Shown one piece after another: positions 1 through 64,000 of a DNA stretch of 64,000 nt. Source of the DNA: Patescibacteria group bacterium (GTDB lineage: Bacteria > Patescibacteriota > Patescibacteriia > UBA10025 > JAHIVO01); the NCBI GenBank assembly GCA_018816445.1, contig JAHIVO010000001.1, forward strand, positions 8,354 to 72,353. The letters run 5' to 3'. Each line of letters starts with the position of its first letter. Within the stretch, counting starts at the first letter, position 1. The translations under genes were made by a program, and so were the position numbers. The notes under the pieces were generated by a model. The model did not search any database and had not been told where the DNA came from. It saw only the letters and a list, made by a program, of their open reading frames with translations.

Positions 1-246
1 TGCGGAGCTAAGGTATTTAAAAAGAAGGTTATAAAAGCAATATTGCCACAGTTACGTGTAAATAATATGGCCTTTGATGTAGAACTTTTGTATACTATTC
101 GGCGTGCTGGATTTAGGGTTATTGAAGTTCCTTCAAAATGGGAGGATAATAGCAGCAGCTCAGCTATGCTGGGATCACCAAGCAAGGTCATAAAAAATTC
201 TATAAATATGTTTTTTACACTATTAAGAATAAGATTAATGAAATAA
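1..246 (+). CDS. 3' end of a GT2-family glycosyltransferase (dolichyl-phosphate-sugar synthase-like). The CDS starts upstream of the window.
   Basis: The open frame runs from base 1 (…AKVFKKKVIKAILPQLRVNNMAFDVELLYTIRRAGFRVIEVPSKWED…) to a stop at 246. The C-terminal F-D-x-E and 'IEVP' region is typical of DPM1/ArnC-like GT2 enzymes. Confidence 0.45.
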   Translation, partial: CGAKVFKKKVIKAILPQLRVNNMAFDVELLYTIRRAGFRVIEVPSKWEDNSSSSAMLGSPSKVIKNSINMFFTLLRIRLMK

Positions 247-250
247 ATTT

Positions 251-1297
251 ATGCCAAGTCCATCAAATATTTATTCCAGGAAGAATATATTAGTAACTGG
301 CGGAGCCGGATTTATTGGTTCTCATTTATGCGATGAACTCATAAAAAAGTATAATGTAATTTGCATTGACAATTTTTCATCTAGTAAGGTGGATAATATT
401 AACCACTTATTCGAAAATCCAAATTTTGAGTTTATAAAACATGATATTAGCAAGCCTATAAACCTGGACGAACTTCATGAATTAGACAAGTTCAAAGTAA
501 AATTTCATGGCCTTCAGGAAATATACCACTTGGCCTGTCCAACTTCCCCAAAAAATTTCAATCAGCTGAGGATAAAAACCCTGCATACAAATGGCTTAGG
601 CACAATTAATGTATTAGAATTAGCACGCAAATATAAGGCAAAAATTTTACTGGCCTCCTCAGCAGTGGTATATGGCCCACGTTATAAAGAAGCATTAAAC
701 TATACTGAAGATTACCAGGGTTATGTAAATTTTACCGGTCCTAGGAGCTGTTATGACGAGGGCAAGAGATTTTCTGAAACAGCGGTTATCACATATAAAG
801 ATATGTATAATCTAGATACAAAAATTGCCCGAATATTCCGTACCTATGGGCCTCGTTTATTGCTATTTGATGGCCATATGATCCCTGATTTCGTCTTGCA
901 GGCGCTAAATAACCGCCCGCTGATTATTTATGGCGATGCGAATTTTACCACCTCACTGTGCTATATTGCTGATATCATTGAAGGATTGATCAAATTAATG
1001 AAATCAAAAGAGGCCGGTCCATTTAATTTCGGTCATTATCAGGAGTATAAAATGAATGATATTGCTGAAAAAATATTGACAATGACCGGTTCACAGTCAA
1101 AGATTGAATTTAAAAAGTCACTTCTTTTTATGACACCTCTGGGACTTCCCGATATCAGCCTGGTGAAAGAAAAGATTGGGTGGTACCCCTTAATTTCGCT
1201 GGATGTAGGCCTGGAAAAAACTATTGAATATGTAAAAGCCGGACAGAATGTTTTACAGCCGTTATTATGGAAATATGAAAAGGAGGAAAGCGAATAA
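251..1297 (+). CDS. UDP-glucuronate decarboxylase (UDP-xylose synthase, UXS-like SDR)
   Basis: N-terminal Rossmann motif VTGGAGFIGSHLCDEL, then 'ICIDNFSS…NI' and 'NPNFEFIKHD'. 'GPRSCYDEGKRFSETAVITY' and 'RIFRTYGPR' match conserved UXS/ArnA-decarboxylase blocks. Confidence 0.7.
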   Translation: MPSPSNIYSRKNILVTGGAGFIGSHLCDELIKKYNVICIDNFSSSKVDNINHLFENPNFEFIKHDISKPINLDELHELDKFKVKFHGLQEIYHLACPTSPKNFNQLRIKTLHTNGLGTINVLELARKYKAKILLASSAVVYGPRYKEALNYTEDYQGYVNFTGPRSCYDEGKRFSETAVITYKDMYNLDTKIARIFRTYGPRLLLFDGHMIPDFVLQALNNRPLIIYGDANFTTSLCYIADIIEGLIKLMKSKEAGPFNFGHYQEYKMNDIAEKILTMTGSQSKIEFKKSLLFMTPLGLPDISLVKEKIGWYPLISLDVGLEKTIEYVKAGQNVLQPLLWKYEKEESE

Positions 1298-1299
1298 AT

Positions 1300-2208
1300 A
1301 TGAGCAGAGTATTAGTCACAGGCGGAGCTGGATTTATCGGCAGCCATCTGGTAGACCATCTGATAAAAGCTGGCCACCGGGTAATTATTATTGATGACTT
1401 AAGCTCCGGTTCCCGTCAAAATTTAAATAAAAAAGCAAAATTCATAAAACAAAAAGTTCAGCATCAAACTATGCCAGGGATATTCAAGGCCAATAAAGTT
1501 GATTTTGTTTTTCATTTAGCGGCTCAGATAAAATTGCAATTTTCAAAAAAATATCCGGCAGAAGATGCGGAAACTAATATTATCGGCAGCTTAAGGGTAT
1601 TAGATGCGGCTCGGCAGGCAAAAGTAAAAAAATTAATATTTTTCTCCAGCGCTGCTGTTTATAATATCCAAGATAAACCACTTAATAAGGAAACTGATAT
1701 CATCCTTCCTGAAATACCATATGGCATCGCCAAGCATGCTGTTGAGCAGTATATAATCAAATCTGGCTTAAAATATTCAATCCTTAGGCCCTCAAATGTG
1801 TACGGATCCAGGCAGGGAGCTTTTGGCGAAGGGGGCGTAGTAGCCATATTTTGCAGTCAGGCGGCTAAAAATCGAGCCTCGGTAATAAATAATACTGGGC
1901 ATCAAACCCGTGATTTTATTCATGTATCGGATATAGCAGCTGGAGCGTTAAAAACGATAAATATGGCTCATAACCAGGTTATTAACTTAAGTACTGCCAG
2001 AGAAACCACCATAAATGAATTATATGATTTAATATATTCGTTAGTAGCAAAAAAGATTAAGCCAATACGCGGAGTTTATTTAGATGAACAGTATCGAAGT
2101 GCTCTTAACAATAAATTAGCAAAAAAGAGGCTGAATTGGCAGCCTAGGATGTTATTAGCAGAAGGTTTAAAAGAAACATATAACTGGTTTATTAAAAAAT
2201 ATGAGTAG
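1300..2208 (+). CDS. NAD-dependent nucleoside-diphosphate-sugar epimerase (GalE-like UDP-hexose 4-epimerase family)
   Basis: VLVTGGAGFIGSHLVDHL Rossmann motif, 'FHLAAQ', the catalytic YxxxK (YGIAKHA) and a 302-aa length. Confidence 0.7.
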   Translation: MSRVLVTGGAGFIGSHLVDHLIKAGHRVIIIDDLSSGSRQNLNKKAKFIKQKVQHQTMPGIFKANKVDFVFHLAAQIKLQFSKKYPAEDAETNIIGSLRVLDAARQAKVKKLIFFSSAAVYNIQDKPLNKETDIILPEIPYGIAKHAVEQYIIKSGLKYSILRPSNVYGSRQGAFGEGGVVAIFCSQAAKNRASVINNTGHQTRDFIHVSDIAAGALKTINMAHNQVINLSTARETTINELYDLIYSLVAKKIKPIRGVYLDEQYRSALNNKLAKKRLNWQPRMLLAEGLKETYNWFIKKYE

Positions 2209-3529
2209 AGATATTAAAAAAAATAAATTTAAAGTTAAGAGAAAAAAAAGAAAAAGTATGATGATCACGATTGTCGGGATTGGCTATGTTGGCTTGCCCC
2301 TGGCTTGTTTGTGCGGTGAAAAGGGTTATAAGACATTCGGTATTTCTAAGGATAGGAAAAAAATCAATCAAATAAATAATGGCATTTCTCCAATTAAGGG
2401 CGATATTTATTTGGAGAAAATGATTTCAAGAAAGTTCTTTACTGCCACCTCAAGCTATGATTCAATTTCAAAATCTGACATTATAATAATCTGCGTTCCC
2501 ACTCCGGTTGATGAGAGGTATAATCCTGATTTAACGCCAGTTAAGCAATCCTGCAGGAATATTGCCAAACATCTTAAAAAGGGGCAGTTAATAATTATTG
2601 AGTCAACCGTGAATCCTGGTGTTTGCGAAGAAGTGGTTAAACCTTTGCTGGAAGAAGCAACAGGCCTTCAAGCGGGGAAGGATTTTTATCTGGCTCATTG
2701 TCCGGAAAGGATCAATCCTGGCGATCCGCACTGGAATGTGCGTAATATCCCGCGCTGCGTCGGTGCCTTGAGCAGGCAGGGCTTATTAAAATCTTTAAAG
2801 TTTTACCGCCATATATTAGAAGGGGAAGTAAGGCCGATGAAATCCATTAAAGAAGCCGAGGCTACTAAAATTATTGAAAATTCATTCAGAGACATTAATA
2901 TCGCCTTTGTGAATGAATTGGCTAAGTCTTTTGAGGTGTTAGGCATTGATCTGATGGACGTTATTGAGGGTGCCAGTACAAAACCTTTTGCCTTTATGGC
3001 CCATTATCCGTCTTGCGGCGTGGGCGGACATTGCATTCCAGTCGATCCTTATTATTTAATTGAGCGTGCCAAGTTAGCTGGTTTTGACCACCGTTTTTTA
3101 AAGCTAGCGCGTGAGATAAACAATAGTATGCCGTCTTATACGGTTGATCTGCTGATCAAATCTTTAAATGATTTAAAAAAGTCAATTAGAGGCACTAAGG
3201 TCGGTTTACTGGGCATGGCTTATAAAGCCAATGTAGCTGATATGAGGGAAAGTCCGGCCGTTGATATTATGAAGATATTAAAAAAACAAGGAGCTATGGT
3301 TGAAGTTTTTGATCCATATTTGCCTGACCAGTCAACAGTAAAAAATCTGGAAGAGTTATTGAAGAAATCCGAAGCTTTAATCATTGCCACTGATCATAAT
3401 GAATTTAAACAACTATCACTGTCATTATTGAAAAAGAACGGAATTAAAGTCGTTATTGACGGGAAAAACTGTTTAAATAATAAATTGATAAAAAAGTCAA
3501 AAATTATTTATAAAGGCGTCGGCAGATGA
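2201..3529 (+). CDS. Nucleotide-sugar dehydrogenase of the WbpA/WecC/Cap5O family (UDP-GlcNAc or UDP-ManNAc 6-dehydrogenase)
   Basis: IVGIGYVGLPLA dinucleotide fold, 'IIICVPTP', a catalytic Cys context (GGHCIPVDPYY) and a C-terminal UDP-binding domain. The first 19 codons are Lys-rich; the more likely start is the MM at 2258. Confidence 0.75.
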   Translation: MSRDIKKNKFKVKRKKRKSMMITIVGIGYVGLPLACLCGEKGYKTFGISKDRKKINQINNGISPIKGDIYLEKMISRKFFTATSSYDSISKSDIIIICVPTPVDERYNPDLTPVKQSCRNIAKHLKKGQLIIIESTVNPGVCEEVVKPLLEEATGLQAGKDFYLAHCPERINPGDPHWNVRNIPRCVGALSRQGLLKSLKFYRHILEGEVRPMKSIKEAEATKIIENSFRDINIAFVNELAKSFEVLGIDLMDVIEGASTKPFAFMAHYPSCGVGGHCIPVDPYYLIERAKLAGFDHRFLKLAREINNSMPSYTVDLLIKSLNDLKKSIRGTKVGLLGMAYKANVADMRESPAVDIMKILKKQGAMVEVFDPYLPDQSTVKNLEELLKKSEALIIATDHNEFKQLSLSLLKKNGIKVVIDGKNCLNNKLIKKSKIIYKGVGR

Positions 3530-4866
3530 TTAAGATAAAAAAAACAAAAAAAAGCAGTTATAACATCGGCATTATTGGCGTTGGTTGGGTTGGGCTGATT
3601 ACGGCTGCCAGTTTAGCTGATTTGGGGAATAAAGTAAGATGTTTTGACGTTGATTCAAAAAGAATGAATAATCTGCAAAAGGGATCCTGGCTGCCTTTTT
3701 ATGAACCTCATTTAAAACAATTAGTCGATAAAAATTTAAAAGCAGGCAGATTGAGTTTTTACATAAATTTAGAGCATGTTGTTGAAAACAGCCAGGTGAT
3801 ATTTATCTGCGTAGGCACGCCGTCAAGAAAAAATGGCAGTGTTGACTTAAGTTACATTAAGAACGCCTGCCAGGATATTGCTAAGTATACAAATGAGTCT
3901 AAAATCATTGTAATTAAAAGTACTGTTCCTACTGGTACTGCAGAAATAGTTAGTAAAATTTTTAAGAGGTATTATAAAGGCCAGACGGATATTGTGTCAA
4001 ATCCTGAATTTTTACAGGAGGGCAGGGCAGTGGAGTCATTTTTAAAAGCTGATCGGATAGTAATTGGCTATCCTGGCTTATGCAAGCCAGCTACTAAAAA
4101 AATTATGAAAGATATTTATAGTCCATTAAAAGTTTCAATTTTTGAAACAAATAATCGTACCGCAGAAATGTCAAAATATGCAAGTAACGTATTTTTAGCC
4201 ACTGAAATCTCGTTTATTAATAATATTGCCAATTTATGCGATGAAACGGGAGCAGACGTTAAGATTATCTCAGATATTATGAAGGCTGATAAAAGGATTG
4301 GCTATAAAGCTTTTTTAAATGCGGGTGCTGGCTATGGAGGTCTCTGCTTCCCAAAAGACATGAGAGGCTTCATTCGTGCTTATGAAAGAAATGGTTATGA
4401 TCCTACTTTTTTAAAGATGGTTGAAAAAATTAATTTAAGTCAGAGAACTATAATTGTTAAAAAAATAAGAAAAGCACTAGGTAAGTTAAAAGGTAAAACA
4501 ATAGTAATATTGGGCATCTCATTTAAGCCCAATACTGATGATATTCGTGATGCACCATCACTTACTGTGATTGAAAAATTATTGAGTGCCGGTGCCCAAG
4601 TCCGGTTATGTGATCCAGTGGCCTTACACAACGCCAAGGCTGTATTCAATAACAGGGTTACTTATAATTTTGAGACTTATGAGGCTCTAAAAGGCGCCCA
4701 TGCCGCAGTATTAATAACTGAGTGGGATAGGTACAAGAATATAGATTTTATGAGAGCTAGAAAATTAATGAAAAAAAATATAATAATTGATGGACGTAAT
4801 ATTTATGATCCGTTAAAATTAAAAAAAGCTGGTTTTAAATATTATGGCATCGGAAGAAATAATTAA
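3526..4866 (+). CDS. ugd: UDP-glucose 6-dehydrogenase
   Basis: IGIIGVGWVGL, 'FICVGTP', 'NPEFLQEG', 'GAGYGGLCFPKD' (catalytic Cys) and 'FKPNTDDIRDAP' are classic Ugd/UDPGDH blocks. Start overlaps the upstream stop (ATGA). Confidence 0.85.
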   Translation: MIKIKKTKKSSYNIGIIGVGWVGLITAASLADLGNKVRCFDVDSKRMNNLQKGSWLPFYEPHLKQLVDKNLKAGRLSFYINLEHVVENSQVIFICVGTPSRKNGSVDLSYIKNACQDIAKYTNESKIIVIKSTVPTGTAEIVSKIFKRYYKGQTDIVSNPEFLQEGRAVESFLKADRIVIGYPGLCKPATKKIMKDIYSPLKVSIFETNNRTAEMSKYASNVFLATEISFINNIANLCDETGADVKIISDIMKADKRIGYKAFLNAGAGYGGLCFPKDMRGFIRAYERNGYDPTFLKMVEKINLSQRTIIVKKIRKALGKLKGKTIVILGISFKPNTDDIRDAPSLTVIEKLLSAGAQVRLCDPVALHNAKAVFNNRVTYNFETYEALKGAHAAVLITEWDRYKNIDFMRARKLMKKNIIIDGRNIYDPLKLKKAGFKYYGIGRNN

Positions 4867-4875
4867 TATATAAAT

Positions 4876-5829
4876 ATGAAACTTATTGTAACAATTCCTG
4901 CCTATAATGAGGAGGAATCAATTAAAGATGTAATACATAGCATTCCCAAACAGATGCAAGGTATTGATCGAGTTGAGATTCTAGTTATTGATGACGGCTC
5001 TACTGATAATACCAAAGTGTCAGCGCATGAATCAGGTGCAGACCATGTAATATCAAATAAAGTTAATAGGGGATTAGCTACTACTTTCAGAAGAGGTATA
5101 AATAAAGCCTTAGAATTAGGTGCTGATATTATTGTTAACACGGATGCTGATAATCAATATGACCAGACAGAAATTCCAAAATTAATTGCACCGATTTTAA
5201 ATGGCCAAGCTGATATTGTTTCGGGCGATCGTCAGATAGAAAAATTAGACCATATGCCTTCGTCAAAAAAATACGGCAATATGCTGGGTAGCTGGGTGGT
5301 CAGAAAAGTATCCGGATTGCCGATTAAGGATGCTTCAAGTGGTTTTCGGGCTTTTTCCAGGGAAGCGGCTTTACGGCTGAGTGTTTTATCGCATCATACG
5401 TATACCCATGAGACAATAATTGAAGCGCAGGATAAGAAACTTGTTTTTATAGAAGTTCCCTGTACTTTTCGGGCACGTGTCGGCACGTCTTCCCGGCTTA
5501 TTAGTGGTGTTTTCGGGCATATTAAAAAATCTGGAGCGACTATCGTCAGGACCACCATCAGGCACCGTCCGTTAAAAACATTTGTTTATATTGGTGGATT
5601 TTTATTACTGCTTGGTATAATAATCGGTGTCAGGTTTATATATTTTTATATGACCGGAAACAGCAGCGGCCATATCCAGTCATTAATATTTGTGGCAATT
5701 CTAATAATGCTGGGTTTTCAGATTGTTGTCTTGGGTTTATTGGCTGATAATATTAATGCAAATCGTCGAATTAATGAAGAAATATTGTACCGTTTAAAAA
5801 AGGAACAAATTAAGAAACAACTGAATTAA
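4876..5829 (+). CDS. GT2 polyprenyl-phosphate glycosyltransferase (DPM1/ArnC-like) with two C-terminal TM helices
   Basis: 'IVTIPAYNEEESI', 'ILVIDDGSTDNT', 'VNTDADNQY' (DxD) and a hydrophobic C-terminus (FVYIGGFLLLLGIIIGV…ILIMLGFQIVVLGLL). Confidence 0.75.
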   Translation: MKLIVTIPAYNEEESIKDVIHSIPKQMQGIDRVEILVIDDGSTDNTKVSAHESGADHVISNKVNRGLATTFRRGINKALELGADIIVNTDADNQYDQTEIPKLIAPILNGQADIVSGDRQIEKLDHMPSSKKYGNMLGSWVVRKVSGLPIKDASSGFRAFSREAALRLSVLSHHTYTHETIIEAQDKKLVFIEVPCTFRARVGTSSRLISGVFGHIKKSGATIVRTTIRHRPLKTFVYIGGFLLLLGIIIGVRFIYFYMTGNSSGHIQSLIFVAILIMLGFQIVVLGLLADNINANRRINEEILYRLKKEQIKKQLN

Positions 5830-5831
5830 AA

Positions 5832-6920
5832 ATGAAGGTACTGTTTATTTCCAGAAAATACCCGCCAAAAATTGGCGGGATGGAAAATTATACCTATAAT
5901 TTATTAAAATATTTTCCAGGGGATAATATATCCATATTGCTTAATAAGTCGCAAATACACCTGCTATGGTTTCTGCCATATGCTTTTGTTAAAGGATTAA
6001 TTTCATCCAAAAAGGTTGATGTTTATTATTTATGTGATTGCCTGATTGCTCCGGTCGGTCGGTTGTTAAAAATTTTAACAGGCAAGCCAGTTCTAGCCAC
6101 AGCACATGGGCTTGATATTACTTATAATAAATGGTTTTATCAAAAAATAAATGTTAGTTCAGCAAGAAGTTTAGATGGAATTATTTGCGTAAGCCAATCT
6201 ACTTTTGATGAGTGTAAAAAAAGAAATTTTTCAAGTAAGAAATTATCATTAATTTCCAATGGTGTTGACATTGAAAAATATTCAGGAAAAAGGCATAAGG
6301 ATTACTATAGAAATATAGTTGAAAAAAAATACAATTTTGTATTAAAAAATAAACTTGTTTTACTTACAGTTGGAAGGCTAGTTCCTAGGAAAGGTGTTGA
6401 TTGGTTTGTAAAAAATGTATTACAAAATTTGCAAGATAATATTGAATATTTAATTGTTGGTAAGGGTCCTGATAAGCAAAAAATTGATTGTAGTATCAAC
6501 CAATTAGGATTAGTAAAACGAGCTCATTTATTAGGATCAATATCTGACGATGAATTAAAAATTGTGCTTAATTCCTCTGATTTGTTTATTATGCCTAATA
6601 TTAAAGTCAGGGGAGATTGTGAAGGTTTTGGTTTAGTAGCCTTAGAGGCCGCTTCCTGTGGATTGCCAGTTATAGCTTCAAATATTGAAGGAATAAATGG
6701 CGCAATAATTGATAGAAAGAATGGTTTTTTAGTTGAGTCCGGTAATGCCCATGAATTCATAAAGCTGATTAATGAATTATTAAAAATGGACGATCGTGAA
6801 GAATTAATGCAAAAAATTAAAAATTATACCATTCAAAACTATAGTTGGAGAAATATTGCTAATCAATACTTTAAAAAAATTAATAGCATTGTACTAAAAA
6901 AAAGTTATGGATCAAACTAA
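5832..6920 (+). CDS. GT4 (GT-B) glycosyltransferase
   Basis: C-terminal 'EGFGLVALEAASCGLPVIAS' E-x7-E motif region. Confidence 0.75.
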   Translation: MKVLFISRKYPPKIGGMENYTYNLLKYFPGDNISILLNKSQIHLLWFLPYAFVKGLISSKKVDVYYLCDCLIAPVGRLLKILTGKPVLATAHGLDITYNKWFYQKINVSSARSLDGIICVSQSTFDECKKRNFSSKKLSLISNGVDIEKYSGKRHKDYYRNIVEKKYNFVLKNKLVLLTVGRLVPRKGVDWFVKNVLQNLQDNIEYLIVGKGPDKQKIDCSINQLGLVKRAHLLGSISDDELKIVLNSSDLFIMPNIKVRGDCEGFGLVALEAASCGLPVIASNIEGINGAIIDRKNGFLVESGNAHEFIKLINELLKMDDREELMQKIKNYTIQNYSWRNIANQYFKKINSIVLKKSYGSN

Positions 6921-7761
6921 GAAAATTACAACTATCATCCCAATATATAATGGTTTAAAATATCTAAAAATTTGTTTAGATTCTTTAAATCAGCAAACCT
7001 ATAAAAATTTTGAAATTGTATTGGTTGACAATGCCTCTACTGATGGCAGTCCTGATATGATTAAAAAATCATATCCAGGTGTGAAAATCATTTATAATAA
7101 AAAAAATCTTGGTTTTGCCAGAGCCAATAATAAAGGAATTAAATATGCTCTTGAAAATAATAGCGATTATATTGTAATAACTTGTCAGGATGATAGATTT
7201 GAACCAAATTTTCTAGAGCAAGGGATAAAAGTCTTGGAACAAAAAGGTGTTGGCATGTGTACTCCCAAGGTAATTTATGATGAAACAAATCGAATCTGGT
7301 GGGCTGGTGGAAAATTGCTACCACTAAAAGAGTTATTAAAATCTACTTCAATAAAAATTAGTGAACATACAGGCAAGGGAGATGAAGATGTTGGGCAGTA
7401 TAATTCTCCCAGGTTAGTTGATATTCTCACCGGTAATGCGCTGTTTGTTAAAAGAGAGGTGATTGAAAAAGTTGGATATTTTGATGAAAAATATTTTTTG
7501 TATGGTGATGATATTGATTACAGTATTCGCGCAAGAAAAGCTGGATATTCACTGATTTATTTTCCCGATACAACTGTTTATCATATGACGCCCTTGGTCA
7601 GACGGGATAAAAGAACACTAAAGCAGTTAATATTAAAATTTAAAAGGTACCTAACTGGATGGATATTGCTTGCCGCCAAGCATCTTAAGTGGTATGTAAA
7701 AATAATTTGGTTTGTTAAGCTACCAATTACTTTATTATTTACGTTGTTTAAAGATAAATAG
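6907..7761 (+). CDS. GT2 glycosyltransferase
   Basis: 'TIIPIYNGLKYL', 'EIVLVDNASTDGS' and 'DDIDYSIRARKAGY'. Confidence 0.75.
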   Translation: MDQTKKITTIIPIYNGLKYLKICLDSLNQQTYKNFEIVLVDNASTDGSPDMIKKSYPGVKIIYNKKNLGFARANNKGIKYALENNSDYIVITCQDDRFEPNFLEQGIKVLEQKGVGMCTPKVIYDETNRIWWAGGKLLPLKELLKSTSIKISEHTGKGDEDVGQYNSPRLVDILTGNALFVKREVIEKVGYFDEKYFLYGDDIDYSIRARKAGYSLIYFPDTTVYHMTPLVRRDKRTLKQLILKFKRYLTGWILLAAKHLKWYVKIIWFVKLPITLLFTLFKDK

Positions 7762-7768
7762 CTTTCAG

Positions 7769-9004
7769 CTAGTAAAGTTGTTTAAAAAATTTGTTTACTG
7801 TTTTTTTGATATAGCCAATCTGTTCATCGTCCATCCCTGGCCATACCCCGATAAAAAATGTATCAAGCAAAATCTTATCTGAGTTTTTTAGTGAACCAGA
7901 TATTCTATATTTGACATTTTTATAGGCTGGATGACGAATAATATTGCCGGCAAATAGAGGCCTAGTTTGGATATTATGATCTTCTAGGTAAATTGAAATG
8001 TCCCTTCTTGAAAATGGCGCTTTATCTTTTACTGTTAAAGGAAATGAAAACCAGGATGGCTTTGCTTCTTTCTCCCATTTCGGCAAAATAAAGTATTTTT
8101 CAAATTTTTTAAAGTAGTTATATAGTTTAGTAAAATTCTGCCTTCTTTTTTTAACGAAAAAGGGTAATTTTTTTAATTGCTCCAAGCCCATAGCGCATTG
8201 AAATTCAACCGGCTTTAAATTATATCCAATACTGGTATAAGTATAGCGATGGTCATACCCTTTTGGTAGATCCCCGAGTTGAAAATTAAAACGATTTTTG
8301 CATGCACCATGAGGATTTTTTTGGTCCCATTTACAATGACAGGCTCTGCCCCAGTCTCTGAGCGATCTAATTTTTCTTTCTCTTGAATTACTGTTCAAAT
8401 AAACCATACCGCCTTCTCCTATAGTAATGTGGTGCGCAGGGTAAAAACTGCAGGTAGCAACATCACCAAAGCTGCCGGTTTTTTGGTTATTATATGTTGA
8501 GCCTAAAGCATCACAGTTATCTTCAATTAATTTTAAATTATACTTTTTTTTAATTTTCATTATTTTTTTCATATTGCACGGGTTTCCTAAAGTATGAGGT
8601 ATTAACAAGGCTACAGTTTTTTTTGTTATGGCCTTTTCAATTAATTCAGCTTTAATATTATATGTACCAAGATCAACATCAATAAGTACAGGTACTAAAC
8701 CTAATTGCACAATAGGATTGAATGAAGTCGGAAAATTACAAGCCGGAGTGATAATCTCTAATCCTGGTTTAAAGCCAAATCCAGCCACAGCTAGCAGGGT
8801 AGCTGATGAGCCAGAATTAGTAACTATTGCATTTTTTACTCCGATGAATTGAGCAAATTCTTTTTCAAATTTATCCGCTTTTTCGCCAACACCAAACCAG
8901 CCTTTTTTTATTGATTTAATCATGGCATCAACTTCTTTATTGTCATAATATGCACCTGCATATTGCACTTTAGTTTTTCCCGGAATGAATTTTTTTTTGT
9001 TCAT
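7769..9004 (-). CDS. DegT/DnrJ-fold NDP-4-keto-6-deoxyhexose 3-dehydrase, RfbH/DdhC (E1)- or ColD-like
   Basis: 'NSGSSATLLAV' block. His replaces the usual PLP-binding Lys in 'SFYPAHHITIGEGG', the diagnostic E1/ColD signature. A Cys cluster 'RACHCKWDQKNPHGAC' follows, possibly Fe-S. Confidence 0.65.
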   Translation of the reverse strand: MNKKKFIPGKTKVQYAGAYYDNKEVDAMIKSIKKGWFGVGEKADKFEKEFAQFIGVKNAIVTNSGSSATLLAVAGFGFKPGLEIITPACNFPTSFNPIVQLGLVPVLIDVDLGTYNIKAELIEKAITKKTVALLIPHTLGNPCNMKKIMKIKKKYNLKLIEDNCDALGSTYNNQKTGSFGDVATCSFYPAHHITIGEGGMVYLNSNSRERKIRSLRDWGRACHCKWDQKNPHGACKNRFNFQLGDLPKGYDHRYTYTSIGYNLKPVEFQCAMGLEQLKKLPFFVKKRRQNFTKLYNYFKKFEKYFILPKWEKEAKPSWFSFPLTVKDKAPFSRRDISIYLEDHNIQTRPLFAGNIIRHPAYKNVKYRISGSLKNSDKILLDTFFIGVWPGMDDEQIGYIKKTVNKFFKQLY

Positions 9005-9009
9005 ATTTA

Positions 9010-9957
9010 TTAATCACTTTTATATTTTAAATCGTTTTGAATATAATCTTTAAGTGCTACTTGCCATTTTCTCATAAGATCTAGATTAATATCCTGCAAT
9101 TTACCGTTGATGGCTGTTAAGTTTTTTGCTCGTGGGGCTTTTTCCTTAAATTGACTAGAATTGATGGGAATGACCTTAATATTTTTTTTTCTAGCGTATT
9201 CAATGATTTTTTTTGCATATTGATAATAAGTAGCTGAACCATGACCGACTATATTATAAGTTCCGTAGTTTTCTGACATTATTAATTTTAACATGTTGGT
9301 TACGAGATCTTTAACATAGGTTGGCTGGATAAATCTATCATTAATCATTTTTAATTCATTTTCCTGTTCAATTAATTTTAGGATTTTACCGACAAATTTT
9401 TTATCGCGTTTTCTGCCGCCGAATAAAGCACCAATCCTAATCACATAATACTTATTTATTTTATATTTCTTTATTAGTTGTTCACCGAGCAGCTTGGTTT
9501 TTGAATAGTATCCTATTACTTTATTAAGTTTCGGTTGGTCCGTACGATCATCAAATATTTTGCCATCCTTACCATTATATACATAAAAAGTGCTTGGATA
9601 TACTAAGGTAGTGTTGATTTCTTTAACCGCCCGGCAGATATTTTTAACTCCATCTACATTAACATCTTTACATTTAGCTGGATTTTCTTCACACCAGTCC
9701 ACGTTGGTTATGGCTGCTAAATGTATTACAGTATCCGGCTTATATTGTTTAAACTTTTTTAATACTTGTTGATAATTAGTTACATCCATCTCTTCCAAAC
9801 CCAAATCAATATGGTTAATCCAGTGGTAATGGTCATTAAGCTGGTTAATAATTTCCTCACCAATTATTCCTTTTGCTCCGGTAATTAAATATGTCTGTTG
9901 CTTATCATTTTTTTGTTTTATCATAAAAAGAAAGATCAATATTATGCTCATCCCCAA
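9010..9957 (-). CDS. RmlD-family NDP-sugar 4-ketoreductase with a ~90-aa C-terminal extension
   Basis: 'VIHLAAITNVDWCEENP', 'VYPSTFYVYNG' and 'YSKTKLLGE' mirror RmlD blocks (VxxAA-T-VD…STDYVFDG…YGxTKLAGE). Confidence 0.55.
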   Translation of the reverse strand: MGMSIILIFLFMIKQKNDKQQTYLITGAKGIIGEEIINQLNDHYHWINHIDLGLEEMDVTNYQQVLKKFKQYKPDTVIHLAAITNVDWCEENPAKCKDVNVDGVKNICRAVKEINTTLVYPSTFYVYNGKDGKIFDDRTDQPKLNKVIGYYSKTKLLGEQLIKKYKINKYYVIRIGALFGGRKRDKKFVGKILKLIEQENELKMINDRFIQPTYVKDLVTNMLKLIMSENYGTYNIVGHGSATYYQYAKKIIEYARKKNIKVIPINSSQFKEKAPRAKNLTAINGKLQDINLDLMRKWQVALKDYIQNDLKYKSD

Positions 9958-10759
9958 GCTCGTTGATTTTATGCTTGTTCTTTTGGTAATATCTTAATGT
10001 GAAAAGCTTGATATGGATCATAAATTCATACCAAGCCATCATGCAGGCAATATAAAAACCATGCCAGCCATCTAGTAATCCTTTTTTGATAAAGTAGCGT
10101 CCAAAAAATTGTTTTGACATGTTTACACACATTTTTATAAAAATTATCCAATAACTTCTTGAACTTATTTTATTTATTCTTTCATACGAATCTAGGTTGG
10201 TATATTTTTTAAATCCCTCCAAAGTATCATTAACAGTAATATGTGAAAAATGAAGATGGGGAGATTTTAGTGTACCAATTTTGTATTTTTGATTATTATG
10301 TGGTATTAGTTTTTCATGAACAAGTATCTCCCCGTCCATGTGGAGTATTTTTTTATTGTATAATCTAGTATGGTATTGCGGATACCAATCACCGTGTTTA
10401 ATCCAGCGACCATAAAAAAAATCTAGGCACGGTACGTTATAGCCTACAAATTCAGCCATAGAATCTATATTTTTTAGCTCTTCTTTGAGATCATCTGGTA
10501 TAAACTCATCTATATCGAGCTGGAAAATCCAGTCATATTTAGCCTTTGAATTAGCTAAGTTTCTTTGTTTTGAATAACCCGGCCAGCAATTCTTATAAAT
10601 TCTGACATTTTTATACTTTTTCGCCAGCTCAACTGTCTTGTCAGTACTATAAGAATCAATTATAATAATATCATCGGAAATATCATAAATATTCTCAAGA
10701 CAACGTGAGATATTCAGTTCTTCGTTATAGGTAATTATACAGATTGAAAATTTTATCAT
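9905..10759 (-). CDS. GT2 glycosyltransferase
   Basis: 'FSICIITYNEELNI', 'IIIIDSYSTDKT' and 'LDIDEF'. Confidence 0.7.
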   Translation of the reverse strand: MIKFSICIITYNEELNISRCLENIYDISDDIIIIDSYSTDKTVELAKKYKNVRIYKNCWPGYSKQRNLANSKAKYDWIFQLDIDEFIPDDLKEELKNIDSMAEFVGYNVPCLDFFYGRWIKHGDWYPQYHTRLYNKKILHMDGEILVHEKLIPHNNQKYKIGTLKSPHLHFSHITVNDTLEGFKKYTNLDSYERINKISSRSYWIIFIKMCVNMSKQFFGRYFIKKGLLDGWHGFYIACMMAWYEFMIHIKLFTLRYYQKNKHKINELGDEHNIDLSFYDKTKK

Positions 10760-10892
10760 ATTGTTATTATCGAATATCCATTAATAGTGTGTAACTATAA
10801 AAAAGTATATCAGATTTTAAACTCATTGGAAACCTCGAGAGTTAGCACGGAAAAACGTACCAAAAAGAGACTCTTATACTTATCTCGCAAAA

Positions 10893-11861
10893 ATGAAAAA
10901 AACAACAAATATAAATAATTGTCCGATATGCAATAGTACATTAATTAATCGGGTAATTATTGCATATGATAAAACGATGCGAAGTCTTAGCTCATTATAT
11001 CCTTCAAATTTATTTTTTAAGGATTATAAAAAAATCTCGCTTCAAATCTATCAATGCCAAAGGTGTAGCTTTGCATTCTTGAATCCAAGATTATCAAGAG
11101 AGGGATTGAATCAATTATATGGGAATCTTTATAAAACAGTTTATTATGATGACAAAAGGCGTCATAAAGAATTCCAATATCAAGATTATTTTAAAAAACT
11201 AAAACATTTAAAAAAAGACGGCCCCGGGAAACTATTAGATTTTGGTTGTAATACAGGTGTATTCTTAAAGATTGCCCAAGATAATTGCTGGGACGTCATG
11301 GGTATAGAATTATCTTATCAAGCATCTCAGATAGCTAAAAAAAGGTTGGGAAATGATAGGATCATTACTGGTGCTATTGATGAATTAAAAAATCTAGACA
11401 TACAATTCGATATAATTTCGTTTTTAAACGTTCTCGAACATCTGCCAGATCCTAATTTATATATAAAAATTGCATCCAGAAAGTTATCTCCCGGCGGATT
11501 ATTATTTATCGTTGTTCCAAATTACGACAGTATCAGAAGAATTTTAATCGGTGAAAATTGGTCTCTCATTCTCCTAGAGCATATTAATTATTTCACTCGG
11601 GATTCCGTTGCGTATCTGGCATCTAATAATGGTCTAATTCTGAAACAAGGAGGTCCCATCGATTATGAAATATTTAACAGAGGATTTTTTGAAAAAATAA
11701 AAAAGATGTTTCGGAAAAATGAGGGCTCAAGTTATTCGTTTAGTTACGGACGCGATGCCTTAATAAAATTAGCATTCTTAGCATTAATAACTGATTTTGC
11801 GGGCCTGGCCATCAACCGCGGCGATTTTATTTATTATGTGATGGCTAAGAAATCCCTATAG
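10893..11861 (+). CDS. SAM-dependent methyltransferase with an N-terminal Cys4 zinc ribbon (NDP-sugar C-/O-methyltransferase-like)
   Basis: CPICNS…CQRCSF zinc ribbon, then 'LLDFGCNTGVFL' motif I and 'FDIISFLNVLEHLPDP'. Confidence 0.6.
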   Translation: MKKTTNINNCPICNSTLINRVIIAYDKTMRSLSSLYPSNLFFKDYKKISLQIYQCQRCSFAFLNPRLSREGLNQLYGNLYKTVYYDDKRRHKEFQYQDYFKKLKHLKKDGPGKLLDFGCNTGVFLKIAQDNCWDVMGIELSYQASQIAKKRLGNDRIITGAIDELKNLDIQFDIISFLNVLEHLPDPNLYIKIASRKLSPGGLLFIVVPNYDSIRRILIGENWSLILLEHINYFTRDSVAYLASNNGLILKQGGPIDYEIFNRGFFEKIKKMFRKNEGSSYSFSYGRDALIKLAFLALITDFAGLAINRGDFIYYVMAKKSL

Positions 11862-12572
11862 TTAATGTTTATTTATTATCGAAACCATACTACTGTCCCT
11901 GAATGGTACTGGTTCGGTAAAGGTATAATCAGGAAATCTTAACTTAATATCTTCCAAAGACCAAAAGTGTACATAAAAAAGATGTTTTTTACCAACTTTT
12001 TTAATTGGTGCCAAAATAAAAACGCCGTGATCAGCCAAACAATTTTTAACATTATTCAATGCAAAAGACAATTTAGAGTCTTTAACAATGTGTTGGATAA
12101 CGTCAATCATTAAAATTAGATTAAACCTACCGTTTATTTTGTCGGTACTGACATCCTTTTTCGTAAATTCGAAGTTGAGAAATTTTTCTTTTAGATTTGG
12201 AAACAGCGAATCGGTTATATCCAGTCCCGTATAATTTTTTACGCCTAAATCATAAAGCAGCTGGGCGTAGAAGCCATTTCCACAGCCGATATCCAAGACC
12301 GATGCTGATTTGAAGTCTATGTTTTGTTCTTGACATAAATCTACTACAACTTTGGCAGCCTCAGCATACATAATCTTATTATCCTGTTCAGGCAGACCTT
12401 CATCGCCCACTCCCCTAATAGCCATCTTGTATTTTGAGAATCTATCGTGCCAATACCGAGACGCATTGTAATCATCACCACTACCATATTTCATGGGTCC
12501 AATTATTAGTTTATAAATTACATTCTTAATAAAAACCAGGGGATTTCTAATAAATTTTGGTATGGAGTTCAT
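11862..12572 (-). CDS. Class I SAM-dependent methyltransferase
   Basis: 'VLDIGCGNGFYAQ' motif I and 'FNLILMIDVIQHI'. Confidence 0.7.
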   Translation of the reverse strand: MNSIPKFIRNPLVFIKNVIYKLIIGPMKYGSGDDYNASRYWHDRFSKYKMAIRGVGDEGLPEQDNKIMYAEAAKVVVDLCQEQNIDFKSASVLDIGCGNGFYAQLLYDLGVKNYTGLDITDSLFPNLKEKFLNFEFTKKDVSTDKINGRFNLILMIDVIQHIVKDSKLSFALNNVKNCLADHGVFILAPIKKVGKKHLFYVHFWSLEDIKLRFPDYTFTEPVPFRDSSMVSIINKH

Positions 12573-12600
12573 ATTATTTATCTTTAATTAATTTAATATA

Positions 12601-14469
12601 TTATTGAAATTCATAAATGAAATATTTTAGTTCATTTATTTTAGGAATAGCTGGAGGAAATTGAGTATCATCGTAAGTAACAAGTAGCCTAGTGAAATTT
12701 AATGAAAAATCATCAATTTTGTTTAGATTATCATTATTAAATAAATAATTAATATTGTCCTCGGAGTCATTATCAACAGAGGAAATTACATATATGTTTT
12801 TATTTGATGATTTATTTATATATTCTTTTATAGCTGAAATATCAATATAGGGAGTTTTTTCTTGATGATAAGCTGGCCAAATGATACCGTCTAAGCCATA
12901 GTGGTATTTTAATATGGCAGTGAATCTCCCAATTGTGTCATAATAATTTGTTGGCATAATTACAATATCGTTTGGAGTAAATTTATTTGCAATATTTGAC
13001 AATTGTTTGCCCTGGTTACGATTTTCTGAATAGAAAAAAATTTTAGATAAGAATATAATATTTAATAATAAAATAATTATTACTAAACTTATCGGTATTA
13101 TATTAATTTTATTGAATTTTTTTAATGCTTGGAATTCAATTCTTTTTATATCTACAATAACAATAGAAGCTAATAACATTACGTAAGGGATAAAGATAGC
13201 CCAATATCTTCTAAGGGCCCAGGGTTGATCCCTGGCGATTAAAGGATCGTAAAGATAAAGAAAACTTGGCAAAACAATTATAGTTATTAAAAAAATAATA
13301 AATTTATATTGTCTTTTGTAGAGACCAATTAAAGAAAGTATGATATAGGGAAGAATTAGATAGAAAAATAAAATTGAGAATACATAATTTATATCACCAA
13401 GTTTATCAACCTCTTTGATCCTATATGTACTTGTACTAATAAAATTTTCTTGTATAAAAACATTATCTGCCATAGTAGGAATGATTTTCGTAGAGAAAAC
13501 TACCAATGGGCGTACAACAAATCTAGCTACATGCATAATTTGAGCGTAAGAGGGGGGCAGAAAAAATACTATATATCCGATAAAAATACAAATCAAAAAT
13601 AAAATAACTAGCAGAATATTTTTATTGATTTTTTGATTGGGCCATTTATTTTTTTGATAATTATTTATTATAATTATTACTATCAAAAAGGTAAAAAGAT
13701 GGAAAATTCCCTCAACCCTTACAAAAAGTGTGACTAATATTGGAATTAAACTAGATAATACAAACGAAAGATTTTTATTATAATATCCTTTTATTAGTAA
13801 ATATATGCCAAACCAAAAGAGAAAAAGCATAATATTTTCGGAAAGTGTTTGACGGCTGAAATATATTGTTAAGTAATGGGAAGCAAAAAAGAGTACGAAT
13901 AAAATTCCCGCCCATTTATTTTTTATTGATTTTCCCAAAAAATAAAAGATACAAAGGGACAAAAATAGAAGTAAACTATTTGCCAAAAAGAGCCCTAATA
14001 GTCCGCCCCACGTATAAAATAATGCTAAATATACTGGATATCCAATAATTCTACTTAATACCAATTGATTACTGAAGGTTGATTTAATTGATCCACTATA
14101 GCTAAAGCTTGGATCAAGATTAATTTTTCCCTCGTGAGATAAAATTACCGCATTAGCTACATAACCACCATAATCCCTGGTAGCACCAAGGTTTTCATAA
14201 TAAAAAAGACCATTAACAATTGAAAATATCAGTAATAATAATATTAGAGCAACTTCAAATTTTATAACTTTATTATTACTTTTTTTACGATACCTTTTGA
14301 AATGATACCAGATTAAAAATAATATAAATATTCCAATTATTATTGGCGCGATCCATTGTGCAAAGATTTGAAAAACTTCAAAAAAAGAGCTTATTATGCC
14401 GGCGATTATCAGTCCAATTACAAAAAATGATATTTTTACAATATTTTTTTCAATAATATTTTCATTCAT
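12601..14469 (-). CDS. GT-C-like polytopic membrane glycosyltransferase (PMT/ArnT-like); paralog of 46458..48122
   Basis: About 12 or more predicted TM helices over 622 aa. The N-terminal half resembles 46458..48122 (the FYFLGKSIKNK / FYLLIKEVFNKK region). Confidence 0.45.
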   Translation of the reverse strand: MNENIIEKNIVKISFFVIGLIIAGIISSFFEVFQIFAQWIAPIIIGIFILFLIWYHFKRYRKKSNNKVIKFEVALILLLLIFSIVNGLFYYENLGATRDYGGYVANAVILSHEGKINLDPSFSYSGSIKSTFSNQLVLSRIIGYPVYLALFYTWGGLLGLFLANSLLLFLSLCIFYFLGKSIKNKWAGILFVLFFASHYLTIYFSRQTLSENIMLFLFWFGIYLLIKGYYNKNLSFVLSSLIPILVTLFVRVEGIFHLFTFLIVIIIINNYQKNKWPNQKINKNILLVILFLICIFIGYIVFFLPPSYAQIMHVARFVVRPLVVFSTKIIPTMADNVFIQENFISTSTYRIKEVDKLGDINYVFSILFFYLILPYIILSLIGLYKRQYKFIIFLITIIVLPSFLYLYDPLIARDQPWALRRYWAIFIPYVMLLASIVIVDIKRIEFQALKKFNKINIIPISLVIIILLLNIIFLSKIFFYSENRNQGKQLSNIANKFTPNDIVIMPTNYYDTIGRFTAILKYHYGLDGIIWPAYHQEKTPYIDISAIKEYINKSSNKNIYVISSVDNDSEDNINYLFNNDNLNKIDDFSLNFTRLLVTYDDTQFPPAIPKINELKYFIYEFQ

Positions 14470-14474
14470 TAGTA

Positions 14475-15980
14475 TTATACCTTCTCAATTATTGCTTCTG
14501 AAATCGGATGACCATCAAAAATATTAGATTGTTCAATATTCATTAGCTTGAATATTGTAGGCGCAATGTCTATAATATTGTTCTGCTTTAATTCCATATT
14601 TGTTTTAATATCCGGTCCGTAGGAAATGAATATTCCGTCAAGGCTGTGATATTGAAATTTTCCTTTAACAAAAGCAGGACCCATAATACTTTTTATCAGA
14701 TATTTTGAAGAATATAATATTATATCCGGCCCATTTCTCACCTGTCTGCCAGAATATATTTTTTGTGAATCTGCTACAACGTCAAATACACGATCCTTAT
14801 TGTCAGGTCCTTTTATCTTGGTGAGTTTATCAATAATCTCTTGTTTAATTTTTTTATATTCATTATCATTGTCAATAATTCCATTTGAAAATCTGCCTTT
14901 ACGGTTTAGATAGATTAAGTTTGATAAGCTATATACAGATGAATTAAGTGTATCAATGCCAATATCCTGGTCTACATATATTGGTAATATTTTTTTAATT
15001 TTGTCATATATTTTTTTCGCAAACTTGAATATAGTGGGATATTTCCACATAAAGGAAGTCAGACCAGACAGATTTAAATTTAATGCTTTTTTTGCAGATT
15101 TATCTCTGCTTTCTGAAATTTTACCGAAATCAATATGCTTTTTATTTTTTGATTTAAATTGCAGATAATTTTCTTTAGCCAGCCATTCATTCAAAAAGAA
15201 TACTCCTTTCAAATCAGAAAAACCGTGATCAGACATAACTAGTAAGTTAGTATTTGCCGGCAAGTTATCCGCGAACCACCCAAGGTAGCTATCAATATCT
15301 TGGTAAATATTTATTACTGACTGATTCTTTTTAAGATCTTGATTAATTAAATCATGATATTTTGTATGTTGTATCCAGTCTGTACCGCTAAAAAGGACGA
15401 AGAAAAAATCCCATGGTTTATTTTTGAATAGTTTTTGTGCACATTTAAACCTTGTCTGTTCAATGTCACGTATCTCATGAATATGCTCTTTCAGTTTACG
15501 TTCTTTTTTTCCTTCTGGAGCTAATTTATATTTGGTGAACTCAGGGATTTCATCAATTAATTTTTTAGGAAAAACAAAGTCATCTCCGCGCGTGAGCAAA
15601 CTTGTTATAACTATTTCAGATAATTTTGGGGGAAAAGATACAGGTAAATTAACTAAAATACATTTTTTTCCAATTTCATCCAACTGTTCGTAAAAGGTTT
15701 TTACTTTTATTGAATTACTTGAAATAGGTGCATAGTCGTCAAGATCATTCTCTGGCGTCACGAATTCAAAACAACCGTGCTGACCAGGATTTGCACCCGT
15801 TGCAAATGACGTCCAGGCAGGTGCAGTAACTGGGGGTAGGGTAGTTCTAAGGGAGCTGAATGATCCATTTTCCTTAATTTTTTTTATATTGGGCAAGAAA
15901 CCCCCGTCAATTAGTTTATTGATCAATTGCCAATTTACTCCGTCTAGGCCTATGACTATTACTTTTTTACTATTATTCAT
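14475..15980 (-). CDS. Alkaline-phosphatase-superfamily protein (type I phosphodiesterase / nucleotide pyrophosphatase, PF01663-like)
   Basis: 'VIVIGLDGVNW' and 'LPPVTAPAWTSFATGANPGQHG', the metal-ligand and catalytic Thr/Ser region of NPP/AP-family enzymes; 'SDHGF' later. Confidence 0.6.
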   Translation of the reverse strand: MNNSKKVIVIGLDGVNWQLINKLIDGGFLPNIKKIKENGSFSSLRTTLPPVTAPAWTSFATGANPGQHGCFEFVTPENDLDDYAPISSNSIKVKTFYEQLDEIGKKCILVNLPVSFPPKLSEIVITSLLTRGDDFVFPKKLIDEIPEFTKYKLAPEGKKERKLKEHIHEIRDIEQTRFKCAQKLFKNKPWDFFFVLFSGTDWIQHTKYHDLINQDLKKNQSVINIYQDIDSYLGWFADNLPANTNLLVMSDHGFSDLKGVFFLNEWLAKENYLQFKSKNKKHIDFGKISESRDKSAKKALNLNLSGLTSFMWKYPTIFKFAKKIYDKIKKILPIYVDQDIGIDTLNSSVYSLSNLIYLNRKGRFSNGIIDNDNEYKKIKQEIIDKLTKIKGPDNKDRVFDVVADSQKIYSGRQVRNGPDIILYSSKYLIKSIMGPAFVKGKFQYHSLDGIFISYGPDIKTNMELKQNNIIDIAPTIFKLMNIEQSNIFDGHPISEAIIEKV

Positions 15981-15994
15981 GCTGAATATGTGTA

Positions 15995-17458
15995 TTAAAT
16001 GTCAGTTTTTTTATTAATATTTTTACCAGTAAAAAAATTCCTTAGTATTAATATATCATTTTTTGAGAATTCTTTAAACATTACTAAGGTGATCAGATAT
16101 ATCAATACTAGTATTGAATATAATGCTAATATTTTAAAATTAGAAAAATCCAATTCGGTAATCAATACCTTACAAACTATTCCAACTACTAAGGAGGCAA
16201 TAATAATTTTAATAATGGAAATCCAGTTAGTGATTTTATTAATTTTTTTCCAAACGTAAATATATGAAAACAACAAACCAATCACCCCAACGAATGTTGT
16301 TGCCCAGGCAGCACCATTTATGCCATACTTTGGTATTAACAGCAAATTAGCGGCTATACTGGCAAGAATAAGCATGATAGTAAGGTATAATGACATCTTT
16401 TGCTGGCCTATAGAAATAATAATTGTCATCATAACCCTGGTTAAGGCTAACAATGACATGCCAAATACCAGAATACTAAAGGACGTTATGGCAGGGTTAT
16501 ATTTGTCGGAAAATATTAACGGAATTAAATTACCTGCGGTTAAGCTAGCAATAATAGTTAAAGGTCCAAGAATAATCAAACTTAGTCGGATGGCTTGCTT
16601 AATATTTTCCCTAACTTTTTCAATAAGGTTCTTATAATAATAGCCTGAAATAATTGGCAGTAAACTGATAACAAAGCCAGCTAAAATTATATATAAAAAT
16701 CTAGATAAAGTAGTAGCGGAATTGTAATAGCCAGCCGAATCTTGATTATTAGAAAAATACTTTACAAGAAATAAATCTATACTCATCAATAAAGGAAAGC
16801 CAAAAGCATAAAAGGAAATAGTAATAGTTGTATTAAATAACTTTTTTCCGGGAAAATGATCTAGTCCATTTTTAATTTTTGTAAACGACATAGCGGTAAT
16901 TAAAGATACTAGGGCGGCAAGAAAATACGCTAATAATATTGCATCTAAGTCTAAGCCCATTAGTAAAAAGATTACAACTAATACCAGTTTACTTATAGCG
17001 GCAATAATAGCAATTAATGATTGTTTATTAAAACGTTTTAAGCCATTTAAAACGCCAATATATACTGTTCTGATGCCGTAGAGCGGTATTAATAGAGCGG
17101 AAAGTCTAATGTAGTATGCCATTTGAGGATCACCAAACCCCCGGCTGATCAGATCGGCTAAGCCGTAATAAATCAAGGCAATTATCGGAGTTAATATGAT
17201 CTCAATCTTTAAACTTTTTCTTAAAATTGTTTTTGCTGCAGTTTCCTTCTCAGCGATACTGCGGCTAATTCCTTGAAAAAATCCTGAGGTTAGTATAGTA
17301 TTAAGAAGATTTATCAGATATATAACAATTCCAAAAGTTCCATATAAAGCTGGATCAAAAAAACGTCCTATTAATATCTGTATAATATAACCGCTTCCCA
17401 TAAAAATTAGATTTGCAAAAGTAAGGTAAGCGGCGCCTTTAAATAATAAATTATTCAT
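15995..17458 (-). CDS. Wzx-type oligosaccharide flippase (MOP/polysaccharide biosynthesis protein family)
   Basis: 487 aa with about 12-14 TM helices and polysaccharide-biosynthesis-protein family architecture. Confidence 0.65.
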   Translation of the reverse strand: MNNLLFKGAAYLTFANLIFMGSGYIIQILIGRFFDPALYGTFGIVIYLINLLNTILTSGFFQGISRSIAEKETAAKTILRKSLKIEIILTPIIALIYYGLADLISRGFGDPQMAYYIRLSALLIPLYGIRTVYIGVLNGLKRFNKQSLIAIIAAISKLVLVVIFLLMGLDLDAILLAYFLAALVSLITAMSFTKIKNGLDHFPGKKLFNTTITISFYAFGFPLLMSIDLFLVKYFSNNQDSAGYYNSATTLSRFLYIILAGFVISLLPIISGYYYKNLIEKVRENIKQAIRLSLIILGPLTIIASLTAGNLIPLIFSDKYNPAITSFSILVFGMSLLALTRVMMTIIISIGQQKMSLYLTIMLILASIAANLLLIPKYGINGAAWATTFVGVIGLLFSYIYVWKKINKITNWISIIKIIIASLVVGIVCKVLITELDFSNFKILALYSILVLIYLITLVMFKEFSKNDILILRNFFTGKNINKKTDI

Positions 17459-17527
17459 ATTTATTGAAAACTACAATTATTCATAATTAATAAAAAGACA
17501 GAAGTTTTTTATTTAATAATTGGGGAA

Positions 17528-17980
17528 ATGATATATTATCATATGGAGAATAAAAGCAATATGATAAGGTTATTTAAACCAACAACAATTAAGAATATAA
17601 TAGAATATTTCAGAGAGATATCACGACTTATTTTTGTAATATTAATAATAATATATTTATTAAGCCTAATTGTAGATAATTACTGGGAAGGTTTTTTTTC
17701 AAGCACTTTTAGTTTAAATATTATTTTATTGATGACCGTGATAGCTGGGATATTTACCATCATTACAGGGGAGGGCAGGAAGTCTAAATTTAATGTTAAT
17801 ATCCAATCTAATTTTAAAAGAAATTTTTTAAAGATGCCGTTAGTATTATTTATCACCTTACTGGTAATTGTAATGACAGTAAATGTTTTTGAAAATATAG
17901 AATTTTTTGAAATAATTTTAACTATATTAATTGGTATACTATCAGCGCTTATTATATCAATATTATTCATTAATGAATAA
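17528..17980 (+). CDS. Small hypothetical membrane protein (3-4 TM)
   Basis: Hydrophobic ORF with no recognisable motif. Confidence 0.35.
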   Translation: MIYYHMENKSNMIRLFKPTTIKNIIEYFREISRLIFVILIIIYLLSLIVDNYWEGFFSSTFSLNIILLMTVIAGIFTIITGEGRKSKFNVNIQSNFKRNFLKMPLVLFITLLVIVMTVNVFENIEFFEIILTILIGILSALIISILFINE

Positions 17981-18024
17981 TTAACACTCATTAATTGATA
18001 TGATATGATGGTATGATGTTTAAT

Positions 18025-18309
18025 TTAGAGGTATCCCAAGCTTTTTAATCTTTCCTTAACTGATTCGTCATCATCTTTACTAAATTTTTTATCTGTATCT
18101 TGTTTTGGTTGCTTAAGAACTTCTTCTAACACAAAATTAACAAATCCCTCAACAGAAGAAAATTCACTTGAGGATTTTATTTTTTTTTGAATTTGTTGAA
18201 ATATTTTTTCGTCCAGTTTAATTGAATTCATTTTTTTATAATTAATGCTTATTAAATTATTATTTACAATAACCTCAGAAAACCAAATTCCAAATACGTT
18301 CGTGAGCAT
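18025..18309 (-). CDS. Small ribbon-helix-helix (CopG-like) protein with a CysD-like C-terminal tail; paralog of 21202..21420
   Basis: 'NSIKLDEKIFQQIQKKI…SSEFSSVEGFVNFVLEEVL' has RHH strand-helix-turn-helix topology. The C-terminus 'KKFSKDDDESVKERLKSLGYL' resembles the other RHH protein and the CysD C-terminus. Confidence 0.5.
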   Translation of the reverse strand: MLTNVFGIWFSEVIVNNNLISINYKKMNSIKLDEKIFQQIQKKIKSSSEFSSVEGFVNFVLEEVLKQPKQDTDKKFSKDDDESVKERLKSLGYL

Positions 18310-18344
18310 AATTATGCATCTCTTTTAAATTTATATTTATATTA

Positions 18345-19586
18345 TTAATTAAGTGTGATAATGCCACCTGCTACAACTGCGCCATTTCTGATTAAAATAA
18401 ATCTACCTAACTCCGGAATATTATTAAAATCTTCAATTATTACTGGATTATCAGCTTTGAGTTTGACTGTAGCAATTTCCATCTCTTTAAGTTCATTAGA
18501 TTTGTCTTCAATAATCTTAAGTGAAGATGAATTTATGCGATTGGTTATAGATTCTGCGAACACACCAATTTCCTGAGTGGCGCATTGTAGTGTGAGATTC
18601 TCTTTAATGCTTAATGGCTCTTTTGACATCCAAAATAGATTTCCCACTACCTCGTCGGTTGATTTTGGTTTATTATCACTTTGGGTGGCAATATCACCAC
18701 GATCTACAAAAATTGGGTCTATTAATGTTATTCCAATATTTTCTCCGGCTGAAGCCGATTCCAGCTGTTGGTTCATTTTTTCTATTGTTTTAATTGATGA
18801 TTTATTACCTTTTGGTAAGAAGGTTACTTCATCGCCTTTTTTAATTGTGCCAGATGCAATTTGTCCGGCAATAATGCGTATTTCGTCAAATTTATATAAA
18901 TCCTGGATTGGCATTCTAAATGGCTTATTGGAGAGATTTTTTGTTTCCTTGAACGTTTCCAGTGCTTCTAAAACTGTTTTATCTTCGTACCAATCCATAT
19001 TATCTGATTTTTTTGCAATATTATCTCCTTTGAAAGCTGAGATTGGAATAATGAAGGTAGGAGTTATTTTAATTTTTTTAAGAAATTCCAGCAACTCTTT
19101 TTTTACTTTTATGTAATTTTCTTCTTTATATTTTACCTTGTCCATTTTATTAATTACAACGATTACTTGTTCCAGACCCAACAAGCTTAAGAATTTTGCA
19201 TGTCGCTTTGTTTGCTCTTGGATACCTTCATTGGCATCTACGATTAAAATTGCTGCTTCGGCCTGTGAGGCACCTGTTATCATATTTTTTGTAAATTCAA
19301 CATGGCCTGGTGCATCAATGATGACATACTCCCTGGCATCAGTTTTGAAAAATATTTGTGCAGTGTCAATAGTAATATTCTGGTCTCTTTCTTCAATCAT
19401 GTGATCCATAAGATAAGCGTATTCAAACTGCTTGCCTTGTTGTTTGCAGATTGTTTTTACCTCAGATATTTTTTCTTCTGTTATTGATTTTGTATCACAT
19501 AATAGTCGGCCAATAAGTGTTGATTTTCCATGATCAACATGTCCTACAAAAACAATTTTAAATTTTGATTCTTTTTGATTCCTCAT
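18345..19586 (-). CDS. cysN: Sulfate adenylyltransferase subunit 1 (CysN GTPase; no APS-kinase domain)
   Basis: 'VGHVDHGKSTLIGRLL', 'NITIDTA', 'IIDAPGH', 'NMITGASQAEAAILIVDA', 'QTKRHA' and 'NKMDKV' reproduce CysN/NodQ G1-G4 blocks. At 413 aa there is no room for a CysC domain. Confidence 0.85.
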   Translation of the reverse strand: MRNQKESKFKIVFVGHVDHGKSTLIGRLLCDTKSITEEKISEVKTICKQQGKQFEYAYLMDHMIEERDQNITIDTAQIFFKTDAREYVIIDAPGHVEFTKNMITGASQAEAAILIVDANEGIQEQTKRHAKFLSLLGLEQVIVVINKMDKVKYKEENYIKVKKELLEFLKKIKITPTFIIPISAFKGDNIAKKSDNMDWYEDKTVLEALETFKETKNLSNKPFRMPIQDLYKFDEIRIIAGQIASGTIKKGDEVTFLPKGNKSSIKTIEKMNQQLESASAGENIGITLIDPIFVDRGDIATQSDNKPKSTDEVVGNLFWMSKEPLSIKENLTLQCATQEIGVFAESITNRINSSSLKIIEDKSNELKEMEIATVKLKADNPVIIEDFNNIPELGRFILIRNGAVVAGGIITLN

Positions 19587-19623
19587 ATTTTTTTAATTTT
19601 GATATTTAATATTTCAATTAGTA

Positions 19624-20439
19624 TTACATGTATCCTAATTTTCTCAAGCGCTGCATAACATAAGCAGCTTCTTTGTCTTGAGAGCGGCCAGCTCTTTCGG
19701 AGCTTTTTGATTTTTTAATTTCTTCGATAATTTTATCAACAGTATCAGCGTCTGATTTAATTGGCTTTGTATTTGGTTTGCATCCGAGGCTCCGATATCG
19801 TAAGCCATTTTTGGCAAAGTATAGTTTATTAATAGGCAGATTTTCTCTTTTTATATATTTCCAAACATCCACTTCAGTCCAATGGAGCAAAGGATGGATT
19901 CTAACATGCGTCTGATCGTCTGAAATTGACCTGTATTGGTTCCAAAGTTCGGGGGGCTGGTTCTTGTAGTCCCAGTTAAATTTTTGGTCTCTAGGAGAAA
20001 ATACGCGCTCCTTAGCCCTAATACCATGCTCATCCCGTCTAATTCCTAGAATTAGCGCCTTAAAATCATGTTTAGCCATGCATTGCTTTAGTGCATTAGT
20101 TTTAAGTTCATTACAGCACGTAAAGCCATCTCCTTCGCCGCACTTAACGCCCCTGGCCATAGCTTCTTTATTCATAGCAATTATTAGATTTAACTTCCAT
20201 TCTTTGGCATATTTATCTCTGAATTCATACATTTCTTCAAACTTAGCTCCAGTGTCAATGTGAATAACAGGGAAGGGGATGTGGCCAAAAAAAGATTTAC
20301 GGCATAATTGGATTAAAGTAGTTGAGTCTTTTCCAATAGACCAGAGAACAGCTATTTTTTTAAACTGATTATAAGCCTCACGGATGATGTAAACACTTTT
20401 GTTTTCTAGTTCATCTAAATGATTCATATTATTTGACAT
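19624..20439 (-). CDS. cysD: Sulfate adenylyltransferase subunit 2 (CysD, PAPS-reductase-fold ATP pyrophosphatase)
   Basis: 'LWSIGKDSTTL' PP-loop, 'IHIDTGAKFEEMYEFRD', and the C-terminal '…SERAGRSQDKEAAYVMQRLRKLGYM' matching the conserved CysD tail. Confidence 0.85.
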   Translation of the reverse strand: MSNNMNHLDELENKSVYIIREAYNQFKKIAVLWSIGKDSTTLIQLCRKSFFGHIPFPVIHIDTGAKFEEMYEFRDKYAKEWKLNLIIAMNKEAMARGVKCGEGDGFTCCNELKTNALKQCMAKHDFKALILGIRRDEHGIRAKERVFSPRDQKFNWDYKNQPPELWNQYRSISDDQTHVRIHPLLHWTEVDVWKYIKRENLPINKLYFAKNGLRYRSLGCKPNTKPIKSDADTVDKIIEEIKKSKSSERAGRSQDKEAAYVMQRLRKLGYM

Positions 20440-21193
20440 TAAAATAACTAATTAGTCCATTAAATACATCTATAGGTTGGTTAACCTTAAATGGAATATT
20501 TTTTGCGATGGCAATGGCATCTGGGTGATGATCGCCTTTCAATTCATTGCCTGTTGAGGTAATTTTTGGTAAAGTCTGAACTGGAGCTTTGTCATAATCT
20601 GTAAATCCATGATCAGAAAGAATCAATACTTTTTCATCAAGTTCAAAAATTTTATTTACTGCTTTATCAATTTTTATATAATAATCTATTAAGGATTCTC
20701 CTCCCCAGTGTAAATGGGACATCTTATCCAATGCGGTATATACAGCAATAAATAGTTCTGGTTTACTATCTCCTGTAACAGAGACAATTTTATTGGTAAT
20801 TTCTGTGATTTCAGTATTCAGCTCTTCTTGAGTAAGGGGGACACCATAACCAGGAGGATTAAAGTAAATATTATAATTATAAGGTGGTACAATAAAAGGA
20901 ATGTTCAATGCTTTAACCGATATATTATTTCTACTGAGAATATCCCATATAAAATCAACTTTTACGTCATTCCGAGTTTGGACTTCACCGTCTTTAACAA
21001 AATCCAGGTGGTTATGTTCTTCGGGTAGTTTTCCAGAAAACATTGAACACCAAACTGAAGCAGACCATGGTTTTTGTTGCAGGCTGATTGTATAATTATC
21101 ATGCTGTGACAATATTTTTTTAAAGGTGGGCAATTTGTCAATATTGGGTTTGATAATATCCCAAGTAGCACCGTCAAGCCCAATTATAAACAT
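20429..21193 (-). CDS. Short alkaline-phosphatase-superfamily (type I phosphodiesterase/NPP-like) protein
   Basis: 'FIIGLDGATWD', 'SASVWCSMFSGKLPEEH' and 'LSDHGF'. Overlaps the cysD start by 11 nt. Confidence 0.55.
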   Translation of the reverse strand: MFIIGLDGATWDIIKPNIDKLPTFKKILSQHDNYTISLQQKPWSASVWCSMFSGKLPEEHNHLDFVKDGEVQTRNDVKVDFIWDILSRNNISVKALNIPFIVPPYNYNIYFNPPGYGVPLTQEELNTEITEITNKIVSVTGDSKPELFIAVYTALDKMSHLHWGGESLIDYYIKIDKAVNKIFELDEKVLILSDHGFTDYDKAPVQTLPKITSTGNELKGDHHPDAIAIAKNIPFKVNQPIDVFNGLISYFNVK

Positions 21194-21201
21194 AGAACTT
21201 T

Positions 21202-21420
21202 TTATAAATAATCTAAATTTTTTAATCTATCGCGTACTCTTTTTTCATCTTCTTTGGTAAATCCCTTTTTTTCTTCATAGGAAGAAGAAACTAATTGTCT
21301 TAGCACATAAATTACATAACTGGAAACAGAATGAAAACCCGTACCGCTGATTTTTTCTTTTAATTTTTCATTAAGTTGAACTGGAATAGAGATGGTAGTA
21401 TATCTTTTTTCATTTTTCAT
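21202..21420 (-). CDS. Small ribbon-helix-helix (CopG-like) protein with a CysD-like C-terminal tail
   Basis: 'TTISIPVQLNEKLKEKISGTGFHSVSSYVIYVLRQLV' is a canonical RHH. C-terminal 'KGFTKEDEKRVRDRLKNLDYL'. Confidence 0.55.
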   Translation of the reverse strand: MKNEKRYTTISIPVQLNEKLKEKISGTGFHSVSSYVIYVLRQLVSSSYEEKKGFTKEDEKRVRDRLKNLDYL

Positions 21421-21619
21421 AGGTTTTTTAACTAATAATTGAATATGTTTATAATATAATTAATTAATTATATAGTCAAGCATTTTAATTAAATATAATG
21501 ATAATATTTGATTAATTCCTAATATTAGCTAAATATATATTTTACTAAGATATAATCTTGGTTATTGAATCGAAACTAATGTATAATTTATCTATAATTT
21601 TCAATGAAATATTTATTAT

Positions 21620-23155
21620 ATGATTAAGAAATCAACACTTTTTTTTACGGTATTCTCCATTTTGTTTGTATTGTTATGCTTCTATTCTTTTTTTATTGAT
21701 TTATACCCACAAAAAAGCAATACAGATTTATGGACACATTTGGCAATTATCAATGAATTAAAAGTTAATGATTATTCAGAAGTTAATGCGCCATTTTTTA
21801 CTGATGGAGAGAATGATCCACGTAGTGGGATATATTTAACTGGTATAGCTTTAGTGTCAAAAATATTTAATATTTCAACTATAAATACATATTTGTTTTT
21901 TGGAATAATTAATATAATATTTTTTCTAATATGCAGCTTTTTATTTAGTAAACACTTTTTAAAAAGTAAATATAATTATTTATTTCCATTATTACTAATT
22001 TTTTTATGGGGTCCCAGTAGGAATATTTATGCAGGCATGTTTTCCTTAAATGAAATTTTATGGATAGGTCCATTCTATCATTTTTTTACTTTCAGTTTAT
22101 TACTATTGTCATTGATTTATGCTGACAAGCTAATTGAGCAAAAAAGAAGCGTATCTTCTTATTTATTAGTGATAATTCCAGTATTCGTGTTATATAATAC
22201 ACATATGCTGACAGGAATTATTTTTTTTGTTGCTCTATACGCCCTGATCACTGCAAAAATAATAAATTATAAAAAAATAACAAGAGAACTTATTTTTTTA
22301 TTTAGTATTCCATTCTTATGTTTTTTATTAAATTTTTTATGGCCCTTGTATGATCAATGGAATTATTTTTTTAATAGGGGTGCAGTAAATGCCATACAAG
22401 ACGTTAATAATTCGGAAACCTATAGAGGCTTAGATTATTATTGGAAATACATTAATTCATGGATTTTGGTTGGTGGTTTAAGTTTGCTAGGAATTATTTT
22501 TAGTCCGAAAAACAAAAAATATTTTACATTTATAATATTATTATTTATTATTACTTTGATCATAATATTTTCAGGCTTAACACCTTGGCCTATACAATTT
22601 TATTGGAGATTCTTCCCTTTAATTGTCTTGGCCGGCGTTATGGGCTGGATGTCCCTTTTTCAAATTATTAATAAAAGGTTAATATTCATCCTTATTGCAC
22701 TTATTATAATAATTGGGCTACTTTTCACGATGAATAAAATGGTTGTATTTAAAGATTGGGAGCCATATACATATCAGCAATCCCAATATCAATCTGAATC
22801 AATATCTTATGATATTTTAAATAATATATCAAAAAAAAGTGTTGTTTTTACGGATGAAGTTGAATCACATATTTTATCAGGATTAACAGGGTTAAACGTT
22901 GTTGGCGTCAGACCATCTCATGCTGGCTTTAATCAAACTGATATACAAAATCAAGGCTACGATAATATTAAGGCAGCATACGAAGAACCTGAAAAAATTG
23001 ATGAACTTATCCCAAAATATCAAATAACACATATTTTATTAAAAAGAAAAATATCAGAAAAAAACTTTTTATTATCTCAGTATGTTAATAATAAATACAG
23101 GTTGATTGATATTAGTGATGATTTTTATTTGTATTACGTTGGTAATGACTTATGA
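21620..23155 (+). CDS. Polytopic membrane protein (Wzy/GT-C-like, uncharacterised)
   Basis: More than 10 TM helices over 511 aa with a C-terminal soluble domain. Sits in the GT-rich locus. Confidence 0.4.
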   Translation: MIKKSTLFFTVFSILFVLLCFYSFFIDLYPQKSNTDLWTHLAIINELKVNDYSEVNAPFFTDGENDPRSGIYLTGIALVSKIFNISTINTYLFFGIINIIFFLICSFLFSKHFLKSKYNYLFPLLLIFLWGPSRNIYAGMFSLNEILWIGPFYHFFTFSLLLLSLIYADKLIEQKRSVSSYLLVIIPVFVLYNTHMLTGIIFFVALYALITAKIINYKKITRELIFLFSIPFLCFLLNFLWPLYDQWNYFFNRGAVNAIQDVNNSETYRGLDYYWKYINSWILVGGLSLLGIIFSPKNKKYFTFIILLFIITLIIIFSGLTPWPIQFYWRFFPLIVLAGVMGWMSLFQIINKRLIFILIALIIIIGLLFTMNKMVVFKDWEPYTYQQSQYQSESISYDILNNISKKSVVFTDEVESHILSGLTGLNVVGVRPSHAGFNQTDIQNQGYDNIKAAYEEPEKIDELIPKYQITHILLKRKISEKNFLLSQYVNNKYRLIDISDDFYLYYVGNDL

Positions 23156-23168
23156 TGAAGCAAGTCAT

Positions 23169-24719
23169 TTACTTGCTTAGAGTTACGTCGATTGCATTAA
23201 TTTTTACTAAGCTTTGATTTTTCTGTAAGTCGGGAATGTTAATAGAAAAAATTATTTTTCCTTCATAAAAGTAATCACTATCTAGATTAAAACTGGTTTG
23301 TGATATATAATTATTTTCAAATTCTTGAGGCGGATTATAACTTGATAAAAGATATTCATAATTTGAAATAGCATCAATTTCTATAGTATTAAGTTTTTTC
23401 ATCCCCAATGGGGTTGGATTAAAAAATGAGTTTTCAGAAAAAGAAAAATATCCAGTGATGGCATCATTATTTTGGACTAACAAATGATTTTTTTCAAGCA
23501 CTATCTTATTTAAAGTATCACCGGAAAGATTAACAATTTTTGGGGCTTCTTCAAGTCTGGTAGAATCTAAAATTAAAATATGGTCATCATTAATTGAAAT
23601 TGTTTGATTTGAAGCGGGGATATGCCAAGCTGGAATTTTTATGGACAAAGCATTAGTATAAATTGAATGTTGATTAATTGATTCGGAAATATCGTCGCGT
23701 ATCATAACCGAATTTGCAATTACCAAGAGAGGTTGGTTAAGGATAATTTTTGTGAGAGAATCAGCTGAACCAGTTTTAATTTTATATAAACCACTTGGCA
23801 TGTTTTGAATGCTGATAATATCAGATTGTTTTGGCCCTAATTCATTATTAGCACTTATATTGCCGTCATCAGTAATTACTTGATTGCTAATAGCTTTATC
23901 GGTTGAACTTGTAATTGTAGTTTCTAAGGGATCCGCACCTTCATAATAATTAAAATCAACTTTTATTACTTCTAACTGTAGATCACCAGGTGAAGTAAGA
24001 TATGTGTAGGCGTTAAATGTCCCTTCTATGTATGGCGTAAAAGTTCTATCCTGTGTGAATGTTTTGCCCATAAGTGATTGAGCAACCATTTCTGACTGAT
24101 CTAGATTTGAATAATAATCCGCAATAGCATAATTGATTATAGGTTCTGAATTATTATCAGGTGATATTATATTATATACTTCCCTTGGTGGATTGGATAA
24201 AAAATCTTCAATAGAATTATATTTTTTGTTTTTTTGCCATAATGAAAGATCATCAGAAATGATATTTTCCCATGATAATTCGTTTAAATTAGGATTGAAT
24301 ATTGGTTTATATGAAATTGTATTATCAATATTTTTAATTCCGAGTAGAATATTGTTTGACCCATGGATGCTATAGTCAAGTTTAATATCTACCTTATTGA
24401 TTATATCTTCCTTTACGCCTGAAGGTAGTTGAATTTCAAATTCAGTTAAATCATTATTGATGATTTGGTTATCTATGCGATATTGTTGGCTGCCGTTTTG
24501 ACTAATGTATGACACATCTGATATTGGGGAAATAGGGGATATTAGTTGACTATTATCTGGATATGAATATAAAAAATGGACTTGATCCGAAAAAAATAAA
24601 AAATTTTTATTAAAAAGGCCAATAAATAGGATGATAGTAAAAATAATAATTACTTCTAAAATAATTCTTTTTAAAGTTGAAATTTTATCATTTTTTATAT
24701 AAAAGTTTGAAAAATTCAT
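23169..24719 (-). CDS. N-terminally anchored exported protein of unknown function; paralog of 48187..49728
   Basis: Single N-terminal TM (IILEVIIIFTIILFIGLF) and a large extracytoplasmic domain. Shared blocks with 48187..49728 include 'WENIISDDLSLWQKNKKYNSIEDFLSNPP' ~ 'WTWITKDDLILFQKSDKLYESIDYFLDNLP' and 'GYFSFSENSFFNP' ~ 'GFFFFSSENSFDP'. Confidence 0.5.
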   Translation of the reverse strand: MNFSNFYIKNDKISTLKRIILEVIIIFTIILFIGLFNKNFLFFSDQVHFLYSYPDNSQLISPISPISDVSYISQNGSQQYRIDNQIINNDLTEFEIQLPSGVKEDIINKVDIKLDYSIHGSNNILLGIKNIDNTISYKPIFNPNLNELSWENIISDDLSLWQKNKKYNSIEDFLSNPPREVYNIISPDNNSEPIINYAIADYYSNLDQSEMVAQSLMGKTFTQDRTFTPYIEGTFNAYTYLTSPGDLQLEVIKVDFNYYEGADPLETTITSSTDKAISNQVITDDGNISANNELGPKQSDIISIQNMPSGLYKIKTGSADSLTKIILNQPLLVIANSVMIRDDISESINQHSIYTNALSIKIPAWHIPASNQTISINDDHILILDSTRLEEAPKIVNLSGDTLNKIVLEKNHLLVQNNDAITGYFSFSENSFFNPTPLGMKKLNTIEIDAISNYEYLLSSYNPPQEFENNYISQTSFNLDSDYFYEGKIIFSINIPDLQKNQSLVKINAIDVTLSK

Positions 24720-24787
24720 AACTTGAAAATTAGGCTAAATTTTGTTATATTTATACTATATAAATATTGTAATGTTAATTTAAATAA

Positions 24788-25210
24788 ATGTCAAAAACAA
24801 ACGATAATAATAACAGTATAGCACGATCCAATCAATATCTTAGAGAGCTGGTAATTTCTATACTTGTAATTTTCCTCATTGTTTATATAATACTATTGAT
24901 TATTGAATTTAGTTTCAAAGGTTTTGTTAGTAATACAATTAATCCAAATTACCTACTATTAATAATAATTCCATTGGGAGTAATTTCGTCATTGCTATCA
25001 AGAAATCCATCTATAACTATAAATAGAAGAGCTACTACGGCAGTTAATTATTTATTGATATTTCTTCTATTAATTATCAATTTTTTTATTCTATATAACC
25101 AAAGGTCAAATTTTAGTAATAATTACCTAGTACTGTCAGTATTTACTGGTTTAATAATTTTTTTATTAGGTATATTCATCCTCATCCAAGATAATAAAAG
25201 TGAGAAATAA
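24788..25210 (+). CDS. Small hypothetical membrane protein
   Basis: Three to four hydrophobic helices with no motif. Confidence 0.35.
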   Translation: MSKTNDNNNSIARSNQYLRELVISILVIFLIVYIILLIIEFSFKGFVSNTINPNYLLLIIIPLGVISSLLSRNPSITINRRATTAVNYLLIFLLLIINFFILYNQRSNFSNNYLVLSVFTGLIIFLLGIFILIQDNKSEK

Positions 25211-25212
25211 TT

Positions 25213-25899
25213 ATGGATATATTCATTGTCATACCTGCATATAATGAAGAAAAGGTAATTAGGGGTGTACTCATTGATTTAAGAAATAATTTTAAGAATA
25301 TAATAATTATTGATGATGCCTCAGATGATAAGACTGTTCAGATTGCAGAACAGTTCGATATATTGGTTTTACGGCATCTAATAAATAGGGGGCAAGGTGC
25401 GGCTCTGAAAACAGGAATTATGTATGCCCTTAATCAAAAAGCTGATGTTATAGTTACTTTTGATGCTGATGGTCAGCATCATGCTGAAGATGTAAAAAAT
25501 TTAGTAAAGCCGATTATTGATGGTCAAGTGGAGGTAGTGTTAGGATCCCGTTTTTTGAATAATGATCAGTCGAGTAATATTCCTGTTTATAGAAAGATAA
25601 TTCTAAAACTTGCAGTAATTTTTACTAAGTTCTCATCAAAATTAAATATTACTGATACGCATAATGGGTTAAGGGCATTATCTTTCAAGGCAGCATCAAA
25701 AATTGAACTAAAGCAGGATAGAATGGCGCATGGCTCAGAGATATTAGACGAGATATATAAAAATAAATTATCATATATTGAGGTGCCAGTTAATATTACT
25801 TATACCAATTATTCAATGACAAAGGGAGGCGCCAATCAAAATCCTTCAGCTTTTATGAAAATATTATTTAAATATTTATTAGGGAGATTTATTAAATGA
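25213..25899 (+). CDS. GT2 polyprenyl-phosphate glycosyltransferase (DPM1/GtrB-like, soluble form)
   Basis: 'IVIPAYNEEKVI', 'IIIIDDASDDKT' and 'VTFDADGQH'. Confidence 0.75.
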   Translation: MDIFIVIPAYNEEKVIRGVLIDLRNNFKNIIIIDDASDDKTVQIAEQFDILVLRHLINRGQGAALKTGIMYALNQKADVIVTFDADGQHHAEDVKNLVKPIIDGQVEVVLGSRFLNNDQSSNIPVYRKIILKLAVIFTKFSSKLNITDTHNGLRALSFKAASKIELKQDRMAHGSEILDEIYKNKLSYIEVPVNITYTNYSMTKGGANQNPSAFMKILFKYLLGRFIK

Positions 25900-26276
25900 T
25901 AATAAAAATATTAGTTTCAATATTTGTTTTATTCGCCGTTTCCAGGGTTTATTTAAGATATCGTGATGGGTCAGTACGAGTTATTGCTTTTATTGTTTGG
26001 TTATTGTTGTGGGGTGGTATTGCTTTTTTTGTTTGGTGGCCAAAGTTCAGTGATATTATTGCTAGCGGGGTTGGTATTGGCCGGGGTATTGACGCCTTAG
26101 TGTATATTTCAATAGTAGCCTTGTTCTATGCCATGTTTCGCGTTTATATAAAATTGGAATTTATAGAACATGAAATAACAAGTTTGGTGCGCAACCTGGC
26201 CTTATCAGATAAATTGAATAAGATAAAAGATAAACGCGACAATGAAAATGAAAAAAAGGATATTAGTAGCAACTGA
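25896..26276 (+). CDS. Small membrane protein (DUF2304/GtrA-like partner of the upstream GT2)
   Basis: 126 aa, 3-4 TM, translationally coupled to the GT2, a common GT2-plus-small-membrane-protein pair. Confidence 0.4.
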   Translation: MIIKILVSIFVLFAVSRVYLRYRDGSVRVIAFIVWLLLWGGIAFFVWWPKFSDIIASGVGIGRGIDALVYISIVALFYAMFRVYIKLEFIEHEITSLVRNLALSDKLNKIKDKRDNENEKKDISSN

Positions 26277-27390
26277 GTTTTTCCCGAGGACAAAGGAAGG
26301 AGATGCTAGGGGAGGTGTAGAAATTCGAAGCTGGCAAGTAGCAAAGCGTCTGGCTAAACAATACGAGATTATTGTAATAACATCGCTTGAGGATAGCTTA
26401 CCCAAGGAAGATATTTTTTTTGATATTAGGGTTTTACGTGTGGGGCCCAGAAGAAGATACACCCAAAAAGGTGCGTTGGTAAAAAGGATTTTGTTCATGA
26501 TTGGAGTATATAGGAAGATTATAAAGTTAAAACCCCAGCTTGTAGATGCGCAGAGTATTATTACATATCTGCCTTCATTTTATGCTGCCAAAAAATTAAA
26601 TATTAAGTCAGTCATGACCTGCCATGATGTTTGGCAAGGCAGGTGGATGAAATTATTTGGTTTTATGGGAATAATTGGAGAAATATTTGAACGATTTTAT
26701 TTAAAATTGCCATGGAATAAGTTTATTGCTAATAGCCAATATACTAAAAATAGCTTAATAAAATCCGGAATAGATAATAATAAAATCGAGGTAGTCCATA
26801 ATGGTATTGATTTTCAATTAATAAATTCAATTAATGTTGAACAAAAAAACGATTTTTCAGTATGTTCAGTAACACGACTCGTAGATTATAAAAGAGTAAT
26901 TGATTTATTGCATGCCGTGGCACTGGTTAAGAATAAATTTCCAGACGTAAAATGCAATATAATTGGCAGTGGACCGGAATTAAATAATCTTAAAAATGCA
27001 GTAAAAAAATTAAAAATTGAATTAAATGTTAATTTTTTAGGTTTTGTGGATGAGTACAGGGAAGTAATTAGCGAAATAAAAAAGTCTAATGTATTTTGCT
27101 TAACTTCCACTGTAGAGGGGTTTGGTATAGTTATAGCTGAAGCGATGGCCTGCGGCACGCCGGTTGTGGCCACTGATATTAGTCCAATAAGAGAGGTTAC
27201 AAAAAATGGTCAGGGAGCAATATTATTTAAACCCAAGGATGTACAAGCCTTATCAAAAGCCATAATTAAAATATTTGGTGATAGACAAATCGCTAATGAT
27301 CTATCTAAAAAAGGAAAAGAAATTTCCTTAAACTATAATTGGAACAATCTTGCCGAGCTTACCTTGAAAATTTATCATGATTTAATATGA
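26242..27390 (+). CDS. GT4 glycosyltransferase
   Basis: 'EGFGIVIAEAMACGTPVVATD'. Confidence 0.75.
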   Translation: MKMKKRILVATEFFPRTKEGDARGGVEIRSWQVAKRLAKQYEIIVITSLEDSLPKEDIFFDIRVLRVGPRRRYTQKGALVKRILFMIGVYRKIIKLKPQLVDAQSIITYLPSFYAAKKLNIKSVMTCHDVWQGRWMKLFGFMGIIGEIFERFYLKLPWNKFIANSQYTKNSLIKSGIDNNKIEVVHNGIDFQLINSINVEQKNDFSVCSVTRLVDYKRVIDLLHAVALVKNKFPDVKCNIIGSGPELNNLKNAVKKLKIELNVNFLGFVDEYREVISEIKKSNVFCLTSTVEGFGIVIAEAMACGTPVVATDISPIREVTKNGQGAILFKPKDVQALSKAIIKIFGDRQIANDLSKKGKEISLNYNWNNLAELTLKIYHDLI

Positions 27391-28409
27391 GAATTGCCTT
27401 ATTAACTCCAACCTTTTCTAAATTCAGCGGTATTGATAGAGTTGTTGAGAATCAATTCCGAAAATTAACTCAGGAGGGAAATGAAGTGGTTGTAATGACT
27501 CTCGAGGCAGATATTAATGATGAAGATATTAAAGTTATAACAATTAAAAGTCTCCGAGGGCAGTTCTTACATAGACTATATCGTTTAATATTTTTTTTGG
27601 ATTTTCGTAAAATTAAAAAATCTGCAGAGCAACTTAAAGATTTTAACGTAATTTATAGCCACCAGTATCCTATGAATTTAATTGCCATGAGAGCTAAGAA
27701 AAAATATGGGATCAAATTTATTTATTATAATCACGGTATAGCATCGTTAAAAACGTTTACTAGCCTTATTGACAAGTTATATATTCAACTAATAAAGTCG
27801 CTATCCAATTGGACAGTAAAAAAATCAGATAAGGTAATTTCAATCAGTAAATATTTAAGAGACGTATTAAAAAGAGAAATAGGTATTGAGAGTGAGGTAG
27901 TTTATAATCTTGTTGATAAGGAGCGCTTTAATAGCAGTATAAGCGGATTAGTTGTAAAGAAAAAATATTCTTTAGAAAGTACGCCGGTTGTGCTGTATGT
28001 TGGTAGAATTTCACCTCACAAAGGAATTCATTTATTAATTAAATCTTTTAATATAGTTCTAGATAAAATTCCAAATGCAAAATTACTAATTGTCGGAAAA
28101 AAAACTTTTAATAATTATGCAAGAAAATTAGAAACATTGGCTGAAAAATCCGTAATATTTGCAGGCTATGTAAAGGATGATGAATTGCCTTTTTATTATG
28201 CTGCTTGCGATGTTTATGCTACAGCCAGTCTTTGGGAAGGATTTGATTTACCAATTGCTGAAGCACAGGCCTGCGGTAAGCCTGTTGTAGCTTATAATCT
28301 ATGTTCACACCCAGAGATAATTAATAAAAACGGTACACTTGTAAAGCCCAAAGATATCAATTCTTTTGCCAAGGCTATTATTAATACAATTAATAAAAAT
28401 GAAAAATAA
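27387..28409 (+). CDS. GT4 glycosyltransferase
   Basis: 'EGFDLPIAEAQACGKPVVAY'. Confidence 0.75.
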   Translation: MRIALLTPTFSKFSGIDRVVENQFRKLTQEGNEVVVMTLEADINDEDIKVITIKSLRGQFLHRLYRLIFFLDFRKIKKSAEQLKDFNVIYSHQYPMNLIAMRAKKKYGIKFIYYNHGIASLKTFTSLIDKLYIQLIKSLSNWTVKKSDKVISISKYLRDVLKREIGIESEVVYNLVDKERFNSSISGLVVKKKYSLESTPVVLYVGRISPHKGIHLLIKSFNIVLDKIPNAKLLIVGKKTFNNYARKLETLAEKSVIFAGYVKDDELPFYYAACDVYATASLWEGFDLPIAEAQACGKPVVAYNLCSHPEIINKNGTLVKPKDINSFAKAIINTINKNEK

Positions 28410-29496
28410 AACAGTTTTATTGGTGACACCTTCTTTTCCGCCAGCTACTAGTGGAGCGGCAACGTATTTTAGTAATTTAGTAAATAAATTAAAAAGTCGT
28501 CAGTCGTGGAAAATTATTGTATTAACCACTTCAAATTCTGATACCAAATTAATTGAAAAGAAAGATGGATATTTCATATACCGTTTAATTCCAAATATGC
28601 TCCATAGTTTTTTTCTGCTTAGAATTTTAATTTTACCACTGTTTTCATTTATTTCTATTTTTTATATATCATTAAAGTATCGAATTGAATTAATTCATTG
28701 CCATTCCAGTACGGCAATAACATTAGGTATTAGTTTTTATAGCGTAATTAGTAGAAAAAAATTAATATTTGAGGTGCAGGATCTAATGGCCTTGAGTTGG
28801 TTAATGAAGTTAGGAAATATTCAATTTTATATTGCAACCGGGAATCAAATAAAAAATAGATTAGTATCTTTTGGTATTTCAAAACAAAAAATTTTAACCA
28901 TTACATCAATTCCTCCGGAATCTTGCAGAGGTATAAAGTTAATGAAGAAAAAAAATGATAGTTTAACCTTTATTTATGTTGGTAGTTTAGATAAAAAGGT
29001 GAAAGGCATAGATATTTTACTACAAAGTTTTCAGACTTTGCTGCAAGAAAAAAAAGATATTAGACTAAAGATAATTGGTTTTGGTCCAGATAAAGATTTT
29101 TGCGAAAACTATATAAGCACTCAAGAATTACAAGAGAAGATTTTTATGTTAGGATCAAAGAGCAATCAAGAGACACTGCATGAAATTGCGAATTCAGATA
29201 TTTTAATACTACCCTCTAATTCTGAAGGAGTGCCCCGGGTGATATTAGAAGCTTTTTCTGTAGCTGTACCAGTTATTGCCAGTGGGGTGGGTGGTGTTCC
29301 TGATATAGTAAATAATAACAATGGCATTTTGGTGCCATCCGGAGATCGAATAGAATTATATAAGGCAATGCAAAAATTAGCTAACAACACATTATTATGC
29401 CAGCAGCTAGGAGAAAATGCTGCGCGTTATGTAAAAACTTTACCTACTTGGGACGAATTAACAGATCAGATTATTGAAGTTTATAATAAGGTATGA
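28399..29496 (+). CDS. GT4 glycosyltransferase (the ORF opens at 28366; the more likely start is MKNKTVLLVTPSFPP at 28399)
   Basis: 'SEGVPRVILEAFSVAVPVIASGVGGVPD'. Confidence 0.65.
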   Translation: MKNKTVLLVTPSFPPATSGAATYFSNLVNKLKSRQSWKIIVLTTSNSDTKLIEKKDGYFIYRLIPNMLHSFFLLRILILPLFSFISIFYISLKYRIELIHCHSSTAITLGISFYSVISRKKLIFEVQDLMALSWLMKLGNIQFYIATGNQIKNRLVSFGISKQKILTITSIPPESCRGIKLMKKKNDSLTFIYVGSLDKKVKGIDILLQSFQTLLQEKKDIRLKIIGFGPDKDFCENYISTQELQEKIFMLGSKSNQETLHEIANSDILILPSNSEGVPRVILEAFSVAVPVIASGVGGVPDIVNNNNGILVPSGDRIELYKAMQKLANNTLLCQQLGENAARYVKTLPTWDELTDQIIEVYNKV

Positions 29497-29687
29497 ATTT
29501 TTTTACTATAGTTTATTTACCAGTAATTTTAATAAAATTTTTATTATCCTTGGTTATTCCAGATTTTCTCCAAACCTTTATACCATTTGCATCTTTATTG
29601 ATTGGTATTGTCATTAGTAGTGTAATAATTCTATTTGTATTATTCGCTATTGTACAGATTGGTAAACAGAATAATAAGGATATTTAA
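29493..29687 (+). CDS. Small hydrophobic ORF (two TM); coding status uncertain
   Basis: 64 aa, start overlaps the upstream stop, fully hydrophobic. Confidence 0.25.
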   Translation: MNFFTIVYLPVILIKFLLSLVIPDFLQTFIPFASLLIGIVISSVIILFVLFAIVQIGKQNNKDI

Positions 29688-31242
29688 TGCTTGGATTTTC
29701 GCGGTAATCTTTTGGATCAAGCAGGTCGCTTTCGTAAATTTTTTCAATAATGTTTTGGTTTTCAAATCTGCTGAAATCAGCTTCATCAAAATATTCTCTA
29801 GTACGTGCAGAAATGATTATATAATCGTATTTAGTTGTTGATAAATAGGCAGTGAATTCGTCATTAGTTCCAAAAAACAATTGTTGAACTGGCTCCCATT
29901 CAATAAACTTATTTCTAGTTAAATTTGTGTGTTCGTAGTTATAAGCTGGTTTCATATCTGCAATGGTGGTTAATAAGTACATGGTAGATGGATCAGAGAG
30001 GACAATTTTATTTGAGAATTTATCTTTAATTTTCAATTGCTCGTTTACGTTTTCCCTGGATAAACCATATTTAATAGGTGTAATATTGTTCGCCAGTAAT
30101 AAAGTAATAACTGGGTAGAGAGAGGAAAGTACCAAAATAATTAATACAATTATATTAGACAAATAGTTATTCCTTGATATTAAACGAATTATTTTATAGA
30201 ATCCATAGGCGCCGATAATGCCTAAGGCTGGAATTAATAAGCTAATTGCCCTGCTGGCAAAAAAGTTATAATTTATTGAAGTTTGATAAGCTAGTAATAA
30301 AGAACAGATCAGCCATGGAAAAATTACTAAAAATTTTATTTGCGTACCGCACGCTTTCCTGAGATTAAAAAGAAATATTAATAATCCGGCAATTACAAAT
30401 ATTAAAAAGAATGAATGAGTAATACTTAATAGAGGAGCTAGAAAATTTAATGGAATATTATTTTGAGAGTCAGTAAAAACCTTGAAAGAAGGATCGGATG
30501 TATCGATTGGAAACGCTTGGTTGATGAAGGATGGTAAATTTAATAAAATAAATAATAAAATTGCGATTGTAATACATATTATTATAAATAATGATTTCGA
30601 CCGTTTTTTATGAATAATAAAAAATGGAATAGCAATGGCACAAATTATTGTCGCTGCGTAAATGGCATTAATATGATGAAATAATATTAAGGAGAGCGTT
30701 AATAACGAAAAAATGATATAGTCTTTCAGGGCGTGACTATTGTTCCGAAAAATTTTAACTAGTAAAAATATCAATACCAAAAAGAGGGTTAGGACTATGT
30801 TTCTTGGCAAATAGTAATAAAAAATCTCCTGATTAAACAAAAAAATCGCAAAGATCGCTATTATACTTATAACTTTGTTATTTAAGAGAATATTTGATAA
30901 TATATAGATTGATAAAATTAATAAGATTATGAGAATTATATTCAGTATAGACATTGAAATAGGGAGTTCTAAGTCTGTGATTTGAGAAAAATAACTGCTC
31001 AATACATGAAAAAGGGGAGTGAAGCTATATAAACTTGTAGTTTCGCTAGTCGGCATATCTCCCGGAATGCTGCCAGAATTAGATATTTGATTGGCGAACC
31101 AGGTATGGAATAATAAGTCGCCTCCCTCCTGGTAAGGAAATAAAAATAGTATATAACTGTAGATTGTGATTATTAAAATAATCAAGGTAATTAAAATAGC
31201 GGTAGGAAGGTGTTTATTCTTAATAATTGATTGTATAGGCAT
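29647..31242 (-). CDS. Large polytopic membrane protein (GT-C/Wzy-like)
   Basis: 531 aa with more than 12 TM helices and a C-terminal soluble domain. Confidence 0.45.
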   Translation of the reverse strand: MPIQSIIKNKHLPTAILITLIILIITIYSYILFLFPYQEGGDLLFHTWFANQISNSGSIPGDMPTSETTSLYSFTPLFHVLSSYFSQITDLELPISMSILNIILIILLILSIYILSNILLNNKVISIIAIFAIFLFNQEIFYYYLPRNIVLTLFLVLIFLLVKIFRNNSHALKDYIIFSLLTLSLILFHHINAIYAATIICAIAIPFFIIHKKRSKSLFIIICITIAILLFILLNLPSFINQAFPIDTSDPSFKVFTDSQNNIPLNFLAPLLSITHSFFLIFVIAGLLIFLFNLRKACGTQIKFLVIFPWLICSLLLAYQTSINYNFFASRAISLLIPALGIIGAYGFYKIIRLISRNNYLSNIIVLIILVLSSLYPVITLLLANNITPIKYGLSRENVNEQLKIKDKFSNKIVLSDPSTMYLLTTIADMKPAYNYEHTNLTRNKFIEWEPVQQLFFGTNDEFTAYLSTTKYDYIIISARTREYFDEADFSRFENQNIIEKIYESDLLDPKDYRENPSIKYPYYSVYQSVQ

Positions 31243-31247
31243 TAGAT

Positions 31248-32414
31248 ATGAAAATTATTCATTTAATAGGGTATTTTCAGCCGGAATTTGGTTATAAGGA
31301 GTATTATATTGCTAGAAATCAAGTAAAACTTGGCCATGAAGTTTTTGTGATAACTTCTGATCGTATATATCCATTTCCTAATTTACCAGAACTTTGCAAA
31401 AAAATAAATATTTCCGCAGACCGTAAGCGCCAGCAAGGTTTATCTGAATTAGATGGAATAAAAATAATTCGGTTACCAACGCTAGTAGAATTTAAGGGAT
31501 TAATAATTATAAAGGGTGTAAAAAAACTTTTAAATAAAATTAAGCCGGATATTGTTCATGCTTATGAACCAGTTCAATTTACTCCATTGCTAGGCGCCTG
31601 GTATAAAAAAGAAAAATATTTTTTAATCTCCGATCATCAGCAATTTGAAATTCCTAAAACATTATTAGGTAAAGTATTTTTTTATTGCTTATCCAGATTT
31701 CTAAGCAATTACATGTTCAAAAAAGCAGATAAGGTAATTTTTCCGACACATGATTCAATTCAATTTGCTAAAAGATGGATGAAAATTGATATCAGTAAGA
31801 TTAAAATGATCCCGTTAGGATATGATCCGGATTATTTTTATTATGATGAAAATGAACGACAAGTAATAAGAAAACAATTTGAGATTAATGAAAATGAAAT
31901 ACTGCTAATTACTGCTGGCAGGGTTAATAGACTAAAAAAAATTGAATTAGTAATTAAGGCGCTCAAGAAGATAAAAGATAATCGGCAAGCTAGATTTTTA
32001 ATATTTGGTAGCGGAGACCAAGAATATATTAGTGAGTTAAAAGATTTAATAATTAAAACTAAACTTGAAGATCAGATAATTTTTAAAGATTTTATTAAAC
32101 GGGAAGAATTATTTAAATATTATAATGCAGCTGATTTTGGAATTTGGCCAGAGCAACCCTCAATAACAATTATTGAAGCAATCGGTTGCAGATTGCCATT
32201 AATCCTGCCGGATCGTAAAACTGTCAATCATTTAATACAATTTGGTAACGGTATTAAATTTAGGCGTCACGATGTCAATGATCTGGCAGAAAAGATAAAA
32301 CAAATATTGCTAAATCGGGACATTATTACCCAAATGCGTCAAAATTGCGAAAGAGCAAGAGAGAATTTTAATTATTTAGAAATTTCCAAAAGAATTGTAG
32401 ATCTTGCTAGGTAA
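31248..32414 (+). CDS. GT4 glycosyltransferase
   Basis: GT-B architecture; 'FGIWPEQPSITIIEAIGCRLPLIL' in the E-x7-E region. Confidence 0.65.
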   Translation: MKIIHLIGYFQPEFGYKEYYIARNQVKLGHEVFVITSDRIYPFPNLPELCKKINISADRKRQQGLSELDGIKIIRLPTLVEFKGLIIIKGVKKLLNKIKPDIVHAYEPVQFTPLLGAWYKKEKYFLISDHQQFEIPKTLLGKVFFYCLSRFLSNYMFKKADKVIFPTHDSIQFAKRWMKIDISKIKMIPLGYDPDYFYYDENERQVIRKQFEINENEILLITAGRVNRLKKIELVIKALKKIKDNRQARFLIFGSGDQEYISELKDLIIKTKLEDQIIFKDFIKREELFKYYNAADFGIWPEQPSITIIEAIGCRLPLILPDRKTVNHLIQFGNGIKFRRHDVNDLAEKIKQILLNRDIITQMRQNCERARENFNYLEISKRIVDLAR

Positions 32415-32499
32415 CTGTATTAATTACTTATTATTTGGATTAATAAGATCATTTATAATTATTAGTTAGTTTTTTAATAATTTTTTAATTTTTTTATCC

Positions 32500-33669
32500 T
32501 CATGTTTTTTTTAATTGTTGATATGAATTAAATAATTTTTTATTCATTAAATTCCAATTCCAATACTGGATACAATACTTGTAGCCGTTTTTACCGAGTG
32601 TCGTGGCTTTATCGGGATTTGATAGTAAATCCTTTAAGGCATTTACGAGCGCTGTAGTATTGCCAGGGGGGATTAATATTCCAGCCTTGGCTAAATTTAT
32701 ATAATGTGAAATCGGAGGCAAATCACTTCCTATGACCGGTTTTTTACAGGCCATATATTCAAAGATTTTTTGGGGAATGTTTTTATTGAGCTTGGGTGTG
32801 TTCCGAAAAGCCACCATTCCCAGATGGCATACATTGATATAATAGGCAATTTGTTTATGATCAAGATGATGAATAATGGATATATTATTTTGGCTTTTAT
32901 ATTGTTGGCAAATACTATGCATAGCTTTTCGGAGGGAAGAATTTATACCAGTGCCAATTATGATGAATTTAATGTTTTTAATTTCTTGAGCTACTATTGA
33001 AACCGCCTCGATCATTTCAAGTATGCCTCGTTCAATAGTTATCCCACCGTGGTACATAATACATTTCCAATTTTTATATTGCTCTGATATTTCATGACTT
33101 TTCAGGTCAGGATTAAAGTAAGCCAATATTGGATAGTTGTAAATAATTTCAACATTCGGGTGTTTATCCTTATAATCATTCGCTATTGCATTATCTGATG
33201 TAATTATTAAGGATGTTTTTTTTAAAAACACCGCTTCGGATATAATAATAAATAAATCCGCTAAGATGCGCGTTACCCAGCTGATGTTTTTATTTTCTTT
33301 TATCCCTGCCCGATAATCTTCTAAGACAACATAAATTGCAGGTTTTTTGGTTAATATTTTCAGCATAATGCCAAACGGCAGCAGGTATGGAGAGTAAAAA
33401 TGGTAATAATCAGACTTTGATTTAAGAGCGCTTATAAACTTACTGAAATTTGTAAAAGGATTTATGGGTAAATACCTTTTTGCTTTAACGATATTTATAT
33501 TTATACCACTGGCTATAAAACTTTGCGCTTTTTGACCATGGGTTACGTAATGAACTTCATAGTTGTTTTTGGATAAACTAACAGCGTCTTTGTAAAATTT
33601 TCGGACATCAAAAACATACTCAGAATCTGATATGATGCAAACCTTTTCTTTTGTTTTAGAATTTGACAT
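32500..33669 (-). CDS. GT4 glycosyltransferase
   Basis: GT-B fold; 'YHGGITIERGILEMIEAV…ACKKPVIGSD'. Confidence 0.65.
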   Translation of the reverse strand: MSNSKTKEKVCIISDSEYVFDVRKFYKDAVSLSKNNYEVHYVTHGQKAQSFIASGININIVKAKRYLPINPFTNFSKFISALKSKSDYYHFYSPYLLPFGIMLKILTKKPAIYVVLEDYRAGIKENKNISWVTRILADLFIIISEAVFLKKTSLIITSDNAIANDYKDKHPNVEIIYNYPILAYFNPDLKSHEISEQYKNWKCIMYHGGITIERGILEMIEAVSIVAQEIKNIKFIIIGTGINSSLRKAMHSICQQYKSQNNISIIHHLDHKQIAYYINVCHLGMVAFRNTPKLNKNIPQKIFEYMACKKPVIGSDLPPISHYINLAKAGILIPPGNTTALVNALKDLLSNPDKATTLGKNGYKYCIQYWNWNLMNKKLFNSYQQLKKT

Positions 33670-33999
33670 TAAATTATGTAAATAACTGCTTTACTGTTAA
33701 AAATTTCCCTATGCTTAGTTTACCAAATTATTTTACTTTGTAAAATTAAATTTTCTAGAGTTCTTAAAATATCCGTTATTGATATTTTTCACTAAGTCGG
33801 TAAACACGATACCTGAAGAACTAATGCCTTTATAATTTTAGTAAATTTTCAATGGGATATGTATAACGAAATGATTTTCTTCTGATATTTTTTCTAAGTG
33901 GTTCCAAAATAAATTCCATCTAATCTGGCGGAGAACGTCTTTTCTTTGATCAGACAAGTGTTCGGGTGTTGGTTGCGATTCCGAGTCGTAACGACATAA

Positions 34000-34887
34000 T
34001 TATATTTCATCTACCATCTGCTTAAATGAAGGAATTTTTAATTCACTGCATAAGCTATGAATAGTGCTTAAGCGCCGGTCAACAGGATTTGGTCTGGTCG
34101 ATTCTATTTTAACATTGACTTTGTATTTGTCTTTAAAGGCAGTGATCATTTCATATTTTGAAACATCATTGGAAAAAATATGGAACAACCCGTTTTTTGG
34201 AAATGCATTACGTTCAGTAATTATCTTATCGCAGATTCTTCCAAACTGCCGCGTGGTGATTCCGTTCCACATATGCGTGGTGAATCCCTGTATTGTTTGA
34301 CCTTCCTGTTTTTTAAGCCATTCAATAAGTGATACAAAACTATGTATTTCAGGGCCTATTATTGATGTACGCAATACTAAAGAATCCCTGGAAGGCTCTC
34401 CAAGGCTCTTAGACAGGCCGTACAGGTCATTTGGGTTATGTTGTGCATGTTCATTGTAAGGCGCGCCTTGCAGGCCATCGTAAACGCAATCAGTGGTAAT
34501 CTGAATTAACTTATCCTTGTAATAATGACTCAAAATATGGGGGAGGCAGCTATTTATAAATAAGGTAGTGGCAGGTTTTTTTGTGCTATATGGCTTGATA
34601 ATCCCGGCACAATTTATAAAAGCGTCAATGCTTCCCACTTGGTCAAGGAATTTTTTTGTATTGGGCCCGATATCGTCTTTTGGAAACCCATCAAGATAGT
34701 CTTGATATATATCATTTAGATCAAATTGAATTTTTTTATGTTTTTCAATATCACCATATACTTTATTTAATATATTAATTTTTTCTGCGTTCCGGAAAAT
34801 TAGCACCAGATTATATTTATCTTTTAATACATTATAAACGGCGCCGCCAAGCATTCCAGTGGGGGCAGTTATGGCGATAGTTTTCAT
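34000..34887 (-). CDS. RmlD-family NDP-sugar 4-ketoreductase (WbvR/Cap5F-like candidate)
   Basis: 'IAITAPTGMLGGAV', 'FINCAGI', 'ITTDCVYDG' and 'YGLSKSLGE' follow the RmlD pattern. Confidence 0.55.
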   Translation of the reverse strand: MKTIAITAPTGMLGGAVYNVLKDKYNLVLIFRNAEKINILNKVYGDIEKHKKIQFDLNDIYQDYLDGFPKDDIGPNTKKFLDQVGSIDAFINCAGIIKPYSTKKPATTLFINSCLPHILSHYYKDKLIQITTDCVYDGLQGAPYNEHAQHNPNDLYGLSKSLGEPSRDSLVLRTSIIGPEIHSFVSLIEWLKKQEGQTIQGFTTHMWNGITTRQFGRICDKIITERNAFPKNGLFHIFSNDVSKYEMITAFKDKYKVNVKIESTRPNPVDRRLSTIHSLCSELKIPSFKQMVDEI

Positions 34888-34964
34888 GATTGATTATTTA
34901 AAAATTCTTAAAAATAAGTTTTCGTTTTGATAAACTTTTTATGTCCAAGGCGTTGTGAAATAAA

Positions 34965-35621
34965 TTATTTAATAATTGATAAGATCATATTTTGTCTATC
35001 TTTCTCGTCTAATTCTTTCGATATTTGACCATATTTATTTTGATAGTAAATATCTGAATTCTCAGGAAGTATAAAACTTTTTTCATTTAAATTGAAATGT
35101 TTATGATGAGGGTTATTGGATTGTTTTTCACGATATGGAACAGAAAAAATAAATTTATTTATTGTTAAGTGTAGTAAATGTTTAAACATATCCTGCATAT
35201 CATTAATATGTTCTAAAAATTCAAAAGCAATTATAATATTAAATTTGTTACGTGGTTCATGAGTTGTAAATGTAATGTTAGATTTTTTAAAATGTGTGTT
35301 TGCGTATTGTATTGCTTTCTCAGAAATATCAAAACCAGTAATGGATGCCTTTTTATATGATTTCGCTATCGTATGGCAGCCATATCCCGCACCGCAAGCA
35401 TAATCTAATACGGTATCATTATTTGAAATAAACTTGGTCGCAAAAAGGTATCGTTCCTTATGGGTTTTTGTGTTTAAATTTAACTCGCACCCTAAAACTC
35501 TTTCGCCATTATTGAGAACATCGTGGTATTTATTGCTAATTCTGATTTGTCGTTTCTCGCGTAATATATGTATAAATTCTCCTATAGTTAAAAGTAGCAC
35601 ATTTTTTATTCGGGTTATCAT
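34965..35621 (-). CDS. Class I SAM-dependent methyltransferase
   Basis: 'VLDYACGAGYG' motif I and 'FNIIIAFEFLEHI'. Confidence 0.65.
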   Translation of the reverse strand: MITRIKNVLLLTIGEFIHILREKRQIRISNKYHDVLNNGERVLGCELNLNTKTHKERYLFATKFISNNDTVLDYACGAGYGCHTIAKSYKKASITGFDISEKAIQYANTHFKKSNITFTTHEPRNKFNIIIAFEFLEHINDMQDMFKHLLHLTINKFIFSVPYREKQSNNPHHKHFNLNEKSFILPENSDIYYQNKYGQISKELDEKDRQNMILSIIK

Positions 35622-35759
35622 ATATATTCTTTCTTTTTATACTCTCATCAGTTCTCTATTAAAATTGATGCGCGTATGTATTGCCGTACATTGATTTTAT
35701 TAGCAGCGCTTAGTTTAAAAATAGTTTATCATTGTATCAAATGACGAGATTTTAAGTTT

Positions 35760-35939
35760 TTAACAGAGTGTATGAACTGTTCGGAGTCTTCTGTCTATTG
35801 GAGCCGGTATAGCCGATTTAATGTTAACGTTGACATTAAATTTCTCTTTAAATGCTTGCAGAATTTCAAGCTAAGTTACGTTGCTTAAAAATATATGGAA
35901 AAGCCCATTCTGGGGATAATTATTTCTGTTGCTAATAAT
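35760..35939 (-). pseudogene. Decayed 3'-terminal fragment (~60 codons, internal TAG) of a paralog of the RmlD-like reductase gene 34000..34887
   Basis: The reverse-complement translation 'IISNRNNYPQNGLFHIFLSNVT*LEILQAFKEKFNVNVNIKSAIPAPIDRRLRTVHTLC*' aligns with the C-terminus 'IITERNAFPKNGLFHIFSNDVSKYEMITAFKDKYKVNVKIESTRPNPVDRRLSTIHSLC' of 34000..34887. Confidence 0.6.
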
Positions 35940-35944
35940 CTTGT

Positions 35945-36931
35945 TTAAATAAATCCACCTTTTGCTAATAATTCTTTGACCTGAGTTTTATTCATCAACT
36001 TGTCTTTTGAGGAGTACTCGGAAAATTTTACTTTAGGAAATTTTTTATATTTATCTTCAAGGTTATCAAGTTTTAATTCTGGTAGTATTACATAATAATT
36101 TTCATCAAATTTATATGTTCTTGGTGATTCATAACGGGAGATGAGTACTTCATCAATTTTTTCACCAGGCCTGGTCCCTGTTTCTTTGATTGGAACAGAT
36201 TTTTTTGATACCTCTTCAGCTAGTACCCGGGCTAGATCTATAATTTTACAGGCCGGCATTTTCATAACAAATGTTTCTCCGCCATGACTCATTTCACTGG
36301 CTTTGAATAATAAACCTATGGCTTGTTGAAGTGTAAGGAAATACCTAGTCATGCGTTTATCTGTCAGGGTTATACTTCCATTATTTTTAATTTGATCAAT
36401 AAAAAATGGCACCACACTACCATTTGTACCTAAGACATTTCCACCGCGGATACATACAAAAGTGGTATTACTTGGCTCTAAATTAGCCTGGATGATTAAT
36501 CTCTCTCCAATTGCTTTGGTCATACCATAAAGATTAAGTGGGTCTACGGCTTTGTCCGAAGATATATCAATTACTCTTTTTACATTATTTATTTTAGCTG
36601 CTTCAATAATATTTTTTGTTCCGACAATATTTGTTTTTATCGCCTCATAGGGTTGCTCTTCACAAACGGGGACATGTTTTAATGCAGCCAGGTGAAAAAT
36701 ATAATCAACTTCTTTAGTAGCTTCTATTAATCTATCGCGATCACGAACATCACCGATTATGAATTTAATTTTACCATTTTTAAATTTTCGTTCCATGTTA
36801 ACTTGATGCAGTTCACTCCGCGAAAAAATAATGATTTGTTTTGGATTTTTTAAGAGCAATTGAGCCGTTAATTCATTGCCCCACGATCCAGTGCCACCAG
36901 TTATAAGTATAATTTTATCTTTAAACATCAT
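35945..36931 (-). CDS. UDP-GlcNAc 4,6-dehydratase of the PseB/FlaA1/Cap5E/WbjB family
   Basis: 'KIILITGGTGSWGNEL…IIIFSRSELHQVNMERKF' closely matches the PseB/Cap5E N-terminus; 328 aa. Confidence 0.75.
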   Translation of the reverse strand: MMFKDKIILITGGTGSWGNELTAQLLLKNPKQIIIFSRSELHQVNMERKFKNGKIKFIIGDVRDRDRLIEATKEVDYIFHLAALKHVPVCEEQPYEAIKTNIVGTKNIIEAAKINNVKRVIDISSDKAVDPLNLYGMTKAIGERLIIQANLEPSNTTFVCIRGGNVLGTNGSVVPFFIDQIKNNGSITLTDKRMTRYFLTLQQAIGLLFKASEMSHGGETFVMKMPACKIIDLARVLAEEVSKKSVPIKETGTRPGEKIDEVLISRYESPRTYKFDENYYVILPELKLDNLEDKYKKFPKVKFSEYSSKDKLMNKTQVKELLAKGGFI

Positions 36932-36935
36932 ATAA

Positions 36936-38027
36936 TTATAATAAATTTTCCTTATTAGTTAATAAAAAATTAATTACTTTATCTGATACATTTTTATCAA
37001 GATATCCTATTGGATATTCCCAGTGGTTATTTTTTTGAAGCATAAAATTTGTTGCTTCAAATATTTTATTTTTATCCAGATCAGATAAAATATTACTGCC
37101 GCAATCCACTGTTTCCGGTCGTTCAGTAGTCCTTCTGATTGTTACAGTGGGGACATTAAAGATACAGCATTCTTCCTGTACAGTTCCGCTATCAGATATC
37201 GCGCAAATTGCATTTTTTTCTAATTTTACAAAATCAAAAAAGTTAAAAGGACTTGATAATTTGATTAATTTTGATTTAGGCCTTATTCTAAATTTCTTTA
37301 TTTTTTCCTTTGTGCGGGGGTGAATACTGCAGATTATTGGAATTTTATATTTATTAGCAATAAGATTAAGCCCCAAAAAAATATTTTTTAGCCTGAGTTT
37401 GTTATCTACATTTTCTGCACGGTGAGCAGTTACGACAAAAAATTTATTTTTTGAGAGCTTTAGTTCTTTTAATATATTACTTCTATCAATTTTTGTTTTA
37501 TTTTTTATCAGTACTTCATTGATTGGATTTCCTGAAGCCATGATACGCTGGGCAGGGAAACCTTCACGCAATAAGTTTTCCCTGCTTCTTGGCGTATATG
37601 GGAGATTATATGTCGATACTGCATCAATAATTTTACGATTTTTTTCTTCAGGAACCAGAGGATCGTAGCATCTATTTCCTGCTTCCATGTGATAAACAGG
37701 AATTTGCATTTTTTCAGCAATAATTGAAGCAAGACCACTATTAGTATCTCCAAGAATTAGGATTTTATCAGGTGATATTATTTTTAAAATATCGTAAGTT
37801 TTTTTAAAAATAATAGCTAATTGCTGACCAATGTTTGATGTATCTGCTGATAAATAATAATCTGGCTGACGTAAATTTAAATCTTTAAAAAAGATATCTT
37901 TTAAATCTGGTGAATAATTTTGATCAGTATGAATGATTTTGTGATCACATAGTTTATCAAGCTTTTGCATTATTATGCTGAGCCTGATGATTTCTGGCCT
38001 AGTACCCAAAATTGTAGTAATTTTCAT
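36936..38027 (-). CDS. UDP-N-acetylglucosamine 2-epimerase family (WecB/Cap5G/WbjD-like)
   Basis: 'ILGTRPEIIRLS' signature and a 363-aa GT-B-like epimerase fold. Confidence 0.8.
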   Translation of the reverse strand: MKITTILGTRPEIIRLSIIMQKLDKLCDHKIIHTDQNYSPDLKDIFFKDLNLRQPDYYLSADTSNIGQQLAIIFKKTYDILKIISPDKILILGDTNSGLASIIAEKMQIPVYHMEAGNRCYDPLVPEEKNRKIIDAVSTYNLPYTPRSRENLLREGFPAQRIMASGNPINEVLIKNKTKIDRSNILKELKLSKNKFFVVTAHRAENVDNKLRLKNIFLGLNLIANKYKIPIICSIHPRTKEKIKKFRIRPKSKLIKLSSPFNFFDFVKLEKNAICAISDSGTVQEECCIFNVPTVTIRRTTERPETVDCGSNILSDLDKNKIFEATNFMLQKNNHWEYPIGYLDKNVSDKVINFLLTNKENLL

Positions 38028-38125
38028 AGAAATGGTTTAAATATTTAGATTCAATATTTGTTGTATTATAACACATTTATGCTAGTAATCAATACCATTT
38101 TAATTGTAGCTTTTTAAATTATTTT

Positions 38126-39397
38126 TTATTCATCAATTATATCAGCTAGAATCTTCGCATTTTTATCAAGATCATGATTTTTATAAAAAGTTTCTTTTGA
38201 GTTATGAATAAAAGTCTTTGCTTGTTTTGGATTTTTAAAAAAATCAACAATAGCTTTTGCCAATAATGATATATCATTTTCATCAACTACAAGACCTAAT
38301 TTATTTTCTTTTGCATATTGTGAAACATAGGCGTATTCAGGCGCATGTACTAACATCGGTCTTCCCGCAATTAAATAGTCAGTGAATTTACCAGGCGTTG
38401 CGGTTTGAATAATTTCCGGAGCATCTGTATCCCATGATAGCGGAAGGAATAGTAAATCCGCATTATTTTGGATAGCCGGTATTTCTTCCGGGGATGCTTT
38501 AGAGATGATTATATTATTATAATTTTTGATTAATTTTTTAATACTATCAGGGCATTTTGGTAAATACAATTTTAGGTTAACTTGGATTTTATTAATTCTT
38601 CTGATTGCGTTAATGAGATTAATTACACTTTGCTCTTGCGCCCAATAGATATGGCCAGTAAATACAATATTATAAGGTTCAACAGGGTCATATTCACTAT
38701 TTAGCCCTTCATAATTATCTGAAAAAATTGCATTATGAATTATTTCAATGGGAATATTGCCATACCTTTTTTTATATAGGTTCATGGTGCCTTCATTGGT
38801 GACAATAATTTTTGAGGCATTTCTAACCAAGAGTGGTTCAATAAAATTCGCTAGCCATCTAATTGAAGGTGAATACTTGTTGCCTTTATAAATGTCAAAC
38901 AAATATATTTTATATTTCTTTTTAGTGATTTTATGAATTATATAGGCTGATATCAGGGCAAGCCCATCTCCGGAAATGCCAATTAGTACATCAATTTTAT
39001 TTTGCTTTACTACTTTAACGCCTTGGCGAACAACAACCACTAACTGTAAAAACATATTTACCAGAAGATCAATCCGTTTAATATACAATAATTTCGTGAT
39101 AATTTTTGATATTGGTGCCCACCATTTTGTATTTGCTTTTTTAACAATCGTTCCTGAATGTTTTTGAGCATTATCCTCATTAATCATGTCTCGTTTGGTT
39201 TTATGAGGTTCATCATAAAAGTAATATTCACAATCTAGCCAGTATTTATTGTCATGCGGTTGTGTTTTAATGGCCGAGTATCCAGTTAAAAAAGAATATT
39301 TATCTTTCGGAAACTTGGAAAGTAGGTTATATAAAATCATGGGCCCGCCCATCATCGGAGGGGCATAAGTTGTAATAATAAGAGTTTTTTTATCCAT
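38126..39397 (-). CDS. GT-B-fold glycosyltransferase (GT4-like, divergent)
   Basis: C-terminal domain resembles GT4 but has no canonical E-x7-E motif. Confidence 0.45.
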   Translation of the reverse strand: MDKKTLIITTYAPPMMGGPMILYNLLSKFPKDKYSFLTGYSAIKTQPHDNKYWLDCEYYFYDEPHKTKRDMINEDNAQKHSGTIVKKANTKWWAPISKIITKLLYIKRIDLLVNMFLQLVVVVRQGVKVVKQNKIDVLIGISGDGLALISAYIIHKITKKKYKIYLFDIYKGNKYSPSIRWLANFIEPLLVRNASKIIVTNEGTMNLYKKRYGNIPIEIIHNAIFSDNYEGLNSEYDPVEPYNIVFTGHIYWAQEQSVINLINAIRRINKIQVNLKLYLPKCPDSIKKLIKNYNNIIISKASPEEIPAIQNNADLLFLPLSWDTDAPEIIQTATPGKFTDYLIAGRPMLVHAPEYAYVSQYAKENKLGLVVDENDISLLAKAIVDFFKNPKQAKTFIHNSKETFYKNHDLDKNAKILADIIDE

Positions 39398-40595
39398 TAT
39401 TTGTGAGATTACGGTAAATATAAATAGTTTTATTTATAATTTTATCCCAAGTTAATGTTTGAGCAGTCAAATAACCTGCTTGACCCATTTTCTCGCGTTG
39501 CTGCTTGTCGTTTATCAAAAGCGTTAGTTTTTCAAGTAATTGATTTTGGTTATCAGGATCAATTATATATCCCTGTTGGTCATTTGTAATATATTCAGCA
39601 ATACCTGTACTAGCTGTGCAAATAAATGGTTTTTTTAAAGACATTGCTTCCAGGCAAACCATGGAAAAACTTTCAACCACACTTGGTTGAATTAATACAT
39701 GGCAGCAGGCCATAAAATTAATTAACTGCTTTGGCGGTAATTCATTAATAATATATACATTATTGTGTAGTTGTTTGCTCTGAATCAATTCTTGGTAATA
39801 TTTTTTTTTAGGACCTTTGCCGATTATTAATGTAATAAAATTGTTAATCTTATTTTGAATTAGCTGATGATTTGCTTGAATAACCATTTCGATTCTTTTT
39901 TCAGGGACAAATGACCCGATGGTCATAAGTACGATTTTATTTTTCATGACATTTTGCCAATAAGGAGTAATTGATTTCGGGGATGGAATATTTATGCCAT
40001 TTGGTATGATGTGAATTTGCTTATTTACGATTTTTTGATAAGTATTTGCCGCATTTTTTGAAACACATATTAATACGTTCATATTTTTAAGATTATCAAC
40101 GGCTTGCTTAAGAACGCCTTTACCGAATGTGGCAAGATGTTGAGGATAAAGGCCATGAATGGTAATAAGCGATGGAATTTTTAATATATTACCGATTAGT
40201 GAAGCTTCATCGCCAATATAAATCTCATGTCCGTGTACCAGGATAAACCGTTTTTTATTATGTAATTTTTTTGCTTGCTTAATTATTTTATATCTAACAT
40301 AGCGCTTATTAATTAAACTCGCCTGTTTATTTCTAATTATCCGCAACCATTGAAGCAATGAAAGCCAAAATGGGTGGTACTTAATGTAATAAATTTCAAG
40401 GCCATTATCATTTATTATAGATTTTTGTTTATTTGATAATATAAATCTTAGTGATACGGAATAAGGTGTAATTACGGTGATATTAAAGTATTGCTTTAAT
40501 GCATGAAGCTGATCAACTATAAATGTTCCAATTGCAGGATTGTATGCATTGGGGAAAAGCTGGGTAATGATAAGAATATTAGGTTTTATTTTCAT
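39390..40595 (-). CDS. GT4 glycosyltransferase
   Basis: 'VESFSMVCLEAMSLKKPFICT'. Confidence 0.7.
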   Translation of the reverse strand: MKIKPNILIITQLFPNAYNPAIGTFIVDQLHALKQYFNITVITPYSVSLRFILSNKQKSIINDNGLEIYYIKYHPFWLSLLQWLRIIRNKQASLINKRYVRYKIIKQAKKLHNKKRFILVHGHEIYIGDEASLIGNILKIPSLITIHGLYPQHLATFGKGVLKQAVDNLKNMNVLICVSKNAANTYQKIVNKQIHIIPNGINIPSPKSITPYWQNVMKNKIVLMTIGSFVPEKRIEMVIQANHQLIQNKINNFITLIIGKGPKKKYYQELIQSKQLHNNVYIINELPPKQLINFMACCHVLIQPSVVESFSMVCLEAMSLKKPFICTASTGIAEYITNDQQGYIIDPDNQNQLLEKLTLLINDKQQREKMGQAGYLTAQTLTWDKIINKTIYIYRNLTNNG

Positions 40596-41947
40596 GTTGA
40601 ATTGACTAGCGACCCTTTACTTAATTGTGACATCTTTTTTAGTTCTAAACGAATTTTTATGAACAAAACAACATTAGATGTAATATATGAAATAACGGTG
40701 ACCCAAACAGCTCCCATGATGCCATATTTTGGAATAAAGATGATATTCCCTATAATATTTAGTACAAGTATTGCAGCTGTAACCATGCTCATGAATTTCA
40801 CTTTTTTTAATACCAGGAGCATATTAACTATCGGGTTTAGAATAATACTAACAACTAAACTTATCAGCAAGACATAGAGTACGGGCATAGATTCAGTAAA
40901 TTTTTGTTGGAAGATTAATATAGTTAATGGTTTAATAAAAAAAAATGTGGGTAAAATTATAATTGTTATCAAAAAACTAAATTTTTGTATTTTTTTAGTA
41001 GCACCAATAAATTCTTGAGGTTTTTGGAAACTCGAAATTTTTGGCAATAGTACAGTATTAATTGCAGTAAGTATTATTAAGAAAGTCGCATATATTGTGT
41101 TTGCAAAAGAGTAGTAGGCTACTTGATCAAGACTAACCATGGAAGTTAACATAAAAATATCTGTTTTTTGAAAGAGAAGCGAAGCTATTGCCATGACGAT
41201 CAACCATTTACTGTAGTGGAACATTTCTTTTAATAATCCACGCGGGAGAATACTACCCGTTTTGACGATAACCCGATATTTTAAAAAATAGAACAGTCCT
41301 ATAAAAATAAAAATTAAATTTGATGCAATTCCGATATATATTACATTAACTGCCGTCAACATTTTCAATACAGTAAATAGTATAATAACAAGAGTAGTGA
41401 GAGTCGCCTGTGAGAACGTTAGTACAGAGAAGAGAGTGAATTTTTGTTGAGATTGAAAAAGAGTTTTAAAAAACGAAAAGACAATACTAAACAGGATATT
41501 AATGCCAGCTAACTTGATAAATAATGCTAATTCAGGTTTGTGGAATATTGAATTAGCGATTGTTGGAGCAAATATGAATAAAATTATTAATGAAACAACT
41601 CCAAGCAGGAATTCTAATATAAATATTTTTTTTATAAGAAGACCCGCTACATTAGTATCTTTTTTTAAATAAAGACTAAGATATCTAACAAAACTGATAT
41701 TTATTCCAGATAATGCAATACCTGCAACTATAGCACCGATATTGTTGTATGCTACTAGAGAACCTATAGCATTAACTTCTAAAACTTTAAGCGTTACCAA
41801 ACTACCGATAAAAGTAATACCAGTAGCCAAAATACTGGAAGAGAAAACTTTTCCAGTATCTTTAACAACTTTTGAGGATAGAGTACCCTTAATATCTGAG
41901 AAGTTGAAGAAGGTAAGTAGTAACTTGAGATAATTCATCTGGTACAA
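40592..41947 (-). CDS. Wzx-type flippase (MOP superfamily), the second copy in the locus
   Basis: 451 aa with 12-14 TM helices and polysaccharide-biosynthesis-protein architecture. Confidence 0.65.
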   Translation of the reverse strand: MYQMNYLKLLLTFFNFSDIKGTLSSKVVKDTGKVFSSSILATGITFIGSLVTLKVLEVNAIGSLVAYNNIGAIVAGIALSGINISFVRYLSLYLKKDTNVAGLLIKKIFILEFLLGVVSLIILFIFAPTIANSIFHKPELALFIKLAGINILFSIVFSFFKTLFQSQQKFTLFSVLTFSQATLTTLVIILFTVLKMLTAVNVIYIGIASNLIFIFIGLFYFLKYRVIVKTGSILPRGLLKEMFHYSKWLIVMAIASLLFQKTDIFMLTSMVSLDQVAYYSFANTIYATFLIILTAINTVLLPKISSFQKPQEFIGATKKIQKFSFLITIIILPTFFFIKPLTILIFQQKFTESMPVLYVLLISLVVSIILNPIVNMLLVLKKVKFMSMVTAAILVLNIIGNIIFIPKYGIMGAVWVTVISYITSNVVLFIKIRLELKKMSQLSKGSLVNST

Positions 41948-41963
41948 ATGTTAAATTGTGCTT

Positions 41964-43055
41964 TTAATAAAAACTACTAATTGATTTTGTGATAATATTC
42001 TGGTCATCTGCAGATAGTTCCGGATACATTGGTAGTGACAAAACTTCACGGCTAGCTCTTTCTGATTCTATTAAATCGCCTTCTTTATATTTCAAATATT
42101 TAAAAGCTGGCTGTAGATGGAGGGGGAGTGGATAGTGAATCGCAGTTGGTATACCTTTCTCTTTCAGGTTTTTTTGCAATTCATCTCTTTTTTTAACCCG
42201 TATTGTATACTGCTGGTAAACAGTTTTTGTATCTGGAAGAGTGGAAGGAGTAACCACCTCAGTCTGCTTAAACAGTTCATTGTATTTTTCAGCCTTTTGA
42301 ATGCGTAAATCATTCCATTTATCTAAATGTTTCAGTTTTACCCTGAGAATAGCTGCCTGCAGGTTATCTAAGCGTGATGAATCGCCAATGAATTCATGAT
42401 AGTATTTTTTTCTTGAACCATGATTCCTAAGCATGGCTATTTTTTCTGCAATTTTTTCATCTTCCGTAACAATCATGCCGGCATCACCAAAAGCACCCAG
42501 GTTTTTGGCCGGAAAAAACGATAAACAACCAATGTGCCCGATTGAGCACACCTTTTTTCCTTTGTATTCCGCACCAATAGCTTGAGCAGCGTCTTCTATA
42601 ACATATAGATTATGTCTGGCTGCAATGTCCATAATTGGATCCATGTCTGCCGGCTGTCCATATAAATGGACTGGAATTATTGCTTTAGTTTTACTTGTTA
42701 TTTTTTCTTCAATTTTACTTGGATCAATATTGAAAGTTTTTGGGTCAATATCCACAAAAATTGGTTTAGCCTGTTCTAGAACAACAACTTCTGCAGTTGA
42801 AATAAATGTAAAGGTAGGGACAATAACTTCATCACCCTGTTTGATATCTAATGCACGTAATGCCAAAAGTAATGCATCAGATCCTGAGTTTAATCCTACT
42901 GCGTATTTTGATTGGCAGTATTGTGCAATAGCAGATTCTAGCTTTTTTATATCATCTCCCATTATAAACGCACTCCTTTTGATAACATCTTGAATTGCCC
43001 AATCTATTTCGTTTTTAATTGATTGATACTGAGCATTTAAGTCTAATAGTTTCAT
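41964..43055 (-). CDS. DegT/DnrJ/EryC1/StrS-family PLP-dependent NDP-sugar aminotransferase (WbpE/PglE-like)
   Basis: 'LNSGSDALLLALRAL' and 'DAAQAIGAEYKGKKVCSIGHIGCLSFFPAKNLGAFGDAG' with a canonical Lys (…FPAKNLG…). Confidence 0.8.
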   Translation of the reverse strand: MKLLDLNAQYQSIKNEIDWAIQDVIKRSAFIMGDDIKKLESAIAQYCQSKYAVGLNSGSDALLLALRALDIKQGDEVIVPTFTFISTAEVVVLEQAKPIFVDIDPKTFNIDPSKIEEKITSKTKAIIPVHLYGQPADMDPIMDIAARHNLYVIEDAAQAIGAEYKGKKVCSIGHIGCLSFFPAKNLGAFGDAGMIVTEDEKIAEKIAMLRNHGSRKKYYHEFIGDSSRLDNLQAAILRVKLKHLDKWNDLRIQKAEKYNELFKQTEVVTPSTLPDTKTVYQQYTIRVKKRDELQKNLKEKGIPTAIHYPLPLHLQPAFKYLKYKEGDLIESERASREVLSLPMYPELSADDQNIITKSISSFY

Positions 43056-43627
43056 TTTTTTTCAATTTTATTATTATTTTTTGAATATTTTAAACCGCAT
43101 TTTAAACATTCACCTGATTCATCTTTAAAATGCAGGTGTTCTCCGCATTCGCACATCCAGCCTTCAACTTTTGCCGGATTGCCGTAAACTAATGCATAAT
43201 CCGGGATGTCTTTTGTCACAACCGATCCAGAGCCTATAAAGGCGTGCTTGCCAATGGTGTGGCCGCAAATTATAGTGGCGTTTGCGCCGATAGTTGCTCC
43301 TTGTTTAATAGTGGTTTTCAAATAGCGGTTATGTTTTGGGTATTTTGAGCGGGGATTAATATCATTTGTAAAGACCATAGAAGGACCGCAAAATACATCG
43401 TCTTCCAGGGTTACTCCATCAAATACTGATACATTGTTTTGAATTTTTACATTATTGCCAATAATTGATTTACCGCCAATATAGACGTTTTGGCCTAAGA
43501 TGCAGTTACGTCCTATTTGAGCTCCTTTCATAACATGGCAAAAATGCCAAATTTTTGTTTCTTTGCCGATCTCAACCGGTTCATCAATGAAACTTGATTT
43601 GTGTAAAAAATAATCTTTATTATCCAT
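43052..43627 (-). CDS. Hexapeptide-repeat (LbH) sugar N-acetyltransferase (WbpD/PglD-like) with a C-terminal Cys4 zinc ribbon
   Basis: Hexapeptide repeats (IGRNCILGQNVYIGGKSIIGNNVKI…) and C-terminal 'CECGEHLHF…CLKCG'. Confidence 0.7.
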   Translation of the reverse strand: MDNKDYFLHKSSFIDEPVEIGKETKIWHFCHVMKGAQIGRNCILGQNVYIGGKSIIGNNVKIQNNVSVFDGVTLEDDVFCGPSMVFTNDINPRSKYPKHNRYLKTTIKQGATIGANATIICGHTIGKHAFIGSGSVVTKDIPDYALVYGNPAKVEGWMCECGEHLHFKDESGECLKCGLKYSKNNNKIEKK

Positions 43628-43735
43628 TGTTATCCATATTATTTATTTATTCTAAATTTAGGTTCAAAATTGCTTAATTTATCAAAAAAGGTTGGTCATA
43701 TTATACCAACCTTGTTTCTTATTCGCAAGTAAGTA

Positions 43736-44956
43736 TTATTGGAGTTTATCGCTAAAAAGATGGTTAAATAATCTATTATCAAATTTAGTAAATTTCACTT
43801 GCCTCCTGCTCATTACTTTTTTGGCGGTATCCATAGCTTTATCAAGTTTATATTTAATTGGTCCTTTCTGGGCGTCAAACCAAGCAAAAGAGGGGATACA
43901 TTTTGGTAAGTAGCCGGCACCGAAAACATTAGCAGAAAATCCAACTACTGTGCCCGTATTAAACATAGTATTTATGCCGGTTTTTGAATGGTCACCCATA
44001 AAAAGACCGACAAATGTTAAGCGAGTGTTAATTTTATTATTTCCCATTATTACTGTCACAGGCCCATAATTATTTTTTAGATCACTGTTGTTGGTATCAG
44101 CGCCAAGATTGCACCAGCTGCCTATGTAAGAATGCCCCAGAAATCCTTCATGCTGCTTATTGGAAAATTCATGTATTATCGATTCTTCAATTTCTCCGCC
44201 GATTTTTGAAGCCTGGCCAATTGTCGTACCAGGATATATTTTCGCACCGCTTTTTATCAGACATTTTTTGCCAATAAATACAGGTCCTGTAATAGTACAT
44301 AGCGGAAGTATTTCTGTGCCTCTTTCTATGACAACTGGCCCTTTTTCTGCATCAATGACAGCACCTGATTTTATCTTTGAATTTTTTTCAATAAAAATCC
44401 TTTTTTTATTAATCAGAGTTACTTGGGGATAGATTTTACCGTTGATTTTCCCAAGTTCATAGTTATTTTCAGCATCATTGATGACTTCAGTTTCATTATT
44501 TTCAACTAAATCCCAGATGTATTCAGCTAAGGTTACTTTTACGTTTTTTCTCTTTGCTTTAATATCTTTAAAATCCAGCCAGTCTTTTTTTAAATTGATT
44601 TTTTTTAAATTTTCTTTAGTAATATAAGCTGCAATTATCTCTCCCTTAAAAGTAAAAATTACGTCATCTTTTAATGGCCAAAGCTTATTGGCTAGTTTCT
44701 TGTCTGCGATTATGCGGCCATTAATAAAGAGGCACGAATTCATTTTTTTTGCGGACAGAATATTTGTGTTTTTCCGGAGTTTTAGTAATGGCTGGATGTA
44801 TAGCCGGCAATGGTAGTAAACTGCAGATCCCGGCATGCATTTTTTAATTTTTTCAGCCAAACTGAAAATTCCGCAGCGTAGCTGGTAAACAGGCCGGGAT
44901 AATGACAGGGGATGAAAGTTTTTTACTTTTTCATCTTCAAATATGCAAATATTCAT
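43736..44956 (-). CDS. GlmU-like putative sugar nucleotidyltransferase/acyltransferase (NTP_transf_4-like N-domain plus LbH domain)
   Basis: N-terminal 'MNICIFEDEKVKNFHPLSLSRPVYQLRCGIFSL' resembles the 'alternative bacterial GlmU' family; C-terminal hexapeptide repeats. Confidence 0.5.
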   Translation of the reverse strand: MNICIFEDEKVKNFHPLSLSRPVYQLRCGIFSLAEKIKKCMPGSAVYYHCRLYIQPLLKLRKNTNILSAKKMNSCLFINGRIIADKKLANKLWPLKDDVIFTFKGEIIAAYITKENLKKINLKKDWLDFKDIKAKRKNVKVTLAEYIWDLVENNETEVINDAENNYELGKINGKIYPQVTLINKKRIFIEKNSKIKSGAVIDAEKGPVVIERGTEILPLCTITGPVFIGKKCLIKSGAKIYPGTTIGQASKIGGEIEESIIHEFSNKQHEGFLGHSYIGSWCNLGADTNNSDLKNNYGPVTVIMGNNKINTRLTFVGLFMGDHSKTGINTMFNTGTVVGFSANVFGAGYLPKCIPSFAWFDAQKGPIKYKLDKAMDTAKKVMSRRQVKFTKFDNRLFNHLFSDKLQ

Positions 44957-44957
44957 G

Positions 44958-46010
44958 CTACTTTATTATTGGTAATTCTACCTGTTGTTTTGTCTTGGCT
45001 GATTCGTAAATGGCCTCAATAATTTCTACTGACTTGCGCGCTTCACGTCCGTCCATGGCTACATCTTTGTAATTACTAAAATGATCAATAATACTTCGGT
45101 AAACAAAGATATGCCTTGGCGAGGATCCCTGAAATAATCCTAATTCATATACCTGAGGCGGAATATTATTTTGTATTTGAGGTTCAGGATAGTCTTCAAC
45201 TTCCCAAGTTTCAAATTTATCAATAGCTTTGCCGCCGATTTTTATCGTACCTTTACTGCCCATGACAGTCAGGGAACATTCCAGGTTTTTTGGATACGTA
45301 TTTATTGAAAATTCAAGAGTAGCATAAGCTCCATTGGTGAATTGGAGTATGGCATAAGCTTCATCTTCGGTTTCTGTATTGTGGGCAACAGTATCAATTT
45401 TAGCAAAAACATTTTTAACTGGCCCAAAAAACCATTGCAGAATATCAACGTAATGATCGCCTTGGTTTAATAGTGCTCCGCCATCAAGCTTTTTTGTGCC
45501 GCGCCAATTAACTTCATCAAAATACGCTTGCGGTCTGGTCCAGCGGATTGTTAATGCTCCGGAATATAATTTACCAAATTTCCCTTCTTCTATGGCTTTC
45601 TTGGCAATAATTACTGCTGGGTTGTATCTGACTTGTTTAACTACAAAAAGTTTTTTCTGATTTTTTTCAAAAGCTTTGATAATTTCATCAATTTCTGTTG
45701 TATTCAAAGCTAGAGGTTTTTCTATCAACGCATGCTTGCCTGCATTAGCTGCGGCAATTCCCATTTCAGCGTGCAGTCCGTTGGGCGTGCAGATTGACAC
45801 TATATCAATATCATCTTGTGTTAGCATTTTATTATAATCCGTATACCATTTTGTTTTATATTTTTCTCCATACTCCTTTGCTTTTAACTCTGTTTTATCA
45901 CAAAGGGCGGCGAGATTTAATTCATCTTTATAGAGTTGTATAGAACCAAAATGCTGACTAGAGATTCTGGAACAACCAATAATTCCAAAATTAATTTTTT
46001 TATTCTTCAT
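44958..46010 (-). CDS. Gfo/Idh/MocA-family NAD-dependent sugar oxidoreductase (WbpB/GnnA-like 3-dehydrogenase)
   Basis: 'INFGIIGCSRIS' Rossmann motif, 'IVSICTPNGLHAEM' and 'EKPLA'. Confidence 0.75.
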   Translation of the reverse strand: MKNKKINFGIIGCSRISSQHFGSIQLYKDELNLAALCDKTELKAKEYGEKYKTKWYTDYNKMLTQDDIDIVSICTPNGLHAEMGIAAANAGKHALIEKPLALNTTEIDEIIKAFEKNQKKLFVVKQVRYNPAVIIAKKAIEEGKFGKLYSGALTIRWTRPQAYFDEVNWRGTKKLDGGALLNQGDHYVDILQWFFGPVKNVFAKIDTVAHNTETEDEAYAILQFTNGAYATLEFSINTYPKNLECSLTVMGSKGTIKIGGKAIDKFETWEVEDYPEPQIQNNIPPQVYELGLFQGSSPRHIFVYRSIIDHFSNYKDVAMDGREARKSVEIIEAIYESAKTKQQVELPIIK

Positions 46011-46455
46011 ATATCGTTTTTTTAGAGATCCCCTTTTTATTTTTAAAGATTAGCAATATTATTCCAATTAAGCAAATAACAAAAATTTCAATGATTACAT
46101 CAAGTGTATTGATAAGTAAACCGATTTTATTTAATATAAAGACCAATAATGGTACGATGGCAATTGAGAAAACGATTGACAAAGTAGTCCGTTCAAGATT
46201 ATCTATTTTATCTTTAGACCAAATAACCCAAGTCCAAATGAAACCCGGAATAAAAATTACAAATACAGCCCCAAACACAAGTCTAAATGATTCATTAAGG
46301 GGAAGTGATATTCCCAGAATAAGCGAAACAACGACTAAAACCAGAACAAAGGCTAATATATAAGTCATCCAATTTTTTTTCATAAAGATAATGATATAAT
46401 ACCAGGAATATTTTATTTTGAGAAGACCATTTTTTAATGATATAATTAAGTACAT
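46000..46455 (-). CDS. Small membrane protein (likely true start MKKNWMTY… at 46383)
   Basis: Three TM helices; overlaps the upstream gene by 11 nt unless the internal start is used. Confidence 0.4.
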   Translation of the reverse strand: MYLIISLKNGLLKIKYSWYYIIIFMKKNWMTYILAFVLVLVVVSLILGISLPLNESFRLVFGAVFVIFIPGFIWTWVIWSKDKIDNLERTTLSIVFSIAIVPLLVFILNKIGLLINTLDVIIEIFVICLIGIILLIFKNKKGISKKTIYEE

Positions 46456-46457
46456 CT

Positions 46458-48122
46458 ATGATTAAGTCAATATTTGTCAGTAAAAATATCTATTTGCTAA
46501 TTTTAATTGGTCTGGGGATAATTTTTTTTGTGGTATATGCTTGGCAATATTATGGATTAGATACATTATTCACTTCTCCTGACGAAACGGCAAATTATTT
46601 TTTTATAGAATTATTTGCCAACCAAGGTCAATTAAGCTATGAGGAGCCATTAAATGTTGATGTTAATAATGTAATCAAGCCCAGAAGCATGGGTGTCAAT
46701 GGTGATAATGTTGTGCCCGGGAGCTTTTTAGGGATTATCTTGTTATATGGCTTGATAGCAAAAATTTTTGGTTTGAAAATCGTATTATATTTAACTCCAT
46801 TATTTTCCGTTATATCTGTAATATTTTTTTATTTATTAATCAAGGAAGTTTTCAATAAAAAAGTTGCTTTTGTATCTTCAGTATTTTTATTTTTTTTACC
46901 ACCATTTTGGTATTACAGCGCACGAGGGATGTTTCATAATGCCTTATTTATTTCTTTATTAATTATTGGTTGTTATTTTATTGTTAAATCGATTAAAAAT
47001 TCAAATGCTACAGTTAAAGCTATAAGTAATTATTTTTTAGCTGGTTTATTTGTCGGTCTGGCGTTAATCACACGTACTTCCGAAACCATTTGGATTTTTG
47101 TAGTAACTATTTTACTTTTTTCATTTTTTAGAAAAAACATCAAATGGTATTTTCCTGTTATCTTTTTTGTAGTTATTATGCTAGTTTTTTCTCCAATTCT
47201 TTTTTTAAATAATCAATTATATGGTTCGCCATTTTCATTTTCCTATTCATCCCAGACCATTGATTCCTCGTCTTTACAAACATTTACTCAATCGAGCCTA
47301 GAAAAATTTAAACAATTAATCTGGCCATTTAATTTTGATTTTAATTACGCTAGTCAATCTTTTTATAATTATATTTTATTAATATTTCCATGGTTTTCAA
47401 TATTTTTTGTTATTGGTTTTATTCGACTTTGGAAAAATGTCATTAATAGTATATTTTTTAAAATGCGAGGCCTCAAATATCAGGCATCGATATCAGAAGC
47501 ACAAAAAAAATACGGGATTCTATTCACCGTTATATTGATCTGGCTATTTTTATATTATGGATCATATTTTTTTATAGAATATTTGGATCCTACAAGAATT
47601 ATTTTAGGGTCTTCATACTTACGTTATTGGTTACCTATATTCGTATTTGGTTTGCCGTTTGTGACAATAGGTATTTCTAAAGTAACATTTTTATTCAGGC
47701 AGCCATTAATAAAAAAAATAATTATTAGTACATGTTTTTTATTTTTTTGTTCCTTTTCTGTGATAACTGTTTTATCTGATCCGCTTCAAGGATTATACGC
47801 ACTTAAAACCAATATTTCTCAAGATATCCAAAAAAATAGGCTAATAATTGCTCAAACTGAATCCAACTCGATTATTATAAGCGGTTATAATGATAAAGTT
47901 TTTTTCCCAAGCAGAAAAGTAATTGTAGGTTGGCCAGCGGAAGATACATTATTTGATAAATCCATGAAAGTAATGATCAGGGAGCATCCTGTATACTTTT
48001 TTTACAATCCCTTAGATGAAAACAGTTTACGTACTAAAAATTTAATTCACAAATTTAACTATAATATTGAAGAAGTTACTAATAATAATAGAACCGAAGA
48101 AGTATTATATAAAATTCAATAA
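46458..48122 (+). CDS. GT-C-like polytopic membrane glycosyltransferase (PMT/ArnT-like); paralog of 12601..14469
   Basis: 554 aa with multiple TM helices and a C-terminal soluble domain; shared blocks with 12601..14469. Confidence 0.5.
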   Translation: MIKSIFVSKNIYLLILIGLGIIFFVVYAWQYYGLDTLFTSPDETANYFFIELFANQGQLSYEEPLNVDVNNVIKPRSMGVNGDNVVPGSFLGIILLYGLIAKIFGLKIVLYLTPLFSVISVIFFYLLIKEVFNKKVAFVSSVFLFFLPPFWYYSARGMFHNALFISLLIIGCYFIVKSIKNSNATVKAISNYFLAGLFVGLALITRTSETIWIFVVTILLFSFFRKNIKWYFPVIFFVVIMLVFSPILFLNNQLYGSPFSFSYSSQTIDSSSLQTFTQSSLEKFKQLIWPFNFDFNYASQSFYNYILLIFPWFSIFFVIGFIRLWKNVINSIFFKMRGLKYQASISEAQKKYGILFTVILIWLFLYYGSYFFIEYLDPTRIILGSSYLRYWLPIFVFGLPFVTIGISKVTFLFRQPLIKKIIISTCFLFFCSFSVITVLSDPLQGLYALKTNISQDIQKNRLIIAQTESNSIIISGYNDKVFFPSRKVIVGWPAEDTLFDKSMKVMIREHPVYFFYNPLDENSLRTKNLIHKFNYNIEEVTNNNRTEEVLYKIQ

Positions 48123-48186
48123 TATATTGATTTATTTATAAAAGTATTATACATTTATTGATACAGATTAAAATCAGCTTATTGTA

Positions 48187-49728
48187 ATGATTAATATAAA
48201 AAGAAGTAAAATTCAATTAGTAATCAAGATTATAATATGGTTAATTCCAATAATTATTTTAATTTGGGTGGCCAATAAGCAATTTGTACCAGGAGGAAAA
48301 TTGGAAGTAACATATAATGTTCCGGAAGAATCAAAGTTCATTAAAAATTTCGCCTCAAAGGAACCAAATCAATATATCGGTACAAAAAATGAACTAGGAA
48401 ATAATGACTATACCCATTTAATAACTGTTTCTCCGGTTTATTTTGATGTCTACGTACCGCGGGCTTTTCCAAAAGCCACTATTACTTTAAGGTATGATAA
48501 TAAAGACGAGCAACCGCTTATCCAATTAGGTTCAAAAGTATCCAACGACGCTTATTACTATGAAGATATGGCCATGTATAATAAAGAAATTGAAAAAATA
48601 TTAAATAATGAATATGAAGCCTGGACCTGGATAACTAAAGACGATCTAATCCTTTTCCAAAAAAGTGATAAGCTTTATGAGTCAATTGATTATTTTTTGG
48701 ATAATTTGCCAGATCCTGACAAAATACTGCAATATAATTATAAATTAGCAAATAATATTGAGTTGCCTGGATATTTCCCGGCTTCACAAAAATCAGTAAT
48801 TAGAAAAAGTATACGTGGCCAGCATGAATTATTTACATACATTACGCGTGATGAACCTCTGAATTTTACATTTATAACCCAGGATATTAATAGAAATAAT
48901 GGTGTTGATGAAATTGAAATTACTATCTTTGATAATTCGGATAAATTGATTGACGAAATTATCTTGCCAGACGATGGAGAGATAATGGCATCGGGAAAAG
49001 TGATGCCGGAGAGAAATGTTGGAATATTTTTAAATGACATACCGGCGGGTGTTTATCGTATAAATTTAGATACTACAGATGATGTATTTATTAAAGAAAT
49101 TCAAACACAGCAACATTTGATTATGTTTAAAGATAATATTTATCTAACTGACAATGAAGAGTATAAAGACATCTTAGGAGATAAAACACATCAGTCAACA
49201 CAGTTATTTACAAATGCTAAAGAGGTTGATTTTAAAACCGCCCATGATGATGGCTGGCAAACTATTATTATTAATGGATTCCCGATACAAATAAATGAGA
49301 GCCATAAATATTTTAATATTAATGGACTTGATGGTATATCTGAAATTTCTATTCCAAAAAATGATTTATTAGTTGAAGGAGATGGGTTCTTCTTTTTCTC
49401 ATCAGAAAATTCTTTTGATCCGTATTATAATCTTACCACTAGTTTAATTGAAGTTGAGGATATAAATGAATATAATTATATAATTGCTAGGTATATACCT
49501 GCAAAAAAGAGTGGTAATTATTCAAAAGCTCAAGCAGTAGTTGAAGTTCCAAATTTATCTTATAAAACAGTCAATGACTCAACTTATTCAAGCTTTATTA
49601 TCAGTTTGCCCGGATTGTCTGAGAGTGGCAAATTATTCCACATTAAACAAATAAATATTTTGTTTGAAAAAGAACCAATAACAATTAATAATTTTTTTTC
49701 CAAGGCGAAGAATTTTATAAGTAAATAA
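48187..49728 (+). CDS. N-terminally anchored exported protein; paralog of 23169..24719
   Basis: Single TM (IKIIIWLIPIIILIWVA) and shared sequence blocks with 23169..24719 (see that entry). Confidence 0.5.
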   Translation: MINIKRSKIQLVIKIIIWLIPIIILIWVANKQFVPGGKLEVTYNVPEESKFIKNFASKEPNQYIGTKNELGNNDYTHLITVSPVYFDVYVPRAFPKATITLRYDNKDEQPLIQLGSKVSNDAYYYEDMAMYNKEIEKILNNEYEAWTWITKDDLILFQKSDKLYESIDYFLDNLPDPDKILQYNYKLANNIELPGYFPASQKSVIRKSIRGQHELFTYITRDEPLNFTFITQDINRNNGVDEIEITIFDNSDKLIDEIILPDDGEIMASGKVMPERNVGIFLNDIPAGVYRINLDTTDDVFIKEIQTQQHLIMFKDNIYLTDNEEYKDILGDKTHQSTQLFTNAKEVDFKTAHDDGWQTIIINGFPIQINESHKYFNINGLDGISEISIPKNDLLVEGDGFFFFSSENSFDPYYNLTTSLIEVEDINEYNYIIARYIPAKKSGNYSKAQAVVEVPNLSYKTVNDSTYSSFIISLPGLSESGKLFHIKQINILFEKEPITINNFFSKAKNFISK

Positions 49729-49729
49729 T

Positions 49730-50164
49730 ATGACAAATTTTGAAGAACAGATTTTTAATTTTAAAAACAGGTCAGATGCGATTTGGTTTTTTTCCACAAT
49801 TATAAAACAAGCTTTTAAAATAGGATTATCAAGCTATATAATATTTATAATAATTGATGAATTGTTTAATAATTTTATATCAGATTTTTTTAGCCTTAAT
49901 ATTTTTTTAGTAATAGTAATAATCATCGGAATAATTACATATATCATAGGGAAGTATGAATCAATTGAGTCTGGTGATATTATTAAGGAAAGTAAAAATA
50001 ATTTAATATACATAATTGTCAGCCTTGCAAGTGCCGCCTTGATTTTTTACAAAATTAATGAAATAGGTAAATTAGCATATATAATTTCAATAATTACAGG
50101 AATTTCAGTATTTTTATTAGCAAAATTATTTTTTATTAAAAAAAATATAACTAACAATAATTAA
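49730..50164 (+). CDS. Small hypothetical membrane protein
   Basis: 144 aa, 3-4 TM, no motif. Confidence 0.35.
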   Translation: MTNFEEQIFNFKNRSDAIWFFSTIIKQAFKIGLSSYIIFIIIDELFNNFISDFFSLNIFLVIVIIIGIITYIIGKYESIESGDIIKESKNNLIYIIVSLASAALIFYKINEIGKLAYIISIITGISVFLLAKLFFIKKNITNNN

Positions 50165-51439
<1,275 letters not shown>

Positions 51440-51461
51440 AATTAACTGTATTTAATTATAT

Positions 51462-51902
51462 ATGTCCATAATTGAAGAACAATCAAAAATTGTTAAACAT
51501 AAGTTGATTTGGGAAATTATTAAATATCGGAGAACTAATAAGGGCAATAGATGGCTTTCCCATTTTTGGCCTAATCAAAATGAGTGTAAGAAATTTTTTA
51601 CACCCACTTTTGCCTATCTAAACTATATCGGACCTAGTGATCAGGCTGGAGGTCATTATCATAAAAATAAAAAAGAATATTTTTGTCCTTTAGGCGATTT
51701 TAAATTGTTGATCGGCGATGTTAAGAACAAAAAGACAGAAGTTATCAAGATGTCTCTGGGAACTAAAAAATATTATTCTTTTTATTACATTCCTCCAATG
51801 GTGCCCCATGCTGTTAAAAATTGTACTGATAAGTTTCAGGCTTTAGTTGTGCTGACTAATAAAAAAGATATTTACGGAAAAACATACGATTTTAAATTTT
51901 AA
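51462..51902 (+). CDS. Cupin-fold protein (possible NDP-sugar ketoisomerase/epimerase, FdtA/WxcM-like)
   Basis: Cupin motif 1 G(x)5HxH(x)4E(x)6G is present in 'GPSDQAGGHYHKNKKEYFCPLG'; motif 2 in 'PPMVPHAVKN'. Confidence 0.4.
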   Translation: MSIIEEQSKIVKHKLIWEIIKYRRTNKGNRWLSHFWPNQNECKKFFTPTFAYLNYIGPSDQAGGHYHKNKKEYFCPLGDFKLLIGDVKNKKTEVIKMSLGTKKYYSFYYIPPMVPHAVKNCTDKFQALVVLTNKKDIYGKTYDFKF

Positions 51903-51995
51903 CTAAATTGATAACAAACTCAGCATTTGTAGTTAAATCGTATTTAGAAAACAAATATTACTTTATTGCTGCTTCTTTAATAAAGTGTTTTTTAC

Positions 51996-52036
51996 TTGTA
52001 AAAAATGCATTTTTCCGGTATGCTGTGTTTATAAAT
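51996..52036 (+). promoter_or_regulatory. Candidate sigma70-like promoter upstream of rfbB (TTGTAA, 17 nt spacer, TATGCT; an additional TATAAAT follows)
   Basis: Hexamers read directly at 51996-52001 and 52019-52024 with a 17-nt spacer, ~35 nt upstream of the rfbB ATG. Confidence 0.25.
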
Positions 52037-52059
52037 ATTTACTAACTACATAGATATTT

Positions 52060-53202
52060 ATGAAGTTATTAGTCACAGGCGGAGCAGGATTTATTGGCTC
52101 AAATTTTATTCACTATTGGCTAAAAGAGCATCCAGATGATTCAATTGTTAATCTGGACTGTTTAACTTATGCTGGTAATCCGTATACAGATAAAGATAGG
52201 AATAAAAAGCCAGCAAATTTAAAGGACTTAGAAAATAATCAGAATTATAAGTTTGAAAATTTTGATATTACTTGTCCGATAAAATATTCTCAGGCAGAAA
52301 CTTCTGATGAATATGGCCGTTTTGATAGCAAGGAATTTAATCGATTGAAGGATTTTATCAAGAATTCCGATACCGTTGTTCATTTTGCCGCTGAATCACA
52401 TGTTGATAAATCAGTTTTAAATGCTGGACCTGATAGACCAGATGCATACGATTTTGTTTTAACAAATACTTGGGGTACTCACATTATGCTTGAAGCCGCA
52501 GTTAAAGCTTGGAAAGATAGTAATTTTAATAATAAAAGATTCCATCATATTTCTACCGATGAAGTTTTTGGTGCTTTAGCATTGGATGACCCTAACAAAT
52601 TTAATGAACAAACGGCATACGATCCTCGCAGCCCATATTCTGCTTCAAAAGCTGGAGCTGATCATTTGGTTCGCGCTTATAATACTAGTTATGATTTGCC
52701 GACTACTATATCAAACACTTCAAATAACTATGGTCCTTATATGTATCCGGAAAAATTACTACCATTAGCAATAACAAATTTATTAGAAAATAAAAAAGTT
52801 CCAATTTATGGAGACGGAAAATATGTACGTGACTGGTTGTATGTAGATGACCATTGCCAAGCAATTGATTTAATTATAAAAAAAGGTAAAGTAGGTGATT
52901 CTTATTGCATTGGTGGTTTAACTGATGATATAAATAACTTGGAACTAATTAAAAAAGTTTTAAAAATTTTAAATAAAGATGAAAACTCTTTGGAGTACGT
53001 TAAAGATCGGCCTGGCCACGACCGTCGTTATGCGGTTAATTGGGATAAAGCAAAAAAAGAGCTAGGTTATCGGCCGAGGTATGATTTGGATACTTATTTA
53101 GAAAAAATGATTATTTGGTATCAAAAAAATGAAGCTTGGTGGAAACCTATTAAAGAGGGTGAGTTTAAAGAATATTATAAACGTCAATATATTGAAAGAT
53201 GA
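52060..53202 (+). CDS. rfbB: dTDP-glucose 4,6-dehydratase
   Basis: 'LLVTGGAGFIGSNFIHYWL', 'HFAAESHVDKS', 'YSASKAGADHLVRAY' (YxxxK) and 'RPGHDRRYAV'; ~25 aa longer than E. coli RmlB. Confidence 0.9.
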   Translation: MKLLVTGGAGFIGSNFIHYWLKEHPDDSIVNLDCLTYAGNPYTDKDRNKKPANLKDLENNQNYKFENFDITCPIKYSQAETSDEYGRFDSKEFNRLKDFIKNSDTVVHFAAESHVDKSVLNAGPDRPDAYDFVLTNTWGTHIMLEAAVKAWKDSNFNNKRFHHISTDEVFGALALDDPNKFNEQTAYDPRSPYSASKAGADHLVRAYNTSYDLPTTISNTSNNYGPYMYPEKLLPLAITNLLENKKVPIYGDGKYVRDWLYVDDHCQAIDLIIKKGKVGDSYCIGGLTDDINNLELIKKVLKILNKDENSLEYVKDRPGHDRRYAVNWDKAKKELGYRPRYDLDTYLEKMIIWYQKNEAWWKPIKEGEFKEYYKRQYIER

Positions 53203-53218
53203 ATTTAAGAATAATAAA

Positions 53219-54070
53219 ATGAAGGTACTAATTACAGGTGCATTAGGCATGCTGGGCCAGCAATTAGCTAAAGTTTATAAAGATCAGGATCCTATTCTTT
53301 GGGATAGGGAAGTGATAGATATTACTGATAAGGATAAGGTATTAACACAGATTTCTAAGATTAAGCCTGATATTGTCTTAAATACAGCAGCTTATAATGA
53401 TGTAGACGGAGCTGAAAATAACGAGGCTCTAGCTATGGAAATTAACGGTCATGCCATTGGACACCTGGCTAAGGCGGTTAGTACTGCAGGAGGCATTCTC
53501 GTGCATTACAGCACGGACTACGTATTTAAGGGAGATAGTGTTGAAGGCTATAAAGAAGATGGTCAACCAGATCCGCAGTCTGCTTATGCGCGTTCAAAAT
53601 ATCTAGGCGAACAGGAATTAGTTGATAATATCCAAAATTATTATTTAATCAGATTATCCAGATTATTTGGGCGCCCAGCAAAGAGTAAAAGCGGAAAAAA
53701 AAGCTTTGTTGAGATAATACTTGATTTAGCTAATAACCAAGATGAAGTTAATGTCATTGATGAGGAAGTATCCTCGCCAACATATTCTGTAGATTTGGCA
53801 TTAGCCACCAAAGCAATTATTGATCAAAAAAAATCTTTTGGAATTTATCATATTTCCAATAACGGCTCCTGCACCTGGTTTGAATTTGCAAAGGAAATTT
53901 TTTCTAATTATAATATAAAAGTAAAGCTAAATCCAGTACCCGCGGATTTTTTTTCCAGACCCGCCTTACGCCCTAAATATTCAGTTTTATTGAATAATAA
54001 GACTGAACCATTGCGCAGCTGGCAATATGCACTTAAAGATTATATGTCTGTAAAAAATCATGAAATTTAA
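53219..54070 (+). CDS. rfbD: dTDP-4-dehydrorhamnose reductase (start taken at MKVLITG; the ORF opens at 53129, overlapping rfbB)
   Basis: 'VLITGALGMLGQQL', 'VLNTAAYNDVDGAENNEA', 'HYSTDYVFKG' and 'YARSKYLGE'. Confidence 0.85.
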   Translation: MKVLITGALGMLGQQLAKVYKDQDPILWDREVIDITDKDKVLTQISKIKPDIVLNTAAYNDVDGAENNEALAMEINGHAIGHLAKAVSTAGGILVHYSTDYVFKGDSVEGYKEDGQPDPQSAYARSKYLGEQELVDNIQNYYLIRLSRLFGRPAKSKSGKKSFVEIILDLANNQDEVNVIDEEVSSPTYSVDLALATKAIIDQKKSFGIYHISNNGSCTWFEFAKEIFSNYNIKVKLNPVPADFFSRPALRPKYSVLLNNKTEPLRSWQYALKDYMSVKNHEI

Positions 54071-54605
54071 GGAAACAAAATTTAATGACGCCTGGTTGAT
54101 TGAGCCGGATGTTTATAAAGATACCAGGGGATTTTTTATGGAAACTTTTTCCAAAGAATGGTTTGAGGAAAAAGGTATTAAAGTTAATTTTGTTCAGGAT
54201 AATCATTCTAAGTCGGTAAAGTCTGGAGTATTACGTGGACTGCATTTTCAGCTACCGCCGCATAATCAAGCAAAGTTAGTGCGAGTCTGTAATGGTGCAG
54301 TGTATGACGTGGTAGTTGATTTAAGAAAAGATTCTGAAACTTTTGGTCAGTGGGAGGGTTTTGAATTGACCGCAAATAATCATTTGATGTTTTTTATACC
54401 TCGCGGATTTGCCCATGGTTATTGCACCTTGCAACCAAATACTGAGTTTTTGTATAAGATTGATAATTTATATTCTCCGGAGTATGATACTGGCATAATT
54501 TGGAATGATCCGATTTTAAACATTAAATGGCCAATATCAAATCCAATTATTTCAGATAAGGATGCTCAATTACAGTCATTTAAACAATTCAAATCTCCAT
54601 TCTAA
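54060..54605 (+). CDS. rfbC: dTDP-4-dehydrorhamnose 3,5-epimerase
   Basis: 'DTRGFFMETF', 'RGLHFQ' and 'KLVRVCNGAVYDVVVDLRKDSETFGQW'. Confidence 0.9.
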   Translation: MKFKETKFNDAWLIEPDVYKDTRGFFMETFSKEWFEEKGIKVNFVQDNHSKSVKSGVLRGLHFQLPPHNQAKLVRVCNGAVYDVVVDLRKDSETFGQWEGFELTANNHLMFFIPRGFAHGYCTLQPNTEFLYKIDNLYSPEYDTGIIWNDPILNIKWPISNPIISDKDAQLQSFKQFKSPF

Positions 54606-54622
54606 TTTTTAATTGAAATATT

Positions 54623-55345
54623 ATGAAAGGGATAATATTAGCCGGCGGTAAAGCCACTAGGTTAAGACCATTAACAAAAATTACCAGCAAACAGCTTCTT
54701 CCTATTTATAACAAGCCGATGATTTTTTATCCGTTAAATACATTATTAACAGCCGGAATAAAAGAGATATTAATTATTGTTGCTCCTGACTACGCTGGTC
54801 ATTTTTTGCATTTACTGGGTTCTGGAAAGGATTTTGGCGCAAAATTTACATATGAAATCCAGCAATCACCGCGCGGGCTGGCTGATGCCTTCATTATTGG
54901 TGAGGATTTCATGGATGAAGATAGCGTAACCATGGTGCTTGGTGATAATATTTTTGAGGATGATTTATCGGAGGAAATAAAAAGTTTTAAAAGCGGGGGG
55001 AGGATATTTGCAAAAAAAGTAGCCGATCCAGAAAGATCTGGCGTGGTAAAATTTGATGCCAATAATAAAGCTATAAAAATCGTTGAAAAACCAAAAGAGT
55101 GGATCAGTGATTATGCCATTCCTGGATTGTACGTTTATGATAAGCGTGTTTGCCAATTTGCCAAGGAAGTCAAACCATCTGACAGGGGTGAAATTGAAAT
55201 AACAGACTTGCATAACAGTTATCTGGAAATTGGAGAACTGGATGTCAGGCAGATAAAAGGTGCCTGGTTTGATGCTGGTACGTTTGATTCACTGCTTGAG
55301 GCAAATGTATTTGTGTCAAAACACAAAAGATTAAGTAAAATTTAA
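54623..55345 (+). CDS. rfbA: Glucose-1-phosphate thymidylyltransferase (short 240-aa form without the C-terminal regulatory extension)
   Basis: 'MKGIILAGGKATRLRPLTKITSKQLLPIYNKPMIFYPL', 'LGDNIF' and 'ERSGVV…EKP'. Confidence 0.85.
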   Translation: MKGIILAGGKATRLRPLTKITSKQLLPIYNKPMIFYPLNTLLTAGIKEILIIVAPDYAGHFLHLLGSGKDFGAKFTYEIQQSPRGLADAFIIGEDFMDEDSVTMVLGDNIFEDDLSEEIKSFKSGGRIFAKKVADPERSGVVKFDANNKAIKIVEKPKEWISDYAIPGLYVYDKRVCQFAKEVKPSDRGEIEITDLHNSYLEIGELDVRQIKGAWFDAGTFDSLLEANVFVSKHKRLSKI

Positions 55346-55383
55346 CCAGCCAGTCAATATATAAAATATACCTGGTTTTTTTA
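55344..55383. terminator. Weak candidate bidirectional terminator between convergent rfbA and the PEGA-protein gene
   Basis: AACCAG…CTGGTT inverted repeat followed by T7 (aaccagccagtcaatatataaaatatacctggttttttt). The loop is long, so the call is weak. Confidence 0.3.
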
Positions 55384-55391
55384 ATTATTTG

Positions 55392-56684
55392 CTAATAATT
55401 TAATGAATACAGCCCCTCATTAGATAAGAGGAAGATTTTTGTATGATTATCGTTGGATATTGACTGAAAAACATCATCAACAGTAATCTTATAAACATTG
55501 GCATTATTATTCCATGATTCCGTCATAATTATTTGATTATTTTGATAGTAAATTATGTAATTTTCATTAGCTAACCAATCAACGCTGGATATCTCAGTAG
55601 ATGTCCTGACTACTAAATTTTTTTCTGAAGTGTTAATATCATAAATAAAAATTTCATGATTATTGTTGAATAATATTTTTTCTCCATTGGCACTCCAATT
55701 CAAGTTAGTCAGGTGGTCATTAATTATATTAAATGTGTTTTGCTTGGTATCATATAAATATAGTACATCGCTGTTGATTGTAGAAAAAGGAAGATACTTA
55801 CCTTTGTATTGAAAGAAAATTATATCATCAGCGTTGATATCTGGCAGAGTATTTATTATGTCACCATCAGCATTTAAAATTGATATTGAACCATCTCCTG
55901 AAATAAAATATATTCCATTATTATATACATAGATTACGTCGTCATGGCTGAAAATTTCGTTTTTTGTTTGCTGAAATGTGTTTATACGATAAAATTTACC
56001 ATCAGCATTGATGAATATTACATCTTCTTCTGCCGAATCCCAAAATAATGATTTTATGTTCAGATTGAATTTTATTCCAATGTTAATATATTCACTTGCA
56101 TTATGAATATCATAAAGTAAAAATTCATTTTTATCTGTATTAATAATTATTTGGTTGGAATTTTGTGACCAAATAACATTATTAATTTTGTTTTCAAGCT
56201 TAATTTTCACTAAACTGGTAAAATCATCCATGGAAATAAATTCCAAGGTATTGTTGTAGTATATAGAAAATATTTTTTTATCAGGTGAGATAAATAAAGA
56301 TTGAATTTTAAATTCTGGATAAAGAAGAGTGGGGCTATCTTGTTTAGCTAATAATACAACACCCGATATAATTTCTGCTTCTGCTGATTTAATACTGACT
56401 GTCTTTGTCCAATCATAATAATTATCTTTTGAAATAATTAAATGGTAATCACCTGGAACCATGTTATTTTTTCTGAATGGTGTTTTATCTTCCAGCTGTG
56501 AGCCGTCTATTACAATATTTGCATTGCTTGGCTCAGTTTCAATGATTAATGATCCCACCTTAACAAAGTTATTAGTCTCATAATCAAAACGCCAACCTGA
56601 AGCAAATAAGATGATTAAATAGGTTATTATTAAAAATAGTATTACGATAAATAAGAAGTATAAGCGCCGAGAGGTGATATTCAT
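55392..56684 (-). CDS. Membrane-anchored PEGA-domain protein with a C-terminal beta-rich (propeller-like) repeat region
   Basis: N-terminal TM, then 'VGSLIIETEPSNANIVIDGSQLEDKTPFRKNNMVPGDYHLIISKDNY…KTVSI' (PEGA pattern), followed by repetitive Asn/Ile-rich segments. Confidence 0.5.
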   Translation of the reverse strand: MNITSRRLYFLFIVILFLIITYLIILFASGWRFDYETNNFVKVGSLIIETEPSNANIVIDGSQLEDKTPFRKNNMVPGDYHLIISKDNYYDWTKTVSIKSAEAEIISGVVLLAKQDSPTLLYPEFKIQSLFISPDKKIFSIYYNNTLEFISMDDFTSLVKIKLENKINNVIWSQNSNQIIINTDKNEFLLYDIHNASEYINIGIKFNLNIKSLFWDSAEEDVIFINADGKFYRINTFQQTKNEIFSHDDVIYVYNNGIYFISGDGSISILNADGDIINTLPDINADDIIFFQYKGKYLPFSTINSDVLYLYDTKQNTFNIINDHLTNLNWSANGEKILFNNNHEIFIYDINTSEKNLVVRTSTEISSVDWLANENYIIYYQNNQIIMTESWNNNANVYKITVDDVFQSISNDNHTKIFLLSNEGLYSLNY

Positions 56685-56796
56685 ATTTATTACAATATAT
56701 TTAATTGCGTTTTTTGTCCATATTTGCCAATAAAAACATTTCTGTTATAATTACTTTGATTTTGATTGTATACAATTACGTAATTTTATTATTGTT

Positions 56797-58059
56797 ATGC
56801 CAAAATTTATTATACAAGGCGGCTCATCATTAAAAGGTGAAATAGAAGTCAGTGGAGCTAAAAATTCAGCTCTAAAATTAATGGCCGCAGCCCTGCTGAC
56901 AAGCAAGGATGTTCTTTTGGTGAATGTGCCTGATATTGAAGATATTCATACTATGAAGAAAATCCTTGAGAAACTTGGCGCAAAAATTGAATTTAATAAT
57001 CATGAAATGCATTTAAACTGCGCTGGTGTTAATAGTTACGAGCCTGATTATAAATTAGTAAAAAAATTAAGGGCTTCGGTAGTAGTTATCGGCGCTTTAG
57101 TAGCCAGGTTTGGTAAAGCTAAGATTCCCCAGCCTGGCGGTTGTATAATTGGCTCCAGGCCTATTGATACCCACATAAATGCTTTCAAACAGCTTGATAT
57201 TGAAGTGAAAGAAGAAAAAGATTTTTACTTATTTGAATGCAAAAAAGCCAGGCTCTCAGGTGCTAAAATAATTCTTGATGAAATGAGCGTAACTGCTACT
57301 GAGAATGCTTTATTAGCAGCGGTATTTGCAGATGGAATTTCAGAAATACATTTGGCTGCTTCAGAACCAGAGATTAAAGATTTAGCTGATATGCTGGAAA
57401 AAATGGGCGCTAAAATTAAAGGTGGCGGAACCCCTGTTATAAAAATTCAGGGAGTTGATAAGCTCACTGGTGTGGAGCATAGAATTATTCCAGATCGGAT
57501 TGAGGCAGGAACTTTTGCCATTGCTGCCGCAGTTAGCAGGGGGGATGTTAAAATTAAAAATATGATCCCAGACCATTTAGCCATAGTATTAAAAAAGTTT
57601 AAAAAAGCTAATATTACATTTGATATTGAGAATAACTCTACACTGCACATTAAACCCACAACAATTTTTAAAGCAGTTAATATTGACACCCGTCCGTATC
57701 CTGGATTTCCCACTGATTTACAGGCACCAATTTCAGTTTTATTTACTCAGGCCAAAGGAACCAGTAAAATATTTGAAACAATGTATGAAGGCAGGTTGGG
57801 TTATGTAAAAGAATTAGAAAAAATGGGTGCGGATATTAAAAAAGCTGATACGCACACAATAATTATCAATGGCCCAACCCCTCTTTATGGTAAGGAGATC
57901 ACCTCGTTTGATATTAGGGCAGGAGCTACTTTAATTATTGCCGCGCTTATTGCAGATGGTGAAAGTACAATTGATAAAATTGAGTTGGTGGATAGAGGGT
58001 ATGAAAAGATTGATCAAAGATTAAATAATATTGGAGCAAAAATTGAGAGAATTGGCTAA
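56797..58059 (+). CDS. murA: UDP-N-acetylglucosamine 1-carboxyvinyltransferase
   Basis: 'FIIQGGSSLKGEIEVSGAKNSALKLMAAALL', catalytic Cys in 'PGGCIIGSRPID' and 'GFPTDLQAP'. Confidence 0.9.
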   Translation: MPKFIIQGGSSLKGEIEVSGAKNSALKLMAAALLTSKDVLLVNVPDIEDIHTMKKILEKLGAKIEFNNHEMHLNCAGVNSYEPDYKLVKKLRASVVVIGALVARFGKAKIPQPGGCIIGSRPIDTHINAFKQLDIEVKEEKDFYLFECKKARLSGAKIILDEMSVTATENALLAAVFADGISEIHLAASEPEIKDLADMLEKMGAKIKGGGTPVIKIQGVDKLTGVEHRIIPDRIEAGTFAIAAAVSRGDVKIKNMIPDHLAIVLKKFKKANITFDIENNSTLHIKPTTIFKAVNIDTRPYPGFPTDLQAPISVLFTQAKGTSKIFETMYEGRLGYVKELEKMGADIKKADTHTIIINGPTPLYGKEITSFDIRAGATLIIAALIADGESTIDKIELVDRGYEKIDQRLNNIGAKIERIG

Positions 58060-58061
58060 AT

Positions 58062-59297
58062 ATGGAAAATTATAAAGCTGGAAAATCAAGTGGTATAAAA
58101 TTTTTAATAATTATTTTAGTACTTTTCTTAATAGTAATAAGTTTTTTTGCTGGTTTTTATGCTGGTGTTGATCAAAAAACCAATCAGCAGAATTCAGCCA
58201 GCTTTGGTGATGTTATAAACAAAGCCACCAGCGTATTTGATGATAATGACGAGATTGATATAAATTTATTTTTAAAAGTATGGAATAATGTAACTGAAAA
58301 ATATGTCGATAGGCCGGTTAATGACCAGGATTTATTTTATGGTGCCTTAAAAGGCATGATCAGAAGCTTAGGTGACCCATATTCAATATTTTTAGATCCA
58401 GAAGAAACAGAAAATTTTACACAAGAACTAAGCGGCAGTTTTGAAGGTATTGGAGCAGAAATCGGCATAAAAAATGACCAACTTACTGTCATTGCCGCCC
58501 TGCCTAATACTCCGGCTTATAATGCTGGATTGAAAGCTGGAGATAAGATTTTGAAAATTAATGATTTTGATACAATTGATATGAGCTTGGATATGGCTGT
58601 TAGTTTAATTCGTGGCCCACAGGAAACAGTTGTAGTACTGACAATATTATCAAGTAATAACGATGAAATTAACGAAATTTCAATAACCAGAAATATAATA
58701 GATGTTGAAAGTGTTACCTGGGAAATACTGGATGATAATATTGCTTATATCGAATTGATCCATTTTAACAGTGATACGTATAGTGATTTTAAAAAGATAG
58801 CTAATGAGATAATTTTAAAAAATCCCAATGGTATTGTCCTAGATTTAAGAAGCAATCCCGGTGGTTACCTTGATAATGCAATTGATGTAGCTGGTGAATT
58901 TTTGGAGGATAAAGTGATTGTTATTGAGGATTTTGGAGATAGTAGAGAAGAATATAAATCAGGCAATAATGCAAAACTGAAAGATATTCCCATGGTAGTT
59001 TTAGTTGATGCAGGGAGCGCTTCGGCTTCAGAAATTGTAGCTGGAGCCATGCAGGATTATGATAGAGCAACAATTGTCGGCGAGATGACTTTTGGCAAGG
59101 GTTCAGTTCAAGATTTTGAGGAATATATTGATGGCTCGTCACTTAAAATTACCGTAGCTAAGTGGCTAACTCCGAATGGAATCTCAATAGAAGATGAGGG
59201 GATCATACCAGATGTAGAGATAATCAACACAGAAGAAGACTTTAATAATAATCAGGATCCGCAGCTTGATAAGGCTTTGGAGATATTGAAACAATAG
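58062..59297 (+). CDS. ctpA: Carboxyl-terminal processing protease (S41 family, PDZ-containing)
   Basis: N-terminal TM, PDZ ('GIGAEIGIKND…VIAALPNTPAYNAGLKAGDKILKIND'), 'LDLRSNPGGYL' and 'VLVDAGSASASEIVAGA'. Confidence 0.85.
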   Translation: MENYKAGKSSGIKFLIIILVLFLIVISFFAGFYAGVDQKTNQQNSASFGDVINKATSVFDDNDEIDINLFLKVWNNVTEKYVDRPVNDQDLFYGALKGMIRSLGDPYSIFLDPEETENFTQELSGSFEGIGAEIGIKNDQLTVIAALPNTPAYNAGLKAGDKILKINDFDTIDMSLDMAVSLIRGPQETVVVLTILSSNNDEINEISITRNIIDVESVTWEILDDNIAYIELIHFNSDTYSDFKKIANEIILKNPNGIVLDLRSNPGGYLDNAIDVAGEFLEDKVIVIEDFGDSREEYKSGNNAKLKDIPMVVLVDAGSASASEIVAGAMQDYDRATIVGEMTFGKGSVQDFEEYIDGSSLKITVAKWLTPNGISIEDEGIIPDVEIINTEEDFNNNQDPQLDKALEILKQ

Positions 59298-59301
59298 AAA
59301 T

Positions 59302-59580
59302 ATGGCAAAATATTGGCTAATTAAAGTTTATGGTATTGTTCAAGGTGTAAATTTCCGCTATAATACAAAAGAGAGAGCTGATAAATTAGGGTTACGAGGC
59401 ACTGTAAAGAATTTAGGCGATGGAAGTGTTGAAATTTGCATATCCGGTAGTGATGAATCAATTAAGAATTTAATAAATTGGCTTAAATCCAGTCCTAATT
59501 CGTGTAAAGTATCTAAAGTTATCGTTGATAAACTTGAAAATGATAAAAATATATATAATGATTTTAAAATAGTTTTTTAG
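59302..59580 (+). CDS. acyP: Acylphosphatase
   Basis: 'VYGIVQGVNFRYNTKERADKLGLRGTVKNLGDGSVEI', the acylphosphatase signatures (VxGxVQGVxFR, GxVxNxxDGSV). Confidence 0.8.
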   Translation: MAKYWLIKVYGIVQGVNFRYNTKERADKLGLRGTVKNLGDGSVEICISGSDESIKNLINWLKSSPNSCKVSKVIVDKLENDKNIYNDFKIVF

Positions 59581-59582
59581 TT

Positions 59583-60038
59583 ATGACCATGGAAGTAATA
59601 TTATTGTCAGAAATAAAGAATGTAGGGCATAAAGGTGAATTAAAAAATGTTTCCGACGGTTTTGCGCGCAATTATCTGTTACGGAAAAAAGTTGCTCTTA
59701 TTGCCACACCCGCCTTAAAGCATCAGATTCAGGTTGAACTAGCCAGGATTAACAAGAAAGAAAAAAATGAAAATGTACAGATCAATAAACTAGCTTCGCA
59801 ATTAAAGAATTTCAGCGTTAATATATCAGCCAAGGCTAACGAAGATGGAACTCTTTTTAGCGGCATTAATAAAAATAACATTTTAGAAAGTATAAACAAT
59901 AAGATCAATTCCTCATTAAAAACGGATATGATTATCCTGAACAGACCGATCAAACAGATTGGTGAACATAATGTAATAATTAAGGTAAATAATAAAGAGT
60001 ATAAGATAAAAGTAATTATAAATAATCATGACACCTAA
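59583..60038 (+). CDS. rplI: 50S ribosomal protein L9
   Basis: 'MEVILLSEIKNVGHKGELKNVSDGFARNYLLRKKVALIATPALKHQ' matches the bL9 N-domain; 151 aa. Confidence 0.8.
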   Translation: MTMEVILLSEIKNVGHKGELKNVSDGFARNYLLRKKVALIATPALKHQIQVELARINKKEKNENVQINKLASQLKNFSVNISAKANEDGTLFSGINKNNILESINNKINSSLKTDMIILNRPIKQIGEHNVIIKVNNKEYKIKVIINNHDT

Positions 60039-61719
60039 AGAATGCAAGTATATATTTGTTTCAGGCGGGGTATTATCCGGCTTGGGCAAGGGGGTAGCGG
60101 CTGCTTCTTTAGCGTACTTGCTTCAAAATCGTGGCTATAAAGTAAGCGTTATCAAGTGTGAGAATTATCTGAATATTGATTCAGGCACTATTAATCCCGT
60201 TGAACACGGAGATCCTTTTTTATGTGAGGACGGCTTAGAGGCTGATATGGACCTGGGAACATACGAAAGATTTTTAAATCAGGAAATGGGCCAGAAAAAT
60301 TTTACAACTACCGGGCAAATATACAAGACTGTTATTGATAGAGAAAGATCTTTTGGCTATAACGGCGAAGATGTTGAGGCTATCCCGCATGTGGTTGATG
60401 AAATCAGCAGAAGGATTAAGCAGGCTGGTGAAGGCAGTGACATTATTATTATTGAATTAGGCGGCACAGCCGGTGAATATCAAAATATGCTTTATTATGA
60501 ATCGTGCCGGATTATGAAAGCAAAAATGCCTGGTCGCGTGTTAAACATCCATGTCAGCTATGTGCCGATGCCTAAGCACATTGGGGAACCTAAAACCATG
60601 CCTACACAGTTATCAATGAGAACTGTCATGAGTATGGGTATTATGCCGGAATTCCTGGTCCTACGCAGCGAGGCAGAGCTAGATAAGAGACGGCGTTATT
60701 TACTAGGTTTAAAATGTAATGTCTCGGGGGATAATGTCATTATGGCCCCTGACTTAGATAGTATTTATGAATTACCCTTGATTTTTGCAAAGCAAAATTT
60801 TGATAGAAATATATTAAAGTTCTTTAAATTAAATTATCGTCAACCACATCTGGGTGAATGGAAAAAACTTATTAATAAAGTTAAATCAAAAAAGAAAAAA
60901 AGTGTAGAAATTATCATTGCTGGAAAATATTATAGTGCTACAGATTACGGATTGTATGATACATATGCCGCTTTAATAGAATCAATTAAACACGCCTGCT
61001 GGTTTCACAATGTTGGCTTGGATTTAAAAGTCATTAGCACTGAAGCTATTGAAAATAAAGGAATAAAAATTTTAGGCAAGCCAGATGGAATTATAGTGCC
61101 AATAGGCTGGGGCAATAGGGGAGTTGAAGGAAAAATCATGACAATAAAATATGCTCGGGAAAAGAAAATCCCTTATCTGGGTTTGTGTTATGGTATGCAA
61201 TTGGCTTGTGTTGAATTCGCCAGAAATGTTGTTGGCTTAAAAGACGCTAATTCTGAAGAAATTGATCCTAATACAAAAAATCCCATTATTCATAGCATAC
61301 CAATGAGCAGCAAATATCAAACCATTAAAGGCAAGGGAACCTCAATGCGTTTAGGTGCTTATAATTGTTATTTATTTGAAAAGAGTTTAGCTGCTTCAAT
61401 ATACTTAAAATATGAAGCTGGCGAAGTGATATCAGACAACAAAAAAACAAGAGAAAAGATTACGGCTAAAGGGAATGTAAAAATATCCGAACGTCATCGC
61501 CATCGTTATGAATTCAATAATAAATATAGGTCTGTATTAGAGGAAAAAGGAATGATCATTTCCGGTACTTCAGCTGATGATTTTTTCGTTGAAATGATAG
61601 AATTACCCAAAACAATGCATCCATTTTTTATTGCTACCCAAGGTCACCCGGAATATAAGTCTAAACCTCTAAAGCCGCATCCACTTTTAATAGAATTCGT
61701 TAAAGTCTGCCAAAAATAA
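60028..61719 (+). CDS. pyrG: CTP synthase
   Basis: 'KYIFVSGGVLSGLGKGVAAASL' and 'DMDLGTYERF'; glutaminase domain 'GLCYGMQLACVEFARNV' (Cys nucleophile) and 'HRHRYEFN'. Confidence 0.9.
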   Translation: MTPKECKYIFVSGGVLSGLGKGVAAASLAYLLQNRGYKVSVIKCENYLNIDSGTINPVEHGDPFLCEDGLEADMDLGTYERFLNQEMGQKNFTTTGQIYKTVIDRERSFGYNGEDVEAIPHVVDEISRRIKQAGEGSDIIIIELGGTAGEYQNMLYYESCRIMKAKMPGRVLNIHVSYVPMPKHIGEPKTMPTQLSMRTVMSMGIMPEFLVLRSEAELDKRRRYLLGLKCNVSGDNVIMAPDLDSIYELPLIFAKQNFDRNILKFFKLNYRQPHLGEWKKLINKVKSKKKKSVEIIIAGKYYSATDYGLYDTYAALIESIKHACWFHNVGLDLKVISTEAIENKGIKILGKPDGIIVPIGWGNRGVEGKIMTIKYAREKKIPYLGLCYGMQLACVEFARNVVGLKDANSEEIDPNTKNPIIHSIPMSSKYQTIKGKGTSMRLGAYNCYLFEKSLAASIYLKYEAGEVISDNKKTREKITAKGNVKISERHRHRYEFNNKYRSVLEEKGMIISGTSADDFFVEMIELPKTMHPFFIATQGHPEYKSKPLKPHPLLIEFVKVCQK

Positions 61720-61727
61720 TTTTCATA

Positions 61728-61762
61728 ACAAAAAACCGTCTTATTAAGTGACGATTTTTTTA
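61728..61762. terminator. Candidate bidirectional rho-independent terminator between convergent pyrG and rpmA
   Basis: 'AAAAAACCGTCttattaagtGACGaTTTTTTT': a short stem flanked by an A-run and a T-run. The stem is only 4-5 bp. Confidence 0.35.
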
Positions 61763-61771
61763 ATATAATAT

Positions 61772-62050
61772 TTAAAAGGGAATTACATTTACAAACATTG
61801 TAGGCGTAAGCTTGCCATTGTACTTCCGTACTTTTTTGTTAATAAATTCAACTTTACCCTTACATGTAGCAAATATTGTATCATTTCTGCCAAGTTTTAC
61901 ATTTTTGCCAGGCTTGAATTTTGTGCCTCGCTGTCGTACTATAATACTGCCAATATTGGTTGTTTGACCAGCGAACAATTTTACACCTAGTCTTTTTGAT
62001 TGACTATCCCGGCCTAAACTGGTTGTTCCGGTGCCTTTTACGTGTGCCAT
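61772..62050 (-). CDS. rpmA: 50S ribosomal protein L27
   Basis: '[29 protein letters not shown]…[16 protein letters not shown]' matches bL27. Confidence 0.9.
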
Positions 62051-62133
62051 AGTTAAATTATATCAATTATTTATAAATTATTTGATTATTATCTTAAACT
62101 AATGCAGGAAGATTGTCAAGATAATTCTCTAAA

Positions 62134-62466
62134 TTATTTAAAAGGACTTAAGATTTCCTGATTATATTGCTCTAAGCTCTCTTTCTTTTCAATAATGTTA
62201 GTATTAATTTTATTTAATAAATCTATGTTGACTTTTTGTTTTTTTGCAATAATCTCACTTTTATCAATTTCTTTTTGAGCAATTATATTAGAATACAAAG
62301 TATTATAGTTATAGTAGGCAAACCAGGCGATAATTATTAAAGAAATTAGATAAACAATTAATTTCAAATTATTCTTAATTACTTTGGTTATTTTTTTGAG
62401 AATGCTTTCAGGCTTCATTTGTTTATTGTGTATAGATATAAGCAATAAGAACGGCCTCAATATCAT
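62134..62466 (-). CDS. Small membrane-anchored protein downstream of pilO (PilP-like position; function unknown)
   Basis: One TM (LIVYLISLIIIAWFAY) and a position after pilM/N/O; no motif. Confidence 0.3.
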   Translation of the reverse strand: MILRPFLLLISIHNKQMKPESILKKITKVIKNNLKLIVYLISLIIIAWFAYYNYNTLYSNIIAQKEIDKSEIIAKKQKVNIDLLNKINTNIIEKKESLEQYNQEILSPFK

Positions 62467-62983
62467 CTCCTGAACGGTTTATTGATAAGTCGTAGATATT
62501 AACATAGAAATCAAGATTTTCTATATTAACCAGATATTTTGAAAAATTTTGCCAATTTCCTTTAGTATTTAAAGTAATTGAAATTTTATCCTTAATATCT
62601 GATTGACTTGAGATATTTAAATTAATATTCTGCGTCACTTGATTATCGGTTGCTAAGTTTTCCAGTGTTGAAATCAGATTTAGGAAATTGTTCTTGTCAA
62701 TGAATACTTTTGCAATTGTATCAGCATCACTTTTTATTTGAAAATAATCATCTCTAGTTGATTCTATGTTTTGACGCTGTTGTTCATAAATTGCAAGCTT
62801 TACTCTTTTATCGTAAATCTTTTCATCGAGCAGATTGATACTGCTGTATAATGGGAACAATCCAAAAATTATTATAGCAATTATTAAAACTCCAATTATA
62901 CCACTTAAAATTAGTATTTTTTTTGAATTATTAAGTTTGATCATAAAATTTTTCGGTAAATTCGCCAAGTATTTGAAAATCAA
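62423..62983 (-). CDS. Type IV pilus inner-membrane assembly protein, PilO-like
   Basis: 186 aa with an N-terminal TM (ILILSGIIGVLIIAIIIFGLF), a coiled-coil and a periplasmic domain; gene order pilM-pilN-pilO. Confidence 0.45.
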   Translation of the reverse strand: MIFKYLANLPKNFMIKLNNSKKILILSGIIGVLIIAIIIFGLFPLYSSINLLDEKIYDKRVKLAIYEQQRQNIESTRDDYFQIKSDADTIAKVFIDKNNFLNLISTLENLATDNQVTQNINLNISSQSDIKDKISITLNTKGNWQNFSKYLVNIENLDFYVNIYDLSINRSGDDIEAVLIAYIYTQ

Positions 62984-63488
62984 TATTTTCTTTTTTTATC
63001 AAATTGGAAATTGGAGATACGATTTTTGTAAAGAATACAAAATTTTCAAAATTTTCATTCAATTCAAGTAGATTTTCTCTGGTTAGTGCTTTTCCGGAAA
63101 TTGTAAATTTTTTATTTATGGCATCAAATTTTATGCTAGATAATACTATTCCATCCGGGATTATTGATGAAGATTTATCAATAAATCCGGACCACTCTAT
63201 GTATTCAGCCTGGATGCCTTCAATTAAGACCAGCTGCTGATTCAATTCCTCGATAGTATCTTCAATAGAGGTTATCTTTTCTTGTTCAAGTAGGCTAATT
63301 TCCCCTTCAATATTTTCATCTAAGGATTCATTTTCATTATTAAGTAGTAAATAATTAAAATAAAGGGTGATAGATATGATTAATACTAAGCTTATGGCTA
63401 AAAAAGAAATATGCTTAATAATATAGTATACTTTTAATTTGCGTAAACTATTTTTCTCCTCATGGCCTAGTAAGTTAAATGAAATCAT
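62931..63488 (-). CDS. Type IV pilus inner-membrane assembly protein, PilN-like
   Basis: 185 aa with an N-terminal TM (HISFLAISLVLIISITLYF) and a coiled-coil; immediately downstream of pilM with overlapping stop and start. Confidence 0.45.
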   Translation of the reverse strand: MISFNLLGHEEKNSLRKLKVYYIIKHISFLAISLVLIISITLYFNYLLLNNENESLDENIEGEISLLEQEKITSIEDTIEELNQQLVLIEGIQAEYIEWSGFIDKSSSIIPDGIVLSSIKFDAINKKFTISGKALTRENLLELNENFENFVFFTKIVSPISNLIKKENIDFQILGEFTEKFYDQT

Positions 63489-64000
63489 ATAATATTGCTA
63501 TCCTTTAAAGATAACCCGATAACTGTGCTGTAAGGAAGGAAATCAGTTTTCCAGTTTTTATAATTTGTAGCAGTACAATTTGTCCAGGGATTGCCGACAG
63601 ATACAGTTCTTTTGAGTTTTTTTTCTAAGTATCTAGGCAATCCATCCATTCTACTGACACTGCCGGTAATAATTACTTTATCTATTTTACTATTGTTGCT
63701 GTCCATGTAATTTTCATAATATTCAATATTTTCAATAGCTTTATTTATTAGCCTGTTAATAGCAGGTTCAAGAATTTTTTTTATCTGACCACGGGCTTTG
63801 TTGTCATTTAAACCGCAGATAACTTTTGCTTTTTCAGCGTCCTTGATATCAAGTTTGATTGACTTAGCAATGATTTTTGTCATTTCCTGTCCGCCAATAT
63901 CAATAGTAGAATTATACTGGATTGTGCCTCCGGCATAAACTATTACGTTGGTTCGGCTTTTCCCTAAATCTATTATTAAACAAGATTGCTTCATATTGTT
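63485..64000 (-). CDS. pilM: Type IV pilus assembly ATPase-like protein PilM (actin fold). C-terminal half only; the gene continues past the window end.
   Basis: 'LIIDLGKSRTNVIVYAGGTIQYNSTIDIGGQEMTKIIAKSIKLDIKDAEKAK…VIITGSVS' corresponds to the second actin-like subdomain of PilM. The frame is open to base 64000. Confidence 0.65.
   Translation of the reverse strand, partial: NNMKQSCLIIDLGKSRTNVIVYAGGTIQYNSTIDIGGQEMTKIIAKSIKLDIKDAEKAKVICGLNDNKARGQIKKILEPAINRLINKAIENIEYYENYMDSNNSKIDKVIITGSVSRMDGLPRYLEKKLKRTVSVGNPWTNCTATNYKNWKTDFLPYSTVIGLSLKDSNII

Follow-up and report, generated by a model that had tools for sequence, protein, structure and literature searches.

In the stretch of Patescibacteria DNA that was analysed (64,000 nucleotides, referred to here as the window), three genes follow each other on the minus strand in the order family-2 glycosyltransferase (GT2), RmlD-family reductase and rfbH. 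The 3' end of the glycosyltransferase gene overlaps the start of the reductase gene, the reductase and rfbH are separated by 5 nt, and the three genes form an operon. The last two ORFs were found as the first-pass annotation had described them, at 7769-9004 (411 aa) and 9010-9957 (315 aa), both on the minus strand. Promoter and terminator scans of 7400-11200 gave results at chance level. The features of the locus and the other nucleotide-sugar genes of the window are collected in Table 1.

Table 1. Genes and residues of the rfbH locus and related nucleotide-sugar genes, with window positions.
Feature	Position	Strand	Evidence
rfbH, RfbH/E1-family PMP- and [2Fe-2S]-type NDP-4-keto-6-deoxyhexose 3-dehydrase (predicted)	7769..9004	-	411 aa; NF011936 and PDB 3bcx matches
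C222-x-C224-x10-C235 motif, 'CHCKWDQKNPHGAC'	8300..8341	-	alignment with E1 C251/C253/C261
His191 codon, catalytic His in place of PLP-binding Lys	8432..8434	-	alignment
Cys164 ('DNCDALG'), fourth putative [2Fe-2S] ligand	8513-8515	-	alignment with E1 C193
RmlD-family NAD(P)H-dependent reductase paralogue	9010..9924	-	304 aa from ATG; Pfam RmlD_sub_bind
Family-2 glycosyltransferase, first gene of the unit	9905..10759	-	Pfam Glycos_transf_2, 3e-20
FnlA/PseB-like dehydratase, UDP-GlcNAc 4,6-dehydratase type	35945-36931
DegT aminotransferase with PLP Lys ('SFFPAKNLG')	41964-43055
Small cupin, borderline FdtA/WxcM-like, just upstream of rmlB	51462..51902	+	Pfam FdtA, 22.4 bits (cutoff 23)
rmlB, dTDP-glucose 4,6-dehydratase	52060..53202	+	TIGR01181, 403 bits (cutoff 365)
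rmlD, bona fide dTDP-4-dehydrorhamnose reductase	53129..54070	+	TIGR01214, 246 bits (cutoff 224)
rmlC, dTDP-4-dehydrorhamnose 3,5-epimerase	54060..54605	+	Pfam dTDP_sugar_isom, 8e-73
RmlA-type glucose-1-phosphate thymidylyltransferase, short (240 aa)	54623..55345	+	TIGR01207, 299 bits, below cutoff 361

The whole-protein score of the rfbH product with the NCBIfam model NF011936 (RfbH) was 542.5 bits (E=6e-163), above the curated cutoff of 423 bits, and the match to E1 of Yersinia (PDB 3bcx; E=7e-119) spanned residues 3-407; the Pfam DegT match had an E-value of 1.7e-93. For both the RfbH and the DegT match, as for the RmlD_sub_bind match of the reductase, chance is ruled out by a wide margin. 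The first His of 'SFYPAHHITIGEGG' (residues 186-199, window positions 8408-8449) is His191, which aligned with His220 of Yersinia E1, with the Lys introduced into E1 by the H220K mutation (PDB 3bb8) and with that of the window's DegT aminotransferase. The replacement of the PLP Lys by His that had been noticed in the first reading of the sequence is thereby borne out, and no Lys that could serve as an alternative Schiff-base residue is present in residues 181-200. On homology, the ORF is almost certain to encode an E1-family 3-dehydrase.

All four positions of the E1 cluster are filled: Cys164, 222, 224 and 235 align with Cys193, 251, 253 and 261 of E1, which we take to be its [2Fe-2S] ligands and whose numbers are reportedly those of Agnihotri et al. 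from 2004. The E1-type cluster has been described as 'four cysteines', with no residue numbers given (PMC8987622). The four residues of the window protein are putative [2Fe-2S] ligands, in agreement with the earlier suggestion that the C-x-C-x10-C pattern and an upstream Cys could bind an Fe-S cluster. The whole Cys insert is missing from the DegT aminotransferase of the window, and ColD has no cysteines at these positions. Because of these four cysteines, and because the similarity amounted to 400 bits for E1 compared with 187 bits for ColD, the protein is assigned by sequence comparison to the E1/RfbH type rather than the ColD type; of the two classes named before, E1 or ColD, only the first was retained. 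The x10 spacing was found in 73 of the 93 scorable top homologs and the Yersinia-type x7 spacing in 7, and as the majority form it was rejected as a distinguishing trait.

Compared with the E1 enzymes of Yersinia and Salmonella (AscC/DdhC/RfbH; CDP-6-deoxy-L-threo-D-glycero-4-hexulose 3-dehydrase), the window RfbH has the same fold and length class, is 45-46% identical and has their catalytic His and all four cysteines of the cluster, but it has the x10 instead of the x7 spacing and lacks ∼22 N-terminal residues. Its identity was 45.3% to the CDP-type RfbH of Salmonella and 45.8% to a dTDP-type RfbH of Streptomyces, an equality that counts against the dTDP assignment proposed below. In a neighbor-joining tree of relatives of known gene context (100 bootstraps, ColD as outgroup), support was obtained only for the window protein together with P0002 (100%) and for the RfbH family as a whole (100%). 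Every node above the pair of the window protein and P0002 had a bootstrap value of ≤22%, so that the window enzyme is not placeable in an 'rml-context' clade and the tree gives no carrier. A scan of viral contigs with RfbH returned distant DegT relatives only.

The partner reductase matched Pfam RmlD_sub_bind (PF04321) with 206 bits (6e-61) over residues 24-308 of the 315-aa ORF, and its eight best PDB matches are dTDP-4-dehydrorhamnose reductases or orthologues named as such by their depositors. It shares with RmlD the full-length RmlD_sub_bind fold, the Rossmann motif G16xxG19xxG22, S111/T112 and Y140xxxK144, which are invariant in the subfamily. Its score with TIGR01214 (rmlD), 189.6 bits, lies below the curated equivalog cutoff of 224.05; it is 27-35% identical to characterised RmlDs, 27-32% to Salmonella RfbD and the true RmlD of the window (32% to the latter), and, unlike RmlD, it is a second copy and in the window is coupled to rfbH, not to rmlB, rmlC and rmlA. 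The 315-aa ORF begins at a TTG overlapping the upstream gene, the protein has 304 aa at NCBI (ATG at 9924) and 313 aa at ENA, and solved RmlDs, 286-292 aa long, match it collinearly from one end to the other. Its description as 'extended' was therefore dropped, as the TTG is an artefact of start-codon choice and the length is ordinary for RmlD; the pairing of RfbH with an RmlD-like reductase was confirmed and is seen in relatives as well.

To the reductases of CDP-type rfbH clusters (abequose synthase of Salmonella and those of Qipengyuania, Azospirillum, Methylovirgula and Sulfitobacter), the identity was ∼20% or no similarity was detectable, and these five group together. The window reductase probably is the 4-ketoreductase of the pathway, acting on a 3,6-dideoxy-4-keto sugar, and by analogy its putative substrate is a dTDP-linked 4-keto sugar. 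Elusimicrobia homologs (43-49% identity) lie beside dnaE, SAICAR synthase or a GT2 gene and without rfbH. Consequently, a reductase subfamily dedicated to rfbH was rejected; the family is not dedicated to the 3-deoxy pathway, and these homologs count against the dTDP reading.

The rml set of the window is complete, with a second, divergent RmlD in addition, and is located 43 kb from the reductase-rfbH pair. The rmlB and rmlC products are 41 and 52% identical to Salmonella RfbB and RfbC, and the RmlA-type protein, 51% identical to RfbA, covers positions 1-238 of the 286 of the TIGR01207 model. The glucose-1-phosphate cytidylyltransferase DdhA/RfbF, the CDP-glucose 4,6-dehydratase DdhB/RfbG and E3 were not detected in the window and 10 kb on each side with Pfam and NCBIfam profiles or by tblastn with Salmonella queries (∼84 kb of a 157-kb contig of an incomplete genome), which agrees with what had been noted for the surroundings of the pair; the flanks contain housekeeping and pilus genes. 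With the same rfbF/rfbG queries, loci of cultured bacteria served as positive control: both genes lie directly beside rfbH in 5/5 non-actinomycete loci (42-74% identity to Salmonella), and an abequose-synthase-type reductase is present in 4 of these.

By tblastn with Salmonella E3 (DdhD/RfbI/AscD type, with Fer2, FAD and NAD domains), no match was obtained in the window or in ∼110 related loci. No E3 was found beside rfbH in L115-L119, and the 7-10 kb around rfbH were free of E3 in all non-enterobacterial loci examined. The lack of an adjacent E3 is thus, like the cysteine spacing, not peculiar to this locus. A regular-expression scan of all window ORFs gave no ferredoxin, flavodoxin or rubredoxin signature. 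The window and the loci of its relatives yielded neither an NDP-hexose 2,3-dehydratase (tblastn, S. lavendulae query) nor a 3-ketoreductase.

In uncultured relatives, the reductase-rfbH pair recurs inside rml operons. L013 has the order rmlA (459 bits), rmlC (242), reductase, rfbH (520), rmlB (435), all four named genes being above the NCBIfam cutoffs. L045 has rmlA, rmlC, reductase and then the N-terminus of rfbH at the contig end, L044 and L055 have rmlC and reductase followed by the contig end, L011 has rmlB, reductase and rfbH, and in L010 and L066 an FdtA-like cupin gene stands between reductase and rfbH. The relatives with rml-operon context are only 47-58% identical, and, because the rml genes of the window are 43 kb off, the rml link of the window pair is drawn by analogy with them.

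A dTDP-linked route with RmlA/RmlB, RfbH, the cupin or RmlC, and the RmlD paralogue, operating without a dedicated E3, is the best reading of the locus, with a probability of about 55%. By analogy, dTDP is somewhat favoured as the carrier because the partner reductase is of the RmlD family and not of the type of the CDP clusters, because the pair sits inside rml operons in relatives, because rfbF and rfbG accompany rfbH in the five cultured loci and are missing from the window and its flanks, and because a complete rml set with a divergent RmlD is what a branch of the rhamnose pathway would need. The substrate would most likely be dTDP-4-keto-6-deoxy-D-glucose made by RmlA and RmlB of the window. 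If the enzyme works like its homolog E1, pyridoxamine phosphate would form a Schiff base with the 4-keto group of the NDP-4-keto-6-deoxyhexose, His191 would abstract the C4' proton with expulsion of the 3-OH, and the 3,4-ene adduct would be reduced by two electrons via the [2Fe-2S] cluster at Cys164/222/224/235. The probable electron source would be a general system of ferredoxin or flavodoxin, as for SpnQ, since no dedicated E3 is encoded nearby; the missing E3 has a precedent, because SpnQ works with general reductases (PMC8987622). C5 might then be epimerised by RmlC or the small cupin, C4 reduced by the RmlD paralogue, and the product, in effect a '3-deoxy-rhamnose', transferred to a surface glycan by the adjacent GT2, the candidate transferase. 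Chances are even that an E1-type 3-dehydrase has in this way been grafted onto the rhamnose pathway, yielding a dTDP-3,6-dideoxy-L-hexose of the ascarylose or colitose type with no E3 of its own. That such a route would occur in several uncultivated lineages (Patescibacteria, a clade with an Omnitrophota protein, and Elusimicrobia) is just as open a bet.

The pair might instead belong to the canonical CDP pathway, with CDP-4-keto-6-deoxy-D-glucose supplied by RfbF and RfbG encoded elsewhere and the neighbouring reductase finishing a CDP-3,6-dideoxyhexose. The protein passes the curated RfbH model, for which the CDP enzyme was the basis, and shares 45% identity with Salmonella RfbH; at most ∼84 kb of the genome was inspected, and in the Patescibacteria relative L008 an RfbF-like gene lies 9 kb from rfbH. 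However, SpnQ-type dTDP enzymes from Streptomyces are given the RfbH name by this model too, so that passing it does not fix the carrier, rfbF-rfbG immediately adjoin rfbH in every cultured CDP-type locus examined but not here, and the accompanying reductase is of the abequose-synthase type there and of the RmlD type here, which makes a CDP carrier unlikely, if still credible. GDP or UDP would be the carrier if RfbH acted on another 4-keto-6-deoxy sugar, such as the one that the FnlA/PseB-like dehydratase produces. The gene of a Patescibacteria RfbH that is 59% identical (L004) lies between two genes for GDP-mannose 4,6-dehydratase (572 and 372 bits), with an Fcl-like gene alongside, a context that counts against the dTDP reading, and a gene of the UDP-GlcNAc 4,6-dehydratase type is present in the window. 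For the window pair this is improbable. Scanning the window with Pfam and NCBIfam revealed no Gmd, and the FnlA-like gene is grouped with partners of its own, namely a 2-epimerase and a CapF/RmlD-like reductase. The RmlD family of the pair's reductase speaks for dTDP, and we know of no 3-dehydrase acting on a UDP-HexNAc. Of the dTDP- or UDP-linked substrates considered in the first-pass annotation, dTDP has been strengthened by the comparative context, and UDP has gained no support.

A reaction without reductive deoxygenation, whether hydrolytic dehydration of the ColD kind or the 4-aminotransfer seen in SpnQ without reductase, is very improbable. It would fit the window's want of E3, ferredoxin and flavodoxin signatures, and SpnQ does show aminotransferase activity when no reductase is present (PMC8987622). 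The four cluster cysteines, conserved here and family-wide, argue for electron transfer, the 4-ketoreductase gene translationally coupled upstream needs a 4-keto product, and E1 and ColD showed no transferase activity under the SpnQ conditions (PMC8987622). An ordinary DegT-family sugar aminotransferase, to which the Pfam DegT_DnrJ_EryC1 match would also correspond, is hardly conceivable: this identity was refuted by the alignment of His with the Schiff-base Lys, no Lys being available in the vicinity, the protein carries the Cys insert specific to E1, and aminotransferase models scored ≤206 bits compared with 542 bits for RfbH.

Set beside known systems, the window locus differs from those of E1 in having no adjacent rfbF/rfbG, no E3 (DdhD/RfbI) and an RmlD-type instead of an abequose/paratose-synthase-type reductase. 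ColD, the GDP-4-keto-6-deoxymannose 3-dehydratase, likewise has His for the PLP Lys and deoxygenates C3 of a 4-keto-6-deoxy sugar, but it is devoid of the cluster cysteines and falls outside the whole RfbH family (100% bootstrap); it needs no reductase and is partnered with GDP-mannose 4,6-dehydratase. The SpnQ-type dTDP-4-keto-2,6-dideoxyglucose 3-dehydrases of actinomycetes, exemplified by the 'rfbH' next to rfbB on Streptomyces lavendulae pSA3239 (45.8% identical), have the E1-type His and four cysteines, a link to the dTDP-glucose pathway and no dedicated E3, as is proposed for the window RfbH; for SpnQ, the E1-like residues and the lack of a dedicated E3 have been described (PMC8987622). 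They differ in their setting, a natural-product cluster as opposed to a surface-glycan cluster, and in the NDP-hexose 2,3-dehydratase and 3-ketoreductase that the window and its relatives lack, so that the 2-OH would be kept and a 3,6-dideoxy rather than a 2,3,6-trideoxy sugar be formed. The proposed chemistry is that of the CDP-ascarylose branch of Y. pseudotuberculosis O:5a (5-epimerase AscE, 4-reductase AscF), in which C5 is epimerised after the 3-dehydrase step and C4 is then reduced, giving a 3,6-dideoxyhexose of L configuration (PMC5399914). The likeness concerns the proposed chemistry, the putative carrier being dTDP and not CDP.

3,6-Dideoxyhexoses are rare, strongly antigenic sugars. 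To our knowledge, their biosynthesis is known on two carriers only, CDP (E1/E3) and GDP (ColD), and SpnQ, which acts on 2,6-dideoxy substrates, is the sole dTDP-linked relative. If the dTDP route is real, it would borrow rhamnose enzymes and represent a fourth substrate class, the E1 enzyme would move between nucleotide-sugar pathways by swapping of partner genes, and the product would be a nucleotide sugar so far undescribed, of the dTDP-ascarylose or dTDP-colitose type. A full-text search of a limited library, which is not proof of novelty, returned no paper for dTDP-ascarylose or 3-deoxy-L-rhamnose. The ultra-small Patescibacteria would then decorate their surface with 3,6-dideoxy sugars, which bears on host attachment. 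The gain would be incremental, since the enzyme family, the chemistry and E3-independent operation all have precedents. An identical protein is already in NCBI/GenBank under the name RfbH [Patescibacteria group bacterium], an automatic name that does not fix the carrier nucleotide.

Among the neighbours of the rml set, the small cupin upstream of rmlB was 32% identical (tblastn, E=1e-7) to a cupin beside rmlB in L009 and 27% identical (tblastn) to the L066 cupin whose gene stands between those of the reductase and RfbH. As a weak lead, it might act as the 5-epimerase on the 3-deoxy intermediate.

The ORF assigned to rfbH scored 542.5 bits against the NCBIfam RfbH equivalog (cutoff 423), and all aminotransferase models remained at or below 206 bits and under their own cutoffs. 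Its best structure match was E1 of Yersinia pseudotuberculosis (3bcx, CDP-6-deoxy-L-threo-D-glycero-4-hexulose 3-dehydrase; E=7e-119), collinear over residues 3-407, followed by ColD, the GDP counterpart, with 187 bits. The gene is a routine, already annotated RfbH-family member and ordinary at that level. GenBank already holds the identical protein as 'lipopolysaccharide biosynthesis protein RfbH [Patescibacteria group bacterium]' (GCA_018813575.1), and it is also present on a 157,685-bp ENA metagenome contig. The window, with a GC content of ∼30%, is thus part of a candidate-phylum-radiation genome.

Coordinates of the rfbH unit and of the rml region in the window
Feature	Position	Strand	Remarks
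rfbH	7769-9004	minus	411 aa; Pfam DegT_DnrJ_EryC1, 1.7e-93
RmlD-family short-chain reductase	9010-9957	minus	Pfam RmlD_sub_bind, 206 bits
GT2 glycosyltransferase	9905-10759	minus	stop overlapped by reductase start
Small cupin ORF	51462-51902		immediately upstream of rmlB; borderline FdtA/WxcM-like, 22.4 bits (cutoff 23)
rmlB	52060-53202		403 bits (cutoff 365)
rmlD, bona fide	53129-54070		passes rmlD cutoff
rmlC	54060-54605		
rmlA, short	54623-55345		240 aa

The first His of SFYPAHHITIGEGG (RfbH residues 186-199), His191, aligns with E1 His220, with the Lys introduced into E1 in the H220K structure 3bb8 and with the Lys of the genuine DegT aminotransferase of the window ('SFFPAKNLG'). The ten residues on either side of His191 contain no Lys, confirming the first-pass annotation that His replaces the PLP lysine. 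Cys164 and Cys222/224/235 align with E1 Cys193/251/253/261, reportedly described by Agnihotri and colleagues in 2004 as the [2Fe-2S] ligands, so that a cluster as in E1, as had been proposed, is also predicted here. The window aminotransferase lacks the Cys-bearing insert, and the aligned region of ColD is free of cysteines, which by sequence places the enzyme with the E1 type and not the ColD type; of the earlier E1/ColD-type assignment only the E1 part, backed also by the RfbH model and 3bcx, was retained. The four-cysteine [2Fe-2S] motif is found in E1 and SpnQ (the dTDP counterpart) and is absent in ColD, with His in place of the catalytic Lys (PMC8987622). The C-x-C-x10-C spacing was rejected as a special feature, since x10 occurs in 73 of the best 120 homologs, followed by an x12 variant that carries an additional Cys (13 homologs) and the Yersinia/Salmonella x7 (7 homologs), which is the spacing of the Salmonella and Streptomyces RfbH proteins. 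A five-Cys subclade, C-x-C-x2-C-x9-C ('CxCKxCxV...'; homologs P0003-P0011, P0046, P0077, P0096, P0106, P0113, P0115), lacks the N-terminal ∼25 residues in many members and includes the rml-embedded enzyme of locus L013. In the neighbour-joining RfbH tree, support was at most 22% above the pair of the window protein and homolog P0002.

The partner reductase reached 189.6 bits against TIGR01214 rmlD, under the 224 cutoff, and its eight top PDB matches were RmlDs or depositor-named orthologues. Its supposed extension is an artefact of a longer, TTG-initiated ORF reaching into the upstream gene: the NCBI start is the ATG at 9924, giving a 304-aa protein that aligns collinearly with RmlDs of solved structure (286-292 aa). 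GxxGxxG, S/T and YxxxK are all retained, and identity to the bona fide RmlD of the window is only 32%. The reductase stop and the rfbH start are separated by 5 nt, and because GT2, reductase and rfbH are flanked on both sides by opposite-strand genes, the three form one unit.

Pfam/NCBIfam scans of most window ORFs of at least 110 aa and gene lists covering 10 kb past each window end contained no glucose-1-phosphate cytidylyltransferase, CDP-glucose 4,6-dehydratase or E3-type Fer2/FAD/NAD reductase. An annotated Salmonella rfb cluster (rfbB-D-A-C-E3-rfbF-rfbG-rfbH-abe) supplied the protein queries for tblastn against the window and ∼110 loci of relatives. E3 gave zero matches, RfbG nothing at orthologue level and RfbF a credible match in locus L008 only; the window rmlA/B/C were recovered at 41-52% identity. 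The earlier statement that DdhA, DdhB and E3 are missing nearby was thus borne out at orthologue level by scans, flank lists and tblastn alike. The rml set of the window is complete, lies 43 kb from the reductase-rfbH pair and is accompanied elsewhere in the window by an FnlA/PseB-like UDP-GlcNAc dehydratase. Window RmlA matches model positions 1-238 of 286, under the NCBIfam cutoff, and thus lacks the classical C-terminal part. The small cupin is 32% identical to the cupin of locus L009 (E=1e-7) and 27% to that of L066.

The reductase subfamily is small, with only about two dozen proteins (43-59% identity) in a search of 5.8 billion. Loci of relatives were obtained from protein look-ups and collection scans and annotated with verified reference proteins. 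L013 carries rmlA (459 bits), rmlC (242), reductase, rfbH (520) and rmlB (435); L045 has rmlA, rmlC, reductase and the first 35 residues of rfbH up to the contig end, and L044 and L055 have rmlC and reductase before theirs. In L011 the C-terminal part of rmlB is followed by reductase (55% identical) and rfbH (562 bits). An FdtA-like cupin lies between reductase and rfbH in L010 and in L066, the closest relative seen (reductase 61% identical, 53/66 residues matching at the RfbH N-terminus). The Elusimicrobia loci L016/L047 have a radical-SAM gene, reductase, rfbH and GT2, and L009 a more distant RmlD-like gene, a methyltransferase and rfbH, adjoined by a diverging rmlB-cupin pair. Five further Elusimicrobia loci, in which the reductase lies beside dnaE, SAICAR synthase or GT2 and no rfbH is reachable, led to rejection of the subfamily as rfbH-dedicated.

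For calibration, tblastn with window RfbH against plasmid records yielded 66 annotated loci. In Desulfobaculum, Qipengyuania, Methylovirgula, Azospirillum and Sulfitobacter, rfbF and rfbG directly adjoin rfbH (42-74% identity to Salmonella), and E3 is absent within 7 kb. Among the loci examined E3 adjoins rfbH only in the enterobacterial (Salmonella) one; lack of E3 near rfbH is common. The rfbH-associated reductases of four of these CDP-type clusters (in Desulfobaculum none was identified next to rfbH) and Salmonella abequose synthase share 25-32% identity with one another; the window reductase showed ∼20% or nothing detectable against the CDP-cluster reductases, vs 27-32% against true RmlDs. 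The clusters of the relatives share the CDP layout, but rmlA/rmlB replace rfbF/rfbG and an RmlD-type replaces the abe-type reductase. Streptomyces lavendulae 'rfbH' lies after rfbB and before an NDP-hexose 2,3-dehydratase gene, the arrangement of SpnQ. Since window RfbH is 45.8% identical to this protein and 45.3% to Salmonella RfbH, neither the RfbH model nor overall similarity identifies the carrier nucleotide, which is instead read from the neighbour genes.

By homology to E1/SpnQ, the 3-OH of an NDP-4-keto-6-deoxyhexose would be removed in a PMP-dependent, His-catalysed step followed by two one-electron reductions via the [2Fe-2S] cluster, as reviewed for these enzymes (PMC8987622). A dTDP-linked pathway is the favoured reading (probability about 0.55). 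From gene context, RmlA/RmlB would supply dTDP-4-keto-6-deoxy-D-glucose, RmlC or the small cupin would epimerise C5, and the RmlD paralogue would reduce C4 to a dTDP-3,6-dideoxy-L-hexose for the co-transcribed GT2, with electrons probably drawn from a general reductase system, as with SpnQ. A CDP route encoded elsewhere in the genome, beyond the inspected window and 10-kb flanks, is unlikely yet deserves consideration: CDP-type rfbH genes adjoin rfbF and rfbG in the five plasmid loci, and neither gene accompanies the window pair.

Other carriers are improbable for the window, although in L004 a Patescibacteria RfbH with 59% identity and the four Cys is flanked on both sides by GDP-mannose 4,6-dehydratase genes (572 and 372 bits), with an Fcl/ColC-like gene (460 bits) close by, and Gmd occurs ∼6-9 kb from rfbH in L007 and L008. 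Non-reductive or aminotransferase behaviour of RfbH is likewise improbable, given the four aligned cysteines. A review of nucleotide-sugar dehydratases gives only three 3-dehydratase substrate classes, CDP-4k6d-Glc, GDP-4k6d-Man and dTDP-4-keto-2,6-dideoxy-Glc (PMC8987622), and full-text literature searches found no report of dTDP-ascarylose, 3-deoxy-L-rhamnose and related compounds; the rml-embedded module of rfbH and RmlD paralogue therefore looks like an undescribed variant at the level of sequence.

Several other settings were observed. L004:6972-15994 (JGI 3300037810 Ga0376277_0003002) resembles a colitose-type GDP pathway with an Fe-S E1-type enzyme, not ColD. The rfbH setting of L006 (L006:1-21245; ENA ERZ27297473 k141_3608230) is phage-like and may belong to a phage or prophage with deoxysugar genes: a truncated RmlD-like gene lies upstream of the one for the 414-aa RfbH, and the surrounding genes show phage marks (Gp80, Tail_P2_I) and include several of the radical-SAM type. 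Split transketolase-like (TPP) genes follow rfbH on the Methylovirgula (L117:8292-10045) and Desulfobaculum (L115:8268-10066) plasmids, and such genes also occur on the L013 contig (8581-9784); they recall branched-chain yersiniose-type sugar synthesis.

The window holds further glycan genes. At 41964-46010 and 2201-4866, a WbpB/WbpE/WbpD-like trio (GFO/IDH/MocA oxidoreductase, DegT aminotransferase, hexapeptide acetyltransferase), an alternative GlmU (TIGR03991, 424 bits) and two UDP-sugar 6-dehydrogenases make up a set typical for 2,3-diacetamido-2,3-dideoxy(uronic) sugar synthesis. An FnlA/PseB-like UDP-GlcNAc 4,6-dehydratase, a UDP-GlcNAc 2-epimerase and a partial RmlD-like reductase (34000-38027) resemble an L-FucNAc/L-RhaNAc-type pathway, a third deoxysugar route. 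Within the glycan cluster, at 18345-21193 and 14475-15980, CysN-like GTPase (EF-Tu family) and CysD-like PAPS_reduct genes adjoin two type I phosphodiesterase/sulfatase-fold genes, a hint that this member of the Patescibacteria activates sulfate and makes sulfated surface glycans. Four ORFs of 511-622 aa without Pfam match (12601-14469, 21620-23155, 23169-24719, 48187-49728) sit among glycosyltransferases, by a PMT_2/STT3-like gene (46458-48122), and are possible glycan polymerases or transferases of uncharacterised kinds; the 12601-14469 product, as read from its sequence, resembles a multi-pass membrane protein.

Follow-up and report, generated by a model that had tools for sequence, protein, structure and literature searches.

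Why are two proteins of the alkaline phosphatase (AP) superfamily encoded near the two genes of an ATP sulfurylase, cysD and cysN, in a Patescibacteria genome? The window, i.e. the whole stretch of 64,000 nucleotides that was analysed (GCA_018816445.1, JAHIVO010000001.1:8354-72353), had previously been read from its sequence alone, and the two AP proteins were then described as bracketing cysDN and as possible providers of a missing APS-processing or sulfo-transfer activity. The genes concerned are the following.

12601..14469, minus strand: polytopic membrane protein, 622 aa (ORF call, without Pfam match)
14475..15980, minus strand: long AP-fold protein, 501 aa (COG3379 / PF01663), hereafter long AP
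15995..17458, minus strand: Wzx/MurJ-type polysaccharide flippase, 487 aa (PF01943 and PF13440)
18025..18231, minus strand: small ORF 2, 68 aa, counted from Met27 of a 94-aa ORF (18025..18309); tail-motif family
18345..19586, minus strand: cysN, ATP sulfurylase GTPase subunit, 413 aa (TIGR02034)
19624..20439, minus strand: cysD, ATP sulfurylase catalytic subunit, 271 aa in its longest ORF (NF003587 and PF01507)
20429..21193, minus strand: short AP-fold protein, 254 aa (PF01663), hereafter short AP
21202..21420, minus strand: small ORF 1, 72 aa, directly upstream of short AP (neighbourhood clustering)

Both AP open reading frames, of 501 and 254 aa, were recovered on the minus strand where the sequence-only reading had placed them. 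Its cysD and cysN are genuine as well: CysD scores 356.7 bits against NF003587 (cutoff 195) and CysN 367.5 bits against TIGR02034 (cutoff 336.1), and we conclude that the two form an ATP sulfurylase. Their genes are 37 bp apart. The 11-nt overlap reported between short AP and cysD exists only for the longest cysD ORF, as homologues align from residue 5 and the start is probably the ATG at 20427, 1 base after the short AP stop; the genes are tightly packed either way. The term bracketing is accurate on one side, where short AP abuts cysD, but 2.4 kb separate cysN from long AP, an interval filled by a small ORF, a gap of ~570 bp and the flippase gene, which thus sits between the sulfate-activation genes and long AP. 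The gene of the 622-aa membrane protein is immediately 3′ of long AP, in the same orientation, and is probably a member of its glycan operon; at the threshold used, this protein had no homologue in the fetched loci. Homologues of the proteins encoded upstream, at 21620..23155 and 23169..24719, occur in L006 and L007, the two closest loci.

Both AP proteins match Pfam family PF01663 above its gathering score of 23 bits (short AP, 69.9 bits, E=3.9e-19; long AP, 123.3 bits, E=2.3e-35), and they align with each other at 22% identity over ~250 residues (E=2e-10). The three motifs on which their kinship had been proposed are all found in both proteins: IGLDGVNW / IGLDGATW, SDHGF, and the nucleophile loop, which reads P-W-S-A-S-V-W in short AP (KPWSASVW) and P-V-T-A-P-A-W in long AP (LPPVTAPAW), where it can be aligned with the loop that carries the nucleophilic Thr of phosphonoacetate hydrolase. 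The nucleophile of short AP is Ser44 and its metal ligands are D7, D156, H160, D194, H195 and H222; these seven residues are invariant in 21 short AP homologue sequences, and in the homologue alignment Arg74, Lys219, His60 and His62 are likewise invariant. In long AP, whose NPP-like core is interrupted by cap insertions, the nucleophile is Thr52 and the ligands are D13, D201, H205, D251, H252 and H445; among 15 long AP sequences all are invariant except D13, which is nearly so. A sulfatase (formylglycine) identity was considered for each protein and rejected: the PF00884 sulfatase profile gave no match at E≤0.01 for either of them, and the C/S-x-P-x-R motif is absent at the nucleophile.

AlphaFold2 models were obtained with a pLDDT of 94.9 for short AP and 84.7 for long AP. 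The top Foldseek matches of the former were ENPP6, Xac NPP, ENPP1/3/5 and PhnA (E ~1e-10 to 1e-11, query TM ~0.7), and those of the latter ENPP1/3, PhnA and Xac NPP (E ~1e-16 to 1e-17), while a profile of short AP had no significant sequence match among solved structures (best E=0.04). No signal peptide was detected in either protein. We conclude that both belong to the NPP/PhnA branch of the AP superfamily and have complete two-metal sites, in agreement with the NPP-type identity first proposed, and that short AP, as predicted from its sequence and model, works in the cytoplasm with an intact two-metal catalytic site and a Ser nucleophile.

The likeness to the NPPs (Xac NPP, ENPP1/3/5/6), which are adenine-nucleotide binders, and to PhnA thus covers fold, Pfam family, metal ligands and nucleophile position, but sequence identity to the window proteins is only 11-15%. 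Short AP differs further from the NPPs in having neither the cap nor the C-terminal regions (254 aa against ~380-400) and in using Ser, not Thr. Nor is a cytoplasmic location with a genetic tie to ATP sulfurylase a known NPP context. Both window proteins fall into COG3379, the 'predicted AlkP superfamily phosphohydrolase/phosphomutase' group, a label that JGI gives to many of their homologues; to our knowledge no function has been defined experimentally for it. Within this group the short clade stands apart as a minor subset, with 27 representatives at E<1e-30 compared to 2712 at E<1e-10 in a profile search.

The two proteins proved very different in their association with sulfate activation, so that they cannot be treated as equivalents. 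A CysD-like gene is present within 2.5 kb of short AP in 43 of the 44 assessable loci from GTDB species representatives. Such loci occur in at least ten phyla of archaea and bacteria, mostly uncultivated, including Patescibacteria, Dehalococcoidia, ANME-1, Methanosarcinales, Hydrothermarchaeota, Archaeoglobales, DPANN lineages and Heimdallarchaeota, among others, and short AP identity across domains is 45-76%. Four gene orders were found: cysD-cysN-AP (33 loci), AP-cysD (23), AP-cysD-cysN (7) and cysD-AP (3). CysN is therefore optional beside short AP, being absent from 23 loci. Two natural fusions of short AP to a CysD-like protein were also detected (L036 and L044). Given the 43 of 44 loci, the varying gene order and the two fusions, the link is not due to chance, and short AP is a near-obligate partner of CysD. 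Glycan genes are found in the same loci, namely flippases (27 of 87), sugar epimerases (21), AglB/STT3 (7), and GT2 and GT4 glycosyltransferases; some short AP/CysD pairs lie outside obvious glycan loci (for example L013, L014, L016 and L027).

The conserved unit is larger than the AP and cysDN genes that had been noticed, since the two conserved small ORFs at 21202..21420 and 18025..18231 had been missed: it is a cassette made of one or two small tail-motif proteins, CysD and short AP, usually with CysN and in some cases with a TauE permease. Small ORF 1 has a ribbon-helix-helix-like N-terminus (matches to RHH models are weak, E ~0.005 and below cutoffs) and a C-terminal tail ending in ...RVRDRLKNLDYL. 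Neighbourhood clustering placed it in a family (cluster 1) whose 64 members are spread over 46 of 87 loci; 62 of the 64 carry the tail motif. Small ORF 2 ends in ...VKERLKSLGYL and has tblastn matches in many loci, with alignments starting at about residue 25. The tail of CysD itself (...QDKEAAYVMQRLRKLGYM) is kept in ~63 of 68 CysD-like sequences, the remainder being fragments or contig run-offs. A '..RL+xLGY#' tail is common to the C-terminus of CysD, the small proteins and a loop of the TauE-type anion permease that joins the cassette in some lineages.

Long AP, for its part, is a member of a large COG3379 family with a facultative link to CysD. A CysD-like gene was present in only 5 of 39 long AP-centred loci (10 kb), and around most homologues the flanking 10 kb are free of sulfate-activation genes. 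In Halobaculum roseum the homologue lies in an aglB cluster without cysD, so that the situation named in the sequence-only reading as a sign of coincidental linkage, i.e. glycan loci of relatives that lack cysDN, applies in part to this protein. Still, chance would place members of the family near CysD, Sat or APS kinase far less often than is seen: ~7 of 39 loci have sulfate-activation genes within 10 kb, against ~1% expected for single-copy genes by our own estimate. One homologue (P0213) is a natural fusion of long AP to a CysD-like protein. At two loci (L151 and L166) an APS kinase is encoded between PF01663 genes, adjoining cysDN, and at another (L104) a Sat-type sulfurylase, an APS kinase and a protein assigned to the DHH family by a weak, sub-threshold Pfam match, possibly a PAP phosphatase, are encoded ~6 kb from long AP. 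About ten loci contain a long AP homologue within 10 kb of short AP. We consider long AP a candidate glycan-modifying (sulfo)transferase.

If sulfate is activated here, what happens to APS? The CysN of the window (413 aa) has no fused APS-kinase domain, nor does any of 45 CysN proteins. A tblastn search with an APS-kinase query, validated as PF01583 at 237 bits, found no kinase in the window or in ~87 short AP loci (1.2 Mb). No APS-kinase or Sulfotransfer_* domain was detected by a Pfam scan of nearly all window ORFs of at least 90 aa (four short ones left out), and the sulfotransferase Pfam families are absent from nine Pfam-annotated neighbourhoods. The idea that the AP proteins fill a missing APS-processing or sulfo-transfer role is thus reasonable, because the window has neither APS kinase nor canonical sulfotransferase. 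As short AP is linked to CysD, usually in glycan clusters devoid of both activities, it probably marks an undescribed route placing sulfate on cell-surface glycans. In ANME-1, one of the cassette-bearing lineages, an APS kinase encoded elsewhere in the genome is expressed (PMC6286981), so that not every host needs to be independent of PAPS.

Known systems offer partial precedents. E. coli cysDNC, rhizobial NodPQ/NodH and mycobacterial CysDNC/Stf resemble the window in that a CysD/CysN ATP sulfurylase provides activated sulfate, and the rhizobial and mycobacterial systems serve glycoconjugate sulfation, not cysteine synthesis. All such systems known to us combine an APS kinase, present as CysC or as part of a CysN/NodQ fusion, with PAPS-dependent sulfotransferases of canonical fold, unlike the window locus, which lacks kinase and canonical transferase and has an AP-fold gene in the kinase position. 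Closer in one respect are Agl30 (VNG1056C) and Agl31 (VNG1057C), two N-glycan sulfotransferases of Halobacterium salinarum whose role was assigned from gene deletion and from expression in Haloferax, and which act in the cytoplasm on the lipid-linked glycan (PMC11980604). Like the window proteins, they are AP-superfamily members encoded in a surface-glycan (aglB) cluster without canonical sulfotransferase. They differ, when compared by description, in being sulfatase-like (arylsulfatase/PF00884-type), one of them membrane-bound, while the window proteins are PF01663 enzymes with two metals and Ser/Thr. The sulfate donor was not named in that study, and no link to cysD was reported (PMC11980604).

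Our main reading, to which we give a probability of about 0.45, is that the region is a glycan-sulfation module within a very large cell-surface polysaccharide locus, and that its AP-fold enzymes act on activated sulfate or transfer it. Chemically, they might move the sulfuryl group from APS, remove pyrophosphate or phosphorylate APS. Short AP, in the operon slot held by cysC in E. coli cysDNC, would be complexed with CysD and consume a product of the sulfurylase reaction. Most likely, the sulfuryl group of APS would pass onto Ser44 and then to a conserved acceptor, a nucleotide sugar or a lipid-linked sugar, so that sulfation would be PAPS-independent. Long AP, like the sulfatase-like proteins of other loci, would be the acceptor-specific transferase, sulfating the growing lipid-linked glycan before its export by the neighbouring flippase. 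A more specific version, possible although we lean against it, makes CysD and short AP a two-component sulfation machine without APS kinase, in which CysD would make APS at an interface shared with short AP, and short AP would accept the sulfuryl group on Ser44 and pass it on, directly to a conserved sugar acceptor or by relay. The relay variant might draw on the small proteins and on the loop of the TauE permease, with their CysD-like tails; the conserved tail Tyr, for example, might serve as an aryl-sulfate carrier, discharged onto glycans by AP-fold transferases such as long AP.

Several observations weigh against sulfuryl transfer. It is established enzymology that the two-zinc Ser/Thr sites of the AP superfamily strongly favour phosphoryl over sulfuryl transfer, dedicated sulfatases using formylglycine and one metal, and we know of no experiment or structure that shows sulfuryl transfer by a PF01663 protein. 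The Agl30/Agl31 precedent concerns PF00884-type proteins, not NPP-like ones. A cross-domain identity as high as that of short AP suits a glycan acceptor no better than a universal small substrate such as PPi. Finally, a PAPS-free route would not be required in ANME-1, which has cysC plus the cassette, and both the long AP homologues remote from sulfate-activation genes and the short AP/CysD pairs off obvious glycan loci fit poorly.

In a more conservative reading, rather unlikely in our view, short AP would be a phosphohydrolase assisting sulfate activation, either a CysD-bound pyrophosphatase or a clean-up enzyme of the PAP 3′-phosphatase kind, and sulfate would be transferred by long AP, sulfatase-like proteins or unlinked enzymes. 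A two-metal Ser site with invariant Arg, Lys and two His is of the kind found in AP phosphomonoesterases and PPi hydrolases, the conservation across domains is that expected for a small universal substrate, tight coupling or fusion to CysD is the arrangement that product removal would favour, and the 23 loci without CysN lack its GTP-driven pull and would need another. On the other hand, housekeeping pyrophosphatases are general in cells, and a dedicated, near-obligate one would be unusual. From the known equilibrium, PPi removal alone leaves APS formation unfavourable, and the APS consumer still needed is missing from the smallest units, of two or three genes. Occupation of the cysC slot, with no APS kinase in short AP loci, suggests APS rather than PPi as the target, and PAP may be removed at L104 by the weakly assigned DHH-family protein. 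The same slot has another possible meaning: short AP might be a non-homologous replacement of APS kinase, phosphorylating the 3′-OH of APS via phospho-Ser44, possibly with the PPi made by CysD, the resulting PAPS being used by AP-fold or other sulfotransferases. Short AP follows cysD-cysN in the 33 loci mentioned above, kinases are absent from ~87 short AP loci and present in four loci without short AP (L104, L133, L151, L166), and phosphoryl transfer through phospho-Ser is native to the fold, as in the superfamily phosphomutases. This complementarity comes from few loci and 10-kb windows only, ANME-1 carries cysC plus the cassette, and we know of no kinase or PPi-dependent nucleotide 3′-phosphotransferase in the AP superfamily; we regard the proposal as very unlikely.

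Two further readings give the AP proteins no part in sulfate chemistry. They might be ordinary phosphodiesterases or phospho-group transferases of glycans that, for instance, attach or trim sugar-phosphate or phospho-alcohol groups, and be near cysDN only through a shared surface-glycan locus. PF01663 does include phosphodiesterases and GPI phosphoethanolamine transferases, and the general scarcity of sulfate-activation genes around long AP homologues, as in Halobaculum roseum, is in keeping with this. For short AP it is excluded in practice by the co-occurrence with CysD, the variable order and the fusions; for long AP it is weakened by the CysD-like fusion, the kinase between PF01663 genes and the linkage to a Sat-type sulfurylase, an enzyme not homologous to CysD. 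Overall we regard it as distinctly unlikely. A pair formed by an AP protein and a PAPS-reductase-fold protein also recalls PglZ and BrxP of BREX type 4, i.e. phage defence or DNA modification. Short AP does have a weak match to NCBIfam BREX_PglZ_4 (E=0.005, 15 bits, cutoff 140), and CysD scores 53 bits against BrxP, to be compared with 357 bits for the CysD model. PADLOC matched neither AP protein, the pair is surrounded by CysN, TauE permease and glycan genes, and other BREX/Dnd genes are absent. With such below-cutoff scores and this glycan-gene context, a BREX type 4 or Dnd-like defence pair is effectively refuted.

In the textbook view, biological sulfation is PAPS-dependent and relies on one sulfotransferase fold. 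If CysD and short AP were a two-component machine, biology would have a second way of making sulfate esters, one without PAPS, and the 'orphan' cysDN of DPANN, CPR, Dehalococcoidia and ANME-1 would be explained. If short AP were instead a pyrophosphatase bound to CysD, as the conservative reading has it, a textbook enzyme would still gain a new accessory subunit. With two to four soluble proteins, the system is small enough for the question to be addressed directly in vitro. Should AP-fold proteins transfer or relay sulfate, the Agl30/Agl31 finding would be extended to another branch of the superfamily and to bacteria, and the sulfate-donor side of that type of chemistry would be identified. 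Part of the large, uncharacterised COG3379 family would gain a function, and the retention of cysDN in reduced, non-sulfate-assimilating CPR and DPANN lineages, and in ANME-1, would be accounted for.

Pfam scans of the ORFs showed that a single, very large surface-glycan locus spans ~0.25 kb to ~55 kb of the window, whose G+C content is ~30%. Its sugar genes comprise epimerases, dehydratases, two genes of the UDP-glucose-dehydrogenase family, aminotransferases and dTDP-rhamnose genes, and it also holds many GT2 and GT4 glycosyltransferases, methyltransferases, two Wzx-type flippases and an STT3/PMT_2-like protein. The two proteins of the alkaline phosphatase (AP) superfamily, short AP (254 aa) and long AP (501 aa), belong to a tight gene string of the minus strand, running from 21420 to a methyltransferase beyond 12601:

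21420..21202 (-), small ORF 1, first gene of the string
21193..20429 (-), short AP, second gene
20439 (or 20427)..19624 (-), cysD
19586..18345 (-), cysN
18231..18025 (-), small ORF 2, followed by a gap of ~570 bp
17458..15995 (-), flippase
15980..14475 (-), long AP
14469..12601 (-), 622-aa membrane protein, followed by the methyltransferase

The best promoter-like site of this strand (TTGACT-17-TATTAT, 21479..21451) lies just 5′ of small ORF 1, in AT-rich DNA where such sites show no excess over background. The glycan locus also encodes an S-adenosylhomocysteine hydrolase (50183..51439), and its SAM-methyltransferase genes number at least three (10893..11861, 11862..12572 and 34965..35621). 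A DUF1616 protein (46000..46455, -) is encoded back to back with the 554-aa STT3/PMT_2-like membrane protein (46458..48122, +), a pair that may point to glycosylation of the oligosaccharyltransferase type in this Patescibacteria genome.

The sequence-only reading had placed two AP-superfamily proteins beside cysDN, and this was confirmed: short AP and long AP both pass PF01663, and cysD and cysN exceed their NCBIfam cutoffs, the CysN of the window being devoid of a kinase domain. Neither AP protein matches the sulfatase family PF00884 or carries a formylglycine motif, which rules out a sulfatase identity. The two resemble each other distantly (22% identity, E=2e-10). The N-terminal segment of long AP aligns with phosphonoacetate hydrolase (PhnA), Thr52 falling on the known Thr nucleophile, and Ser44 of short AP occupies the same position in the pairwise alignment. 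Among homologues, the two-metal site is invariant in short AP (D7, S44, D156, H160, D194, H195, H222); in long AP T52, D201, H205, D251, H252 and H445 are invariant, and D13 nearly so. AlphaFold models were confident (pLDDT 94.9 for short AP, 84.7 for long AP), and among solved structures both come closest to nucleotide pyrophosphatase/phosphodiesterase (NPP) enzymes and to PhnA rather than to sulfatases. Sequence searches of solved structures gave no significant match for the short-AP profile, and direct searches with the two proteins gave matches that were weak or N-terminal only. By every feature testable, both are PF01663 members with intact catalytic sites. A PglZ/BREX-4 or Dnd-like defence system was ruled out by NCBIfam and PADLOC scores. 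No signal peptide or N-terminal membrane segment was detected in either sequence, the first β-strand beginning at residue 2-7, so that both proteins act in the cytoplasm, the compartment of APS synthesis.

An NCBI entry from a ‘Patescibacteria group bacterium’ has the identical sequence to short AP. Homologues of short AP form a tight family (250-260 aa, 41-76% identical), with 27 cluster representatives at E<1e-30 in an exhaustive profile search (50% identity clusters); beyond this threshold, matches grade into the ~500-aa long-AP family. Hosts include, in bacteria, Patescibacteria and Chloroflexota/Dehalococcoidia and, in archaea, Hydrothermarchaeota, Archaeoglobales, ANME-1 (Methanophagales), Methanosarcinales, several DPANN lineages and Heimdallarchaeota, among others. 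We searched 80 loci from species-representative genomes with the proteins of the window. Where flanking DNA was sufficient, a CysD-like gene lay at most 2.5 kb from short AP in 43 of 44 loci. The gene order was cysD-cysN-AP in 33 loci, AP-cysD without cysN in 23, AP-cysD-cysN, as in the window, in 7, and cysD-AP in 3. As this order varies by lineage, inherited synteny by itself does not account for the association. In L036, from a nanohaloarchaeal genome, and in a related contig (L044), short AP and the CysD-like protein even form one polypeptide, in that order. The CysN-less group, mainly Hydrothermarchaeota, encodes a divergent CysD-like protein (~30% identity to the window CysD) that retains the PP-loop and the characteristic C-terminus. 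This means that short AP and a CysD-like protein are the constant core, to which the GTPase is an add-on. We conclude that short AP is dedicated to partnership with CysD, its genetic coupling to CysD-like proteins being near-obligate and fusion occasional.

Several loci deserve separate mention. The sole assessable one without a CysD-like gene (L065, 7668..10756) reads small ORF – TauE – TauE – short AP, and no cysD was found upstream (10 kb) or downstream (3.2 kb). In two DPANN or archaeal contigs (L087, 6624..8735; L074, 2..1981) the CysD gene is split by an intein (Intein_splicing + LAGLIDADG) just ahead of the conserved SLGC motif. In Hydrothermarchaeum (L002, 9563..10267; also L019), a 234-aa ORF devoid of Pfam match, conserved between two related genomes only, overlaps the end of the CysN-less CysD-like gene, with a small ORF then AglB downstream. 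Finally, a MAG contig labelled ‘uncultured Gammaproteobacteria’ (L006, CAZJUO010000020.1) has the arrangement of the window (CysD 94%, short AP 75% identical) and counterparts of the function-unassigned flanking proteins 21620..23155 and 23169..24719; it is probably wrongly binned Patescibacteria DNA.

All ORFs of 87 short-AP neighbourhoods were then clustered into recurrent families.

Table. Families recurring in 87 short-AP neighbourhoods (ORF clustering)
Small protein of ~74 aa, often two in tandem: 46/87 loci
CysN: 45/87
Wzx-type flippases: 27/87
SDR sugar epimerases: 21/87
GT4 glycosyltransferases: 19/87
TauE/SafE-type anion permease, immediately 5′ of cysD: 17/87
GT2 glycosyltransferases: 15/87
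Soluble sulfatase-like protein (PF00884), nucleophile motif T-D-P-S-F, not C-x-P-x-R: 11/87
AglB/STT3 oligosaccharyltransferases: 7/87

A glycan context is present in many, not all, short-AP loci; in loci of Dehalococcoidia and of archaea, DUF1616 and AglB/STT3 genes recur beside the cassette. The most frequent family had escaped the sequence-only reading, even though the window holds two members (21202..21420 and 18025..18231, both -). These proteins of ~70-75 aa, with 64 homologues in loci L006-L088, have a ribbon-helix-helix-like N-terminus and are often encoded as tandem pairs 5′ of the cassette. In 62 of the 64, the C-terminus reads [VI][KR]xRL[KR]xLGY[LMF], usually behind an acidic stretch, and mirrors that of CysD (...QDKE..M.+LR.LGYM), itself kept in the CysN-less CysD-like proteins. 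The same motif occurs in an internal loop (~residue 85-95) of 11 of 18 TauE/SafE-type permeases (e.g. IKERLRGLGYLP), encoded directly 5′ of cysD in L049, L053-L057, L065, L077, L080, L084 and L085. It is therefore common to three unrelated proteins of one cassette. The tail of the small proteins may serve for docking or as a relay.

The situation of long AP is different. Its family (COG3379) is large: the profile search with short AP retrieved 2712 representatives at E<1e-10, mostly proteins of ~500 aa. A member lies at most 10 kb from short AP in ~10 of the 80 loci. In a converse sample of 39 long-AP-centred metagenomic loci, each of at least 8 kb, a CysD-like gene was present in 5, CysN in 2, short AP in 1 and APS kinase in 3 (a fourth kinase match was on a shorter locus). 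In Halobaculum roseum, the homologue adjoins AglB, in a locus with a sulfatase-like gene and no cysD within 10 kb. The linkage is therefore facultative, although real, being far above the ~1% that we estimate for single-copy genes in a 20-kb window. In one 783-aa protein (P0213), long AP continues into a CysD-like domain that has the typical tail. In L151 and its relative L166, cysN-cysD-TauE-small ORF adjoins PF01663–APS kinase–PF01663–PMT_2–GNAT–long AP–methyltransferase–deacetylase–GT2. In L104, a Sat-type ATP sulfurylase, a DHH-family protein (a weak Pfam match, 23.4 bits for a cutoff of 28.1, which we would guess to be a PAP phosphatase) and an APS kinase lie ~6 kb from long AP and GT2. 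The long-AP family thus associates with sulfate activation whatever the sulfurylase type. Several paralogues are found per locus, where no canonical sulfotransferase was seen; this would look like what is expected of acceptor-specific transferases, unlike a clean-up phosphatase, of which L104 may already have one. A 291-aa PF01663 protein beside AglB in Halobaculum falls outside the short-AP clade. Haloferax Agl7 is reportedly required for sulfation of dolichol-phosphate-hexose; a search seeded with the Halobaculum long-AP homologue returned no named Haloferax protein.

The role proposed by the sequence-only reading for both proteins, APS/PAPS processing or sulfo-/phospho-group transfer, is partly supported: it gains ground for short AP, tied to CysD in 43/44 loci and by fusions, and loses some for long AP, linked in 5/39. 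Short AP holds more interest than long AP, on stronger grounds than were first put forward.

APS kinase and a canonical sulfotransferase are absent from the short-AP loci. With the E. coli CysC sequence as query (validated as PF01583 at 237 bits), no APS kinase was found in 1.2 Mb of short-AP loci nor in the entire window. Kinase domains fused to CysN/NodQ are common in bacteria; none of the 45 CysN proteins of short-AP loci had one. Nine further contigs, whose content agrees with the 87 clustered loci, had no APS-kinase or sulfotransferase family in their Pfam-annotated neighbourhoods. A split or hidden cysC in small ORFs 3′ of cysN (18025..18309, 17680..17991) was ruled out, as these have no Pfam match, the former being a member of the tail-motif family. 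Loci sampled had short AP or APS kinase, never the two together. ANME-1 genomes with the cassette encode, outside it, an APS kinase that is expressed (PMC6286981), so that PAPS independence need not apply to every host.

Participation of AP-superfamily members in sulfating glycans is already known in kind, as are proteins accessory to ATP sulfurylase. In Halobacterium salinarum, the AP-superfamily proteins Agl30 and Agl31, from a cluster without canonical sulfotransferase, are required for N-glycan sulfation and sufficient for it in Haloferax, the sulfate donor not being discussed (PMC11980604). They are a genetic precedent, but the AP proteins of the window fall outside their subfamily. In the sulfatase-like PF00884 proteins of 11 cassette loci (e.g. 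L004 9877..11217, L060, L071, L086 17040.., L089 1939..3108), Thr replaces the formylglycine Cys and the Arg of C-x-P-x-R is missing (representative TTDPSF). They are unlikely to act as hydrolytic sulfatases; by analogy with Agl30/Agl31, they could be transferases.

Given its position, which is that of cysC in E. coli cysDNC, and its either/or occurrence with APS kinase, short AP would consume a product of the sulfurylase reaction. Our leading idea is that the sulfuryl group would move from APS via a sulfo-Ser44 of short AP, long AP and the sulfatase-like proteins being acceptor-specific enzymes that would act on the lipid-linked glycan ahead of flipping. Three points count against sulfuryl transfer: two-zinc Ser/Thr sites are suited to phosphoryl, not sulfuryl, transfer; Agl30 and Agl31 lie in the sulfatase branch of the superfamily; and short AP shows extreme conservation, which a universal small substrate, for instance PPi, would fit. 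Two other roles for short AP therefore stay live: that of a pyrophosphatase or phosphohydrolase bound to CysD, and that of a non-homologous APS 3′-phosphotransferase. A UDP-sulfoquinovose (SQD1/Agl3-like) route, considered for the SDR epimerases that often flank the pair, was set aside; it would also need sulfite, and no reductase is present. These SDRs (312-315 aa) resemble, by eye and in their N-terminal sequence, ordinary NDP-sugar epimerases/dehydratases.

In the part of the literature covered, no paper described the short-AP/CysD cassette, its fusions or the tail-motif family. The cassette has a realistic chance of being a new, PAPS-free sulfation route.

Follow-up and report, generated by a model that had tools for sequence, protein, structure and literature searches.

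A 64-kb stretch of DNA (hereafter the window) from a Patescibacteria group bacterium was analysed, and a sulfate-activation operon was located on its minus strand. The genes of this region, in their order along that strand, were as follows.

21202..21420, minus strand: RHH-72, the leader gene of the operon, a 72-aa ribbon-helix-helix (RHH) protein with the C-terminus ...EKKGFTKEDEKRVRDRLKNLDYL before the stop codon
20429..21193, minus strand: short AP-superfamily (Phosphodiest) protein of 254 aa (PF01663, E 3.9e-19), between RHH-72 and cysD
19624..20439, minus strand: CysD, sulfate adenylyltransferase small subunit of a short (about 267-aa) subfamily, 271 aa, C-terminus ...QDKEAAYVMQRLRKLGYM before the stop codon
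18345..19586, minus strand: CysN, the ATP sulfurylase GTPase subunit (TIGR02034, 367.5 bits, cut-off 336.1; GTP_EFTU domains)
18025..18309, minus strand: RHH-94 ORF, 94 aa, C-terminus ...DTDKKFSKDDDESVKERLKSLGYL before the stop codon
15995..17458, minus strand: polysaccharide flippase (Pfam)
14475..15980, minus strand: long AP-superfamily protein (Pfam), without the C-terminal tail described below

CysD was identified by matches to PAPS_reduct (152 bits), NF003587 (356.7 bits, cut-off 195) and 1zun_A (E 4e-67). The gene order given in a first-pass annotation was confirmed: RHH-94 adjoined cysN, which was flanked on its other side by cysD, and the short AP gene separated cysD from RHH-72. This AP gene was a conserved companion of short-type cysD, its homologues adjoining cysD/cysN in five other loci (L001, L096, L127, L139 and L187). 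The window CysN carried no APS kinase fusion, and neither an APS kinase nor a classical sulfotransferase gene was found in the window. The flippase and the long AP protein (14475..17458) are probable downstream users of activated sulfate.

Three genes in the window, all on the minus strand, ended in RL[KR]xL[GD]Y[LM], namely RHH-72, RHH-94 and CysD. Their ORFs and C-termini were as first described, and a six-frame scan of the 64 kb detected no further real gene with such an end. The tails were located as follows.

21205..21267, minus strand: RHH-72 tail, GFTKEDEKRVRDRLKNLDYL, with Asp instead of the usual Gly at the helix C-cap
18028..18090, minus strand: RHH-94 tail, KFSKDDDESVKERLKSLGYL, matching the full consensus
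19627..19656, minus strand: CysD end MQRLRKLGYM, a tail-like last helix and cap (PSSM and subfamily alignment)

The consensus of the tail was [FY][ST]xEDExx[VI]KxRL[RK]xLGY[LIM], and it was present in 122 of the 150 top representatives of the RHH family (~80%). In alignments A1–A3 L66 and Y71 were invariant and G70 nearly so; LGYL and LDYL alternated among close relatives of RHH-72, and the Tyr was never replaced by Phe in appended tails. Capping elements were recognized at both ends, an N-cap box ([FY]-[ST]-x-x-E) and a Schellman C-cap (L-x-x-L-G-Y-h). Tails were preceded by variable linkers, could be duplicated or internal (P0021, P0037) and tolerated 0–3 residues after them. No covariation between tail and RHH core was seen among 366 family sequences, a test of low power because the tail is so conserved.

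Pfam gave no match on RHH-72 or RHH-94, and curated RHH profiles gave no significant one. Hhalign against a bona fide RHH_1 module returned a probability of 1.4%, and the nearest solved sequence relative, the RHH domain of NikR, was weakly similar (E 0.07). The AF2 models had a beta-alpha-alpha topology plus a third helix, and APC-corrected mutual information over the same 366 sequences revealed helix1–helix2 and strand–helix couplings. The RHH fold originally proposed for both proteins is thus supported by modelling and covariation. The two were not the close paralogues they had been taken for: they shared ~30% identity and represented two recurrent subtypes, with the signatures YTTISIP...GTGFxSVSSYVxYVLRQ (RHH-72) and SSEFxSVExFVNFVLEE (RHH-94). 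Homologues of the RHH-94 subtype were paired with, or fused to, the RHH-72 subtype (P0021, P0024; L159, L107, L154). The homology of RHH-94 to the family began only at an internal ATG, and its N-terminal 26 residues had no counterpart in homologues. Judged from this alignment, the real RHH-94 is probably the short form:

18025..18231, minus strand: 68-aa RHH-94 (MNSIKLDE...), starting at the ATG at 18231 in an ORF open up to 18309

Clustered at 50% identity, the family comprised no fewer than 1,693 clusters (E ≤ 1e-3), and it occurred in archaea and bacteria at the head of sulfate-activation operons. For 82 close homologues, up to 10 kb of flanking sequence was fetched. The next gene, 10–100 nt downstream of the RHH gene, was sat in ~44 loci, cysD(-cysN) in ~23 and cysC in 4; others were sulfate-permease genes (TauE or ABC transporter). 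A typical operon ran RHH, Sat, DHH, CysC, sulfotransferase and Na/sulfate symporter, and cultured Thermococcus peptonophilus had the same layout. Across the family the repertoire included sat or cysDN, cysC, a pAp-phosphatase-like DHH protein, sulfotransferase/AP-superfamily enzymes, sulfate permeases and a flippase. In Palaeococcus pacificus, expression of the CopG gene PAP_09880 rises with sulfur, as does that of the adjoining sat, PAP_09885 (PMC6981617).

A conserved operator motif, TAATTA-N4-TAATTA, preceded genes of the family. In 82 related loci (689 kb), 65 of 70 exact matches lay ≤130 nt upstream of an RHH gene, a density of 6.2 per kb, compared with 0.007 per kb in the remaining sequence (~840-fold enrichment), and 50 of 81 loci had a match upstream of their RHH gene. 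The operators consisted of 2–5 phased half-sites: TAATTA hexamers, repeated with 10-bp phasing, immediately preceded the regulator gene. They were conspicuous in GC-rich promoters, shifted in register relative to the -35 hexamer, and were also present upstream of RHH genes from Thermococcus, Asgard, Micrarchaeota and Thermoplasmata. The following sites were found in the window.

21457..21470, no strand assigned: operator-like TAATTAATTAATTA (TAATTA repeats), the sole exact TAATTA-N(2-5)-TAATTA within the window
21451..21479, minus strand: promoter-like TTGACT-17-TATTAT, a consensus match only, 30 nt upstream of the RHH-72 ATG
21486..21501, no strand assigned: second operator-like site with one mismatch, TAATTAAATATAATGA
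18239..18254, no strand assigned: one-mismatch operator-like site a short distance upstream of the internal RHH-94 ATG
17474..17489, no strand assigned: one-mismatch operator-like site in the divergent intergenic region, 16 nt upstream of where the flippase starts

The operator occupied the spacer of the RHH-72 promoter-like element, and the position of this promoter and its TTGAC hexamer were kept across orthologous loci in aligned promoters. The TAATTA spacing in the window was 4 and 8 bp, not the usual 10 bp. Ten near-matches were counted in the 64 kb, six of them within 12.5–21.5 kb. The site at 18239..18254 hints at a short RHH-94 with its own regulated promoter, and the position of the motif suggests that RHH proteins bind and repress there. 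Because both synteny and the promoter operator were conserved, RHH-72 and RHH-94 very probably regulate sulfate-activation and sulfation genes, in agreement with the regulatory role first assigned to them.

The tail was also searched for alone by a DNA-pattern scan. The 121 matches comprised 57 RHH proteins, 41 AP-superfamily proteins, 12 CysC, 9 partial and 2 chance matches; in all 119 other than the chance ones, the tail ended 0–1 residue from the stop codon. Sulfation genes were abundant in the loci found in this way (AP-family 75, Sat 35, CysC 33), and homologues of the long AP protein were present in 75 of 120. The 20-residue tail was also the C-terminus of APS kinases, of AP-superfamily enzymes (Phosphodiest-like and sulfatase-like) and of a small membrane protein, all in sulfation clusters of Archaea and Bacteria; for the enzymes these ranged from Thermococcus to Planctomycetota. 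By this sequence distribution the tail is a mobile C-terminal module. It is a hallmark of the RHH family and is also carried by pathway enzymes, and is therefore more than the mimic of CysD that it was first thought to be.

The likeness of CysD to the tail was measured with a PSSM derived from 67 independent tails, which was applied to 1,395 genes from the window and from related loci. For its last nine residues the window CysD scored 24.3 bits, within the range of genuine tails (17–28.6) and far from the background (-15.6 ± 11.7), indicating a likeness beyond chance. Over all 21 columns it scored 17.5 bits against 36–59 for true tails. The common tail that had been claimed for CysD and the RHH proteins was therefore confined to about the last nine residues, and the N-terminal half of the module was absent from CysD. 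A tail of this kind, described earlier as a general feature of CysD, was restricted to a 265–270-aa subfamily of CPR and DPANN (120 related clusters), in which the ending ...MQKLRSLGYM was nearly invariant. Canonical CysD of the E. coli and P. syringae type is homologous at its C-terminus and keeps the skeleton M-[EQ]-x5-G-Y-[FM], but lacks both leucines (...SMEEKKRQGYF in P. syringae 1ZUN; ...AMEDRK[RK]EGYF in 303–306-aa CysDs behind RHH genes) and scored -1.2 bits against 20.6–27 for the short subfamily. The invariant C3 Leu, C' Gly and C'' Tyr were fully explained by helix capping, so structural convergence could account for part of the likeness both to CysD and to the C-terminal helix native to APS kinase (...KLEELGYI).

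It was originally proposed that the RHH tails copy that of CysD and bind where it binds on the CysN GTPase, so that transcription would follow the state of the CysDN ATP sulfurylase. The adjacency of RHH, CysD (...LGYM) and CysN genes in the window and in CPR/DPANN relatives fits this proposal, as do the tail-like scores and near-invariance of the short-type CysD end. In the AF2 monomer model the CysD helix 259–267 had a pLDDT of about 50 and so appeared undocked, as expected of a partner-binding element. However, ~44 of the 82 close homologues headed sat operons, where tblastn detected neither cysD nor cysN within the fetched flank (up to 10 kb), and their tails were unchanged. More than half of the regulators thus lacked cysN in the fetched flank, so CysN cannot be the general docking partner. 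RHH genes ahead of canonical cysD also kept RL[RK]xLGYL, so the two tails did not co-vary, and the full module, half of which is missing from CysD, ended APS kinases and AP-superfamily enzymes in genomes and loci without cysN. The proposal is improbable; in loci of the cysDN type the receptor could still be CysN. A chance resemblance in Lys/Glu-rich, low-complexity sequence, with one or both small ORFs not being genes, might be suspected in a genome of ~30% GC from small proteins without Pfam matches. Hundreds of homologues with the same tail in GC-rich and AT-rich genomes, the conserved synteny and operator, and a gap of 30–40 bits between tails and background refuted this reading, to which we attach almost no probability.

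The tail might instead be solely a self-association helix, assembling RHH dimers into tetramers or arrays that bind phased TAATTA repeats cooperatively, in the manner of Mnt, AmrZ and omega; the enzyme tails would then be an independent oligomerisation tag and the CysD likeness convergent capping, with no regulatory coupling. Operators of 2–5 phased half-sites, tandem tails (P0037) and, as read from the sequence, a hydrophobic V/I, L, L stripe in heptad a/d pattern with capping residues as the invariant ones would agree with this. But the same 20-residue module occurred on at least four unrelated protein families, and all classifiable matches were of sulfation-pathway families (RHH, AP-superfamily, CysC), leaving 9 partial or unclassified. 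Such a restriction across Archaea and Bacteria is poorly explained by a generic tag and indicates a pathway-specific interaction; moreover, if tails self-associate, hetero-association is automatic. We regard self-association alone as possible but rather unlikely. A sensor or modification site, in which the invariant Tyr, set among basic and acidic residues, is sulfated or otherwise modified or aids binding of APS, PAPS or pAp, would place regulator and enzymes under feedback control by the level of activated sulfate. Every carrier is a PAPS-pathway protein, the Tyr is never Phe in appended tails and an acidic cluster lies ahead of it. Yet a Schellman cap accounts for the invariant Tyr, Gly and Leu, either F or Y occupies the first aromatic position, and a nucleotide pocket formed by one helix on four unrelated protein bodies is unlikely. 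The window itself lacks an APS kinase and a classical sulfotransferase, and sulfation of cytosolic proteins is, to our knowledge, without precedent in prokaryotes. A sensor or modification site is very doubtful.

The explanation we prefer, to which as a whole we give about an even chance, is an autoregulated repressor acting on sulfation operons, whose tethered docking helix is common to pathway enzymes. RHH-72 and RHH-94 exemplify two subtypes of a family that is widespread but uncharacterised and whose members are predicted DNA-binding proteins of some 70 aa; their tail is a flexibly tethered, self-capping amphipathic helix of ~17 residues. RHH proteins would bind TAATTA repeats as dimers, with heterodimers between the subtypes or cooperative arrays as further possibilities, and would repress the operon that they head. 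In the least certain step, the C-terminal helix would act as a protein–protein docking element, plausibly a peptide coupling the regulator to pathway proteins, and gather them on a common receptor travelling with the cluster or on each other. No single non-tailed protein was common to all clusters. The sulfation machinery, by its state or its amount, would then set occupancy or cooperativity at the operator.

Several known systems resemble parts of this arrangement. ESCRT-III MIM1 is a C-terminal tethered amphipathic helix, [DE]xxLxxRLxxL[KR], which docks onto the helical-bundle MIT domain. Its pattern is nearly identical to that of the RHH tail, [DE]xx[VI]xxRLxxL; the two are alike in pattern only, and among the RHH-tail clusters no MIT-domain protein turned up. 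In the cysteine synthase complex, the C-terminal tail of CysE binds CysK, and CdiA-CT mimics this tail in competition for its site (PMC5562914), so that sulfur metabolism already offers a case of a docking tail copied by an unrelated protein. Those tails, however, are short and extended, their last residue entering an active site with a free carboxylate required, whereas the RHH-family tail is a capped helix that tolerates 0–3 trailing residues or internal copies. Omega, Arc, Mnt and AmrZ are likewise RHH repressors acting on repeated half-sites, but here the half-site differs (TAATTA, 10-bp phasing), the target is a sulfation operon and the extension is common to enzymes. MetJ and NikR are RHH repressors of a metabolic regulon, cooperative on tandem short repeats; they sense small molecules (SAM, Ni) via additional structured parts, whereas the window proteins add just one tethered helix, and their C-terminal part has no sequence similarity. 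RHH type II antitoxins (ParD, CcdA, RelB, VapB, TacA, CopA) share an N-terminal RHH domain, flexible linker and partner-binding C-terminal helix, the position as first gene of the operon, and autoregulation via a promoter-overlapping operator. Here, in contrast, metabolic enzymes take the place of a toxin gene downstream, the tail is conserved family-wide and on the enzymes themselves, and the distribution tracks sulfation clusters rather than mobile toxin–antitoxin loci.

Re-reading of the window confirmed exactly the three C-termini that the first-pass annotation had reported for RHH-72, RHH-94 and CysD, and a six-frame scan of the 64 kb found such a C-terminus in no other real gene. The genes were arranged as follows.

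21202..21420, minus strand: RHH-72, 72 aa, first in gene order
20429..21193, minus strand: AP-superfamily gene of 254 aa (AP-short), between RHH-72 and CysD
19624..20439, minus strand: CysD, after the 254-aa AP gene
18345..19586, minus strand: CysN, between CysD and RHH-94
18025..18309, minus strand: RHH-94, downstream of CysN
Beyond RHH-94, minus strand: a flippase, then an AP-superfamily gene of 501 aa (AP-long, 14475..15980)

In this window of ~30% GC, the 72-aa ORF was identical to a database entry annotated as 'CopG family transcriptional regulator [Patescibacteria group bacterium]'. RHH-94 aligned with its relatives from an internal ATG (18231) onwards, giving a protein of 68 aa, and the upstream 26 residues had no counterpart in homologues. 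As in the ribbon-helix-helix (RHH) fold, an N-terminal beta-strand was followed by two helices within ~45 residues, and AlphaFold2, with an alignment of 21 relatives, predicted an extended N-terminus and two helices, joined by a linker to a third (mean pLDDT 79). The window proteins had no significant match to curated RHH sequence profiles: a Pfam scan gave no RHH match on RHH-72 or RHH-94, and an NCBIfam scan gave nothing usable for them and weak matches for homologues (ParD, E 0.026; NikR, E 0.004; both far below cut-off). The best result of a PDB profile search was NikR (E 0.07), with no solved structure for any family member, and hhalign of the family against the RHH_1 module was not significant (probability 1.4%).

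Among 1.84 billion representative proteins, a profile search detected 1,693 clusters at E<=1e-3, of which 448 reached E<=1e-10; databases label these proteins 'CopG family transcriptional regulator' and no more. The C-terminal end was [RK]h.xh[GDNSA][YFW]h plus 0-3 residues in 122 of the 150 best representatives; the family consensus was ...F[ST]kEDEekVKeRL[RK]aLGY[LIM][DE], with L66 and Y71 invariant and G70 nearly invariant. Two subtypes were recurrent, with the signatures YTTISIP...GTGFxSVSSYVxYVLRQ (RHH-72) and ...SSEFxSVExFVNFVLEE (RHH-94). They were also neighbours in other genomes (loci L159, L107, L154 and L187) and were naturally fused in one polypeptide in the family proteins P0021 and P0024, suggesting that they cooperate, possibly as heterodimers; dimer formation by the RHH pair would be consistent with these tandem fusions. 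Natural fusions and variants comprised P0021 (185 aa), P0024 (116 aa), P0037 (107 aa) and P0032, P0046, P0064 and P0065 (~205-215 aa). One kind had two tailed modules after an RHH_1 module, and another was a subtype-94 module joined to a subtype-72 module; P0037 had two tails in tandem, and one fusion group had an extra ~135-aa N-terminal domain (weak DUF7557 and RHH_10 matches) ahead of the tailed RHH.

To see the operon context, 80 metagenomic loci with close relatives, out of at least 564 relatives, were fetched with a narrow alignment (A1) as query, and the neighbour was called as a gene on the same strand starting 10-100 nt downstream of the RHH gene. In ~44 loci the next gene encoded a sat-type ATP sulfurylase (PF01747 plus PUA_2), in ~23 it was cysD (mostly followed by cysN), in 4 an APS kinase gene, and in a few a TauE/SafE permease gene with cysD after it; in a Dehalococcoidia locus an ABC transporter came after the RHH gene and a sulfatase lay upstream. 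Neighbour clustering gave a typical operon of RHH, Sat, DHH phosphoesterase (41 loci), APS kinase (37), Sulfotransfer_1-like (29) and Na+/sulfate symporter (17), the DHH phosphoesterase being a probable pAp phosphatase. The order in cultured Thermococcus peptonophilus (CP014750.1, positions 1257415-1271633) was RHH, Sat, DHH, Phosphodiest, CysC, TauE and flippase. A DUF4258/DUF2283 pair, likely toxin-antitoxin, was inserted there between the Phosphodiest gene and cysC (L203:10947-11405, CP014750.1). A cognate toxin gene was not found directly downstream of the RHH genes, where the window had the AP-family gene and cysD, and homologous loci had sat, cysD, cysC or TauE. In Palaeococcus pacificus, the CopG gene PAP_09880 adjoined sat (PAP_09885), and both are raised by elemental sulfur in a study that did not connect the two genes (PMC6981617).

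Across the 64-kb window, tblastn found no homologue of sat, cysC/APS kinase, DHH phosphoesterase or a Sulfotransfer_1-like/classical sulfotransferase, and no kinase was fused to the window CysN. Either the genome carries cysC at another place, or the sulfate donor of the window cluster is APS rather than PAPS. No RNA element was detected in 12-24 kb of the window with Rfam.

Aligned upstream regions of cysD-type loci had in common TTGAC(A/T) followed by TAATTAtat(t/a)TAATTA(a/t)AAT. The element TTAATTAAATATAATTAG was conspicuous in GC-rich promoters (L020, L023 and L072), with its register shifted relative to the -35 hexamer. TAATTA-N(2-5)-TAATTA had a single exact match in the 64-kb window (21457-21470), filling the spacer of a promoter-like TTGACT-17-TATTAT that ended 30 nt 5' of the RHH-72 start codon. 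Of the 70 exact matches in 82 loci (689 kb), 65 lay within 130 nt upstream of an RHH gene, a density of 6.2 per kb in this zone vs 0.007 per kb elsewhere (~840-fold enrichment). A match was present in 50 of 81 eligible loci, frequently as 2-5 copies with 10-bp phasing, and the same motif lay 5' of the RHH gene in independently found Thermococcus, Asgard, Micrarchaeota and Thermoplasmata genomes. By motif position, the family would thus have repeated half-sites at its own promoter, as RHH proteins do. On comparative grounds, this enrichment argues strongly for an autoregulatory DNA-binding protein with a site that overlaps the promoter; from the same sequence patterns we infer that the RHH protein binds the operator and that the direction is repression.

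With one mismatch allowed, the window had 10 matches vs 4.1 expected, 6 of them within 12.5-21.5 kb. They included one upstream of the flippase gene and one upstream of short-form RHH-94, where a near-match lay directly 5' of the internal ATG. Further one-mismatch TAATTA-N4-TAATTA sites (12575-12590, 17667-17682 and 17978-17993) were all inside the glycan/sulfation cluster, one of them 3 nt 5' of the start of a 236-aa gene (11862..12572, minus strand). These extra sites may mark a small regulon or be AT-rich noise. The earlier proposal that the small proteins regulate sulfation genes held, on the basis of their leader-gene position in sulfate-activation/sulfation operons and the conserved operator, both read from sequence.

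The tail was defined as a module of 20 residues, [FY][ST]x[ED][ED]Exx[VIL]xx[RK]L[RK]xLGYh, lying 0-3 residues from the C-terminus. The RHH-94 tail (KFSKDDDESVKERLKSLGYL) had the full pattern; the RHH-72 tail (GFTKEDEKRVRDRLKNLDYL) was also assigned to the module, with D replacing G as in several close relatives. APS kinases following the RHH gene in four metagenomic loci ended in ...LLPPVEYTFEDEEAIKKRLKSLGYL, the full RHH tail being added beyond the kinase's own last helix. Using the tail only, a degenerate DNA pattern ([DE][DE]E-x2-h-x2-[KR..]L[KR..]xLGYh) was searched in 185,579 species genomes and matched at least 120 stretches. Among the 121 matches listed were 57 small RHH proteins, 36 Phosphodiest-like and 5 sulfatase-like AP proteins (the tailed AP-superfamily proteins being of 410-630 aa), 12 APS kinases, 9 partial or unclassified and 2 chance matches; chance matches apart, all 119 lay 0-1 residue before a stop codon. 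Among the sources of the listed matches were archaea (Bathyarchaeia, Thermoproteota, Thermoplasmatota, Thermococcus, Asgard and DPANN) and bacteria (Chloroflexota, Planctomycetota, Acidobacteriota, Actinomycetota, Myxococcota and Aminicenantes), and the loci found by them, by tail alone, contained an AP-long homologue (75), Sat (35), CysC (33) or CysDN (7). A search with a tail-plus-linker profile (A5) found small RHH proteins alone and no further carrier families. A fifth kind of carrier, encoded between cysD and cysN on a Woesearchaeota contig (L087:6371-6625, minus strand), was a protein of 84 aa that had predicted membrane segments (MADKRVRSIAKSISWRVIATLTT...) and ended in the tail (...GVIKKLRDLGYI).

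Linker lengths were highly variable; the tail was followed by 0, 1, 2 or 3 residues, and internal (P0021) and tandem (P0037) copies also occurred. Its invariant residues were those of a capped helix, with an N-cap box [FY]-[ST]-x-x-E and a Schellman C-cap (C3 = Leu, C' = Gly or, in RHH-72, Asp, C'' = Tyr), indicating an autonomous, tethered amphipathic helix that is not anchored by a free C-terminal carboxylate. Covariation in 366 family members (Neff 239) recovered contacts internal to the RHH core and to the tail helix, and no tail-core coupling was among the top 20 pairs, a comparison of low power that weakly suggests that the tail is independent of the core. AP-superfamily/sulfatase proteins of CPR-type clusters (L072:5701-7329, L078:6620-8251, L001:12657-14201, L002:4888-6288 and L023:5375-6763) ended in a basic helix variant without Tyr (...KIKGKIKQLKASGRI, ...IIKEKIELLKKTGKI, ...RIKARVKKLGKSQS), which may be a diverged tail; the window AP-long did not have this end.

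The window CysD was identified by PF01507 (152 bits), NF003587 (356.7 bits vs cut-off 195) and 1zun_A (E 4e-67), and its partner CysN by TIGR02034 (367.5 bits vs cut-off 336.1). CysD fell below the stricter TIGR02039 (270.7 vs 396.6) and NF009214 cut-offs, consistent with a divergent short CysD subfamily without ~30 residues. This subfamily (265-270 aa, 65-94% identity) occurred in CPR, DPANN, Methanofastidiosia and others, and its end, ...DKExAYxMQKLRSLGYM, was almost invariant (LGYM in 114 of 120 clusters). The pattern ...SER.GR...M[EQ]xxxxxGY[FM] was present in the window, the 120 short-type clusters, the 303-aa canonical types and 1ZUN; canonical ends were ...GAGSMEEKKRQGYF (1ZUN) and ...AMEDRK[RK]EGYF (303-306-aa CysDs). 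The short-subfamily tail is homologous to the canonical one and has gained the two leucines. A PSSM was built from true tails and scored over the last nine residues and over all 21 columns.

PSSM scores of C-terminal ends, in bits
True tails: last nine residues, 17-28.6; 21 columns, 36-59
Short-type CysD: last nine residues, 20.6-27; 21 columns, -1 to 28
APS kinase native C-terminal helix (...KLEELGYI): last nine residues, 3-11
Canonical CysD: last nine residues, -1.2
Background: last nine residues, -15.6 +/- 11.7

The window CysD scored 24.3 bits over the last nine residues, inside the true-tail range, and 17.5 bits over 21 columns vs 36-59; the full 20-residue module was not found in it, the N-cap and acidic half being absent. 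These scores indicated that the resemblance is real yet limited to the last helix turn and cap. RHH genes ahead of canonical cysD retained RL[RK]xLGYL, indicating that the two tails do not co-vary. Thus, the likeness between the RHH and CysD tails noted at first reading was genuine over the last nine residues, and the tail is a mobile pathway module rather than a copy of CysD. In the AlphaFold2 model of CysD the core was confident, the terminal helix (259-267) had a pLDDT of ~50 and segment 139-175 was below 50; both would fit elements that need a partner. Residues 139-175 were highly conserved (IRRDEHGIRAKER.FSPR...) despite low pLDDT, and are probably a lid or CysN-contact segment ordered only in the complex.

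Short-type cysD/cysN of CPR, DPANN and Bathyarchaeia had as a conserved neighbour the gene of a ~250-aa AP-superfamily (Phosphodiest) protein (window 20429-21193, minus strand; L001:8251-9018; L096:7301-8000; L127:5680-6435; L139:4379-5074; L187:1314-2096). In the window, its stop and the cysD start overlapped by 11 nt. The protein resembles a shortened form of the AP proteins of 450-600 aa in sulfation clusters, and candidate roles are pAp or APS hydrolase or sulfo-transfer enzyme. In bacterial sat-type clusters a 459-463-aa AP gene was consistently just ahead of tailed cysC (L086:1499-6749, L191:4024-5403 and L179:5888-7279), and there were up to three AP paralogues per cluster. This constant placement and the multiple paralogues suggest that AP-family proteins are core enzymes of the sulfation pathway.

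The first-pass annotation had read the RHH tails as mimics of the CysD C-terminus that dock presumably on the CysN GTPase. This reading was not upheld, because most family members headed sat operons in whose covered flanking sequence there was no cysN, which excludes CysN as the general tail partner; in cysDN loci it is a possible one. The best supported reading, from comparative data, is that the RHH protein would be a repressor/autoregulator of the sulfation operon on phased TAATTA repeats. Several known kinds of C-terminal signal did not fit the tail. Unlike carboxylate-anchored motifs of the HbYX, GQYL or CysE type, it lies at variable distances from the C-terminus and has internal copies; its carriers, among them a DNA-binding protein and cytosolic enzymes that are ATP-dependent, argue against a secretion, sorting or encapsulation signal; a generic degron would not be limited to one pathway and conserved in both prokaryotic domains; and the pattern does not match a PCNA/clamp-binding motif.

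The main rival explanation is that the tail serves in cooperativity or oligomerisation alone. The favoured role is that of a docking helix with a partner moving together with the cluster, because the tail is restricted to one pathway, is borne by at least four unrelated protein bodies and is spread over both prokaryotic domains; the partner could be a cluster protein or the tails themselves. A bolder and rather doubtful extension of the docking helix is a pathway-wide C-terminal 'address' that physically ties the transcription factor to the enzymes under its control. The RHH repressor, APS kinase, AP sulfation enzymes and, in part, CysD would then assemble with one another or on a single receptor, the repressor would be titrated according to how much sulfation machinery there is or what state it is in, and the self-contained module would travel with sulfation clusters among Archaea, CPR and many bacterial phyla.

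The family is one of uncharacterised, widespread regulators with a well-defined operator and has a C-terminal helix module in common with enzymes of its pathway. With its strongly conserved TAATTA operator and occurrence in cultivable Thermococcales, it is a directly testable candidate regulator, and it is a genomic marker of sulfation clusters as well; the recurrent AP-superfamily proteins are candidates for uncharacterised sulfation chemistry. A common tail, one short helix on a transcription factor and enzymes of its regulon, would be unusual and could shed light on the way in which activated-sulfate metabolism is sensed or organised in these cells. For archaea, for CPR/DPANN and for the majority of uncultured bacteria, we found no described regulator of APS/PAPS synthesis or glycan/lipid sulfation, and a full-text search of a paper library gave no paper with these tail sequences and none linking a CopG/RHH protein to sat or cysC regulation. 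Known regulators of sulfate activation (CysB/Cbl, CymR and McbR) belong to other protein families. RHH antitoxins have the same arrangement of RHH domain, linker and partner-binding helix, encoded by the first gene of an autoregulated operon, but they have a toxin gene, whereas the family described here is without one. In function it resembles MetJ and NikR, RHH metabolic repressors acting on tandem repeats.
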